Positions 1 through 64,000 of a stretch of 64,000 bases of DNA are shown piece after piece; position 1 is the first letter of the stretch, and each line of letters starts with the position of its first letter. Under the pieces are notes generated by a model. That model was not told the DNA's origin. It worked only from the letters and a program-made list of their open reading frames with translations, and did no database searches. Origin of the DNA: Lytechinus pictus (lineage: Eukaryota); NCBI RefSeq assembly GCF_037042905.1, contig NW_026974141.1:992001-1056000 (forward strand), written 5' to 3'. The position numbers and the translations under genes were made by a program.

Positions 1-370
1 TTGAACGCTAGCCTGCAGAACCCCTTCATTTTTTATGAAATTATTGAAATTCAAGCCTTATTTCAAATAACCAGAACTTTGTTATTTCTTGACCATTTTC
101 TGTAATTGAGGTATCAAATTAAAGAGCAGCTATTGAACTTTTTAGAAATGTGGTTTTCTTTTTGAAACCCAGATACAGCCCGCCAAATGACTTTTTGCTA
201 TCCCCTCTTCAAATTGTTTTTGCTCACTCATGCATGAATGAGAAAGAATCTAAGTAATTTTAGATGAAAGAGGAGATTCTGAGCTTTACAATGGTAGGTC
301 ATTTGTCTATTGTATCATTGTATGATAAATTATCGATAAATCTCGGTTTCGTTTTTTGTGGGACGCACTG
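1..370. mobile_element. Right end of a Tc1/mariner-like DNA transposon (left part outside window)
   Basis: Ends ...gtgggacgcactg followed by TA (371-372). The reverse complement starts CAGTG, the usual Tc1/mariner terminus. Partner TIR not visible. Confidence 0.45.
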
Positions 371-1094
371 TATAACGATCATGGCCCCTTAACTGCCCCC
401 CTAACCTCCATCTTCCTTGTTATTTGACAAGAGAAATTAAAGAAATAGGAATAGTTTTTTATTATCCTTCTCTTATGCCCCCACCTCCCGACCATTTTGT
501 GTGTATTCTTCAATCTTTACTTACCTCCCTCTTATTTTTCCTACTGAGGCCTACATAAATCGTTTGCTTTTAGTTTAAAGACTTGTGCTAACTTTGTGAG
601 TAATTTAAGAAATCACATTGTGATTTTTTTATAGTTTGAAATATTGGTCTAAAAGATTTAGGAAAATATTCATTTATAAATCAAAATAGGCATATTTACA
701 TAACAAGACCCCCCTTAAAAAGCCGTTAGCGGCATCAGGGGTCTATAGCACAGTTTTTTTTTTTTTTTTTTTACAGTGCCGTTGTAAACCGAGATTTTTG
801 AGGGGCAGATATGTCATAAAGAGCCAGAAATTTCTTTTAAAAAAAGCTGCAGGCGAGTGCAGCAAGCGATCCAACACTTTTTAATATAAAAATTTATTTT
901 TGTAATACATTTAACTTATTATTCAGAAAGTATATTTCACCCTCTTTTCCTTTCCCTCCCCATTTTCTCCTCTTCTTTTTCTATGTCCCGAAGATATGGG
1001 GGTCATTTGACCCCAAGTCCCTCGTCTGTTACCTATTTTCGTTCAGTAACCAATCGAAAGCAAGACTTCGTGGTATCATGGAAAAAATGATTAA

Positions 1095-1880
1095 AGGAGA
1101 ATGAAACCCTTGAAACCAGCTGAATCCATATAAAAGAGAAAAATCAAAGAAACATATTGTTGAAAGTTTGAGGAAGATTGAATGAATAATAATAAAGTTA
1201 TGAGCATTTGAATATTGAGATCACTAATGCCATGTAGATCGTCTCATTGGCAATGCGACCAAGATCTGTGATGTCACACACGTACAACTCCCTCATTACT
1301 TATTTAGTACTTATGTCACTTATATTCTCACTTTTATAGAGTCTATCACTAGGTGAGGTGTTCTCTTTATGAGAGGACAAGTACAGAGGTTTCACAACAT
1401 TATATCATTGATGAATCGTTTGTCATTATGATTAGAATGAGCAAAAAGAGATGTTTTGGGGTATATTTTCAGTGTCCAAAATTGGACAACTCTTGCCTTT
1501 TGGACACTGAAAATGTACCCCAAAACATCTCTTTTTGCTCATTCTAATCATATGACAAACGATTCATCATTGATATAATGTTGTGAAACCTCTGTACTTG
1601 TCCTCTCATAAAGAGAACACCTCACCTTGTGATAGACTCTATAAAAGTGAGAATATAAGTGAAATAAGTACTAAAGTAATGAGGGAGTTGTACGTGTGTG
1701 ACATCACAGATCTTGGTTGCATTGCCAATGGGAGGATCTACATGGCATTAGTGATCTCAATTTTCAAATGCTCATAACTTTCTTATTATTCATTCAATCT
1801 TCCTCAAACTTTCAACAATATGTTTCTTTGATTTTTCTCTTTGATATGGATTCAGCTGGTTTCAAGGGTTTCATTCTCCT
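1095..1880. mobile_element. Palindromic non-autonomous DNA transposon, Kolobok-like (TTAA TSD, AGG...CCT ends)
   Basis: TTAA at 1091-1094 and 1881-1884. About 385-bp near-perfect inverted arms (aggagaatgaaaccc...gggtttcattctcct) around a ~16-bp spacer at about 1482-1497. Confidence 0.8.
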
Positions 1881-2248
1881 TTAAGGCCTAACAAATTTTA
1901 TGAAATGGGAACCCCTATTCCTCTATGTCTTAATTAGTTTTTGATTGGTGGAAACATTCGACCAATCAATTTCATCACTCTACGTGTATTACGTCATATC
2001 ACACTATGCGCCTTGCGCAATTCGCGCGCGCGCATCATACATTTTGGCATGCGCCGCGCCAATTATAATTTTAATTGAGTCGACAAAATTTTCAAATTCC
2101 ATTCAAATTGCGTTGACTTTGTGCTAGGACAGGGCAATGTTTTTCGTTCATTAATTTTTCTTCAAAATTGTTCAAACAGGATTCGTCCTTTAAAAAAAAT
2201 CGTTAGTAGTTTAAGGTGAACTTAACCTCATCTCTCGGCCGTGTAACC

Positions 2249-2573
2249 ATGACCGATGAAAGAGCACTTGATTCAAGTTTTGATCGAAATGGAAGAGTCG
2301 TCCAACTCCAAGAAAAGATTCTGAACAAAAATGCCAGCAATACCCAAGTCTACATCGACGACCGGCAGCATGGGCGGTTTGATGTCGCAAAGTTATCTGC
2401 TGCAGGGGACCAAGCCAAAGTCGAGACTGTAGTCGATGCTGGTCTTGACAAATTTTACGAGAACAATGCCAAGTTTAATGAAATATCTGGGTATGAGGAC
2501 ATGAGAGAACTGCTCAGCAGTGAAGATGCCCTCTCGGCTGGCTATTCAGGAGGGGAAGAAATATTTCTTGAAG
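2249..2573 (+). CDS. Gene A exon 1 (uncharacterised 782-aa protein)
   Basis: aaccATG context; open frame MTDERALDSS...EEIFLE; donor G|gtgagt, phase 1; CpG-rich patch upstream at about 2005-2060. Confidence 0.75.
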
Positions 2574-2629
2574 GTGAGTAAAAAGGGAAGTGAAGTGATT
2601 CATATGAATCCCACTCATGCCCGAAAGGA

Positions 2630-3225
2630 TGATAATATCATCGTTGTTGTTGTTGGTGGTGAAGATGGTGATATGATATCTGATATTAGTGTCTAGATCT
2701 AGTGATAATGATGAGGATGATGATATTAATGGTGGTGATGATGAGGACGATGATGATGATTATGATTAATGAAGATGGCGATGGTTATGATGAGCTTACT
2801 ATGGTGGTGGAGTCGGCGGCGATATAATGAAAAATATGAAAAGTAAGGGCTTTGGCCATGACGATGGTGATGGTATTGGTGCATGTTATGGTGATATTTA
2901 TTGGGAATGATGAGTGTGGTGATGGTTGTGATGATGACGAGGAGGATGACGATAATGGTGATGTCGAGGATCATTACGGAGATGATAATGATGAAAATTA
3001 GGTGGAGGAAGGAGAAAGAGAAGAAGAAGAAGAAGAAGACGACGACGACGAAGAAGAATAATAATAAGACGACGACGAATAGAAGAAGACGAAGAAGAAT
3101 AAGAAGGAAGAAAGAAGAAGAAAAAAGGAAAAAGAAGAAGAAAGTAGGAGGAGAATAAGAAGAAGTAAAAGTAAAAGAAGAGGATGGAAAGGAAGAAAAA
3201 GGGGTGGAAGGAAGTAAAAAATAAC
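2630..3225. repeat. Low-complexity (GAT/GGT)n then (GAA)n simple repeat in gene A intron 1
   Basis: Degenerate trinucleotide runs; these explain the poly-H/F/K/S ORFs in the track. Confidence 0.85.
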
Positions 3226-3298
3226 ACACAAAACAGGAGCAAACTCGTAAGAATAATCTTGACCTACCAAGCCTCAATACCATGTCCGTTACTTGTAG

Positions 3299-3505
3299 AT
3301 CATTCCCCGATGGACGAATCTGAGTCGACAGAGGATGAAGTCGATGATGATGTCGGCATTGATGTTACTTACAAAAAACGTCGTCAATGTGATGATCCAT
3401 CATCTCTCGTGGTCATTGGTCGTGGAATTCGTCTCCACACTCCTCCTCGTGACGAACCAATAGAGAAAGAAGAAGGAAGTCAACGACCACAACCGGAAGG
3501 AGAAG
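3299..3505 (+). CDS. Gene A exon 2
   Basis: Acceptor acttgtag|AT gives G+AT=Asp in frame (DHSPMDESES...QPEGE); donor G|gtgatt, phase 1. Confidence 0.7.
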
Positions 3506-3871
3506 GTGATTTTTCTTTAAAAGACCTATTGGTTTCGTTTTTGTTTTCATCCTCCTCCTCCCCTCCCTCCCCCACCTTCTTTCCAAGACCATTGATCGGT
3601 TATATTCGGGTTATCAATAAAACATTGCGATTGCGTTAAAATAATTTCCATCATTATTTTCTTGGGGTATCTTTCATTAATTGTTTATGCATTACGTCAA
3701 GAATATTTAAAAAAAAAAACTATTAATGACCCTACCTTATATCAGTGAATCCGAACTGCACAATATCGTCACTTCATTACACTGTCAGATGCAACACTTC
3801 CATATTACGCGGGAATTATATGTCAAAGCCCCGCCAACAGATCTATATTTCTCTCTTGTCACAACACTTAG

Positions 3872-4216
3872 CAGAATCTGACGCTTCCTCGCCTACAACA
3901 GACGATATCCAGATAGATCCTGAGATCTTCCTACCGACCCCATCGACACACCCGGAGTCCAAGCGAGCGGGATCGTCTCGACGTCCGACACTCAGTCCCG
4001 TCATCGAAGAAGACGTCCGTGAATACATGCAAACATGGCGTTACGAAGACGAGGACGATGGGCGCGAGGGTGATGTCGATTCTGGGGCTGGAGACTCGAC
4101 GTCGAACGTTGTAGAATCCGTCATCAACCTTGGTTCCGATGATGATTACGCCAACGAGATTTCGAGGGTTCTATCATCGGCAGCTGTAGATGCCGCACTC
4201 GCTGAGATTGATAATG
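3872..4216 (+). CDS. Gene A exon 3
   Basis: Tandem acceptor tagCAG (3872 or 3875, both in frame); AESDASSPT...AEIDN; donor G|gtaaat, phase 1. Confidence 0.75.
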
Positions 4217-4927
4217 GTAAATGTGGATTATGAGAAAACATATATTTTTTTATCCTGTCTCGTATTGATTCATATTAACCCATTTCCAATTACCACCTTA
4301 GATAATTAAATGAAGGATAATGAAGCGAAATAGATAAAACAAATTTTCAATGATGTCAACTACTTTAATTCCGGGGCGGCGCACCATGGCGAGGGGGGTC
4401 GACCACCCTAAGATTGTTCAAGTCCTAAAAAAAGTATATAAGAGTGAGAGAGAGAGAGAGAGAGAGAAGAGAGAAAAAATAAGCTTTTGAAAAGGGAAGA
4501 CAGAAGAAGGATGAATGACAAAAAGACAAGTGCGGGTCTTTAATACTCTGTTATATTATTTAATGGGGAAAATTATATCATTTTCATGGTTCCTTGCCTA
4601 CCCCACCCCCCCCCCCCTCCCATCTAAGCCCTGCGAGGATTGATGAATTAATAACTTTAGATTAACGTAACGATTAGACTTTCGAATACCCGAGTACTCG
4701 AGGAGTGAATAAACAGATGTTTTCTATAGATAAACGAAACAAATTATTATCAAGTAATTAAATAATTAGACAAAGAATCAACCGAATCACTATTTATGCA
4801 TTTTAAAATGGTTTATTTCATAAACAAGTAATTACAATAATAGAACTACAGAGACACAAATGACAACTATTAGTTTTGATGAAATTTATCAAATATTTTA
4901 AAAATAATTTCTTATGATTTTTTTCAG

Positions 4928-4999
4928 AAGAAGAAAAGATACGGCCACCAAAAAATCCGCCGACCGGATGCAACGAGGACTTGGATGATAGCTGTGATG
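4928..4999 (+). CDS. Gene A exon 4
   Basis: Acceptor ttttttcag; 72 nt, phase 1-1, EEEKIRPPKNPPTGCNEDLDDSCD; donor G|gtaacc; GC-richer island in an AT-rich intron. Confidence 0.7.
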
Positions 5000-5598
5000 G
5001 TAACCAATTCATGTATTTCATATATCTTTTCAAATTGTGAAATAAACCGAACATAACAAAAAGCAAAAATAAAAAATAAATTCATCATATGGCTCTGTGC
5101 AATTGCGTAAATTGAGGTCTTCTATGTTGAAATATTATAATCAATAATATATATTGATTAAAAATATTTATAGGCGCACAAGATATACCTTTTTCCCAAG
5201 AACTTTTCTCATATTTCTGGTGGTTCTCATTATCCTCCCGTCTCCCACCTCCACCCCTCACTCTTGTCTCTTGGCTAATACCGTCTGGAGACATGATTTT
5301 TAGTCAGATATTTTTTCGCTATTCTTAATAAATGTGCATTAAAAAGGGGCTTAGTTCCCAGCGATGATTCGAATGTCCTTTATTCTGAGGTTTGTTAAAT
5401 AGTTTATTATTGTTATTTTGGGTTTTTGATAATTTGATATAATAAAACAAATCATTAGAATGACTTTCACGACGTTTATTTGTGTTAGTTAATAAATAAG
5501 TAGAGGGTGTAGAGGTGTATATTTATTTTTAAAAAATCTTTATAAAATATTGTTGTCTTCGCTATTTGGTGAATGTTTCATTTATCTGTATTTTCTAG

Positions 5599-5807
5599 AT
5601 ATTGTCATCATTCTACCAGAGGCACAGGAATTAAACTACTACAACGTCCCAGTCGGGTGTAGTCTTGAGGACAGCCTCCAGGATGCGGCAAACGCACGGG
5701 CTCAGCTAGACGCACAGGCAGATTTCTTAGAGAATAGTCTTAATTGCCTGGAGACCACTCTAGATCGAATGTCACTCAATGAGGCCGTGATGCCAGACGG
5801 AAGTGTG
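5599..5807 (+). CDS. Gene A exon 5
   Basis: Acceptor ttttctag; DIVIILPEAQ...MPDGSV; donor GTG|gtgagt, phase 0. Confidence 0.75.
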
Positions 5808-6094
5808 GTGAGTATCATTGTCCATCTCATCATCGGGTTCATCCAGGGGCGGTACTACATAGGGGCAGGGGCGACCCCCTATGATTTCTGCTTAAAATAG
5901 TATTTAAAAAGGGGAAGAAGAGAAAATGGGGAAAAGGTACAAAAGGACAAAGAATATGCACAAGGAAAGGTCTGGTCCGTTTAACTTGTTCATAACCCTG
6001 TAATTAAGTTGGAAACAAAACCTGACGCCAAGTTATCTTGGCCCCCTCGACAGCCCGGCACCGCCATGGTATATCACACTATCCCTATCACTAT

Positions 6095-6661
6095 CTCTTG
6101 GAGCAAGTTAGCTTTTGTGAAAGCAGAAAAATCAAAAAATAAGATCAACAAAAGTTTGAGTAAAATAGGACTAGCAATAAAAGAGTTATGAGCATTTGAA
6201 TGTCGAGATAATGCTATGGAGATCCTCCCATTGGCAATGCGACCAAGATCTGTGATGTCACACACGTACAACTCTCCCATTTGGACACTGAAAATATACC
6301 CCAAAACATTTCTTTTTGCTCATTCTGATCATATGACAAACGATTCATCAATGATATAATGTTGTGAAACCTCTGTACTTGTCATCTCATAAAGAGAACA
6401 CCTCACCTTGTGATAGACTCTATAAAAGTGAGAATATAAGTGAAATAAGTACTAAAGTAATGAGGGAGTTGTACGTGTGTGATATCACAGATCTTGGTCG
6501 CATTGCCGATAGGAGGATCTACATGGCACTAGTGATCTCAATATTCAAATGCTCATAACTTTCTTATTATTCATTCAATCTTCCTCAAACTTTCAACAAT
6601 GTGTTCCTTTGATTTTTCTCTTTGATATGGATTCAGCTGGTTTCAAGGGTTTCATTCTCCT
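6095..6661. mobile_element. Second, asymmetric and left-truncated member of the 1095-1880 Kolobok-like family
   Basis: About 6281-6661 is nearly identical to 1500-1880 and ends cct|TTAA. The left part is a shorter, diverged arm lacking the terminal bases. Confidence 0.75.
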
Positions 6662-6977
6662 TTAAATTCATTATCTCGTATCATTTCATATTCCATTTCA
6701 TATCATTCCTTATAGCCTTTTTTATCTCCTACTCACGATCGTTGACATTAACATCATCGCCATAATCATCACCATCATTATTACCACCACCGTCATCAAG
6801 ATCATCATCATCATTATCATCATCACAAACATCCACTCTAGTTCGTAACCGTTTTAAAGCAAAGTCTAATTTCAAACTAAAGCAGATGCTCGAGCATTGA
6901 CTTCCTAATTTTGACGCCATCTTTTTTACGTCTTTCTCTTGTGTGTCACTCGCACCAATCACGTACGTTCATCCCTC

Positions 6978-9900
6978 CAACTCAGTGTAAAAAGTGGGCG
7001 GAGCTTAATCGGATTTTCGGGCCTAGCAACCCTGTTAGCAACGCCTGTTAGCATCGTTTGGCTCAATCTCCATAATGTCTGCGATATTAAAATCCTACAA
7101 ACTGATGGAATTATTCAAATTTAGTAAGGCTATGAATGTTTATCATTTACACTGACTATCGGTGTACAAACTCATACCGAATTTAAAGGCAATTGCCGGT
7201 TATATTACGAATTATCAGTCATTTTGATGAGTGATGCAAAGTGCCAAAATTTATGAAAATATAGCGTAAATTTTATATAGCATTTCAAAATCCTTATTTT
7301 CAATATCCCCATAATTTTTTGTTGTTTTAAAAAATATCTTATTACATTTACCAGAATTTTCCCGACCTGATAACGTTAATAGATTACTGTTTCTCGGCTT
7401 TATGAGGAAATGCCAGACCTTCAAAATCAGGTTAATTTTTGTTATATTTCTAACAGAAAATTGTTAGATTCGAACTACTATACCAACTTTACGCCCGAAG
7501 GAGGGTTATCATCTCGTATTGTTGTGTAAATGATACATAGCAATTCATTTTAGGAGTGTATTAATCCATGTTAGATAATCTTTTTCACGATGAGTTTTGT
7601 AATGAAGATAAAAAATCAAGTTCATTCTTGGCACGCGAGCCGCAGAATGATAAATTTTAGCGTGCGCAGACGGGGCTGATCCCTAGTGTGTCGGACGGGA
7701 TTATCTAGTCCCATACTGGCCATGCTGGTTTCGGGTGGTATATTCTACGTACATTTTCCCCTTGCGATGACCACTGTCCAGTGTTATAGTGCTTAATGTT
7801 GATACTTAATCTGTGAAATGAATAGTTTACCGATATCTAAAAATGCTCTAATATACCTGACACATGATTGATCTCATTTTCGACTTTTATTATTTCTTTC
7901 GACGTGCATGAATTACAAAAAGTCAATCTTAGAATGTGTACATTGACTGTATATACTCTAGTTAAAAATGAAAGAATTGTCAAGGCTTGGGAAATATCGT
8001 GTTAAGTTTGCCCAATGTCATGAGTATCTCACTGTATGTTAAACAGATCACAGAATGACTGTAAACTTTGTAAATTCCACGGCTGCCTCCACGAACTGGG
8101 ACATGAAGACGACATGGCGGCTCCTGATTTGTTAAAATAAAAATGATGGCAATATTTACAACAATTTTGAATCATACAACTGCGATAAACCAGGCTCTCG
8201 TGATTCGGCGGATAGTCCCTATAACCATTGCAAGAAAGCAAAACATAATTTCGTAATGACCTGGGCTGATTGGCACTTTGCGAGAAATGTCTCGTTTTTA
8301 TACTTTCGGCCATGCAATCTAAAGCACTTTAAAAAAAATCTTTCTAACAGTAGTTTATTAATTTTAAGAATTAAAAAAATGTAGTTTCTGTGTTGAAAAC
8401 GGAGGGAAGATTAGAGAAGCCTTTCGGCTCTCAATCCAGCTCCTCTTCCTCCTCCTTTTGTATATACCATCCCTTTATCTTTCTTATTTCTAATAGTAAT
8501 TCCTGTTTTTATCGTGTAAATATTAAGTTTTTACCTTTTATCATAATGGGATCCTACTATAAGCTTTCCAGCTGTCCGAGATTACTGATTTTAATGCTAC
8601 TGTATTTTATTTTGGTGACTGTATTCAATACAGTCAATAAATTGATTTTATTAGCCAATCTGGCTAAACAAATTCAATTCATCGATCAATCAGTCAATTT
8701 TCTGCTGGTCCCATTAGCCCCCTTTCTCTGCTACTGACTATAGGTGATAGAGGGAGGGGGGGGGGGAATAATCATCATCTCACCGTGCTCACTGCCGCCC
8801 CAGACAAGTGTGTTTGATATATTTTAATTGCAAGGGCTTCTCCTCCTCCTTCTATATCTCCCTGTTCTCTCTTTCTTTGTTTTTGCTTTTATATATCTCA
8901 AAGATCAGCTCTCCCTATTTAAATTTCCACTGTCTTCTATTATTCATTCCCTCCTGTTATGGTCAAGCTTCCTCAAATAAAGCTTGCCCTAATAATATTT
9001 GCCCCTCTGTCATTCTACCGGCCTGCAATCTCCTTTTGGCCCCTTAATTCTTTTTTTCTCTCGGCCTCGACCCCTCCCCAATCTATTTCATCCAACCCTT
9101 TTCACTCCCCCAACTCACCATGATTATAATTTATAATCACAAGAGCCTGGTAAAATAGGCATATTGAAGGTCTTACTTTCATTTTAACAAATAATTTGAG
9201 TGCCCCCCCCCCGGCGGTCATGCAGGTCGGCTTCATATGTTCCATAATGGTGTAGGCGGTCGTGGAATTTACAAAACATATAGTTGTTTTATATTTTCTG
9301 TTTAACATATACCGAGATGCTGATGACATTGGACAAACTTAACACGATATTTCCCAAACCTATATTTTAACTATACAGTCAATGTTCTTGACATCAAGTT
9401 GACTTATTGTAATTAAGGAAAGAAATAATAATCACCGAAAATGAAATAATTTATGTGTCAGGTATATTCCAAGCATTTTTAGACATCGGTAAAGTATGAA
9501 TTTCATAGACTGAGTATCAAAATAAAACACTTAAACTGCACAGTGGTCATCGCGAGGGGAAAAGGTACGTAAAATATACCACCTGACTCCAGTATCGGAC
9601 TGGATAATCTGAACGGACAGCCAGGGCGATCAGCCTCGTCTGCACACGCTAAAATTTAGCATTATGCGGCTCGCGTGCTAAGAATGAACTTGATTTGTCA
9701 GTTCATTACGTAACTCATCGTGAAAAATGTTATCCAACATTGATTGCTACACTCGTAATATTTAATGTTATGTACGATATACACAAAATTATGAGATGAT
9801 AACCCTTCTTCGGGAGAACAATGGTATAGTAGTTCGAATCTAACTATTTTCTTTTAGAAATATAACAAAAAACAACCTGATTTTGAAGGCCTAAAATTTT

Positions 9901-10332
9901 CTTATGAATGATGGAGAAAATAAGCTACCAACGTTACCAGGTCGGGAAAATTCTATTTAATGTATTAAGATATTTTTTAAAACAACAAAAAATTATGGGG
10001 ATATTGAAAATAAGGATTTTGAAATGCTATATAAAATTTACGCTATATTTTCATAAATTTTGGCATATTGTATCACTCATCAAAATGACTGGTAATTCGC
10101 TTTCTTACACACACTTGCTTATAATTTCGATATAGGTTGATACACCGATAGTCAATATAAATGATAAACATTCATAGTCTTACTAAATTTAAACGATTTC
10201 ATTAGTTTTTAGGATTTTAATATCGCAGACAATTTGGAGAGTGAGCAAGAAGATGCTCGTAAGCGTCGCTAACAAGACTGTTAGGCGACCTACCGCGAGA
10301 GGGCTTTTATAATGGCGGGCTCCACTGAGTTG
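6978..10332. mobile_element. Foldback-like non-autonomous element with ~1.2-kb imperfect inverted arms, in gene A intron 5
   Basis: CAACTCAGTG at 6978 pairs with CACTGAGTTG ending 10332. Colinear inverted similarity runs inward to accaggctctcgtgatt (about 8205) versus aatcacaagagcctggt (about 9135). No TSD or coding remnant seen. Confidence 0.65.
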
Positions 10333-10619
10333 ATACATAGCCTATAGGCGGTTCACGTACGTGCAATGAAACCGACTATCAAAGCTAATACATCACTTTG
10401 AATGGCGAATAATATTCGATTTGAGGTCCGTTTTGTTGAAGTGACTTGGTCATTAAATCAACATTTGGAACTGGGTTAAAGTTTTCTGCTTACTTTTCTT
10501 CTCTTCCCTTTCTTCTTCTTTCGTTCTTTTCTCTCTCTTCTTTCTTTTTATTTGGAAATTGTGTTTAATAAAACTTGCTCCTCTTGTCTCTTTTCTTCTC
10601 TCTTCTATTTCGAATGGAG

Positions 10620-10719
10620 GTGTTCCTGAGAGATCAGCTGAGAAAGGCAAAGACCGGTCACCTCTTGAGAGCTTGGGAAAGGACAAAAGATCAACCAGCC
10701 GACGAGTATCTGTCATGTG
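10620..10719 (+). CDS. Gene A exon 6
   Basis: Long pyrimidine tract then gag|GTG; VFLRDQLRKAKTGHLLRAWERTKDQPADEYLSC; donor G|gtaaat. Phase 0 to 1 exactly bridges exons 5 and 7. Confidence 0.7.
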
Positions 10720-10765
10720 GTAAATACATTTTATGATGATGTATGTGAATGATACTGGTGACGAC

Positions 10766-11025
10766 NNNNNNNNNNNNNNNNNNNNNNNNNNNNNNNNNNN
10801 NNNNNNNNNNNNNNNNNNNNNNNNNNNNNNNNNNNNNNNNNNNNNNNNNNNNNNNNNNNNNNNNNNNNNNNNNNNNNNNNNNNNNNNNNNNNNNNNNNNN
10901 NNNNNNNNNNNNNNNNNNNNNNNNNNNNNNNNNNNNNNNNNNNNNNNNNNNNNNNNNNNNNNNNNNNNNNNNNNNNNNNNNNNNNNNNNNNNNNNNNNNN
11001 NNNNNNNNNNNNNNNNNNNNNNNNN
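10766..11025. other. Assembly gap (260 N) within a (GAT/GAC)n-like tract in gene A intron 6
   Basis: Run of N. Confidence 0.99.
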
Positions 11026-11100
11026 GAGGATGATGATGACTCCTAGTACTGCAGCCAATAAACTGTAACTTCTCGTTTTGTCCTTCGTAAATTAAATCAG

Positions 11101-11216
11101 CTGAATTGGAGACTCCTTTAGCCCAGATACAGAGGGAGCTATACCAGGAACAGATCAAGAGTTATAACACAGCCAACGAAGAGATGAGGACTGCAGTCAC
11201 ACAGGCAACATTGCAG
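11101..11216 (+). CDS. Gene A exon 7
   Basis: Acceptor aatcag|CT, phase 1; AELETPLAQIQRELYQEQ...QATLQ; donor CAG|gtaaat, phase 0. Confidence 0.75.
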
Positions 11217-11743
11217 GTAAATCAAAATGGCCATGCCCCCCCCAAAAAAAAAAAATGTAGAAATATTGACGACCCTGAAAAAAAAAGGAAAGGGAATGAA
11301 AAAGGGTGAAATACGATAATTTGTTCTGAATATTACGTCAATATCTACCAATAAATTACATTTTATATTTAAGAAAAAAAAGTTAAAATTTTTGCTTGCA
11401 CTTCAAATATTCAGGACTAAGAAAAAAAATACAGAAAACGATTGAAAAAGATAGGAAAATATGTAAGATATGATGTTAATTTATTAATATCACGTTAGAA
11501 TACAGATCACAAAATCAAGGTCACATTTTTTGCTCGCTCACTTTGCTCCCTCGGGATAAAAAAAAACGTTGCCACTGACACGACATGTAGTAACCCCTCT
11601 ATTTTGGGGTTCATTACGCAAATGTCCTTTGATTTTTGAAGTAAACAAAATATAGTATTTGATATAATTTTTTTTTTGGAGGGGGTGGTATTTTTTTCCC
11701 GCGCTCATTCCTCTAATAGAACACATAAATGTTCTTTATCCAG

Positions 11744-11933
11744 GAACAAGCTCTCCGTGGTCAGGCTCGCCAGGTCCAGCAGACGTACAACGGCCTGGAG
11801 CAGAACATCGCCAACCTATCCAATGAACTTGTTGGGCTCCAGAACAGACAACATCACTTGCAGAATGCTATGATGGAAGAACGGGTTGCAAAAGAGGCCG
11901 CACAGCGTGAACATGAGAGGATCTATCGCAGAA
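11744..11933 (+). CDS. Gene A exon 8 (coiled-coil-like)
   Basis: Acceptor tttatccag; EQALRGQARQVQQTYNGLEQNIANLSNELVGLQNRQHHLQNAMMEER...; donor A|gtgagc, phase 1. Confidence 0.8.
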
Positions 11934-12188
11934 GTGAGCTTTTTCTTTGGAATATAATTTTTGAAAAAAGATGTGATCATTTAAACGTGGAACGCATGTG
12001 ATTTTAACCAAACCGTTGTCTTTGAACATGTTATTTTCATCATTTGCTTATCGTGCTTCTGGTTCTGATCTTCCGAGTAAAACGCGCCCAAGATGTCATA
12101 GCTATTTCTGAAATATTTAGGAATAAGTTTTTAATGAGTTTTGCACAAAAAAAATGATATTTACCATTTAAACATTTTTGCCTAACAG

Positions 12189-12973
12189 GTAGTAGTGACG
12201 TTATCGACGCCAACAACGACATTCTGAGGGAGAGCCACATTCGACGACCAAGACAGCCCGAATGGACATCAGATCAATCTGCCTCGACGTCATCAAGCGA
12301 AGATATCCCAACATCGGGTCTCTACCAACACGAAGGTGGGCAGCGATGGTGGTCGCAAAGGGGGAGCAGGCAGCGTGAATATGATTACATCCAGCCTCCC
12401 CCATGGCGGAGAGGCTACAGACCATCAGGTGGGCGGCGCTTCGGGTTTGGTCAACGGCCAAATTGGAGGAGCAACCACGGTAACTGGAGATGGAGCGAGA
12501 CGCGAGATGGACCACGCCCATGGGAGCGTCGAAGACCACCGCCACATGTGAACCGCCCATTTGTTGACCGACCACGCCCACCTCCCCCGGCGCCGTTCAC
12601 GCCTCCGTTTAAAAGAGAGACGGAGGTTATGCTGACGCAGTACTTCCATGAGATGGGACGAGTGGAGAATCTCCTGCGGGAACGCGGTTTCGCCAAGGGT
12701 CCTGCGGCTACCGCGCCGGTCGCGCCCTACCGCCCTCATCCGACGCGGTACCAGCGTTACTCCGGTTATCACCGCGGAGGATGGGATCAGAGGATGGGAT
12801 CCAGGTCGTTGCCGTCAATGAGAGGATATGGGTTTCCATACCGTGAACGATCTCAACGAAGCGCCGATTGGTTTGACACAAGCCGATCGCAAACCAATAA
12901 CCAGATGAGCCAAAGGCACTCTGAGGAAGAGATGCCAGCCACTACTGTTGTACATGCTGCTGCTTCGGCTTAG
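12189..12973 (+). CDS. Gene A exon 9 (terminal, Arg/Gly/Trp/Pro-rich)
   Basis: Acceptor cctaacag|GT gives A+GT=Ser; frame open into the track ORF 12548-12973; TAG stop. The nine exons sum to 2349 nt (783 codons). Confidence 0.8.
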
Positions 12974-12984
12974 GTCATTTTACT

Positions 12985-13457
12985 GGTTACACTTCGTAAT
13001 TCCGAAGGTTCGTAATTCCGAAGGTTCTTTATTCCGAAGGTTCGTAAATCCGAAACACGTAAATTGCCTATACCTCGATGTTCGTTAATCCGAAAACGTA
13101 AAAGGGTTCGTTAATCCGAACATTTGTGGCGTTATTCCGAAGGTTCGTTATTCCGAAGGTTCGATAATCCGAAAACAAAATTAGGTTCGATGTTCCGAAG
13201 GTTCGTTAATCCGAAAACGAAATAAGGTTCGTTGTTCCGAAGGTTCGTTAGTCCGAAAACGAAATAAGGTTCGTTAATCATTTAGTTTTCGGACTAACGA
13301 ACCTTCGGAATTACGAACCTCATTTCGTTTTCGGATTAACGAACCTTCGGAACTACGAACCTCACTTCGTTTTCGGACTATCGAACCTTCGGAATTACGA
13401 ACCTTCGGAAATACGAACCTTCGGAATAACGAAGCTTCGGAATTACGAATGTATGCG
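12985..13457. mobile_element. Non-autonomous element built from ttccgaaggttcg motifs, probably Mutator/MULE-like
   Basis: Imperfect TIRs ggttacacttcgtaattccgaa / ttcggaattacgaatgtatgcg; flanks attttact / attctact (8 bp, 1 mismatch); near-identical copy at 56416. Confidence 0.75.
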
Positions 13458-13624
13458 ATTCTACTTACCTGACGATTTCATGAAAGATTAAAAATACACT
13501 GAGATGAAAGGGGAAGGGAAAATAAGTCATAAAGGCGGGAGGCCTCATTACTGGAAGACTTGTAACAGTTATATGTGAGGTTCAGAAATTCAAGCACAAC
13601 TCCCAAATATTCGCTTCAGCCATC

Positions 13625-13936
13625 AGGGAAACGGGACTTGTCGGACGTTTTATCCGACAAATCCTGTTCCATCCGAAAGTTACAGTTACAATGCCTTTTC
13701 AGCCAATCAAGATCTGGGTTCCGTAACACAAAGATTAGCGATGAATAGCAAATATGAGAGAACACTTCTGATTCGTTCCTGGTCAGTATTTCGCGCCAAA
13801 TGCATGTGTGATATTAATTTTGATTGGTCATTTTAATAATTTAGCGATTGATCGCTAATCCTTGTGTTACGGAGCCAAGAAGAGTTGTCAGATCCGACAA
13901 CTTGTAGGACAAATAATGTTGATGAAACGCTTCCCT
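13625..13936. mobile_element. MITE (same family as 33396-33560) interrupted by a second MITE at about 13716-13876
   Basis: Outer ggacttgtcggacgttttatcc...gatgaaacgc matches the uninterrupted copy. Inner TIRs gggttccgtaacacaaagattagcgat / atcgctaatccttgtgttacggagcc. Confidence 0.65.
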
Positions 13937-15633
13937 GGTTGGTTGAATCTATTGTGATTGAATTTTGAAATTGCGTTTGATCGTAGCCATTTGTTTAACG
14001 GGCCCCCGCGGGTCTTGTGAAGTTACTTATGGCTTTATAGCAAAGGCAAAAGTGGCAAAATGATGACAATAGAATATCCCGAACCCCTCGAAGTAAACTT
14101 TATGGGGGTACTTAAAAACCTCGTGAGCAGGTGGGCTATGAGACATGAACAAGATCCGGAATTCTAGTCCTTTCCAACGGATCCAGCGTGTGAGTTATAA
14201 TCATTTTTTTACAGTTAAACGTATGCATGTATTTTCATCATTAGGTGTATAAAATCAATAACAGATTTACAAAGGAATGAACAATGAAATATCTCTGAAA
14301 ATATGTTAAAACATCGTTAAATGAATAATTACGTTCATACTGATAATGTATTAATTTTACTCAAGCAATGAAATGTATACTTCCTTATACTAGGATGAGT
14401 TTATTGCACAGTGATTAATGCAAAAATAGAAGAAAAAAAATAAACAGATAGGGCCTGTATAATCTACTTTTTTAACAAAGGTAAATTTCATCAAATTTGT
14501 ATATTGGTAGATATGTTTATTTTTTTAGATATGTGACAGATTTACAGATAATTATGTATATACATATATGGATAGAAACATATAAATATAAAATGATAAA
14601 TACAGATAAAAATAAAAGTTATGAAAGGTTATTTATTTTAAATTTGTTTATTAAAATGATTACTGATGAAAAAGATGATAGCAACATTCCTCTAGAGTAA
14701 TCGTTGGTGTTGATTAATGATAAATGAAAAATATTATATTTGTTTACTTTTTTCCTGAATATATATCTTCATGTTTGTAAAAACGGCATTTTGCTAAACT
14801 AGCTTCAGACAAATATTCACTCTGTTTACTCGTGGGTAATCCTCCGACTGTCGTTTGTCGATATTTCGGTGAAAAAAAAGGGTCAACGTTTTCCAGTGAC
14901 TTTTCACATTTTATAGTAGATATCTTTCGGAGTATTGACACCTATTTACCTCCCGCCTCTTCCAGCTTATCTCCAATCCCTCATTTGTAACAAATGATCA
15001 TTATACTTTCCATACATAATTCCATAGTGTACAACGAATTAAATGAAGATTGATGTGTATGTATTGCCAGTATGTGTATCGTTAAATCTATGTCAACTTA
15101 ATTATATTCGAATATCTTATTTTATCGTCATTTTAGAGTTTAATTTTGTTTTGATATTGTTTAATCGCTTCAACTTGTATGATAAGTGAGCATGAAATGA
15201 ATTGCAGTCTATTGTAATTCCATGCAGAGCTAACTTAATGTCAAATCTGCATAGAATAGAACTTTTGCATGGTTTACATAAAAAGTATTATAAAACATTT
15301 AAGTAATGAGTGTGTGACATCATCGACTCTTTCATATGCATGCCACTCGTGTGAGGCTTGTTGTGAAAATAGATACTTTGAAATGTCATTATACATCCGA
15401 TTTGATGGTTTGTTTTTTCAGCATTGTGCTTATTTTACTTTCGTCTATTTATTCAAATCAAATTTCATTTGTGGTGGACTTCACCTTAATTAATGAAAAT
15501 AGAGAATAGCAATGAGAAGTATTAATAGGGAAGGAGAGTGACTGCAGGGAGAAAGACATGGATGTATTTAAGATGATTCCGGCATAAAGAGGCAAGAATT
15601 CGTAAAATGTTTAAAGACCACCGTACACCTTAA

Positions 15634-17381
15634 GGACGTTCCACAGTTAAAGTGAAATCCATGTCATTTTCACCAAACTTTGCACATAGATACTTTAAAA
15701 CCTTAATATTTGAAATATGCAAAAATCAACATAGGTCCATGTGCTTGATTTTTTGCTATAGAGCTTCAAAGTTCACCCAAATTGATGTTCTTAAGAATTG
15801 CGCATTCAAAAGAATTTGGCATTTTTAGACCGCCCAAGATTACTGCAATGAGTTTAAACCTCTATTACTCATTCAAAATACATGAAAAAGTAATCAAATT
15901 TCGCAAGAGAGTTAATAGTTGTATCGTTAGAATGGAGAATCTATTTATAGTGCTATTTGTTTGCAATTTTAAGTTTAACAGCACTATTAGTTCTTAAAAA
16001 TGGCGTAAAAGATAACAAAATCCCAATCTAGTACAATAAATGATGCACTTTATTCAAAATCCATGTCATTTTCACCAAAATTTGCAGAGTTGTAGAGGAA
16101 GGTATACCTTAAGGCCACCGCACACCTTACGACCCGACTGGTCGGCGACTGGCTTGCGACTGGGTGAGGGGAAATGAATCGCAAGGTAGTCATAAGCCTC
16201 GACACCGCACACCTTGCGATCCGATTTGCGACTCACGCATGCGCTTTTTGCTTTTTGGCATAACAACAAAAAGAATGCGTTTACTACTGCGTATGCGCGT
16301 TGTTTATCATATACGCGTCGTGCAACTCTGCTGTCTGATTGGCTGGAATTTGGATTGAGCTTGCGATCCAGTCATAAGGATTCGACATGTCAAATCCTTC
16401 CGATTTTCCTTGCGACTTGTCTCTGACCGGTCTGCAACTCGAAGCTGACTAGAGCTGTGACGTCACATCTCCCCTCACCCAGTCGCAAGCCAGTCGGCGA
16501 CTGGTCGGGTCGTAAGGTGTGCGGTGGCCTTAAAGGCCACCGCACACCTTACGACCCGACTGGTCGGCGACTGGCTTGCGACTGGGTGAGGGGAGATGAA
16601 TCGCAAGGCAGTCATAAGCCTCGACACCGCACACCTTGCGATCCGATCTGCGACTCACGCATGCGCTTTTTGCTTTTTGGCATAGCATCTGAAAAATTGC
16701 GCTTACTACTGCGTATGCGCGTTGTTTATCATAATACGCATCGTGCAACTCTGCTGTGTGATTGGCTGGAAGTTGGATTGAGCTTGCGATCCAGTCATAA
16801 GGATTCAACATGTCAAATCCTTCCGATTTTCCTTGCGACTTGTCTCTGACCGGTCTGCGACTCTGAAGCTGACATGCGCTGTGACGTCACATCTCCCCTC
16901 ACTCAGTCGCAAGCCAGTCGGCGACTGGTCGGGTCGTAAGGTGTGCGGTGGCCTTAAGATGTACAGACATTAAAAAATAGGGGTTCATGTGCTTGTTTTT
17001 AAACTATCAGCATTTTTATTAGAGAAAATGTGTTTTTTAAAACACCAAAAATGCGCCGAATGCTTTGTATCTATGTGAAGAAAAAAATCAAAACCACTCT
17101 ACCGTTTATTCAAACTCGGGGTAATATTCGTGATTCTTGGCAGCACTGCAGAGTAAAGTATTTTAAAATTGTAGAGAATTTTTTTTTAATGGTCCATTGA
17201 ATAATTCGATTTTTTAGCTTCATGAAATAACGCATCGGATCTGCAGTTATAGTGCAGAAGATGAGAAAAATCAGCTCATACCCGCAGCTAATAATCACCT
17301 GTTCATCCATTGTGACGTCAGCGCGCAGAGTGTAAACTATGCGCAGATCATAATGCGCACAAACATAACTGTCGAACGTCC
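15634..17381. mobile_element. TTAA-flanked non-autonomous element B (Kolobok-like)
   Basis: TTAA|ggacgttccacagtta ... taactgtcgaacgtcc|TTAA. Confidence 0.7.
16113..16953. mobile_element. Head-to-tail tandem dimer of a ~418-bp MITE inserted in element B
   Basis: Copies 16113-16529 and 16535-16953, each with ~60-bp TIRs (ggccaccgcacaccttacgacccgac...), joined by ttaaa and flanked by TTAA. Confidence 0.85.
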
Positions 17382-17443
17382 TTAAGGCGACCGCACACCT
17401 TACGATTGGTCTGCGACTCAATTTTGGAATAAAACGTAGTAGA

Positions 17444-19766
17444 TTTATTTTTTTTTTTTTCAATTTGTTTCCCCTCCACAGGGATTTTATTATTATTCAA
17501 AACATAACAAGATATCTTTTCAATGACAAATCAAATTAATAACAACGAAATACAATACAACAGTAATTGTAACAAATATATAAATTGAACTGTCAGGTTA
17601 ACATAATAGTAAACAATTTAAGGAACAAGCAAGGAGTAAATGAACAATAATATTCATATGTATCATTGTACATGGAAAGTGAACTGAACAGATCACTTCA
17701 TGTAAACATGGCACGTAATTGAAACCATTTCTTTGTAAACTTTACCATTTTACAATTTGACTCTGCGATATATTTTTCATTCTTGAAATAATTCTGAAGT
17801 GCAAATTTGATATTATCAAAAACAGGTAATTGATGTTTTACTCTGGAAGTATAGATCATCTGTCGTATCACTATCAATAAACAATTTAATGCATAATTAC
17901 TTGAACCTCTTAAACCAAATAATTTTTCTTTATTAGAGAAAAAAATTCTATTTCCAGTTTTAAGAAATATCCATTGTTCAAACCTGTCCCATATATGTTT
18001 AATACATGTACATTCACAAATTAGATGAGTAACTGTTTCACGGTGTACATTACAAAAAGTACATTCTTTTTGTTGAGCTAAATTAATTTTAAACAATATT
18101 TCATTTGTATATAAAATATGTTGCATTATTTTGAACTGAAACCAACGTAAATTCACATCGGTAGTACAACTGAATCCAATAGAGCAATACGATTGCCATT
18201 GCTTGTCATTCATATCGAATATACACTTCCACTTAAGGAAACTTTTACATTCCACTTTTCTTTTCTTTTTAAGAATCGTATAGATGTGTAAACAACCTTT
18301 ATTATATTTCATAACAAGTGCTATTGTATCAGGGATAATAGGTTCTTGGAACTTGCTAAAGTGTGTGCCATTGCTAAAACCGTCTCTTATAGCATCACAT
18401 AATCCACGGTAAAAAATAAAATTTATTTGAACATTGTATTTTTCCTTAAGGTCATTCAAAGAGAGGAAATTGCCATGTACATCTAAAATATCATTAACAA
18501 AACGAACACCCCTATTATTTAGAGATCTACTGTGAATTGAGCTATTACCTATTTTGATAAAATCATTGTTCCATAAGGGTTGGCAAGGTATATCATTACA
18601 GTGCATAGATAACAGTGTGCTATACGCTAAGAACATTTCTTTCCAAAAAGGATTTTGAATTTCGTGTGCCAGTCTAAAAAAATAGCTATTTCCCATATAA
18701 AGATCCAAGTTTTGCGTTTTATGCAAAAAAGACTGAAAAAGACAAATAATATTACCGTCAATGGAACCGTTTATCATTTTTTTCATCCAAGAAATTTTCA
18801 ATGACTGGCAATGCAGATTTATGTCTATCATTTTTACTCCACCTTCAGAATAACTCTGAGACATTTGATTTCTACTTACTTTATCTGGTTTCTCTCCCCA
18901 TATGAATCTATGAAATTGGGAATTTACATCTTTTAGAAATAACTCACTTGGATTCGGGAGAGAAAGAATTAAGTAGTTCAATTTAGACACAAACAATGAC
19001 TTGACAACCGTAACTCTTCCAAGGACCGTCAGGTAACGTCTTAACCATGAAGTCATTTGACTTTTGATCTCTTTAAACTTTTCATTGTAATTATGCACCG
19101 TCATTTTCTGAAGATCTGTACAAAAATCTATACCTAAATATCTGAAGTATTCATCAAATACCCAATTCAAATTCCTATTGGCAAGAATACAGTCTTTCTT
19201 GTTCTTATATCCTCCAATCCATATTGCATGTGTCTTGGTTATATTAACAGTCAAACCTGATATTGTTTTATATTTTTCCAAGATGTCAAAAGCACTACTC
19301 AATTCTCTTTCTGAACCGTTTAATGTCAGAAGAGTGTCATCTGCATACTGTAATATTTTATGACATTTACCAGAGGGCATCCTCAAACCATCTATTGACG
19401 TTGATTGTCGAAACAAAACGCCAAGTATTTCAGCACATAATAGAAAAATATATGGAGACAATGGATCTCCTTGGCGACAGCCCCGCTCTATTGAAAATCT
19501 GGGAGACAGGTGTCCATTGATTAAAACACAAGATTGAGCATTTTCATAAAACACATCAAACCATTTAACAATGGTCGGACCAAATTTAAAGAAGTGTAGT
19601 ACATTGCGAATAAAGTCATGAGAAATTGAATCGAATGCCTTCTCAAAATCTATAAGTAACAATAAACCGGGAATATCGTTTAATTCAGTATATAATAATA
19701 TATCATATAACAAGCGGATGTTTTCTCCGATAAAGCGTCCGGACATAAACCCTTTCTGATTCTCAT
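17444..19766 (-). mobile_element. 5'-truncated L1/Tx1-clade non-LTR retrotransposon
   Basis: Poly(A) tail (T-run 17444-17460), short 3' UTR, TSD gtagtaga at 17436-17443 and 19767-19774. The empty site is visible in the sister MITE at about 20171. Confidence 0.9.
17698..19766 (-). CDS. LINE ORF2 fragment: reverse transcriptase plus C-terminal zf-RVT, endonuclease lost by truncation
   Basis: Motifs (E)NQKGFMSGR, LLIDFEKAFDS, GCRQGDPLSPYIF, QYADD, YLGI, CTFC...ETVTHLICEC; more than 680 codons uninterrupted. Confidence 0.92.
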
Positions 19767-20777
19767 GTAGTAGAATTTGATGCTAATATTGAAACTTGGA
19801 ATATCTTACTGTGTAATGTTCGAAATCATCGTACGAATACCTATGTTCAAATCTGTGACTATGCTATAATCCTTCTTAGAATAAAAGCAAATTTAATATC
19901 TAGTCTTAATGACGTCATAGCAGTCGTAAGATTGGCTACGATTTGAAACTAATTTGGCCTTTACTCGAAAATTAATGGCTTGCAATCTGTCAAAATGGTT
20001 ATATTAGTATTCTTTCAATTAATTTTAACCTCAATTAAAATGATAATGTTCCATTCACATTTTCAGAAAATTAGCAAAATGCGATTTGTTCCAAAATTGG
20101 ATCGCGAACAGTCGTAAGGTGTGCGGTGGCCTTTATACGATTGGTCTGCGACCCGATTTCGGAATAAAAAGTAGTAGAATTTGATGCTAATATTGAGATA
20201 TGGAATATCTTATTGTGTAATGTTCTAAATCAAATCTGTGACTATACTATCTAATAGAATAAAAGCAAATTCGGCATCTAATCGTAATGACGTCTAAGCT
20301 TTGAAAATAATTTGGCCTTTGCTAATAATAAAGGCTTGCAATCATCCAAAATTTTTATATTAATACCCTTTCAGTTGGTTCAAACTTCAAATAAAAAATT
20401 ATATTTTACATTCACATTTTCAGAAAATGTGCAAAATACGATTTGTTCCAACTTGAATCGGAGTGTGGACCAGTCTGTAGGTGTGCGGTGGTCTTAATAA
20501 TAACAAAACGAGATCGGGAGAGGGAGAGAGAGAAGGGGGTGGGGGAGACTCGAAAAAAAGAGAGAGGGGGATGGGGTTGAAGTATAGGCCCTACGGTTAT
20601 ACTTACATGACCAGAGAGGTATCGGGATGAAACGTTTTTATTAACAGATAAAATATTTTGAAATATTCGATTAGATATCGACCCATTCAACACCAATTTT
20701 TCGTTATATTCCTTCGGAAAAAAGATGCGGACGATAGGTCAATGCGGATTCTTGCGTCCACTTGCGGATAATCTTGC

Positions 20778-20945
20778 GAAAACGAAATAAGGTTCGTAAA
20801 TCCGAAGGTTCGACAGTCCGAAAACGAAATGAAGTTCGTTTATCCGAAGGTTCGTCAGTCCGAAAACGAAATGAGGTTCGTTTATCCGAAGGTTCGTTAG
20901 TCCGAAAACGAAATAAGGTTCGTTAATCTGAAAATGAAATAAGGT
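20778..20945. repeat. Partial copy of the ttccgaaggttcg element
   Basis: About four 39-bp units cgaaaacgaaat(a/g)aggttcgt...ccgaaggttcg, matching 13170-13280. Confidence 0.7.
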
Positions 20946-21449
20946 ATTAGAAGCGGGGGGGGGGGGGGGGGGGGCTTCCAAAACTTTTTTTCCAAAGCCC
21001 CTCCCCCCCACTTTGAAAAAGGCTTAAGCTCCTATGATTCTCAAGTTTGTTGAAAAAAAAAATTAACAACTGATATTTCCCTCTTCATTTCCTTTTCCCT
21101 TCCACTTTGATTTCGCTTCTGTTTCCTGTCCCATTTTTCCTTCTCTCTATCTCTCTTACTTCTATTTTTTTTGTTTCTTTCATTATGTTCTTTTATCACT
21201 CTCTTTCCTTTATCATTTTTTCTTTTCTGTTTCTGTATTTTCCTTCCCCTTTCGATTTCCCTCTTCCGCCCCCCCCCTCTTTCTCTCTCTCCCTCTTCCT
21301 ATTTCGTTTTCTCCTTTCATTTTGTTCACCCATTCTTCATTTTTTTAACTCTTATCTCTCTATCGCTTTCACTCGCTCTATCTGCTACCTTAATTTACTC
21401 AACTGCAAGAGAAATCATAATTTAAATACTTCTTGAGGTTAATTTACAA

Positions 21450-21455
21450 TTTATT
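21450..21455 (-). promoter_or_regulatory. Candidate poly(A) signal AATAAA of gene B
   Basis: tttatt on the + strand, about 35 nt past the TGA at 21490. Confidence 0.5.
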
Positions 21456-21489
21456 TACAATTATTTACAATTTCTTCAATGAAATGTTT

Positions 21490-24400
21490 TCAAGAGTGTC
21501 TTCTACGCCTTCGCCAACCAAAACAGCAAAGTCTTTTCCACCACTTCAGTCTCCTTCCATTAACGATTCTCTGGTCCGTGATATCCCCGATACTTTCCTT
21601 CTTGATATTGCCATCCTTTCCGCTCATCTTTATCTCCTCTTTAAAGTCTTGCAACTCTGGAACCTCCTGTTCTATTTCCTTCTTCTGCTTGTCCTCCTCC
21701 TCTAGCTTCACTTTCTCCATCCACATCTCATTCCAAAATGATTCGGCAAACTCTGTTGATTCCTCAAGCATTTCGGGCAGCTTCTGTTCATCGTCCACCT
21801 CTTCCTTCTCCTTGGTGAGGTTGTTCAATGAAGTGATCACCAATGCATCCTCCCCTGCCATCATCTTCTCCTCGAGCCCCATCTCATCTTTAGCTATCAG
21901 CTCTACCTTTCCTGTCTGAGCCATCTCCTCCCCTTCCATTAGCTCCAGCTCCTCCACCGGCTCTGTTCCCTGCCCTTCCACTGCAGTCATCTCTGCCATC
22001 TTCAGCTCCTCCTCCTCCATAGCCATCAGCTCTACATTCCCTGTCTCTACCTCCTCATCTTCCATTAGCTCTAGCTCCTCCACCAGCTCTGTTTCCAGCC
22101 CTTCCACTGCAGTCATCCCTGCAATCTTCAGCTCCTCCTTCTCCTCCTTAGCCATCAGCTCTACCTTTCCTGTCTCAACCTCTTCATCTTTCATTAGCTC
22201 CAGCTCCTCCATCGGCTCTGTTCCCTGCCCTTCCACTGCAGTCATCCCTGCAATCTTCAGCTCCTCCTCCGCCTCCTTAGCTGACAGCTCTGCCTTTCCT
22301 GTCTGAGCCATCTCCTCCCCTTCCATTAGCTCCAGCTCCTCCACCGGCTCTGTTCCCAGCCCTTCCACTGCAGTCATCTCTGCCATCTTTAGCTCCTCCT
22401 CCTCCATAGCCATCAGCTCTACATTCCCTGTCTCCACCTCCTCATCTTCCATTAGCTCTAGCTCCTCCACCAGCTCTGTTTCCAGCCCTTCCACTGCAGT
22501 CATCCCTGCAATCTTCAGCTCCTCCTTCTCCTCCTTAGCCATCAGCTCTACCTTTCCTGTCTCAACCTCTTCATCTTTCATTAGCTCCAGCTCCTCCATC
22601 GGCTCTGTTCCCTGCCCTTCAACTGCAGTCATCCCTGCAATCTTCAGCTCCTCCTCCGCCTCCTTAGCTGTCAGCTCTGCCTTTCCTGTCTGAGCAATCT
22701 CCTCCCCTTCCATTAGCTCCAGCTCCTCCACCGGCTCAGCTCCCAGCCCTTCTACTGCAGTCATCTCTGCCATCTTCAGCTCCTCCTCCTCCATAGCCAT
22801 CAGCCCTACATTCCCTGTCTCCACCTTCTCCCCTTCCATTAGCTCCAGCTCCTCCACCAGCTCTATTTTTCCAGCCCTTCCACTGCAGTCATCCCTGCAA
22901 TCTTCAGCTCCTCCTCCTTAGCCATCAGCTCTATCCTTCCTGTCTCAACCTCCTCATCTTCCATTAGCTCCAGCTCCTCCATCGGCTCTGTTCCCTGCCC
23001 TTCCACTGCAGTCATCCCTGCAATCTTCAGCTCCTCCTTCTCATCCTTAGCCATCAGCTCTACCTTCCCTGTCTCAACCTCTTCATCTTTCATTAGCTCC
23101 AGCTCCTCCACCAGCTCTGTTCCATGCCCTTCCACTGCAGTCATCCCTGCAATCTTCAGCTCCTCCTCCGCCTCCTTAGCTGTCAGCTCTGCCTTTCCTG
23201 TCTGAGCCATCTCCTCCCCTTCCATTAGCTCCAGCTCCTCCACCGGCTCTGTTCCCAGCCCTTCCACTGCAGTCATCTCTGCCATCTTTAGCTCCTCCTC
23301 CTCCATAGCCATCAGCTCTACATTCCCTGTCTCCACCTCCTCATCTTCCATTAGCTCTAGCTCCTCCACCAGCTCTGTTTCCAGCCCTTCCACTGCAGTC
23401 ATCCCTGCAATCTTCAGCTCCTCCTTCTCCTCCTTAGCCATCAGCTCTACCTTTCCTGTCTCAACCTCTTCATCTTTCATTAGCTCCAGCTCCTCCATCG
23501 GCTCTGTTCCCTGCCCTTCAACTGCAGTCATCCCTGCAATCTTCAGCTCCTCCTCCGCCTCCTTAGCTGTCAGCTCTGCCTTTCCTGTCTGAGCAATCTC
23601 CTCCCCTTCCATTAGCTCCAGCTCCTCCACCGGCTCAGCTCCCAACCCTTCTACTGCAGTCATCTCTGCCATCTTCAGCTCCTCCTCCTCCATAGCCATC
23701 AGCCCTACATTCCCTGTCTCCACCTTCTCCCCTTCCATTAGCTCCAGCTCCTCCACCAGCTCTATTTTTCCAGCCCTTCCACTGCAGTCATCCCTGCAAT
23801 CTTCAGCTCCTCCTCCTTAGCCATCAGCTCTATCCTTCCTGTCTCAACCTCCTCATCTTCCATTAGCTCCAGCTCCTCCATCGGCTCTGTTCCCTGCCCT
23901 TCCACTGCAGTCATCCCTGCAATCTTCAGCTCCTCCTTCTCATCCTTAGCCATCAGCTCTACCTTCCCTGTCTCAACCTCTTCATCTTTCATTAGCTCCA
24001 GCTCCTCCACCGGCTCTGTTCCATGCCCTTCCACTGCAGTCATCCCTGCAATCTTCAGCTCATCCTCCGCCTCCTTAGCTGTCAGCTCTGCCTTTCCTGT
24101 CTGAGCCATCTCCTCCCCTTCCATTAGCTCCAGCTCCTCCACCGGCTCTGTTCCCAGCCCTTCTACTGCAGTCATCTCTGCCATCTTCAGCTCCTCCTCC
24201 TCCATAGCCATCAGCTCTACCTTCCCTGTCTCCACCTTATCCCCTTCCATTAGCTCCAGCTCCTCCACCAGCTCTGTTTCCAGCCCTTCCACTGCAGTCA
24301 TCCCTGCAATCTTCAGCTCCTCCTCCTCCTCTTTAGCCATCAGCTCTATCTTTCCTGTCTCCACCTTCTCCCCTTCCATTAGCTCTAGCTCCTCCGCCAG

Positions 24401-27400
24401 CTCTGTTTCCAGCCCTTCCACTGCAGTCATCCCTGCAATCTTCAGCTCCTCCTCCTCCTCCTTAGCCATCAGCTCTATCTTTCCTGTCTCAACCTCCTCA
24501 TCTTCCATTAGCTCCAGCTCCTCCATCGGCTCTGTTCCCAGCCCTTCCACTGCGGTCATCCCTGCAATCTTCAGCTCCTCCTTCTCATCCTTAGCCATCA
24601 GCTCTACCTTACCTGTTTCCACCTTCTCCCCTTCCATTAGCTCTAGCTCCTCCGCCAGCTCTGTTTCCAGCCCTTCCACTGCAGTCATCTCTGCCATCTT
24701 CAGCTCCTCCTCCTCCATAGCCATCAGCTCTACCTTCCCTGTCTCCACCTTCTCCCCTTCCATTAGCTCCAGCTCCTCCACCAGCTCTGTTTCCAGCCCT
24801 TTCACTGCAGTCATCCCTGCAATCTTCAGCTCCTCCTCCTCCTCCTTAGCCATCAGCTCTATCTTTCCTGTCTCAACCTCCTCCCCTTCCATTAGCTCCA
24901 GCTCCTCCACCGGCTCTGTTCCCAGCCCTTCTACTGCAGTCATCTCTGCCATCTTCAGCTCCTCCTCCTCCATAGCCATCAGCTCTACCTTCCCTGTCTC
25001 CACCTTATCCCCTTCCATTAGCTCCAGCTCCTCCGCCAGCTCTGTTTCCAGCCCTTCCACTGCAGTCATCCCTGCAATCTTCAGCTGCTCCTCCTCCTCC
25101 TTAGCCATCAGCTCTATCTTTCCTGTCTGAGCCATCTCCTCCCCTTCCATTAGCTCCAGCTCCTCCACCGAATCTGCTCCCAGCCCTTCTACTGCAGTCA
25201 TCTCTGCCATCTTCAGCTCCTCCTCCTCCATAGCCATCAGCTCTACCTTCCCTGTCTCCACCTTCTCCCCTTCCATTAGCTCCAGCTCCTCCACCAGCTC
25301 TGTTTCCAGCCCTTCCACTGCAGTCATCCCTGCAATCTTCAGCTCCTCCTTCTCCTCCTTAGCCATCAGCTCTACATTCCCTGTCTCCACCTCCTCATCT
25401 TCCATTAGCTCTAGCTCCTCCACCAGCTCTGTTTCCAGCCCTTCCACTGCAGTCATCCCTGCAATCTTCAGCTCCTCCTTCTCCTCCTTAGCCATCAGCT
25501 CTACCTTTCCTGTCTCAACCTCTTCATCTTTCATTAGCTCCAGCTCCTCCATCGGCTCTGTTCCCTGCCCTTCAACTGCAGTCATCCCTGCAATCTTCAG
25601 CTCCTCCTCCGCCTCCTTAGCTGTCAGCTCTGCCTTTCCTGTCTGAGCAATCTCCTCCCCTTCCATTAGCTCCAGCTCCTCCACCGGCTCAGCTCCCAAC
25701 CCTTCTACTGCAGTCATCTCTGCCATCTTCAGCTCCTCCTCCTCCATAGCCATCAGCCCTACATTCCCTGTCTCCACCTTCTCCCCTTCCATTAGCTCCA
25801 GCTCCTCCACCAGCTCTATTTTTCCAGCCCTTCCACTGCAGTCATCCCTGCAATCTTCAGCTCCTCCTCCTTAGCCATCAGCTCTATCCTTCCTGTCTCA
25901 ACCTCCTCATCTTCCATTAGCTCCAGCTCCTCCATCGGCTCTGTTCCCTGCCCTTCCACTGCAGTCATCCCTGCAATCTTCAGCTCCTCCTTCTCATCCT
26001 TAGCCATCAGCTCTACCTTCCCTGTCTCAACCTCTTCATCTTTCATTAGCTCCAGCTCCTCCACCGGCTCTGTTCCATGCCCTTCCACTGCAGTCATCCC
26101 TGCAATCTTCAGCTCATCCTCCGCCTCCTTAGCTGTCAGCTCTGCCTTTCCTGTCTGAGCCATCTCCTCCCCTTCCATTAGCTCCAGCTCCTCCACCGGC
26201 TCTGTTCCCAGCCCTTCTACTGCAGTCATCTCTGCCATCTTCAGCTCCTCCTCCTCCATAGCCATCAGCTCTACCTTCCCTGTCTCCACCTTATCCCCTT
26301 CCATTAGCTCCAGCTCCTCCACCAGCTCTGTTTCCAGCCCTTCCACTGCAGTCATCCCTGCAATCTTCAGCTCCTCCTCCTCCTCTTTAGCCATCAGCTC
26401 TATCTTTCCTGTCTCCACCTTCTCCCCTTCCATTAGCTCTAGCTCCTCCGCCAGCTCTGTTTCCAGCCCTTCCACTGCAGTCATCCCTGCAATCTTCAGC
26501 TCCTCCTCCTCCTCCTTAGCCATCAGCTCTATCTTTCCTGTCTCAACCTCCTCATCTTCCATTAGCTCCAGCTCCTCCATCGGCTCTGTTCCCAGCCCTT
26601 CCACTGCGGTCATCCCTGCAATCTTCAGCTCCTCCTTCTCATCCTTAGCCATCAGCTCTACCTTACCTGTTTCCACCTTCTCCCCTTCCATTAGCTCTAG
26701 CTCCTCCGCCAGCTCTGTTTCCAGCCCTTCCACTGCAGTCATCTCTGCCATCTTCAGCTCCTCCTCCTCCATAGCCATCAGCTCTACCTTCCCTGTCTCC
26801 ACCTTCTCCCCTTCCATTAGCTCCAGCTCCTCCACCAGCTCTGTTTCCAGCCCTTTCACTGCAGTCATCCCTGCAATCTTCAGCTCCTCCTTCTCATCCT
26901 TAGCCATCAGCTCTACCTTACCTGTTTCCACCTTCTCCCCTTCCATTAGCTCTAGCTCCTCCGCCAGCTCTGTTTCCAGCCCTTCCACTGCAGTCATCTC
27001 TGCCATCTTCAGCTCCTCCTCCTCCATAGCCATCAGCTCTACCTTCCCTGTCTCCACCTTCTCCCCTTCCATTAGCTCCAGCTCCTCCACCGGCTCTGTT
27101 CCCAGCCCTTCTACTGCAGTCATCTCTGCCATCTTCAGCTCCTCCTCCTCCATAGCCATCAGCTCTACCTTCCCTGTCTCCACCTTATCCCCTTCCATTA
27201 GCTCCAGCTCCTCCGCCAGCTCTGTTTCCAGCCCTTCCACTGCAGTCATCCCTGCAATCTTCAGCTGCTCCTCCTCCTCCTTAGCCATCAGCTCTATCTT
27301 TCCTGTCTCAACCTCCTCATCTTCCATTAGCTCCAGCTCCTCCACCAGCTCTGTTCCCTGCCCTTCCACTGCAGTCATCCCTGCAATCTTCAGCTCCTCC

Positions 27401-30400
27401 TCCGCCTCCTTAGCTGTCAGCTCTGCCTTTCCTGTCTGAGCCATCTCCTCCCCTTCCATTAGCTCCAGCTCCTCCACCGGATCTGCTCCCAGCCCTTCTA
27501 CTGCAGTCATCTCTGCCATCTTCAGCTCCTCCTCCTCCATAGCCATCAGCTCTACCTTCCCTGTCTCCACCTTCTCCCCTTCCATTAGCTCCAGCTCCTC
27601 CACCAGCTCTGTTTCCAGCCCTTTCACTGCAGTCATCCCTGCAATCTTCAGCTCCTCCTCCTCCTCCTTAGCCATCAGCTCTATCTTTCCTGTCTCAACC
27701 TCCTCATCTTCCATTAGGTCCAGCTCCTCCATCGGCTCTGTTCCCTGCCCTTCCACTGCAGTCATCCCTGTAATCTTCAGCTCCTCCTTCTCATCCTTAG
27801 CCATCAGCTCTACCTTACCTGTTTCCACCTTCTCCCCTTCCATTAGCTCTAGCTCCTCCGCCAGCTCTGTTTCCAGCCCTTCCACTGCAGTCATCCCTGC
27901 AATCTTCAGCTCCTCCTCCTTAGCCATCAGCTCTATCTTTCCTGTCTCAACCTCCTCATCTTCCATTAGCTCCAGCTCCTCCACCGGCTCTGTTCCCTGC
28001 CCTTCCACTGCAGTCATCCCTGCAATCTTCAGCTCCTCCTCCGCCTCCTTAGCTGTCAGCTCTGCCTTTCCTGTCTGAGCCATCTCCTCCCCTTCCATTA
28101 GCTCCAGCTCCTCCACCAGCTCTGTTTCCAGCCCTTTCACTGCAGTCATCCCTGCAATCTTCAGCTCCTCCTCCTCCTTAGCCATCAGCTCTATCTTTCC
28201 TGTCTCAACCTCCTCATCTTCCATTAGGTCCAGCTCCTCCATCGGCTCTGTTCCCTGCCCTTCCACTGCAGTCATCCCTGCAATCTTCAGCTCCTCCTTC
28301 TCATCCTTAGCCATCAGCTCTACCTTACCTGTTTCCACCTTCTCCCCTTCCATTAGCTCTAGCTCCTCCGCCAGCTCTGTTTCCAGCCCTTCCACTGCAG
28401 TCATCCCTGCAATCTTCAGCTCCTCCTTCTCATCCTTAGCCATCAGCTCTACCTTACCTGTTTCCACCTTCTCCCCTTCCATTAGCTCCAGCTCCTCCAC
28501 CGGCTCTGTTCCCTGCCCTTCCACTGCAGTCATCCCTGCAATCTTCAGCTCCTCCTCCGCCTCCTTAGCTGTCAGCTCTGCCTTTCCTGTCTGAGCCATC
28601 TCCTCCCCTTCCATTAGCTCCAGCTCCTCCACCGGCTCTGCTCCCAGCCCTTCTACTGCAGTCATCTCTGCCATCTTCAGCTCCTCCTCCTCCATAGCCA
28701 TCAGCTCTACCTTCCATGTCTCCACCTTCTCCCCTTCCATTAGCTTCAGCTCCTCCACCAGCTCTGTTTCCAGCCCTTTCACTGCAGTCATCCCTGCAAT
28801 CTTCAGCTCCTCCTTCTCATCCTTAGCCATCAGCTCTACCTTACCTGTTTCCACCTTCTCCCCTTCCATTAGCTCTAGCTCCTCCGCCAGCTCTGTTTCC
28901 AGCCCTTCCACTGCAGTCATCCCTGCAATCTTCAGCTCCTCCTCCTCCTCCTTAGCCATCAGCTCTATCTTTCCTGTCTCAACCTCCTCATCTTCCATTA
29001 GGTCCAGCTCCTCCATCGGCTCTGTTCCCTGCCCTTCCACTGCAGTCATCCCTGCAATCTTCAGCTCCTCCTTCTCCTCCTTAGCCATCAGCTCTACCTT
29101 ACCTGTTTCCACCTTCTCCCCTTCCACTAGCTCTAGCTCCTCCGCCAGCTCTGTTTCCAGCCCTTCCACTGCAGTCATCCCTGCAATCTTCAGCTCCTCC
29201 TCCTCCTCCTTAGCTGTCAGCTCTGTCTTTCCTGTCTGAGCCATCTCCTCCCCTTCCATTAACTCCAGCTCCTCCACCGAATCTGCTCCCAGCCCTTCTA
29301 CTGCAGTCATCTCTGCCATCTTCAGCTCCTCCTCCTCCATAGCCATCAGCTCTACCTTCCCTGTCTCCACCTTCTCCCCTTCCATTAGCTCCAGCTCCTC
29401 CACCAGCTCTGTTTCCAGCCCTTCCACTGCAGTCATCCCTGCAATCTTCAGCTCCTCATCCTTAGCCATCAGCTCTATCTTTCCTGTCTTAGCAACCTCC
29501 TCATCTTCCATTAGCTCCAGCTCCTCCATCGGCTCTGTTCCCTGCCCTTCCACTGCAGCCATCTCTGTAATATTCAGCTCCTCCTCCGCCTCCTTAGCCG
29601 TCAGCTCTGCCTTTCCTGTCTCCACCTCCTCATCTTTCATTAGCTCCAGCTCCTCCACCGGCTCTGTTCCATGCCCTTCCACTGCAGTCATTCCTGCAAT
29701 CTTCAGCTCTTCCTCCTCCTCCTTAGCCATCAACTCTATCTTTCCTGTCTCAACCTCCTCATCTTCCATTAGGTCCAGCTCCTCCATCGGCTCTGTTACC
29801 TGCCCTTCCACTGCAGTCATCCCTGCAATCTTCAGCTCCTCCTCCGCCTCCTTAGCTGTCAGCTCTGCCTTTCCTGTCTGAGCCATCTCATCCCCTTCCA
29901 TTAGCTCCAGCTCCTCCACCGGCTCTGTTCCCAGCCCTTCTACTGCAGTCATCTCTGCCATATTCAGCTCCTCCTCCTCCATAGCCATCAGCCCTACCTT
30001 CCCTGTCTCCACCTTCTCCCCTTCCATTAGCTCCAGCTCCTCCACCAGCTCTGTTTCCAGCCCTTCCACTGCAGTCATCCCTGCAATATTCAGCTCCTCC
30101 TCCTCCTCCTTAGCCATCAGCTCTATCTTTCCTGTCTCCACCTTCTCCCCTTCCATTAGCTCCAGCTCCTCCATCGGCTCTGTTCCCTGCCCTTCCACTG
30201 CAGTCATCCCTGCAATCTTCAGCTCCTCCTTCTCATCCTTAGCCATCAGCTCTACCTTACCTGTTTCCACCTTCTCCCCTTCCATTAGCTCTAGCTCCTC
30301 CGCCAGCTCTGTTTCCAGCCCTTCCACTGCAGTCATCCCTGCAATCTTCAGCTCCTCCTCCTCCTCCTTAGCCATCAGCTCTATCTTTCCTGTCTCAACC

Positions 30401-32830
30401 TCCTCATCTTCCATTAGCTCCAGCTCCTCCACCGGCTCTGTTCCCTGCCCTTCCACTGCAGTCATCCCTGCAATCTTCAGCTCCTCCTCCGCCTCCTTAG
30501 CTGTCAGCTCTGCCTTTCCTGTCTGAGCCATCTCCTCCCCTTCCATTAGCTCCAGCTCCTCCACCAGCTCTGTTTCCAGCCCTTTCACTGCAGTCATCCC
30601 TGCAATCTTCAGCTCCTCCTCCTCCTCCTTAGCCATCAGCTCTATCTTTCCTGTCTCAACCTCCTCATCTTCCATTAGCTCCAGCTCCTCCATCGGCTCT
30701 GTTCCCTGCCCTTCCACTGCAGTCATCCCTGCAATCTTCAGCTCCTCCTTCTCATCCTTAGCCATCAGCTCTACCTTACCTGTTTCCACCTTCTCCCCTT
30801 CCATTAGCTCTAGCTCCTCCGCCAGCTCTGTTTCCAGCCCTTCCACTGCAGTCATCCCTGCAATCTTCAGCTCCTCCTCCTCCTCCTTAGCCATCAGCTC
30901 TATCTTTCCTGTCTCAACCTCCTCATCTTCCATTAGCTCCAGCTCCTCCACCGGCTCTGTTCCCTGCCCTTCCACTGCAGTCATCCCTGCAATCTTCAGC
31001 TCCTCCTCCTCCTCCTTAGCCATCAGCTCTATCTTTCCTGTCTCAACCTCCTCATCTTCCATTAGCTCCAGCTCCTCCATCGGCTCTGTTCCCAGCCCTT
31101 CCACTGCGGTCATCCCTGCAATCTTCAGCTCCTCCTTCTCATCCTTAGCCATCAGCTCTACCTTACCTGTTTCCACCTTCTCCCCTTCCATTAGCTCTAG
31201 CTCCTCCGCCAGCTCTGTTTCCAGCCCTTCCACTGCAGTCATCTCTGCCATCTTCAGCTCCTCCTCCTCCATAGCCATCAGCTCTACCTTCCCTGTCTCC
31301 ACCTTCTCCCCTTCCATTAGCTCCAGCTCCTCCACCAGCTCTGTTTCCAGCCCTTTCACTGCAGTCATCCCTGCAATCTTCAGCTCCTCCTCCTCCTCCT
31401 TAGCCATCAGCTCTATCTTTCCTGTCTCAACCTCCTCATCTTCCATTAGCTCCAGCTCCTCCATCGGCTCTGTTCCCTGCCCTTCCACTGCAGTCATCCC
31501 TGCAATCTTCAGCTCCTCCTCCGCCTCCTTAGCTGTCAGCTCTGCCTTTCCTGTCTGAGCCATCTCCTCCCCTTCCATTAGCTCCAGCTCCTCCACCGGC
31601 GCTGCTCCGAGCCCTTCTACTGCAGTCATCTCTGCCATCTTCAGCTCCTCCTCCTCCATAGCCATCAGCTCTACCTTCCCTGTCTCCACCTTCTCCCCTT
31701 CCATTAGCTCCAGCTCCTCCACCAGCTCTGTTTCCAGCCCTTTCACTGCAGTCATCCCTGCAATCTTCAGCTCCTCCTTCTCATCCTTAGCCATCAGCTC
31801 TACCTTACCTGTTTCCACCTTCTCCCCTTCCATTAGCTCTAGCTCCTCCGCCAGCTCTGTTTCCAGCCCTTCCACTGCAGTCATCCCTGCAATCTTCAGC
31901 TCCTCCTCCTCCTCCTTAGCCATCAGCTCTATCTTTCCTGTCTCAACCTCCTCATCTTCCATTAGCTCCAGCTCCTCCACCGGCTCTGTTCCCAGCCCTT
32001 CCACTGCAGTCATCCCTGCAATATTCAGCTCCTCCTCCTCCTCCTTAGCCATCAGCTCTATCTTTCCTGTCTTAACCTCCTCATCTTCCATTAGCTCCAG
32101 CTCCTCCATCGGCTCTGTTCCCTGCCCTTCCACTGCAGTCATCCCTGCAATCTTCAGCTCCTCCTTCTCATCCTTAGCCATCAGCTCTATCTTTCCTGTC
32201 TTCACCTTCTCCCCTTCCATTAGCTCCAGCTCCACCACCGGCTCTGTTCCCTGCCCTTCCACTGCAGTCATCTCTGTAATCTCCAGCTCCTCCTCCGCCT
32301 CCTTAGCCGTCAGCTCTGTCTTTCCTGTCTCCACCTCCTCATCTTTCATTAGCTCCTCCACCACTGCCTCTGTTTCCAGCCATTCCTCTGTATTAATATC
32401 TGCAGCCTTCAGTTCCTCCTTTAGCTCTTCCTTCATGTCCTTCTCTATCTCCACCTTCGCCTCCTCTGTTTCCATCTCTTCCTTCTCATTTGAGTACTCT
32501 ACTTTCATCACTACCTGCTCTTCTGCCAGCTCCTCCTCCTTCTTCTCCGCTTCCAACTTCTCCACCATCTCCTCCTCTGTATCCACCTTCTGCTCGGCCT
32601 TCATCTCCTGCTGTGTCCCCTCCCCCTTTGTCTCCAGCCCCCGTATTCCCTCTTCCTCCGATTCTTTCCTGCATCTGATTTCTTGTCCATTCGTCACCTC
32701 TTCTCCTTGCTCTATCAGACACTTGACAAAGCCGTTATTCAGATTTGTCGGAATGTCATACAAAATATATACGCATTCCAGGCAAGAACCTTCTCAAGCT
32801 CCTGACGAAATCTCGGCACCACACGATTTG
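21490..32830 (-). CDS. Gene B exon 2: giant Glu/Met-rich tandem-repeat protein, frame-disrupted (possible pseudogene or recoded gene)
   Basis: Track ORFs 32763-25816, 25810-23762, 23756-22863 and 22857-21490 are one repeat reading separated by identical +2 junctions. Unique N- and C-terminal regions. Repeat length variation is otherwise in whole codons. Confidence 0.7.
21880..32390. repeat. Coding minisatellite, roughly 80 units of about 123-129 bp with higher-order duplications
   Basis: Unit TAVEGLETELVEELELMEGEKVETGKVELMAMEEEELKMAEM and variants; a ctgcag in nearly every unit; marker junctions spaced 2054 and 899 bp apart. Confidence 0.95.
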
Positions 32831-33309
32831 CTAATAACAAAAAGACATAAATGATAAAAACAATGTTTGTTATTTCTCATCAAATGTAAAACTTACAACT
32901 ACAAGAACACCGTTACTTTAGGTTATTGTACACATGTACATGGTTTGAAATTTATTGACTTTTTGCTTTATTAAAATATCTTGAATAGGTTTCAATCATT
33001 AATATAAAAAATAATGGAACGTAATAAAAATAATTTTAAGTATTATAGTAACTTAATATAAAATAATTAATGAAGTAAGTCAACCCTGATGTAGACTCTG
33101 TTGAATAATTGATTTCTGAAATGAAAAAAAAAGAAACGCAAAGGGGAAAATTAATCTAGGTTAGATTACTCTGCCTTTGATACAGAGTTGATAATGTAAT
33201 TAAAGGGTTGATGAAAAAGTGAAAGGATATAAGAATGTTTTGGAGAATAATACTCAATATAAAATCATAAATCGGTGGGCGTGGAAGAGAAATATTTTAT
33301 ATGACTTAC

Positions 33310-33322
33310 GTTCGTCACTCAT
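33310..33322 (-). CDS. Gene B putative exon 1 (MSDE + 1 nt)
   Basis: cacaATGAGTGACGAAC|gtaagt on the - strand: good start context and consensus donor. Matching acceptor tctttttgttattag at 32831. Confidence 0.55.
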
Positions 33323-33395
33323 TGTGAAAGTTTGATTCAAGACCAAAATACTCTGAAATTATGAAAGAATACCCCGATCTCGCTATCAATAGCTC

Positions 33396-33560
33396 GGGGG
33401 GGGGGGGCGTTTCATGAAAGGACTTGTCGGACGTTTTATCCAACAAGTCCTTTTTTATCCGACAGTTACTATAGTAACAGTGCTTCTCAACCAATCAGAA
33501 TCCAGGAAAGTTGTCAGATTTGACAACTTGTCGGACGAAAATATTGATGAAACGCCCCCC
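33396..33560. mobile_element. MITE, Harbinger-like G-rich ends
   Basis: ggggggcgtttcat ... atgaaacgcccccc TIRs. Confidence 0.65.
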
Positions 33561-34364
33561 AGGTATGCGATCAAAAAATTAGAGTGAATAATGATGAAAT
33601 TGTAAAGTAAACTTTGTTACCATGCGCAGATCATGATGCGTGTGCGTCAATGAAGCAGTTACGTCACAATGTCTTGAGTGTCAAATCAAGATGTATGCGC
33701 GAATGCGTTTCATTATTTTTTTTTATTACGTTGGTGATTTATAATAAAAACCTAAATATGGAAACTGTATGCGCGATTGCGATGAGGTAAAACATAATAA
33801 TTCATCGATTTTGTCGATATTTCTTTAACGATGATATCAAATAAATGTTGTGTTGAGTTGAATGTATTTCAGGATGTAAGAGTTGAGAAAATGCAACTTT
33901 TCATATATATTTCGACCTCGAACTGGGCATTCTAATTGTTTTTTCTCACCATGGCATAGTGTAATTTATCTACACAATTGATGTGAGTGCAATGAGCGAG
34001 CTTAAAACTTTTAAAATTTTCCGACATGAAAACTGAACAGTTTGAGCACAAGTTTTCAATAAAAGAACAATATTTTTTATGTATCTGATATAAACAATTA
34101 AATGCGAGTCCGCAGCGCGAGCTGAATTTCTATAAATAAATGATTTACTGTCCCGGAAGGGAACCTGTTAATAGATGTTTAACATTAAAAAATTTTGCTA
34201 ATTCTTCTTATTTACGTCTACTCGATAACTATTCTCATTTTCGTCTTCCCTCCCCCTTTTGTTTATTTCTTTTGATTTTTTTTTGCTTTGCAAATAGGGG
34301 TTGAAGCCGTTCCGGCCAGGTAGATCCGCCTATATCTTCACATTATCTTTAATTTTAATTTTGT

Positions 34365-34525
34365 CAGGGGCCGCGGAAGCGGGGGGGGGGGGGGGGGGGC
34401 TTGGGGGCTTCAGTCCCCCACTTTTTTCCAAAACCGTGTACAAAAAAGTAAAAATGACCATATTATTGTGATTTTTGCATGGTCAGCCCCCCCCCCTCAT
34501 TTTGAAAATCGTTCCGCGGCCCCTG
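34365..34525. mobile_element. Short hAT-like MITE
   Basis: caggggccgcggaa ... ttccgcggcccctg TIRs; no clear TSD. Confidence 0.55.
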
Positions 34526-36336
34526 GCAGCCGTGTATCGATTAATATTACTTTGTTTTACATAGATACGTATAAATACAAAAAAAAACCTGTGCAAGTAG
34601 GCTTACATAATATAACAATATCTTAAATCAAATAAGTGCTAATAATGGAATACTTACACTCAAACTTAAATTCATTCAATGTAGGAGCACCACTTATTTT
34701 TAAAGGTATATCATTCCAGGATCTGGACCAGTATATCTTATTGACCTATATAATGGGCTAAGGTAGTTAGCGGGTTTGATAAATGTACTAATTTGTTGAG
34801 ATTCTCGTAGGATATTATGAATAAATGAATTCAAAAGGAACATTTTATGATCAAATATTATTGGGAATTGGCGATAGTGAAACCTAAACATAAACAAACA
34901 ATTTGAAATATATGTATATCATCAATTTTTAAACTTTGAAACGGTTAAAGATTGTATTCAATATGAGTCCTAACAATTCCTCTTTATGACAGTTTATCCA
35001 AAATTAAAGATAAGAATAAAGCTAAGAAGTCTGACTGTTCGGACAACCCCTTAAAAAAACAGCTTGGAGCAGCCGATTGGGGAAAATGTGCATGATTGAC
35101 CCCCCGGCCCCCTTATTGGCGAAAGCTCGATCCACATCTGTAAAATAAAATGTGTATATTAAAATGTATAGACATATGAATTTAATGTGAATAAAAGTGT
35201 GCCCCCCATTCCCAAAAGCTGACTACGATGGCTGCGGATGAGGTTTTGCCCCGCCCTAGTAAAAAAGGGTGTTTGAGGTCCAAACAATCAACCCCCCCCC
35301 CGCAGAGCGATTTTTGTGTGTATAGGTTTATAAGTGGTAAACATCAAGAATGGATCTGTTAGGACATTTTGAACTCGAAAAGCATTAACCAGCCCCTATA
35401 GCGATATTTGATTTGATAACTTCTATCGTTATCGTAGATTGTTGAATGCATTTATATTTTCTTTGTTCGATGTTCAGTAGTTTATTTTGTTAAGTTGTAA
35501 TTATTGTAGACATGCTAAGTTTGGTCCTGGACCTTTGTAACATGTACGTACATGTGTCTATGTTTAAACCGGATGAATAAAATGAATTATTTGCAGGACT
35601 AGCGCAATGAGAGATAATTATGAACATGATGAGCTAGCTTCGCTTCGCACTTGCATTATTCGATGTATCCTTTTCATGAGTCACTAAATGCAGTCCTAAC
35701 ATGTTCCTTTTCTGGTCAGTATTTATTTCAGCTCGCACTCCGCGCTCGTGTTCTTCAGTTAGATGCAGATCTTTTTAATGATTGCAAAATTAACTGCTCA
35801 GAATGTTTTATTTTCATTTCTTATTGAAATTTCTAAAAGTCTGAGCTTGCTATCCACGCTCGCAACACCTCCCAAGGATGCCCTTTTAACAGTAATTGAC
35901 CAAAAAACGAGATTTACAACTTCGAACAGCTTTGATTTTTTTTTCCAATTATATAACCGCTCGCTCGTTACACTCCCTCGCGAAACATATATGAAACTCG
36001 AATACCTATCTTACCATAATCAGAAATCACTTAAAAATGCTTTGCTCTATTTAATTACTATGAAACTCACAATGACTTCACGCAGATGATAATCTCGTGG
36101 TGAAAGTATCACCAAAATGCCAATTTTTATATGCCATTTTTGGATTTGCCTTCCAGATATGATCCAAACAAAAATTCGGGTAAGATTCGATCATTGCGCA
36201 AGACACTTGCGTACGTACGTACCGGAGCGGTACGTACGTACACGTTGGATCATGCATATGCTGCGCTGCGTGCTCTTTAATCTTGCATCACATCATCAAT
36301 ATATTTCACATCCATCGCACACTGCTGAACAAAAAA

Positions 36337-36495
36337 ATGGCGAAGAGCATTGCGATCATCGACTTTGATTGCTTTCGTTTAGATACAGAAGTAACTGACC
36401 AGAAGAAATTCGAAAAGCTTGTTGATGAAGTCCATGATGCGTTGACAAAGGTGGGGTTTATGTACCTCATAAACCATGGAATTCCAACAGAAAAG
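36337..36495 (+). CDS. Gene C exon 1: 2-oxoglutarate/Fe(II)-dependent dioxygenase, DIOX_N / IPNS-like
   Basis: MAKSIAIIDF...VHDALTKVGFMYLINHGIPTEK matches the IPxID...GFxYLxNHGI signature; donor AAG|gtgagt, phase 0. Confidence 0.9.
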
Positions 36496-37056
36496 GTGAG
36501 TAGAATCGGGGGTGTACCGTGTAATTCTTTATCATGGGGTCGTGCTGCGGAAATTGAGAAGCGATACCACGGGTACGGTACCGGTACCCGGGTGTACGGG
36601 TGGGAGAGACGTGAGAGAGGCCCGCAAAATGCTCTTGCCTTGGGTCAAGATCTAGGCCTATACTTAGTTTTAGCCTGGAGGCTCCTGGAGAGTAAAAATC
36701 AGCCTACTATAGGATGGGGGGTCGGGTGTACGCGATGTGCGTGCTGTCGCCAAGCGGAAGACAAAGAAATCAAGATTGAAGATGGCGACGTAAAACACGG
36801 CCGTAACTTGGCGTAACTCGTAAGCTCTTCCCATCTTTTCAAATTTCATAACATTTTTCTCATTTTTTTAATGAATTCTTCTTTAAAAACTAAATCGATA
36901 TCGCAGAAATGTTGGAAATGAAGTTGAACCCCATGTACATGATTTAGGGCTAGATATTTCAGAGCCAGAGCTGAGGGAAAGTAGAATTAGTAGTAGAAAT
37001 CTCGGGGGCGAAAGTTTCAGGTTTTGTGGCCGTACGTGCATGACTTGCCTTAGTCT

Positions 37057-38428
37057 TAACCCAGGAAGCTCCCGCCCGCGCAGCGGGCGGGAGCCTAGGA
37101 GCTTACCGTGTATTTGACCATAGTCACCGGACTAGGGTGATTTATGGTCTAAATATTTCTCCAAATGAATTGTGAAAACAGAAAGTATACAATTACCACG
37201 ATTAGGCCTATATGGATGAAGGTCTAACGAGTGGCAGTTTCCTGACATCTGGGCACAGACTGGAACCTCAAAAAAACGAAAAGTTCTCTCCTCTACCCCA
37301 GTCTCGATCGGCCATTTTGTTACGATTTTTAACAAAAATGGCCGATCGAGACGGGGGTAGAACTAGAAGTAGAGAACTTTTCGTTTTTTTGAGGTTCCAG
37401 TTTGTGCCCAGGGGCAGTATTCTGAGGTCATTTTATCTTTAAAATATTTTATTTTATCTCTTAAAATGAAATTGGTATTCTGAGATGACATTTTATCTTT
37501 CAGATAAAATTTAAAATTTCATGTTGCGTATAAATTTTATCTTGCGTATTTATGATGATACGCAACAGAGCAGTGGCTGCGTAGACATACCCATCGCGTA
37601 TCTGGCCATTGCAACGCGGGTGATGTGCTTACGCCCAAGTTACTTTGAAGAAAAAATGAAATAAACTTAAAAGAGGGTAGGGGCTATTTTATCTCCGCGA
37701 CGTTCATTTCGTCAATATTTCTAAGTGAATTAACTCCAAATGTTGGCATGAAAATTAAAAAAAATGATATCTTCATTGAGAACAACACCTTAAAGTTATT
37801 CCTGTACAATCAGGAAGCATTTCATAAGACTTTTCTTGACTAATATTGTCTTTGAAATGATGCTTGAAAAGATGCGATATAGACTTCGAAAAAAAGATGA
37901 GAGTATTGCCATTTTTGTTAAAAAGAAATCTCTGTAAAGACGCACAAGCGTATAGTGCAAGCGTATTGAAGTCAATAAATTGACGCAATCTCACTCCTTC
38001 GCCACACCTCCTAGCGGAATGGATTTCCATTGGTTGAGTGATATGAGAGAGCTATAAAAGCGCGTTTCTAATTGGATATTGATTAAAAAATAGGTGTGTC
38101 TTACAGAGATAAAATGAAGATAAAATTGTTCTCAGAATACCAATTCGGAGAGATTTTAAGGGTATTTTATCTCACTGATTTTAACGGAGATAAAATATTT
38201 TATTTTATCTGAGATAAAATGGATCTCAGAATACCACCCCTGATGTCAGGAAACTGCCACTCGTTAGACCTTCATCCATATAATCGTGGTAATTGTATAC
38301 TTTCTGTTTTCACAATTCATTTGGAGAAATATTTAGACCATAAATCACCCTAGTCCGGTGACTATGGTCAAATACACGGTAAGCTCCTGGGCTACCGCCT
38401 GCGCAGCGGGCGGGAGCTCCCTGGGTTA
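37057..38428. mobile_element. Palindromic non-autonomous element with 10-bp TSD, carrying a nested MITE
   Basis: taacccagg...cctgggtta ends; gccttagtct at 37047-37056 and 38429-38438. Removing 37411-38240 leaves a ~540-bp near-perfect hairpin. Confidence 0.8.
37411..38240. mobile_element. Nested MITE, Harbinger-like
   Basis: ggggcagtattctgag ... ctcagaataccacccc TIRs with repeated ttttatct/agataaaa subterminal motifs. Confidence 0.7.
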
Positions 38429-40742
38429 GCCTTAGTCTTAGACCAAAAGGTTAGGTCTCTGTTATGTTGGTTGTTCAGCTGAACTCCGTTGGCTTCACTC
38501 ACCAAATACAGAGACCGAAGTTCTACTAGCGCGATCTGTACAGGGGACTCAACACTCATGGGATCAATGCATCTCGCGTGCGAAGGATTCATATGCACAT
38601 GGTGCACGCGAATTTTTCACACCCTTTTTACTAAAATAACTATGCCATTCCTTTTAAAATATTGTTTCTAATTGTGCTATGACACTTACCGAACCATATG
38701 GATCGTTTCTTGACTTCTCTTTGGTGTGTTTTTAAGAAAAAAAAAGCATTTTCTCGTGATCTTCACGTAGATACCGCAGGGTCATCGTGGTTGTAAACTT
38801 TTGCTTAAAGAGGGCGCGCGATATATTATTCACAAGATGTTTGTTTACGGTTCTGCAGCTTGTACTGCTAGCTGCATTTTAGACGCTCAGCATTATTTTC
38901 CTCTTTCTGTTTTTTTTTTTGCTGTCAAGCGGTATTTTCTATTGTAGCGCCATCAGCGATGATGAAATGTAACCTATAAGTATATACATGAGATTGCAAC
39001 CTGTTGATTTTTGGTACAATTTCCTATCATGCGCCGACGACTTGAATCGAGAATGTTCGATAGGAAAATTTCGCATTTCGATTGTTGTTTGCGTAATTTC
39101 CAGTGCAGTATGAGGATGACTAAGGACGGATCGAACGAAGTATCCTGGTTGAGATTTGGAGGTAAGCGATAAAAACACTTTAATAAATAATTTATAATTC
39201 CTTTTTCAAATAAATTTAAATCATACGATCAAGAATAACATAGTGGACAAATATTGAAAGGTTTGGCGTAGTTTAGTCCCTCACATTCGTGTGATGAATG
39301 AAAACGTCAAAATGCACTATGAAATCACATGTGTTGTGCGAGGTTAGTATACTTACCTCGCATGTTGTGTGAGTGGGGACTCAATGGCCATATGTTTATG
39401 TGTATTATTAAGTTCGGATAAAACGGGGCAGTGAAGTTGCGCGACAGCCGAGGTAAGTCACTGTTTTTGTTCCTTTTATTGATTTTCCCTGTTTTTTGGC
39501 AATTAATGCAAAGAGGGAATATCAATTTGCATTTCGGTCGGGTTTATTTTCAAAAGTTTGATTCATTTAAGACAAAAATTGAAGAGCCCCGACATGGGAA
39601 TTTTGCATTGTAAGTCCCCTAATGGTGGCTGCACGATAGCGAGCCGTCTGTGTATGAGGAGAAAAAAAAAAAAAAAGGTTAAAAAACTCCTCGAAACAGA
39701 CGGCTGCCAGCTGTCTAGACTTGCCTTAGACGTGTCTCAGGCGTCAGTGGGGAGTAAGCCTACGTAGAGTAGATGACTTTTACTCCCCAGACGCCTCCAG
39801 GCTACATACATCTACACGCACTGCCCAAAAACTTGAAACTTTATAGTTTATGCCCGTGGGATACAACTTCATTTCCGACATTTCTACGTCTACGATATTT
39901 GATTTCATTTTTAAACAATTCATTAAAAAAAGGTCTAACATTAGGTCATATGTCACCATTTTTTGCATGATTATTCTTCTAGATGTCTACCATCATGAGG
40001 GTATTCAATCTAATCAAAGTCATTTAACACTATTTTTCAGGTCATAAAAGCCTCTGAAATGTCCCATACGTAACGCGCATGAATTCTTGGACTTTCCCTT
40101 ATTGAAAAAAGTGCCCTCCAAGGCTCCAACATACAGATTGGAGTCTTGAAGACCTTACCTGTTATATATTTTAAATTTTTGGCAGGAAATGTTTGCAGAA
40201 GGGACTTCAGAGAACTTTTTCAGATTATTCTCAGTGCATTCTCTAAAATTTGAAATAGTTTAGAGTTCAGTGCGGAGAGACCGTTGTTTTACCAATTTCT
40301 GGACATTTGTGTGACTTGGCAACAAAGGCCCTTACGATCGAGGTTCTATGAATATTTTGTCACCAGCAAGTCAAAAGTGATATAAAGGAACAAAACATGT
40401 GTGAAAAATAATATTGATTTTTCACACACTGATGAAATTCATGGTGATCTAATTTCTGTGGTGACAAAGTAGTCTAGACCCAAGGTCACATGTAATTGTG
40501 TTGTCTGTAGGCCTGCATTGTATTGTAGGTGATGATTTAAATGAATACATGGCAGTGAGGAGATGACAGATACTTTTTTATTGTAAGAAAATCATTGTAC
40601 AGTGTACATAAAGTAGGAAAAGTTCATGCCGTTTTTGTCAGTAAAAGTTGGTTGTTATTTTTTTTTCTCTGATCCCTTCATGTATATGGGGCCTTAGGTT
40701 TGAAGCACTATGGCTCTAGGCCCTACAATACATGCAGCTAAT

Positions 40743-42572
40743 TAGTGCTGCAAGTCAGGCGCCATGTTCGGGTTCGGTTCGGTTCGGCAAGGTTCGGCAG
40801 AAATTTGCCGAACATTGGTTCGGTTCGGGGTTCGGTAATGATAGACTGATAAAGCTATAGTTCATTCAGGTACGTAGCGTACCGGTAGCAATTTGTACTT
40901 GATTGACTGCATGTGCTCGCGTGTACCTCTGTCACATCAAACCATTTTATCTCTATCTTGTTGACATGAAACTATGAAAGTTATAGCGCTCAACGAATCA
41001 ACTGTTATCTCGAATTTGATTATCTGATGACAGATTTATTGGGTAACTCACAGTTCTAAAATGGCGACTCTTCCTAGTCGTCCATACCTGGACCACACTT
41101 TGGATACTTGCCAAATTAACTACGCTCGCACTCGTACCAGCTAGGCCATGCCAGCGCATGCAGTCCCTAGCTAGTAGCGGGACTCTGAGCTCATGAATAT
41201 TTATATATACAGTCCGTCCAAACGTGATACGAGGCGGCCAGCGCCAGTGCACTGAACTGTAGGCATAGTCGGGCCAGGGGCGTGTCGAAGAAAGCGTGCT
41301 TATGTAATGCGCCTTTCGCTAATTGGCTCGATGGGTGAACTAAACCACCAATCGCATGTCGCTGATTGTCGCATCGGTACATACAGCCACGTGCTTTGTC
41401 TGCTCGCGAAACTCAGCTCACTGATTGAAGAGCAATTCCCGAGATTTCTATGATTTCATTGGTCAGATTTCATTCGACCATAAACATACAGACCAAGTGG
41501 GATGCAAAGTTTTACGACTGTAATGGGATAGGGGGAGTAGAGTGATCATCGAATTGTTTATGGTTAATTTGAGAAGTTGATAAGAAAGGGAGAAAAAAGT
41601 AAAGAATGGGGGTCATTTTCCCCCAAGAGATGAATGTTTCCGCATGGCTTTATCTTCATTTAACTTGTCAACGAGGGGAAGGGGATCTTGCTATATTCTA
41701 TACCGTAATCATTCATGAGTGTTTGATTTTTATTTTCATCTGATTGTTAATAATAAAAAAGATAACTTCACCTCATCTCATTTCTATATTATTTGTTTTG
41801 CGTCTCTCCTTTCCATCTCTAACAGTCACTCACTTTATTTCCCACTTTCACTGGATCTCTCGTTTTCAAAACTCTTTACTTCTCTCTAAATCATGAAAAC
41901 TAGACAGTAGCGAGCCGACACCTCAATAATAATGTAAATCACCTCAATCAGATCTTTATTCTCCGCCGCAACAATAAACGAGTTACGATCTTAATCACAT
42001 CGTATCGTAATTCGTAATATTAATGGTACTTCATCTTTCACTTTCAGTTTATTGAGCTCGTTCATTCAAAATACTTTGAAGATTTTCAAACAAGAATCTT
42101 GTTCGCCACCTAAAAACAACAATATTTTAGATAGTTAGATTTAACCAATGAACACTCAAACAGTTTTGGTTTTCTTTACCATGCTTCGGCGATTCGGCCA
42201 CAGAGCGAGAGATGATGAAAGCCAGTAAAATGATTATAGCGCAAGCTCGCGCAACATCGTTCATCGGATCTCCTTTCTTAATCAGGGCCGTAAAAACCAC
42301 AATGTCAACATGAAAATGAAAACAAAATCTAGTAACCGCAAAATAAGCGCATACTTCCAACATACAATTGCAAAGAAGATTAAATAGAGAATGCGCAAAT
42401 ATAATGATTAGAAAGGGTGTAAACTTATAAATTTATTAGCTGAAAGCCGTTTTTTTTTTTTTTTTTGCCGAACTTCCGAACCAAGTCTTAGTGTTCGGTT
42501 CGGTTCTGTTCGGTTCGGAAGTGCCATGTTCGGCGAACTACCGTTCGGTTCGGCGGTTCGGCTACAGCACTA
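40743..42572. mobile_element. Non-autonomous hAT element
   Basis: tagtgctg ... cagcacta ends; perfect 8-bp TSD cagctaat (40735-40742, 42573-42580); (ggttc)n subterminal repeats. Confidence 0.85.
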
Positions 42573-43443
42573 CAGCTAATCCAGGAATTAAGTCAAACCC
42601 CTGCAATACATGTACATGCAAAGCAAATCCAGGAATTAATTCAAATAACCCGGATTAATAAAGTCCAGAGGTTAATTTTTTTCAAGGCTATCAGCTTTCT
42701 CTAGAATGCTATTCATTTTTATAATAAAGACCAATCTTTGCAAAAAGCTGCTAATTGGCCTTACAATAAAAACAAAATAAAAAGGAAAAACAACAAACTG
42801 TCCCAACAATTAGGATGTACATGTTAGTCCCATTCAAATCTGTGTGCAATGCATGACTGTTTCAATTAAAAAAAAAAATCATTTTGCTGATGTCAAGTTT
42901 CCAATGTATTACAGCCAGCTAACACCAGTTCTCGGGTACACTGTTTACAATCGCTTTTGAGGCAGTTTCCACCATTATTCAAATTTGCAACTTGAACAAA
43001 ACATTTCTGAATTCATGTAACAAATATCCTGGTAGGTACTTTGTACCCTCTTCTCTATATTGAGGTGTATATTATATTCATGGCTGCTGTTTAGTCTGTC
43101 CAGAGTTAAGAAAGCATTTCACAAATAGTGATTTTCAATGGCACTTTTTGTAAGCTAAATGTATGTGTACATCTCATTGGCTGAGAGCTGAGCAAATAAA
43201 TTTATTTATTTCTAATTATCATTAAAAACATAATTATAACATACAATTCCCGGGTACAATTCAAACCAATAATACATTGTATACCAATAAAATACGAAAT
43301 GGAAATATAAATAAGAGAGAGAAAAAAATTAGAATATGGGGGAGCCAGCATACAATGTAGGCCAATGGCCTTTCTAAAGCTGGGCTCCCAAAACTAGGCC
43401 TGACTTGAAACGGATATTTCAATATTCGGATACCCGACAGTGG

Positions 43444-45713
43444 CAGGGTTGGCACGTTTTAAACGGTGTGTTTTAAAACATGTTTTAAACGCGTTTTAAA
43501 ACACCTGTTTTTTTAACAAAAAAAACGTGTTTTAAAACACCGCATAGGCTTGTGTGTTGTAAATTGATGGATGTGATTTTAAATTACCAGTAATTTTTTA
43601 ATACTTTTATTTCTGAAGTGGTGTATTATTTTCTTCTGATTAAACTCTTTCTCAACACCACTCTTTTTCTCCTCTTTCTCTTTCCCCCTTTATTCTCCCT
43701 TTCTCCATTGCTTTGTCATGTTCTTTTCCTCCCTGTTCTTACGTGCACATGTCATCATTCCATATATATAAATATTCTCATTTTAACAAATAGAGTCTAT
43801 ATCTGAGTGTTGTGCTCACTTTTTGGACAGGGAAAGAAACACTATTTGAAATAAGCTCAAATACATGTAGACTACATGTAATAGCATTAAATACTTGAAT
43901 GAAATGGAAGTGTTGCACAAGCATACACAAACAAAATCGACTATAAAACTGACATTGTACTTTTGAGGTACACACGAAAGCAGGTGAAACTTTGCGCTTC
44001 ATAAAGATGAAGAAAAGTAATTTAAACAGAATAAGATAGTCAGCGGGCAAACCTTAACCCTAACAATCCAAGGGGACCTTAACACTATCTTAACTGGGCT
44101 ATTTCAGACCAAGATATAATGGGGAGGGGTCAATTTGACCCCCCCCCCTCTCCAGATCTCGGCCGCTGATTGTGCGATCGCCGTGAAAATTTGCATGCGC
44201 GTATAGCCAGATGTAAACTACAAGACTGTATAGTATAATTTTCTAAAAATTGATTGTTTATATATTTTTTTGAAATTAATTATGCAAATATTGCGTATGA
44301 AATTTGCCCTAAATTTGTTTTTTATGTATGTTTTTGCCTTTAACTCAATTTATGTAGCTAGTAGAATGCTAATTTTTGGTGAGAGTATACATTTTTACAT
44401 TTCTAACAAATATCTACAAAAAAATTGCAAAAATATAATTACTTTCTTATGTATTTTATTGTTTTTGAAACTCTTATGTATTTCTTTGTTTTTTCAAACC
44501 TTTGTTTTTTATTGTTTTTTCCAATGAACTTTAATAGTCGGGGACACTTTTGCGATCATAAATAGCATAAAATAAATCCATTTAAAGCAACAAAAGTAAA
44601 AATAATCATATATTTATGATTTTGGGTTGAAAAACACGATTGGCATTGACTTTGTACACGGAATCACAAAACCGCGTACCCGGGCATCGCAAATTTGGTC
44701 TCAAAAGATGCAGCGAGCAGCGCAGTCAAAAAATTTCCCGCGACGGCATAGTGATGAATTTGTCAAGGGGGGGGGGGGTCGATTTGACCCCCCCCCCCCA
44801 GTTTTATAAGGGTTAATGCTCAGTAGCCTACCTCAAAAATTTCTATGATAAATCCTTAAACAAGACAGGGCCACATCATAATCATTCTAGACTATTTGGG
44901 GGATGCATGCATCATGCATGCATGGGTATGCGGTAATGATATGACACAAGTGCATGTCAGACCCCAAATTGATCAAATACGTAAATGTGTAAAGCCAATT
45001 GTAAATTCTTGCCAAAATTTGTATCCGTTTCATTATTTGTACATTTTATTAATGATTGGAAAATTATTGCCAATAATTTTCATTAAAAAAACAATTAAAA
45101 ATGTATTAAAAAAAAGTGTAAATGTACATAAGAAAAAATAAGAAAACAGTTTAAAAACAAATTCTAAAAACATTTTATATATACTGATTATATTTCTAAT
45201 ATGCATTTGATCAAAATTCTTCAATAAAAAAAAGCAGTTCAAGGGCTATATTTCTAGATTTATCCAAGAATGGCATAATTGATTCAAATGAAATAAAGCA
45301 TATTGGAGCCCCATATATCATGTAATTTCCTTCCATAGTGCAAATTCTTCTCCCCTCCCCCCCCCCCCTAGATTGACAAGACTCAAAATACCCCGAGACT
45401 ACATGTATATGTACATGTATGAGGAATAAAGTTATAAAATGTAAAAGTGTTCTTTTTAGGCATTCAATTTCCATGATTTAGAAATTTTGGGGGAAATACT
45501 TTTCTGTTAAAAATTCAGTATCAAAACTTGTCATCTCTTACTTACTCCAAAAATGCATTTAAAACATAAATCAGACTATATAGTTTAATTGATTTATGAA
45601 AAATTGCATCATTCGATGAAAAAAACGTTTTAAAACGATTTAAAACGTTTTAAAACAATAAAAAACGTTTTATTCGTGTTTTTTTATAAAAAACGTTTTT
45701 TATCACAACCCTG
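43444..45713. mobile_element. hAT-like element apparently inside an older ggatacccg-repeat element that ends about 47436
   Basis: cagggttg ... caaccctg ends with gttttaaaac subterminal repeats; TSD not clean. Confidence 0.55.
44083..44812. mobile_element. piggyBac-like non-autonomous element
   Basis: TTAA|cactatcttaactggg ... cccagttttataaggg|TTAA; internal ggggtc/gacccc palindromes at both ends. Confidence 0.65.
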
Positions 45714-46539
45714 CGCGACACTGAAAACCGGACGGCGGACGGGTATCCGAAATTTTACCCTGAAATATAAAAAATAATATCCATTTGCACTTATTTGACT
45801 TATATTTAAGATTTTCAGTTATATGTCAGTTTTGAACCTATCCGATGATGGCGAGAGTCAGCGTGCGCTAATTAAACTATTTCTAAAAACCACGAAATTA
45901 CGAGAAGCTGAATGTGAGTTAGCGTGAGGCTACGGCTACAAATGTAGATCGTATGACTGTGTAAGCTATTAGTAAATGACTATTATTTGAGTTATACAAG
46001 TCGGGCCTAGTTACGATCCCATTTAATGGTTGCGAGAGTATGTGTGTTTATTTTTTAGTTCCGATCGAATGAAATAAGATGCAATGAATTTGACCGAGGC
46101 GAGTGTGAGTGCGAGTCTTCTTTTACTAAAAGTCTAAAACCAGACAGGCCTACATCATTCAGCTCACGCACGTGCTGTCCTGTCTGGACGTGTCTGGAGT
46201 GAATCGTCCTATATATATTTGGTCACATTACACTCGCTACACCTTCAAATTGGATCGTACTTGGAATATTTTCATTTTCATGTCGGGTTTCTCCCCATTC
46301 CCCAATTTATAGCCAAGCTTCTCATTTCTCAACTTCTGAAACATAATCACACTTCTAACAAAGATTCAAGACAAGATTTAATCACAGTAACAGTAATTAA
46401 TCACTTACATTCATCACCAGTAAGTTTTACTGCAAATTAAACACGTCGATTCACAACCGACCACAATAATCATTATTAATGACAGTTCAAGAAAGAAAAG
46501 GAATGATTCATTATTTCGGATTTGATAAATAAATCAAAA

Positions 46540-47030
46540 GAAACAAAATAAAACGGCCAATCAACATGTATTTGACGTTTACATGATTTCAAAATTATCT
46601 TCATTCATATCGAAAGTTGATGTGCGAAAAAAGTACTGAAAATGAATATTTTCGTTACGCATTTCAATGTAAATAAATAACAAAAAACAACATGACACAC
46701 GCAGCCAACATTCATTCGACGTTTTCATGGTTTAAAAAATGATCATCTTCATTTGTAACGAAAGTTGCCATGAGAAAAAGTAGAATTTATATTGTATTTG
46801 ATGAATAAATCACAAAAACAACATGACACACGCAATCAACATTTATTCGACGTTTTCAACTTTTCATAGTTTCAAAAATAATCATCTTCATTTGTAACCA
46901 AAGTTGCTGTGAGAAAAAGTAGAATTCATTTTGCATTTGATGAATAAATTACAAGAAACAACATGACACACCCGTGTAACCCGATCAACATTTATTTGAC
47001 GCTTAAATGGTTTCACATTATCTTCATTCT
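46540..47030. repeat. Degenerate ~130-140-bp tandem repeat (3-4 units)
   Basis: Recurring aaacaacatgacacac...cgacgtttt...atcttcatt...aaagttg...gagaaaaagtagaatt. Confidence 0.6.
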
Positions 47031-47656
47031 TCACTCGCATTGAAAGTCGAGGTAAGAAAATAGACGATGATTTACGCATTTGAAATCATCAAAACATAAG
47101 ACGGGAAAGAAAAACTATCTTAAGCGACACCATAGTAAAATCGCCATCGTTGTCAGAACGGAACTTTACTCCATTCACGGACGGTCATGCTCCGAAATTG
47201 ATATAAGGTCATGTTTCAAAACTGATAAAAACGATGGTTTTCGGCGGGAATATATTACCAAAGAAGATTAATTGATATTGGTGATTATATTGGCGACTAA
47301 AACTTATAAATTTTGTTGGTGAGTCTTACTAAATTTAATGAGTTTTTGTGACAGGATACCCGAACCCGAAAAATGAAAACCGTTATCCGTCCACGCGGGC
47401 AGAAACCGTTCGGATATCCGTTTGGTGGCAGCACTACCCGAAACCATGATATAATCATACTAATTATAGAATAGAGAAAAGGTACTGCATAACATAAATA
47501 TGCGGGTGGGTGATAATTTTAAGCAATTTCCTCATATTTTTCCAGATTTATAGGCATCGATAAAATAAAGGTATTTTTATATCTTTTTTTGTCATTGACT
47601 TAATTCTTCGCGAAATGCTCCATAAGCATTGTACGTGAAAATGCATTGTATACCAT

Positions 47657-48160
47657 GGGTGTGTTCAATGTCGATTTTCAAATTTAAACAGTAACACAAA
47701 TGATGATTGAAAACTCAATTACCAAACACGATCAGCAGTGCACTGTTCTGTGTCAAAAATATAAAGCTGATTATTTGCCAATTGTCTTTTAATTTCCCGC
47801 TTTCGTTAACGCAGCTTTAGTGTGCAGTTTGACCCATCACAAGAAAGGTCCATTCTGGCACCTGCATGTGTAGGCTCCCACTGCGAGAGTAAATTTCAAG
47901 TCGTTTCAAAACTCAATCGTGTTCAATGTCGCATTCACGATGCTGAAGGTCAGAAAATATGAGCTGATTGCGTTTACAAACACATCTTTTGACATTTAAA
48001 TTTTCCTCCGAATCATGATTTGAAAGACGTTTACGTTTAGGCATGGGAATGGAGGACATTGAACACACCATTTGTTTCTCATTATATTGCGTTTTGTAAT
48101 CACGTTTCAATCATGATTTATGTTGCCCATTAAATTTGGAAACCGACATTGAACACACCC
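47657..48160. mobile_element. MITE with 3-bp flanking duplication (CAT)
   Basis: gggtgtgttcaatgtcg ... cgacattgaacacaccc TIRs. Confidence 0.7.
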
Positions 48161-48422
48161 CATGTTTAAGGTATGTATAGTAAAAGGAATAGGGCAATTT
48201 GTAACTGAAAAGCCCCCACTTAAAAATGTTCATTGTCATGGCAGTTCCCTGTACAGGTTTTCAAAGTCGCAGTGGTTTGAGATGAATTTACCAAAATGAT
48301 TTCCCGTCAAATTAGTTCAGTTGTGAGTCACAACACAGTGAGATGATGAATATTAAAAATGTTTTCACGCTTATGTAATCCACAAGTGAGGATTTGTTCT
48401 CCCATTCTCTCTCCACCCTCAG

Positions 48423-48547
48423 ATACGTGACACATTCACAGCATCCAAGAAATTCTTTGAGCTGTCAGAGAAAACTAAGCTGAACTACATTGGCCAAAAT
48501 GACAGCAAATTCTCTATTCATGGTTTTGAAGAGACAGAAAAAGAACA
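48423..48547 (+). CDS. Gene C exon 2
   Basis: Acceptor ctccaccctcag; IRDTFTASKKFFELSEKTKLNY...HGFEETEKE (FFxLxxExK-like motif); donor CA|gtaagt, phase 2. Confidence 0.88.
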
Positions 48548-49308
48548 GTAAGTTTATTTATACTTTTGTATGTATTTATCATGTTGCATATATACACACC
48601 ATACATTTCAACTTACAAATCAAGTGAAATGTCAAATCATGCGCATTAATTTGTCCAATATTATAGATTCTATTATATTAAAACAATGTAGCAAATATTC
48701 AGTGGAGAGTTTATCAAACATGCATGTAGGATTTGAGTAAAAGATGTCAACTTCTTTAACTTTCTACATTTTATATTCTGGCATTCTTTCCAAAATTTCA
48801 TGAGTACTACAAAATCCACCTTCATTGGAGTAGACGAGGAGTACTATTGTGAATTTGTTCTTTTAATAACCCAGGGAATAATTTTCATGGTATTGCACTG
48901 CAATTTGCTTTGTATTTTTTATGACTGCTATAAAACAAAACTTTGTTTATATAGCAAATTATATAGGACTGTACAGAATACAGAGGCAAGCTTTTCTCTA
49001 ACAACCAGTACTGGGTGCACAGAAACGTTAATAGCGCTATTATGCTTGTAATGTTCAGGGGCCCCTGTTACAACAGGTAATGTCTCAGCAATGCCTAGTG
49101 TAAGATCAACAGGTCATATCTTGAATCAACTTTTGACATCACAACCTGAATGTGACGTGGCCTAATGCTAGCGTTACCAACGTTTTTGTGCAGTCTGTAT
49201 AGGACAGCTATTAATCAAACTTCAGAAATAATATATTTTCCTGGTTGTAACCCGTTAGCCTTGCCAGTCCATGATGAAGTTTTGTTTTGTTTTTGTTTTT
49301 GTTTGTAG

Positions 49309-49378
49309 GTGCTGTCCAGAAAGAGAACGGGATCTCAAGCAGTGTTTTAACTACACAGTCAAAGCAGCAACAGAGGAT
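49309..49378 (+). CDS. Gene C exon 3
   Basis: Acceptor gtttgtag; CA+G=Gln, CCPERERDLKQCFNYTVKAATED (DLKExF-like); donor GAT|gtatgt, phase 0. Confidence 0.82.
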
Positions 49379-49389
49379 GTATGTTCTAC

Positions 49390-52300
49390 TTCTTCTCCCT
49401 ATGTGAGGGACTTTGCTTGGCATCTTTCTATACTGATAAACACTTTCCCACCCTCCCCCTCCCCTCACTCCATCCTGACACCTCTATGACACTCATCCTG
49501 TCTCTCCCTAGCACCCCTCCCACCCTGTTTCTCCCCCTGTGAGTGACTTGGCTTGGCATCTTTCTATACTAATAAACACTTTCCCACCCCTCCTCCCCCT
49601 ACCCTCACTCCATCCTGACACCTCTATGACACTCATCCTGTCTCTCCCTAGCACCCCTCCCACCCTGTTTCTCCCCCTGTGAGGGACTTTGCTTGGCATC
49701 TTTCTATACTAATAAACACTTTCCCACCCTCCCCCTCCCCTCACTCCATCCTGACACCTCTATGACACTCATCCTATCTCTCCCTAGCACCCCTCCCACC
49801 CTGTTTCTCCCCCTGTGAGGGACTTGGCTTGGCATCTTTCTATTCTAATAAACACTTTCCCACCCCTCCTCCCCCTACCCTCACTCCATCCTGACACCTG
49901 CGTGACACTCATCCCGTCTCTCCCTAGCACCCCTCCCACCCTTTTTCTCCCCCTGTGAGGGACTTGGCTTGGCATCTTTCTATACTAATAAACACTTTCC
50001 CACCCCTCCTCCCCCTACCCTCACTCCATCCTGACACCTGCGTGACACTCATCCTGTCTCTCCCTAGCACCCCTCCCACCCTGTTTCTCCCCCTGTGAGG
50101 GACTTGGCTTGGCATCTTTCTATTCTAATAAACACCCCCCTCCTCCCCCTCCCCTCACTCCATCCTGACACCTCTATGACACTCATCCTGTCTCTCCCTA
50201 GCACCCCTCCCACCCTTTTTCTCCCCCTGTGAGGGACTTGGCTTGGCATCTTTCTATACTAATAAACACTTTCCCACCCCTCCTCCCCCTACCCTCACTC
50301 CATCCTGACACCTGCGTGACACTCATCCTGTCTCTCCCTAGCACCCCTCCCACCCTTTTTCTCCCCCTGTGAGGGACTTGGCTTGGCATCTTTCTATTCT
50401 AATAAACACCCCCCCCCCTCCTCCCCCTCCCCTCACTCCATCCTGACACCTCTATGACACTCATCCTATCTCTCCCTAGCACCCCTCCCACCCTGTTTCT
50501 CCCCCTGTGAGGGACTTGGCTTGGCATCTTTCTATACTAATAAACACTTTCCCACCCCTCCTCCCCCTACCCTCACTCCATCCTGACACCTGCGTGACAC
50601 TCATCCCGTCTCTCCCTAGCACCCCTCCCGCCCTGTTTCTACCCCTGTGAGTGACTTGGCTTGGCATCTTTCTATTCTAATAAACACCCCCCCCTCCCCT
50701 CACTCCATCCTGACACCTCTATGACACTCATCCTGTCTCTCCCTAGCACCCCTCCCACCCTGTTTCTACCCCTGTGAGTGACTTGGCTTGGCATCTTTCT
50801 ATTCTAATAAACACCCCCCCTCCCCTCACTCCATCCTGACACCTCTATGACACTCATCCCGTCTCTCCCTAGCACCCCTCCCACCCTGTTTCTACCCCTG
50901 TGAGTGACTTGGCTTGGCATCTTTCTATTCTAATAAACACCCCCCCCTCCCCTCACTCCATCCTGACACCTCTATGACACTCATCCTGTCTCTCCCTAGC
51001 ACCCCTCCCACCCTGTTTCTACCCCTGTGAGTGACTTGGCTTGGCATCTTTCTATTCTAATAAACACCCCCCCCTCCCCTCACTCCATCCTGACACCTCT
51101 ATGACACTCATCCTGTCTCTCCCTAGCACCCCTCCCACCCTGTTTCTACCCCTGTGAGTGACTTGGCTTGGCATCTTTCTATTCTAATAAACACCCCCCC
51201 TCCCCTCACTCCATCCTGACACCTCTATGACACTCATCCCGTCTCTCCCTAGCACCTCTCCCACCCTGTTTCTCCCCCTGTGAGTGACTTGGCTTGGCAT
51301 CTTTCTATTCTAATAAACACCCCCCCCCCTCCCCTCACTCCATCCTGACACCTCTATGACACTCATCCTGTCTCTCCCTAGCACCCCTCCCACCCTGTTT
51401 CTACCCCTGTGAGTGACTTGGCTTGGCATCTTTCTATTCTAATAAACACCCCCCTCCTCCCCCTCCCCTCACTCCATCCTGACACCTCTATGACACTCAT
51501 CCTGTCTCTCCCTAGCACCCCTCCCACCCTTTTTCTCCCCCTGTGAGGGACTTGGCTTGGCATCTTTCTATACTAATAAACACCCCCCCCCTCCCCTCAC
51601 TCCATCCTGACACCTCTATGACACTCATCCCGTCTCTCCCTAGCACCCCTCCCACCCTGTTTCTACCCCTGTGAGTGACTTGGCTTGGCATCTTTCTATT
51701 CTAATAAACACCCCCCCCCCTCCCCTCACTCCATCCTGACACCTCTATGACACTCATCCCGTCTCTCCCTAGCACCCCTCCCACCCTGTTTCTACCCCTG
51801 TGAGTGACTTGGCTTGGCATCTTTCTATTCTAATAAACACCCCCCTCCTCCCCCTCCCCTCACTCCATCCTGACACCTCTATGACACTCATCCTGTCTCT
51901 CCCTAGCACCCCTCCCACCCTTTTTCTCCCCCTGTGAGGGACTTGGCTTGGCATCTTTCTATACTAATAAACACTTTCCCACCCCTCCTCCCCCTACCCT
52001 CACTCCATCCTGACACCTGCGTGACACTCATCCTGTCTCTCCCTAGCACCCCTCCCACCCTTTTTCTCCCCCTGTGAGGGACTTGGCTTGGCATCTTTCT
52101 ATTCTAATAAACACCCCCCCCTCCCCTCACTCCATCCTGACACCTCTATGACACTCATCCCGTCTCTCCCTAGCACCCCTCCCACCCTGTTTCTACCCCT
52201 GTGAGTGACTTGGCTTGGCATCTTTCTATTCTAATAAACACCCCCCCCCTCCCCTCACTCCATCCTGACACCTCTATGACACTCATCCTGTCTCTCCCTA

Positions 52301-52395
52301 GCACCCCTCCCACCCTGTTTCTCCCCCTGTGAGGGACTTGGCTTGGCATCTTTCTATTCTAATAAACACTCCCCCCTCCCCTCCCCTCACTCAAT
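49390..52395. repeat. C-rich minisatellite, 22 units of about 126-140 bp, at the start of gene C intron 3
   Basis: Unit ...ctccatcctgacacctctatgacactcatcctgtctctccctagcacccctcccaccctgtttct(a/c)cccctgtgag(t/g)gacttggcttggcatctttctat(a/t)ctaataaacac... Confidence 0.95.
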
Positions 52396-52417
52396 CCTGT
52401 TACACCCAGACACTTCT

Positions 52418-52687
52418 GGGCCCTATCTTTAATACAAGTATTGATCCGATCAACCTCAGCTATATGGAAATCCATATCTGTCATAATTTTTCTCACAGAA
52501 AATATGCACAATGTCCTACATAAACATAGAGGATCACACTGAATTTTCCAAAATAACTATGGATGTATAAGTTCACAACATATCTGGAAAACATCTGGAA
52601 CTAACATGCTTTTTAGATTATGACATTGCTGGCTTTCCATAGTTTTGGTTGATTGGATTAATCGTAACTCTTTGCAAGACGGAACCC
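52418..52687. mobile_element. ~267-bp MITE family copy 1 (degraded)
   Basis: Similar to 54387 and 57103 (gatccgatcaa...ctatgga; ctttgcaagacgg). Confidence 0.6.
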
Positions 52688-53065
52688 TGAACTCCAACCT
52701 TGTTTCTCTATATTAATAAGGGCTGTTAAAATATTGTTTTGTTTGCCATAACAGAGATTTAAAAAAAATGGGTCGGTCAGGCGGATTCTCTTTTTCTTTT
52801 TCCTTCCCATGTCATGGATTATAATCTATCACATCATGTGCCAGTAAAAAAAAGAAAAAAAAGGAGGCAAAGCAATTACAATTAGGGTCGGTGGGCACAT
52901 TTAGTGAGGGAGGGTCAACTTTGAATAGAAAATTAATAAAAAGTTAGCAGATTTGACAAGGGTCGGTCAGGTTACTGCAAACAAATATTTGTTTTTTTGT
53001 GGCTAAACAATCCCCCATCTTTCCGAGCACGTTCAACCAGCTTCTCCCTAGCCTATAATTTAAGG

Positions 53066-53440
53066 GTAAATTTCCAATTTGTCCATTGCTAACTCATCCA
53101 CCCATCATATACACGGCGGTAGTCTACCTTCATTTAGTCTTTAATCAATGCCATTCCGTCCATTCACATTCCATCTAACAACCATTTCGTCCAATCACCA
53201 TTTCGTCTGACCATTTCATCCCATAACCAGTTGGTCTAAGATCCATTTCTTTTCATTAATTTGGCACAATTAACACTTAGTCCAGTTAGACCAAATGGTA
53301 TATGGACTAAATGGCTATTGGACCAACTGGTTATTAGACGGAATGGTGAGTAGACGAATTGGCAATTAGACCATGTGGATAGTGGACGAACTGATGGTAG
53401 ACCAAATGACAGTAGACAAGTTGGCAATAGGATGAATTGG
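53066..53440. repeat. Degenerate inverted-repeat element made of cgtct/tagac motifs
   Basis: Left half has ccatttcgtc motifs; right half has tagacga/tagacca motifs in inverted orientation. Confidence 0.45.
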
Positions 53441-54386
53441 AGCATAGGACATAAAATATATACAAATTACCAGGCAGTGACATTATCAGTCAGTTCAGTT
53501 CGGATGAATGCATCTGTGAGGATATCAAAACAGCTAGGTCTTCATATTTCATTTTAATTGGTCAAATGTTTGTGCAATTTAAGTCTAGTCCCACCCCAGA
53601 AAAACTTGATTAGAATCAATAGAGAAAAATGAAATGAATGAAAAACCGAAAACTTAATCAAATTTAATAATTAGATGTAAAATAAGAAAGTTTTAAAATT
53701 TTAAAGTTTCCCTTATTTTTCACTTGTACATGTACTTAGAAGAGTAAGAAGGCAAGATGGGGTAGGGATGGGGGAGGCTAACATGGATTCCATTTCCTGG
53801 GTACAGTTAGATATACAGGAATAATTATGTCCTACATAAATTAAATCCTGTGTGCTGATTGGTTTAAATAGCATCATGTGACCAAACATTCTCACTATTA
53901 TGCGATGATGTTGAAAATGAAACACCCACTGAAGAAACTTTACTATTCTGTGCATCAATGATGGAATAGTGCTCTACTGTATTCTGGCGTAGACACTACC
54001 GTAATCAGCGTTCTGCATTGGCTTTTGGAAAAGGTCAAGTCAGCGCAACGGGTTATCTATATTTGGTTCAGATTGAACAAGGATTTACTACGAGTACAAG
54101 AACTAGATTATCAAGAACTACCCGTATTGCTATAACTTACTAAAGTAGGATATAAAACCAATATACCAGGCCTTTATTTCGGAAGTATAGAGGGAATATT
54201 CATCCTCGGTTATACTGGCAAAATTACTAGTAATGGCATGCCAGTCCAATCTCGAACGAATAATTCCCACTATACTTACTCAAAGCCTGGTATATTTGTA
54301 TAATAGACATCTACATATAACTCCCATTATTTAGTTTTTGCAGTACTGATTATGTCGAGGCTCTTCAAAATCATACTCACAGATCT

Positions 54387-54652
54387 GGGCCCCATCTTAC
54401 AAAGAGTGGAGATTGATCCGATCAATCGCAACTATGGACGGCCAGCAACGTCAACATATAAAATGCATGTTCAAAATTTTTTCTAGATATGAATGTATAT
54501 CCATAAATTGATTGATTTCTTGACAATTTGGTGTGTTCTTTGTTTACAAAGGACATTTTACAAATTTCCTGTAGAAGAAATAATGACACTGATGGATTTC
54601 CATAGAGTTACGATTGATTGGATCGATCATAACTCTTTGTAAGACCGGGCTC
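54387..54652. mobile_element. ~267-bp MITE family copy 2
   Basis: gggccccatcttacaaagag ... ctctttgtaagaccgggctc TIRs. Confidence 0.7.
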
Positions 54653-56415
54653 AGGACTCTTATAGAAATCCTTCAACCCCAGTCCTTGTGCTATGGCTAT
54701 TATTCAGCGTTATGCTTGAATCATCCCCTGGAATTATGTCTTTGTGGGATTCGTTATTTTCCATTTTAATGTGAGAAGATGACAATTGAAATTCTATATA
54801 GGTGCTTTGTAGCGCAATAACAGGAGTGCTCTTCATCTCTTTGAATAGGAATGCTTCTTTAGGCCCCGCAGCTTCATGTATTTAGTGAGCTATATACAAC
54901 GTAGTCTGCCCTCAGAAAATGAAAAATTCCTGAAGGTCTAATACATAAATAGAAAAATAAGATAATAAAATAGAAAAAGAAATAGAGAGAGAGATAGGGA
55001 GAGCCTGTTTCATAGATTGCATTCATTCAGCACAAGAGAAAAAAAAAGGGTATTTGAATATTTTTGCAAGTGAAGTAACTTATATTATTATATTGAAATA
55101 GCCCCCCCCCCCCCTCTCATTAATTGCTATTGAGTTTACATTCTGAGTGAGAATGCTTTACTCGTTTACTACTGAATTGTATAATCACTATAGACTTCAT
55201 ATAGACACCAGCAACTTAAGATTTGGCAAAAGGTAAAGTGTGATATTTTCTATTGTTGTCAGAGGAAAGGGGGGGGGGGCAGCGGGGGTGATAAAATGAA
55301 GTAAAGCAATCAGTATATTTGATAGTAATGGGTGCTGTCAACAATCATTATCCAAAGAGGCTTAATTTTCATAATGAGTGGACAAAATTTTCTCAGATAG
55401 CACGCACTGCGAGTAAGAATGTAACATTGAAGATGTAGTGATGGATCTAAAATTTTCCGGGTGGGGGCGGCATTTTTGTACAGGAATAATTTGACAAGCA
55501 AAAAAAAAGGTTATCACTTGCGAATGTATGGCATATTCCCCTAAGAAAATATATTTATGTGTCTCTGAAAGAGATTTGCTAGTGTAAAGATGTATTTAAC
55601 TCCAAGCGCAGTGAAAAGTGAGGTCCCTGGAAAATCGTAATGTTTCAAAGTTCAAATGAAGTTTACAATCATTTTGAAAGAGATACACAGCGATTAGTGT
55701 ATGTTGATGGGTAACTGTTGTTGACCAATCTGTCAGGATTTAGTGCAGAGAACAACGACACATTGTCACAATGTTCGTCTTCTCAGCTCACTACACAAGT
55801 CCTGTTCATTAATGTCACGATCAGGCCCGCAACTATCACATATGAATTATGTATTATGAAATGCGCTAATGAATACTCCTCAGTCTTTACATTATTTCCT
55901 TCTGAACTCTCTACCCTCTGTCTCCTATACTTCATAAAACCATTCTGCCCTCTAACTTTCTCCCTTTCATAGCCAGCAGAGGTAAGTGAATTTGCACCTT
56001 GCATAGTTGAATTAGACCTTTAAAAAATTCTTATGCTGCCCCCATCCAATCAACCCTAAAATGTGAAAAAAAAAAAGGAGGATCGCTGTTTTTTTAAGGA
56101 GACCAAAAATATACAAATGCAATGTTTTTGTGAGAAAATATCAGATTTAGGTGAAGAATTTGCTCAAATTTTTATTCAGTGGCGCAAAAAAAAGCACTTT
56201 AATATGCGTTTTGCCATGTTTGACTGCGGAAACAAATCTCCCATGCTTGATTTTCTTTGTGCAGCGCAGCAGCGAAGGTTTTAAAATACTGACCCAACTT
56301 TCCGATTTTGGTCTGAAGAGGGCATTACTGCTCTTTAAAGGCCTCTTGTGAACACCTTTTCTAGCATGTAACATTCCTGTTATGACGTACTAAACCCCAA
56401 CAGCCAACACTCCCT

Positions 56416-56903
56416 GGTTACACTTCGTAATTCCAAAGGTTCTTTATTCCGAAGGTTCGTAATTCCGAAACACGTAAATTGCCTATACCTCGATGTTCGT
56501 TTATCCGAAAACGTAAAAGGGTTCGTTAATCCGAACATTTGTGGCGTTATTCCGAAGGTTCGTTTTTCCGAAGGTCGATAATCGAAAACGAAATAAGGTT
56601 CGATGTTCCGAAGGTTCGTTAATCCAAAAACGAAATAAGGTTTGTTGTTCCGAAGGTTCGTTAGTTCGAAAACGAAATAAGGTTCGTTAATCATTTAGTT
56701 TTCGGACTAACGAACCTTTAGAATTACGAACCTCATTTCGTTTTCGGAGTAACGAACCTTCGGAATTACGAACCTTATTTCGTTTTCAGATTAACGAACC
56801 TTCGGAATTACGATCCTTCGGAATTACTAACCTTCGTAAATACGAACCTTCGGAATAACCGAACCTTCGGAATAACGAAGCTTCGGAATTACGAATGTAT
56901 GCG
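56416..56903. mobile_element. Second full copy of the ttccgaaggttcg (MULE-like) element
   Basis: Colinear with 12985-13457; perfect 9-bp TSD acactccct (56407-56415, 56904-56912). Confidence 0.82.
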
Positions 56904-57102
56904 ACACTCCCTTGCCTCTTGTAAATCGAAGCACAAAAATTAATTTCCTTAATGGTAACCACCAACCTGAAATCTTTCCTTTCTAATAACCGAATTGCAT
57001 GCCTTTTTTTTCTTTTTAGTCCAGTCAATGTGATTGTTCTAACCTTTGTGTCTGTGTCAGAACTCAAGAGTAACATTGGTATAATTACACATATCAATAC
57101 AA

Positions 57103-57368
57103 GGGCCCTGTCTTACAAAGAGTTGTGAATGATCCGATCAACTATGGAAAGCCAGCAACGACAACTTCTAAAATGCATGTTTGTGCAAGATATTTTATAG
57201 ATAAGATGTATATTCATACATTCATAATTTCCTTGAAAATTCAGTGTGGTTCTTTTTCCTTACAATTGACATTATGCAAATTATTTGTAGAAAAAATTAT
57301 GACATCGATGGATTTCCATGCAGTTGAGGTTGATCGGATCAATCGTAATTCTTTGTAAGACGGGGCCC
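57103..57368. mobile_element. ~267-bp MITE family copy 3
   Basis: gggccctgtcttacaaagag ... ctttgtaagacggggccc TIRs. Confidence 0.7.
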
Positions 57369-58037
57369 CAATGGTATTGTTTGCATTATGAATGTGATTG
57401 ATCTAGCATTTTTGTCTTCTTATCTTATTGACTTTGTACACAAAAATATTGTAAATACCAGTTGTGGTATTGATCTCAAAATGAGTTCTTACAGAATCCA
57501 ATAAAATTACCACCAGTGTCTGCATGTATGAATTAAAAGGTATGAGCCAAATGGCTCTGGAAGAAAATGCGTATTTGCTGCGACATGAGCAAAGTAAGCC
57601 TAGAATTCCAGCAAATGTCGGGTGTTTTTCTATGCAAATTTTGATACACTGTCCCACATATGCTTTTCTGTGTTGGTGATCATCAGAAATATTGGTTTTG
57701 AGCTATTAAGGTTTCATGATTTTACAAAGATAAGTTTACATTAATGTACCAGATCTAGTTATATTTTATATGATACTCTGGTGACGGTTAGTTAACTTTG
57801 ATTTGAAATACTTTCTCATGAAATAATTGTCTGCTGCAACTACTTTCTATTACCTTTAAGTATGTGAAGCAAGTAGTTGATAGTCAGTGAAAATAACTGA
57901 CAACTGTTATAAGCTACTGAAATCCATGCATCTGATTGGTTGATCTATGAGAGCAAATTATATCAGTGAAACACTGACAAGATACTACCTGAGACTCTCC
58001 TGAAGTAATATTCAGTCTCTATCTTTCTTCTTGATAG

Positions 58038-58154
58038 ATGTGGCCCGATGAGACGATACCTGAGTTCAGACAATCGATGGAAGAGCTTTATAGATGGTGT
58101 ACAAAGCTAAACCACAGGATACTTGATGTTATTGGTCATTGCCTCAAATTACCG
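58038..58154 (+). CDS. Gene C exon 4 (catalytic HxD...H exons not seen; presumably beyond window)
   Basis: Acceptor ctttcttcttgatag; MWPDETIPEFRQSMEELYRWCTKLNHRILDVIGHCLKLP (WP...PxFR motif); donor CCG|gttagt, phase 0. Confidence 0.88.
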
Positions 58155-58176
58155 GTTAGTATTCAACTTAGTATCA

Positions 58177-58425
58177 AGGCTCTGTCACGTCGTTCCGTGC
58201 AAGCCTTGCGGGTAATTGCCTGCAACCCACCCGCGATATTGCTTTGAGCATGTTCAAAACTTTTATGCGTGCAAATCAGACTTGCGTGTACTTCTGCGGG
58301 CAACTGCGTGTGAGATGCATGCGAGATTATGTCAACAGACCTGCCAACTAGTACGTTTTAGCCGTATTTAGTACGTTTTTGCAACCAAAATATGGCAGTA
58401 CGTTTTTTCTTTAAAAAATATGTTT

Positions 58426-58463
<38 letters not shown>

Positions 58464-58879
58464 AAAACAAAATCGTAATTTATTGAGAAAAATCATCTCT
58501 ATATGTCTCTATTTCATAAAACGTACACAAATATGGTTATTAGATCAATGTAATTTCAGGTAACTTGTTTTTTTTTTCAATCATTTTGTCAAAACCAGGT
58601 TGAGATATACACAAGTTTCAATGGTTTTTTTTTTCATCTGCAAGAGCAGTGCGCATTTTAGCTTGCATGCAGCTTGAGCGCCGTGATGGGCGAGTGCGCC
58701 AAGAATTTTATTATGAAATACACTTTTTTGGGGGAAAATACAGTTTTTTGTATCACAGAATACAGTTTTTCATTCCCACCGGTTGGCAGATCTGTGTCAA
58801 TGCGGGCGACCTACGGGTAGCAAAAATAGTTACCCGCAAGTCGCATGCAAGGCTTACACGGAGCGATGTGACAGGGCCT
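58177..58879. mobile_element. Harbinger-like MITE just inside gene C intron 4, with nested insert
   Basis: aggctctgtcacgtcgttccgtgcaagccttgc ... gcaaggcttacacggagcgatgtgacagggcct TIRs. Confidence 0.7.
58336..58794. mobile_element. Nested hAT-like element with 6-bp TSD
   Basis: cagacctgccaac ... gttggcagatctg; tgtcaa at 58330-58335 and 58795-58800. Confidence 0.72.
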
Positions 58880-59008
58880 TTATCTTTGAAGGGGAAGTAC
58901 ATCCTGATTGATGATCAGCTGATCCTGAAAAATGCCATAAAATGAGAGAAACATATCAATGAAAGTTTGAAAAAAAGGTTGTTTTTTTTTATTGATAAGA
59001 GTAGATTT

Positions 59009-59230
59009 GGAGTGTGTGTCCCAGTGGATTAGTCTCCGGACTTTGAAACAGAGGGTCGTGGGTTTGAATCCCAGCCATGGCGTAATTTCCTTCGGCAACA
59101 AATTTATCCACATTGTGCTGCACTCGACCCAGGTGAGGTGAAATTGTGAATGGGTACCCGGTAGGATATTTCTTCAACGCTTTACCGCCTATTAATATGG
59201 CGGCTCAGCTACAGCCGGGGTAATAATATA
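59009..59230 (+). mobile_element. tRNA-derived SINE
   Basis: A-box-like tcccagtggattag, B-box-like ggtttgaatccc, then body tgctgcactcgacccaggtg...aatgggtacc and an AT-rich tail. Confidence 0.7.
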
Positions 59231-62200
59231 TGTGGGCCATCCTGGGAAAATGGGTATTATAGGTGAAATTTTGGATTTTGTTTTTTTTATGTTTTCTGGT
59301 ACCTGGACACATGTACAATGTGTATACAAAATATTAGAGTCTAATTCATATTTGAATTAGAGATATGGCCAATTGAATCAGGGGTACCCCCCCCCCCCCC
59401 CCCCCCCCCCGCCTGGCTGTATGGGTCGTCTTGGTAGTCGGGCTTATTATTCATCTTTCCATGATAGGGAAATGTTGGTTCTTTTGGAACGCCCAACATA
59501 TACCTGGCATAGGCGAGGTAATCTATTGTAGTGCAGACATAATTTCATATTTACACAGCTAGGCGAATACAATAAAACAAATTATTCTACATATTCAACC
59601 ACACCCACACTAGAACCCACACCCACATTACATGCACAAAAACCCTTATGGAGACTATTTATCATACTATAGTTCGTCATAGCGCGAGGTTTTAACATGG
59701 GAGGAGATTCCCAGATCCAATGACCAGGGGCAGATGGGGTTGGATTATTCATCTGATTTTGTTGTTGGGGGCAGCTTATCATTCTTTTTTTTTTGGGGGG
59801 GTGCCCACCCCCACAGGCGCCGCAGAACATTTTTTGAAAATGGGAGGGGCTGTCCATGCAAAAAAAATCACAATCAAATGGTAATTTTTTACATGTTTAT
59901 ACATGCATTCTGGAGGGAAAAAGTGGGGCCAAAGCCCCTGCCCACCTCCATCCTAGATTTGTTCCTGCCCATAACCCCCCCCCCAAAAAAAAAGACACCA
60001 CCTTGCTGTGTGTCCATACTTCACTTTCTCGCAAAGTAAAATCTAAAAAAAATCATGCTTAAGCTTTGGAAAATAAACACAAACAAAATTCAATTTTGCA
60101 AAAACAAGTTTTTTTCGGTGGCAATAAACAATAGTGAAAAGCTGATGCGAGCTACATTTCATAAAGATTTAATATGACAGCAACTCTTGATGAAATATCA
60201 TCTTTCATTGAACGAGCGAATCAGGAAGCAGAAGTTTCACTGTTTTCATGGTAGTTTTCATTCGAGCAAGGGATCAATCATATCAACATTTCATGAAATG
60301 GGCCATATTTGGTTTCTTTTTAGGGATGGGGGAGTCATGAAAATATATTTCACAAATTGCTGCCAAATTATCTGGATCACTGAAGGATTTTTTTTTGTCA
60401 CTTCGTTTGAAAATAAGAATAAAACTGTGCATAAAAACTTGGCTCCACATATTAAAACGACAGGTATTATAACAACAAATAATCACAAATACATAATCTT
60501 CTTTTCTCCGCTACACTCTGTACACGTGTGTAATGATATGCGTTGTAAACATAAAAAATAATATCAGAGTTTAATTATTGATATGGAAGAGACTACATAC
60601 ATTTACTCTCTTCTATGCAGCAGTATTAACAAAACTCAGGAATGTGCATCGCTCTCCACTGTCCAAATTTGCACAAAAAATGATATAAATCACGATAATC
60701 TCTCCTTAGTGTGTGTCTTTAACATTATCACAAACTTCTTAATACAGCAGCAAACTTACCACATTTCAATTTTCTACAATGACATCCTTCTAATGGGTCA
60801 GCAAACGTTACAAATTAAGTTGAAGTTTTTTTTATCGAAAAACTTCATAGAGTTTGTTCATTCAAAGTAAAACACGTATTCATTGTTCAATTTCCTCTCC
60901 TACCGGGGAGGCCGAGGTGCCTTGTCTTCATCTAAGATATTTCCATATATCATATTCCCTCTATTTGGAAAATCCAGTTGATAGCTTATCTGGGAGTATC
61001 TGAGAGAGTATGTCAGCAGGGTTCACCAAAGGGAATAATTTTCTTCCTCTGCATTGTTTGCTTTGTTCCGATGACTCGAATCTGCATGTTTGATGAATAC
61101 ATATATAAAAACAATCACATTACACTCTCATTTCTTCATGATCCATGGACATTTATCCACAACATGATATTTAACATACATTAACTTTTCACTCTTGGAC
61201 TTTGTGTAAATGTTACTTGTATTTCTAATAAAGGTGGAAGTACTCCCTGATGTCATATTTTTCTACCAAAAATAACAAGATTAAACTATTGTTGGGTAAA
61301 AAAAATCCCTCCAAAATTCATGAGATGTTCATATTTAAATGTTTAATTTTGATATATCACTTGCAAAAAGCTTTCTCTGCATGAGCCTTTATCCAAATTT
61401 CTATATTTTTTCCATTTTTTATGGTTTTTATCATTTTATATTTTTTATATTTTCCATAATTCTAGATTTCATGTACTAATAGTGGTAAAATTAATTTCAA
61501 AACAATACCTTATAAAACGGCAATTAACCAAATTCGTTGAGAAATCGGTTACAACTGAATGATAAAGTCAAAACTGGCACACTATTTCCATATAGAATAT
61601 AGATAAAGCATGGAAAGCTACCTGGAGCTGTGGTAATGGTGAATCCCATATCAGAGTCTTAAAGTACTTCTTGAAGGGCTGCTGTCAGCTGTATGTTGGT
61701 TCTTAGATGTCTTGTCCTCACTGCACTAATACAGTTGCTCTGTAGATCCTGTGCCTTTAACATGTTTAACACAACGAAAGAAAACAAGGCCAATTAGTTA
61801 ACACATTTTCAGAGTTAAAGTTTATTTAAAAAAAAAAAAAATACTTAAGAAGAAAAAACTTTAAAAAAACAATTAAAACTATAGTAATTTTTTTTCTTCA
61901 AAAATATGTCTTTTCATTTTTTTTTAATATTGAATGATTTTGCGTAGAAAGTTGGAGAACCTCATGTTATGTAGCTCGACCAGATTGTAGAAAAAATAAG
62001 AAATACCCCACCCCCCACCCGCCCCCCAAAAAATATATTATTTTTTAATAAATTTCTTATAAATTGTGACAATCTGTTTTCTAGTTATAATTTCGATATC
62101 ATTTGCACAGCTTTGGTGAACCTCATACCAAATGGACCCCACCCCCTCCGATTTAAAAGGGTACTCGGAGCTGAAAATAATTTCATCAAATGTAAGCAAA

Positions 62201-64000
62201 TGCTGCAAATTTCATCAAAAACTAGATCTAAAAGGGTTTTTCATGCATTATAAAAACAGTTATATGCACGTCTTAATAAATATTCGTTAGATGGGCTGAT
62301 GATGTCACATCCCCACTTTAACTTTTCTTATATCAAAACATGAAATCATACTTATTTTATTTGGTCATACGTGTGTGAATTATATGTAACCTTTTTGCAT
62401 TAATTAATATCTAGTCTTGGAGGGGGGGGGGATAGAACAAACATAATTTCATGTAACAAGGTGAGACATCTTTGCATCAGTTTGTCAAGTAAATTCATCA
62501 AAACATGCATAGAATAATCGATATCTTTAAATTATCATAGCTCTTTTACTCCTTGTCCAATTTTGATTTGTTTTTATATTCATTTTTTACAAACTTGTTG
62601 CATGTGATAGATTATCTTAAATGGTTACAAGTATGTAACGAAGGCCTATCTAAGTAGGTGCAGATCTAGATCTAGTTGATAGCCTAGGCAGACATAAGTC
62701 AGATCTTAAAAAGGCCGTCAAAGTCCCGGACAAATACCGCGAATCGCTGCAGCAGTCTCATGTAATTTGACGTTTAAAGTCGTTCCTAAAAAAGCTCTCT
62801 CTCGATCGATCCACATAAACACGCAACACAAAATTCACATTCACGTGTTTAGTTGCCATATTCCTCGCATCGCAATTATCAATGAATTTAACAAAACAAC
62901 TCAATCTGCAACATAATTTAACGTACCTTCATGGATTTCAGCCAAGGGAATTAAATCCGATCAACATATATCCGAACCCGCCACCAAATATATCGAGCCG
63001 ATATCCACAGTTCTGAAAAATAAAAATGCGCCTGACATTTTTTTTTTATTTACCGCGGGTTGTTTGTTTTGTTTTTCCTCGCAACGCGCGCCAGACAAAA
63101 GTTTGATGACACGCGTATTTAAATGACGTCCTAGCGCATTTATTGTCTCTCACCAATAGTCTGGTTTTCGCGCGACGCCACACATATATTATCAAAGCGC
63201 AGTTGAGTATATGCACATAGTAACTGCGCTATATAAATGAACATATTATTATTATTATATGATTTATAATCATAGCCACACAGTCAAGCCGGGGTAGACA
63301 CACAGTCAAGCTATGCTTATAGTATCACCTCCTTCAATCTTCTACATTTTCTTTGTCATAGAAAATACAATCATATTCATATTTTTTATTGTTAAATATC
63401 TTGTTATGTATACCCAGTGGTTGTGTGTCCGGACGGGTTGGGTGTCCGGACACATGACTTTTACTCTCAATTTTGAAAAGTTTACAAGCAATGTCTTTAA
63501 TTCTTTTAGCACAGAATATAAGAAAATATTATAAAGAACAAATATTGATGGTGAAAAAAAACTATTCAACCTATATTTTTGGTTTATTCCTGAGATAGAA
63601 ACAAGGCTTCATTTCTGTTACGTGTCCGGACACCCAACCCCCAATCCTACTATATATTTTCTTTGTTATTTTGTATTTGTAAAATTACAGGAACAATAAA
63701 TGACATGAAAATGAAATATTTTACCACTATGATAACTTTGCCATTGTGGCAGTTACCATGGTAACCATGATTGTATTTGAGTCCAGAGCCTTGTTACCAT
63801 GGTAGTTGCCATAATAGCCAAGTTATAGCAGTCCTTTAAGAAACGGCCCCAGATCTGTGCGGAATGCTCAGGGTGCATTTAAATAAAGAAGATATATAGC
63901 AAGAAATAAAAGATAATTGAAGGGCAATTTAGAGGAATGTTTCTAAAGCTTACATTTATAACATCAATTTTGACTGCTATATTGTCTTTCTTATTTTTCA

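What the first reader, a model, noticed from the sequence alone, without database searches (positions are those of the whole stretch)
22855..25830. Three identical GAA-AAA-TAG junctions in the giant repeat ORF, each repairable by a -1 shift
Seen: the normal repeat reads GGG CTG GAA ACA GAG CTG GTG. At three places (stops ending 25816, 23762, 22863 on the - strand) it reads GGG CTG GAA AAA TAG AGC TG, i.e. two extra A plus a C>T change. Slipping -1 on G_GAA_AAA gives ATA GAG CTG GTG (IELV), back in the repeat frame. Established: -1 ribosomal frameshifts use X_XXY_YYZ heptamers (here GGA-AAA-A, an imperfect XXX), and A-runs can also promote polymerase slippage. Inference: if recoded, the locus would make a ladder of acidic proteins (about 2.3k, 3.0k, 3.3k and 3.75k aa), and only the longest would carry the C-terminal anchor. 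The simpler and probably likelier explanation is one inactivating mutation copied by the 2054- and 899-bp duplications. I see no obvious downstream stimulatory hairpin. The linked substitution and three-fold identity argue against random homopolymer sequencing error.
Basis: partly seen in the sequence, partly recalled or inferred. Interest (0 to 1): 0.8.

Follow-up and report, generated by a model that had tools for sequence, protein, structure and literature searches.

The report
One frameshift lesion copied by repeat duplication
The three identical GAA-AAA-TAG breaks in this sea-urchin repeat ORF are one mutation copied by recent duplications inside an apparently unconstrained, probably pseudogenic 129-bp array, so I see an ordinary lesion and no support for a programmed frameshift.

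Summary
CTGGAAAAATAGAGCTGG occurs exactly three times on the minus strand, at 25827, 23773 and 22874. Each copy adds 2 nt and an in-frame TAG to the otherwise open frame of an 82-unit, 129-bp (41-44 codon) acidic tandem array at 21883-32420.

The three are not independent. Junctions 1 and 2 lie inside the longest exact repeat of the array (1532 bp, offset 2054). Junctions 2 and 3 share about 1.1 kb at 97-100%.

A sister copy of the whole locus lies 13.7 Mb away on the same scaffold, inverted, at 90-98% identity. It is either an uncollapsed haplotype or a large duplication. It carries the same junction three times in diverged flanks. It also has five ordinary in-frame stops (TGA x3, TAG x2) and further frameshifts.

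Both copies share a 1-nt deletion that cuts the family's conserved N-terminal motif off from the array frame. The Lytechinus variegatus orthologue has only about five degenerate units and is itself full of stops.

I found no stimulatory RNA structure downstream of the junction. No RNA holder was listed and the one RNA run laid gave no reads. Contigs of three other DNA samples show only the normal form at the site.

Verdict: one lesion spread by array dynamics. The scan had not noted this on other DNA.

The parts
21883..32420 (-). Tandem array of about 82 units of 129 bp (41-44 codons). It is acidic (E/L/M/K/G-rich), with one frame free of stops except at the three junctions.
   Evidence: TRF (period 129, 82 copies, 86% matches); frame scan; unit list
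25810..25827 (-). Junction 1: CTGGAAAAATAGAGCTGG, with TAG at 25818-25816 ending the 2315-codon ORF
23756..23773 (-). Junction 2: the same 18-mer, with TAG at 23764-23762
22857..22874 (-). Junction 3: the same 18-mer, with TAG at 22865-22863
25360..26891 (-). Copy A of the longest exact repeat in the array (1532 bp). It contains junction 1.
   Evidence: offset 2054
23306..24837 (-). Copy B of the 1532-bp exact repeat. It contains junction 2.
22285..23112 (-). Block around junction 3 that repeats the block around junction 2 at offset 899. It includes exact runs of 366 and 461 bp and is 97-100% identical over about 1.1 kb.
21490..21900 (-). Unique C-terminal tail with the family motif RRLKWWKRLCCFGWRRRRRHS and stop TGA at 21492-21490. 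It is in the same frame as the first ORF piece. AATAAA-type signals follow within about 40 nt.
32762..32830 (-). Start of the giant exon (acceptor AG at 32832-32831), encoding the family motif ANRVVPRFRQELEKVLAWNAYIF. The T4 run at 32765-32762 is one T short of the intact paralogues, so this motif is out of frame with the array. The sister copy shares this lesion.

Best explanation
The locus is the giant last exon of a Lytechinus-type sea-urchin gene. The gene belongs to a small, uncharacterised family of acidic proteins with a conserved N-terminal motif and a conserved basic, Cys- and Trp-rich C-terminal tail.

In this lineage the internal 43-codon repeat behaves as a minisatellite. It has grown from about five units, as seen in the L. 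variegatus orthologue, to about 82 here, and it is being reshuffled by unequal recombination or conversion.

One complex mutation in one unit replaced C with AAT, turning GAA ACA GAG into GAA AAA TAG AG. That created a +2 frameshift with an immediate TAG. Block duplications of about 0.9 and 2.05 kb then carried that unit to three places.

I see nothing that decodes it. Translation, if the RNA is made at all, would end at the first TAG. The array looks unconstrained and is most likely a pseudogene. Its long open frame would then be a by-product of recent amplification of a stop-free unit.

Shown:
- the identity and extent of the duplicated blocks;
- the same lesion, plus other lesions, in the sister copy;
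- the shared N-terminal frameshift;
- the broken orthologue;
- the absence of a downstream RNA structure.

Inferred:
- pseudogene status;
- the order of events;
- the absence of any recoding.
For: (1) Junctions 1 and 2 share 100% identity from -1000 to +400 and lie in the longest exact repeat of the array, 1532 bp at offset 2054. Junctions 2 and 3 are 97-100% identical from -400 to +700. The array average is 86%.

(2) All six junction units, three here and three in sister copy L007, follow the same rare 41-codon unit (..MAKEEELKIA). This points to a single origin.

(3) L007 holds the same 18-mer at 6683, 7198 and 7575. It also has in-frame TGA at 2903, 3539 and 4961, in-frame TAG at 5180 and 8222, and two further frameshifts before the tail. 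The TGA at 2903 and the TGA at 4961 are themselves one lesion copied at offset 2058. Ordinary nonsense lesions are therefore amplified in the same way.

(4) Both copies have TATATATTTT-GTATGAC where the open paralogues on C20 and C17 keep the frame. This separates the conserved N-terminal motif from the array frame.

(5) The colinear L. variegatus orthologue has about five degenerate units, in-frame TAG/TAA at 9596, 9866 and 9962, and frameshifts.

(6) Variation among units shows no coding signature. Distinct variants by codon position are 21/15/27 against 23/17/23 expected. Synonymous variants number 21 against 18.8 expected.

(7) 68% of the array lies in exact repeats of 200 bp or more, so its openness needs no selection.

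(8) The 133 nt from the junction onward fold no better than shuffles (z = -0.29) and are the same sequence as in normal units.

(9) No RNA holder was listed for the array or the unique tail. No reads out of 12.9 million of one RNA run were laid.
Against: - Apart from the three junctions, the window's own array and its 136-codon unique tail have no other stop or frameshift over 11 kb. A poly(A) signal follows the stop. The copy therefore died recently or may still make a truncated product.
- The heptamer G_GAA_AAA followed by a stop is a plausible slippery context (PMC5009743).
- Both copies carry exactly three junctions, so the tail returns to the frame of the first piece. I read this as coincidence, but it is unexplained.
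- Expression could not really be tested. One RNA run gave no reads, and the organism's presence in that run is unverified.
- Whether the sister copy is an allele or a paralogue is undecided.
Confidence: 0.85

Rival explanations
1. Programmed -1 ribosomal frameshifting at G_GAA_AAA before the TAG at each junction. It would give a ladder of acidic proteins of which only the longest carries the conserved tail.
For: - The heptamer fits X_XXY_YYZ with the tolerated G_GA variant (PMC5009743).
- A 0-frame stop directly follows it.
- A -1 slip restores the repeat frame (IELV), as seen in the shifted ORFs.
- The sequence downstream of each junction is still open.
- The 18-mer is identical in all six copies.
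Against: - There is no stimulatory structure: z = -0.29, and the sequence is the same as downstream of normal units.
- The six copies trace to one mutation, so their identity is not conservation.
- The sister copy is broken by five ordinary stops that no slip can mend.
- The N-terminal frameshift is shared by both copies.
- The orthologue lacks the junction and is broken.
- Three serial shifts would leave a vanishing yield of the full product.
- No RNA evidence was found.
Confidence: 0.03
2. Assembly or polishing artefact. A false or single-copy variant was painted onto several near-identical units, or the array was mis-expanded by the assembler.
For: - In Logan contigs of three DNA runs from three samples, the three changed letters (25818-25820) have zero cover. 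Contigs stop at 25817 or start at 25821, as the normal form would.
- 1.5 kb of exact repeat inside a tandem array is a hard case for assemblers.
Against: - The change is complex (C replaced by AAT), not a homopolymer slip.
- It stands at six places in two loci whose flanks differ.
- The three runs hold only 5-14% of the sampled words of this stretch, so they are other individuals or a diverged population. Contigs show presence, not absence.
- The half of the unit downstream of the junction is itself poorly covered in them, and not covered at all in X7.
Confidence: 0.07
3. Truncating but still functional allele. The gene is expressed from an internal ATG (first in-frame ATG at 32604) and makes an acidic repeat protein of about 2260 aa that ends at the first TAG and lacks the tail. 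The remaining 4.3 kb would serve as 3' UTR in the same exon, which on general principles would escape exon-junction-dependent decay.
For: - The 2315-codon piece is open.
- All lesions lie within one terminal exon with a poly(A) signal after the old stop.
- Repeat number in such proteins is often free to vary.
Against: - The conserved N-terminal motif is out of frame in both copies.
- The sister copy stops at codon 907 of its first open stretch and again repeatedly after that.
- There is no codon-position signature among units.
- No RNA holder was listed.
Confidence: 0.08

Closest known systems
Variant repeats spread by unequal crossing-over or conversion in coding minisatellites (VNTRs). From my own knowledge, an example is the single-unit frameshift insertion in the human MUC1 VNTR.
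   Same: - A tandem array with a unit length divisible by three lies inside an exon.
- One unit acquires a frameshift.
- Higher-order blocks are duplicated with their lesions.
- Long stretches are identical between copies.
   Different: Here the lesion-bearing unit has been amplified to three copies per locus. The gene around it appears dead. No shifted-frame product is known to matter.
Canonical eukaryotic or viral -1 programmed ribosomal frameshift signals: X_XXY_YYZ plus a downstream pseudoknot or hairpin (review PMC5009743)
   Same: A heptamer G_GAA_AAA in the 0 frame with a perfect A-site slip. G_GA is a documented tolerated X_XX.
   Different: - There is no downstream stimulator.
- Nothing is conserved beyond identity by descent.
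- The signal is repeated three times in series.
- The host ORF is broken elsewhere in the sister copy and the orthologue.
Euplotes stop-triggered frameshifting at AAA-TAR (PMC12275403, PMC10235951, PMC4759687)
   Same: The literal motif AAA-TAG arose by an insertion inside a coding frame. This is how Euplotes sites are reported to arise.
   Different: - In Euplotes AAA-TAR gives +1, and +2 sites prefer NTA-TAR. This site needs +2 or -1.
- The mechanism is reported for that ciliate genus.
- The organism here is a sea urchin.
Transcriptional slippage sites on long A or T runs (review PMC5009743)
   Same: The junction contains an A run, and one added A in the RNA would restore the frame.
   Different: The run is only A5. 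From my own knowledge, known slippage sites use about 6-7 or more (viral polymerases) or 9 or more (cellular polymerases). The TAG would also remain in the RNA sequence, merely out of frame.

Membership tests
-1 programmed ribosomal frameshift signal | Slippery heptamer X_XXY_YYZ in the incoming frame | tested here: met
   CTG GAA AAA TAG gives G_GAA_AAA in the ORF frame. X_XX is G_GA, imperfect but documented as tolerated (PMC5009743).
-1 programmed ribosomal frameshift signal | Stable stimulatory structure (pseudoknot or hairpin) a few nucleotides downstream | tested here: not met
   Over 133 nt from the junction the MFE is -18 kcal/mol and z = -0.29 against shuffles. Only a 5-bp hairpin forms, and normal units have it too.
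-1 programmed ribosomal frameshift signal | Signal and both reading frames kept by selection in relatives | tested here: not met
   - The six copies descend from one event.
- The sister copy has five ordinary in-frame stops and more frameshifts.
- The L. variegatus orthologue has no junction and several stops.
-1 programmed ribosomal frameshift signal | A shifted protein product is made | not testable with these tools
   No RNA holder was listed. The one RNA run laid gave 0 reads. No proteomic or Ribo-seq tool is available.
Transcriptional slippage site | Long homopolymeric run | tested here: not met
   The run is A5 only, at 25823-25819.
Euplotes-type stop-triggered frameshift | AAA-TAR motif giving a +1 shift | tested here: not met
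   The motif AAA-TAG is present, but the frame needed is +2 or -1. In Euplotes AAA-TAR is the +1 motif and +2 sites prefer NTA-TAR. The organism is a sea urchin.
Minisatellite variant repeat spread by block duplication | Copies of the variant embedded in long, near-identical higher-order blocks, spaced by whole units | tested here: met
   - A 1532-bp exact repeat at offset 2054 (16 units + 2 nt).
- About 1.1 kb at 97-100% at offset 899 (7 units + 2 nt).
- A TGA lesion in L007 is copied the same way.
Pseudogene (unconstrained former coding exon) | Several independent ORF-breaking lesions, shared between copies or differing between species, and no codon-position signature | tested here: met
   - Shared 1-nt deletion at 32765-32762.
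- Junctions in both copies.
- Extra stops in L007.
- A different indel at the same N-terminal spot and stops in L. variegatus.
- Variants by codon position 21/15/27 against 23/17/23 expected.
Pseudogene (unconstrained former coding exon) | No functional transcript or protein | tested here: inconclusive
   No RNA holder was listed and one RNA run gave 0 reads. The organism's presence in that run was not verified, and tissues are unknown.

The most novel reading that the evidence does not exclude
The window's copy is still transcribed and translated from an internal start. Low-level -1 (or +2) slippage at GAA-AAA-TAG, a motif created by insertion as in Euplotes, lets a small fraction of ribosomes continue. 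An animal cell would then make a ladder of acidic repeat proteins, with the conserved KWWK-LCCFGW tail only on the rarest. The return to the original frame after exactly three junctions in both copies would then not be a coincidence.
Probability: 0.03. Interest if true: 0.6.

Novelty: already known. Interest (0 to 1): 0.12.

Why it matters
Its value is mainly as a caution. A 2315-codon open frame and three "conserved" recoding-like motifs can arise with no selection at all, when a stop-free unit and a lesion-bearing unit of a former coding repeat are amplified by minisatellite dynamics. It also flags two points for annotation and assembly quality control. First, this locus should not be annotated as a 3750-aa protein with corrected frameshifts. 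Second, a block of at least 200 kb of this scaffold is present twice in inverted order. The small sea-urchin gene family with the invariant RRxKWWKxLCCFGW tail is uncharacterised and may merit a separate look.

Tried and rejected
- The search for homologous proteins with the 2315-aa ORF and with the C20 paralogue found nothing. Acidic low-complexity words swamped the candidates.
- Pfam gave nothing for the N- and C-terminal unique parts or for the paralogues.
- The ESM Atlas feature search of the C17 paralogue gave no usable hit.
- The look-up of encoding contigs gave no record for the L. pictus protein and no DNA for the ENA 97-aa relative.
- A codon-position and synonymous/nonsynonymous test among units had little power: 63 distinct variants, and about 3.6 stop-creating variants expected. 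It neither proves nor excludes past coding constraint.
- The tail comparison between the two copies (2 synonymous, 3 nonsynonymous differences) has no power.
- Read laying was limited to a 136-bp junction-centred stretch, because the tool turns away long repeats. It used contigs of three DNA runs, none of which crosses the changed letters, and one RNA run with no reads. This is reported as not seen, not as absent. It cannot tell polymorphism from divergence of those samples.
- The idea that three +2 shifts restoring the frame could allow read-through was rejected. Each junction has its own TAG in the incoming frame, and the shifted frames have 2-5 stops per unit.
- A mini-intron around the TAG was considered and rejected. 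The upstream A-run is not a pyrimidine tract and I saw no evident donor.
Full report
**What is there**

The window is AT-rich eukaryotic DNA (about 32-41% G+C outside the two G+C-rich tandem arrays and one richer 2-kb bin) with sparse ORFs. Earlier notes of this scan and my own protein hits place it in a Lytechinus-type sea urchin.

On the minus strand, 21883-32420 is a tandem array of about 82 units of 129 bp, with 86% matches. One frame of the array has no stop at all. The other two frames carry 2-5 stops per unit. Units are 41-44 codons long and fall into a few subtypes.

The array is flanked in frame by a unique acidic N-terminal stretch. On the other side is a unique 136-codon tail ending RRLKWWKRLCCFGWRRRRRHS, then a stop at 21492-21490, then AATAAA-type signals within about 40 nt. 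A polypyrimidine tract and AG at 32832-32831 mark the start of the exon.

**The observation**

CTGGAAAAATAGAGCTGG occurs exactly three times, at 25827, 23773 and 22874, spaced 2054 and 899 bp. The normal GGAAACAGAG occurs 34 times. The TAGs are the ends of the 2315-, 682- and 297-codon ORFs, and a 455-codon ORF follows.

The change replaces C with AAT. That adds 2 nt and a stop in the incoming frame. Each junction moves the repeat frame by +2, so after three junctions the tail is again in the frame of the first piece.

**The three sites are one event**

Junctions 1 and 2 are 100% identical from 1000 nt upstream to 400 nt downstream. Junctions 2 and 3 are 97-100% identical from -400 to +700. 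The longest exact repeat in the whole array is 1532 bp at offset 2054, and it contains junctions 1 and 2. The next longest is 472 bp.

The offsets equal 16 and 7 units plus the 2 extra nt. The lesion-bearing unit was therefore carried along by very recent block duplications. Overall, 68% of the array lies within exact repeats of at least 200 bp. The array is young or continually homogenised, and an open frame over 10 kb needs no selection once the amplified unit is stop-free.

**A sister copy**

Searching the window's own genome with the tail's relative found a second locus on the same scaffold, at G000:C21:14742500-14752499 (L007). It also found shorter paralogues on C20 and C17, whose exon reads open from its start to the tail.

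L007 has the same architecture: N-terminal stretch, an array of at least 57 units by motif count, and the tail. The whole window, and at least 200 kb around it, is mirrored there in inverted order at 90-98% identity, with transposon insertions present in one copy only. Sea urchins are highly heterozygous (my own knowledge), so this may be an uncollapsed second haplotype rather than a true duplication. I could not decide between the two.

L007 holds the same 18-mer three times, at 6683, 7198 and 7575, spaced 515 and 377 bp. The flanks of those copies have diverged from each other and from the window's. Even so, all six junction units follow the same rare 41-codon unit ending MAKEEELKIA. The lesion therefore arose once, before the two loci separated or with exchange between them. 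Its copy number then grew separately in each.

**The sister copy is plainly decayed**

Besides the junctions, L007 has in-frame TGA at 2903, 3539 and 4961, in-frame TAG at 5180 and 8222, and two further frameshifts before the tail. The TGAs at 2903 and 4961 share 465 nt upstream and 643 nt downstream at about 97-99% identity. They are a second example of a lesion copied by a block duplication of about 2.06 kb. No slippery motif accompanies them.

**Both copies are also broken at the 5' end**

The open paralogues read ...FLAWDEYTYLYEIQTD... and ...FLAFDEYIFLYDIQES... in one frame from the exon start. The window and L007 both have TATATATTTT-GTATGAC, one T short. As a result ANRVVPRFRQELEKVLAWNAYIF and LYDIPTNLNNGFV... 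are in different frames, and a TGA at 32796-32794 closes the array frame upstream.

The L. variegatus locus L001 is colinear with the window through the gene at 72-82% identity. It has a different indel at the same spot, only about five degenerate units, in-frame TAG/TAA at 9596, 9866 and 9962, frameshifts, and a 310-bp insertion in the tail. NCBI's models for these loci are short fragments of 143 and 270 aa.

**No sign of coding constraint or of a recoding signal**

I counted 63 distinct unit variants. By codon position they number 21/15/27, against 23/17/23 expected from the observed mutation spectrum. Synonymous, nonsynonymous and stop-creating variants (scored on the consensus background) number 21, 41 and 1, against 18.8, 40.5 and 3.6 expected. 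Length differences among units are multiples of three, but they lie largely in GAG runs, where triplet slippage is expected anyway.

The 133 nt from the junction onward fold no better than shuffled sequence (z = -0.29) and are the ordinary unit sequence.

The heptamer G_GAA_AAA is acceptable by the literature, since G_GA is tolerated in several viruses (PMC5009743). It is the only element of a -1 signal present. The literal AAA-TAG recalls Euplotes, but there AAA-TAR gives +1 and +2 sites prefer NTA-TAR (PMC12275403). An A5 run is too short for known transcriptional slippage (my own knowledge).

**Reads**

No listed run holds more than 14% of the sampled words of 21300-26000. No RNA holder was listed for that stretch or for the unique tail.

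The reads tool turns away long repeats, so I laid only a 136-bp junction-centred stretch. Its nearest other unit differs by 7 edits, and I set likeness to 97%. In the contigs of three DNA runs from three samples, the three changed letters (25818-25820) have zero cover. Pieces end at 25817 or begin at 25821, exactly as the normal form would.

One RNA run gave no reads among 12.9 million read. Contigs show presence, not absence, and these samples are evidently not the assembled individual. I therefore record only that the junction was not seen elsewhere. This weakly favours a non-fixed lesion or an artefact, and it does not support a conserved signal.

**Conclusion**

The three junctions are real in the assembly. 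They are one frameshift-plus-stop mutation multiplied by higher-order duplication in a minisatellite-like former coding exon.

The gene copy in the window is most likely a young pseudogene. At best it is a truncated allele. Its sister copy and its L. variegatus orthologue are clearly broken. Programmed frameshifting is not supported; I put it at about 3%.

One detail remains unexplained. Both copies carry exactly three junctions, which restores the tail's frame. I treat this as coincidence, because each junction carries its own stop.

Noticed in passing
window 1-64000 and G000:C21:0.92-1.126 Mb versus G000:C21:14.658-14.895 Mb: At least 200 kb around the window is present a second time on the same scaffold, 13.7 Mb away and inverted. 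Identity is 90-98%, and some transposon insertions are present in one copy only. It is either an uncollapsed haplotype placed by scaffolding or a large inverted segmental duplication.
   Followed up: partly
window 21493-21900 (-); L007:9205-9612; L009:8243-9859 (G000:C20); L011:24-1265 (-) (G000:C17); P0001, P0003: A small sea-urchin gene family without any Pfam match. Members are acidic proteins whose large exon starts with ANxVVPKFQxxLxxFLAxDEY..LYxIQ and ends with an invariant RRxKWWKxLCCFGW..R.R tail. On C20 (539 codons) and C17 (414 codons) this exon is open from its start to the tail. The function is unknown; the paired Cys might be a lipidation site.
   Followed up: partly
window 6960-10363 (next to the N run 10766-11025): A 3.4-kb element with many 99-100% identical copies on at least 10 other contigs. 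It has internal inverted homology (7021-8116 versus 9223-10286, about 79%). It looks like a very young, probably active, mobile element and is absent from the sister locus.
   Followed up: no
window 59224-63190: A repeat of about 4 kb with dozens of copies at 88-95% identity genome-wide and one 99% copy on C3. It is absent from the sister locus.
   Followed up: no
window 17698-19746 (-): A 682-codon ORF with RVT_1 and zf-RVT domains, a LINE-type reverse transcriptase fragment. Its length equals that of the 682-codon repeat piece by coincidence only.
   Followed up: partly
window 13140-13404, 20777-20932, 56555-56688: Short arrays of a 42-bp unit (AAGGTTCGTT..CGAAAACGAAAT) in both orientations. 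At 13140-13404 they sit as adjacent inverted arrays, which looks like a foldback or MITE-like element.
   Followed up: no
L007:8882-9231 versus window about 21874: The window copy lacks about 350 bp between the array and the tail that the sister copy retains. L. variegatus encodes corresponding residues there (..VEAEE/KLTTQE.KKDEK.EAGE..). The ORF stays open across this deletion.
   Followed up: partly
L007:2903 and 4961: In the sister copy a GGA-to-TGA nonsense unit (..EDEEAVET*) has itself been duplicated at offset 2058, with about 1.1 kb of shared flank. This is the same behaviour as the junction.
   Followed up: yes
window 36283-36816 (+) and 49393-52399: A non-haem dioxygenase N-terminal domain (DIOX_N) is encoded divergently upstream of the repeat gene. 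A 140-bp, 22-copy C-rich minisatellite lies further on; another first-stage note (s1-329245) concerns it.
   Followed up: no
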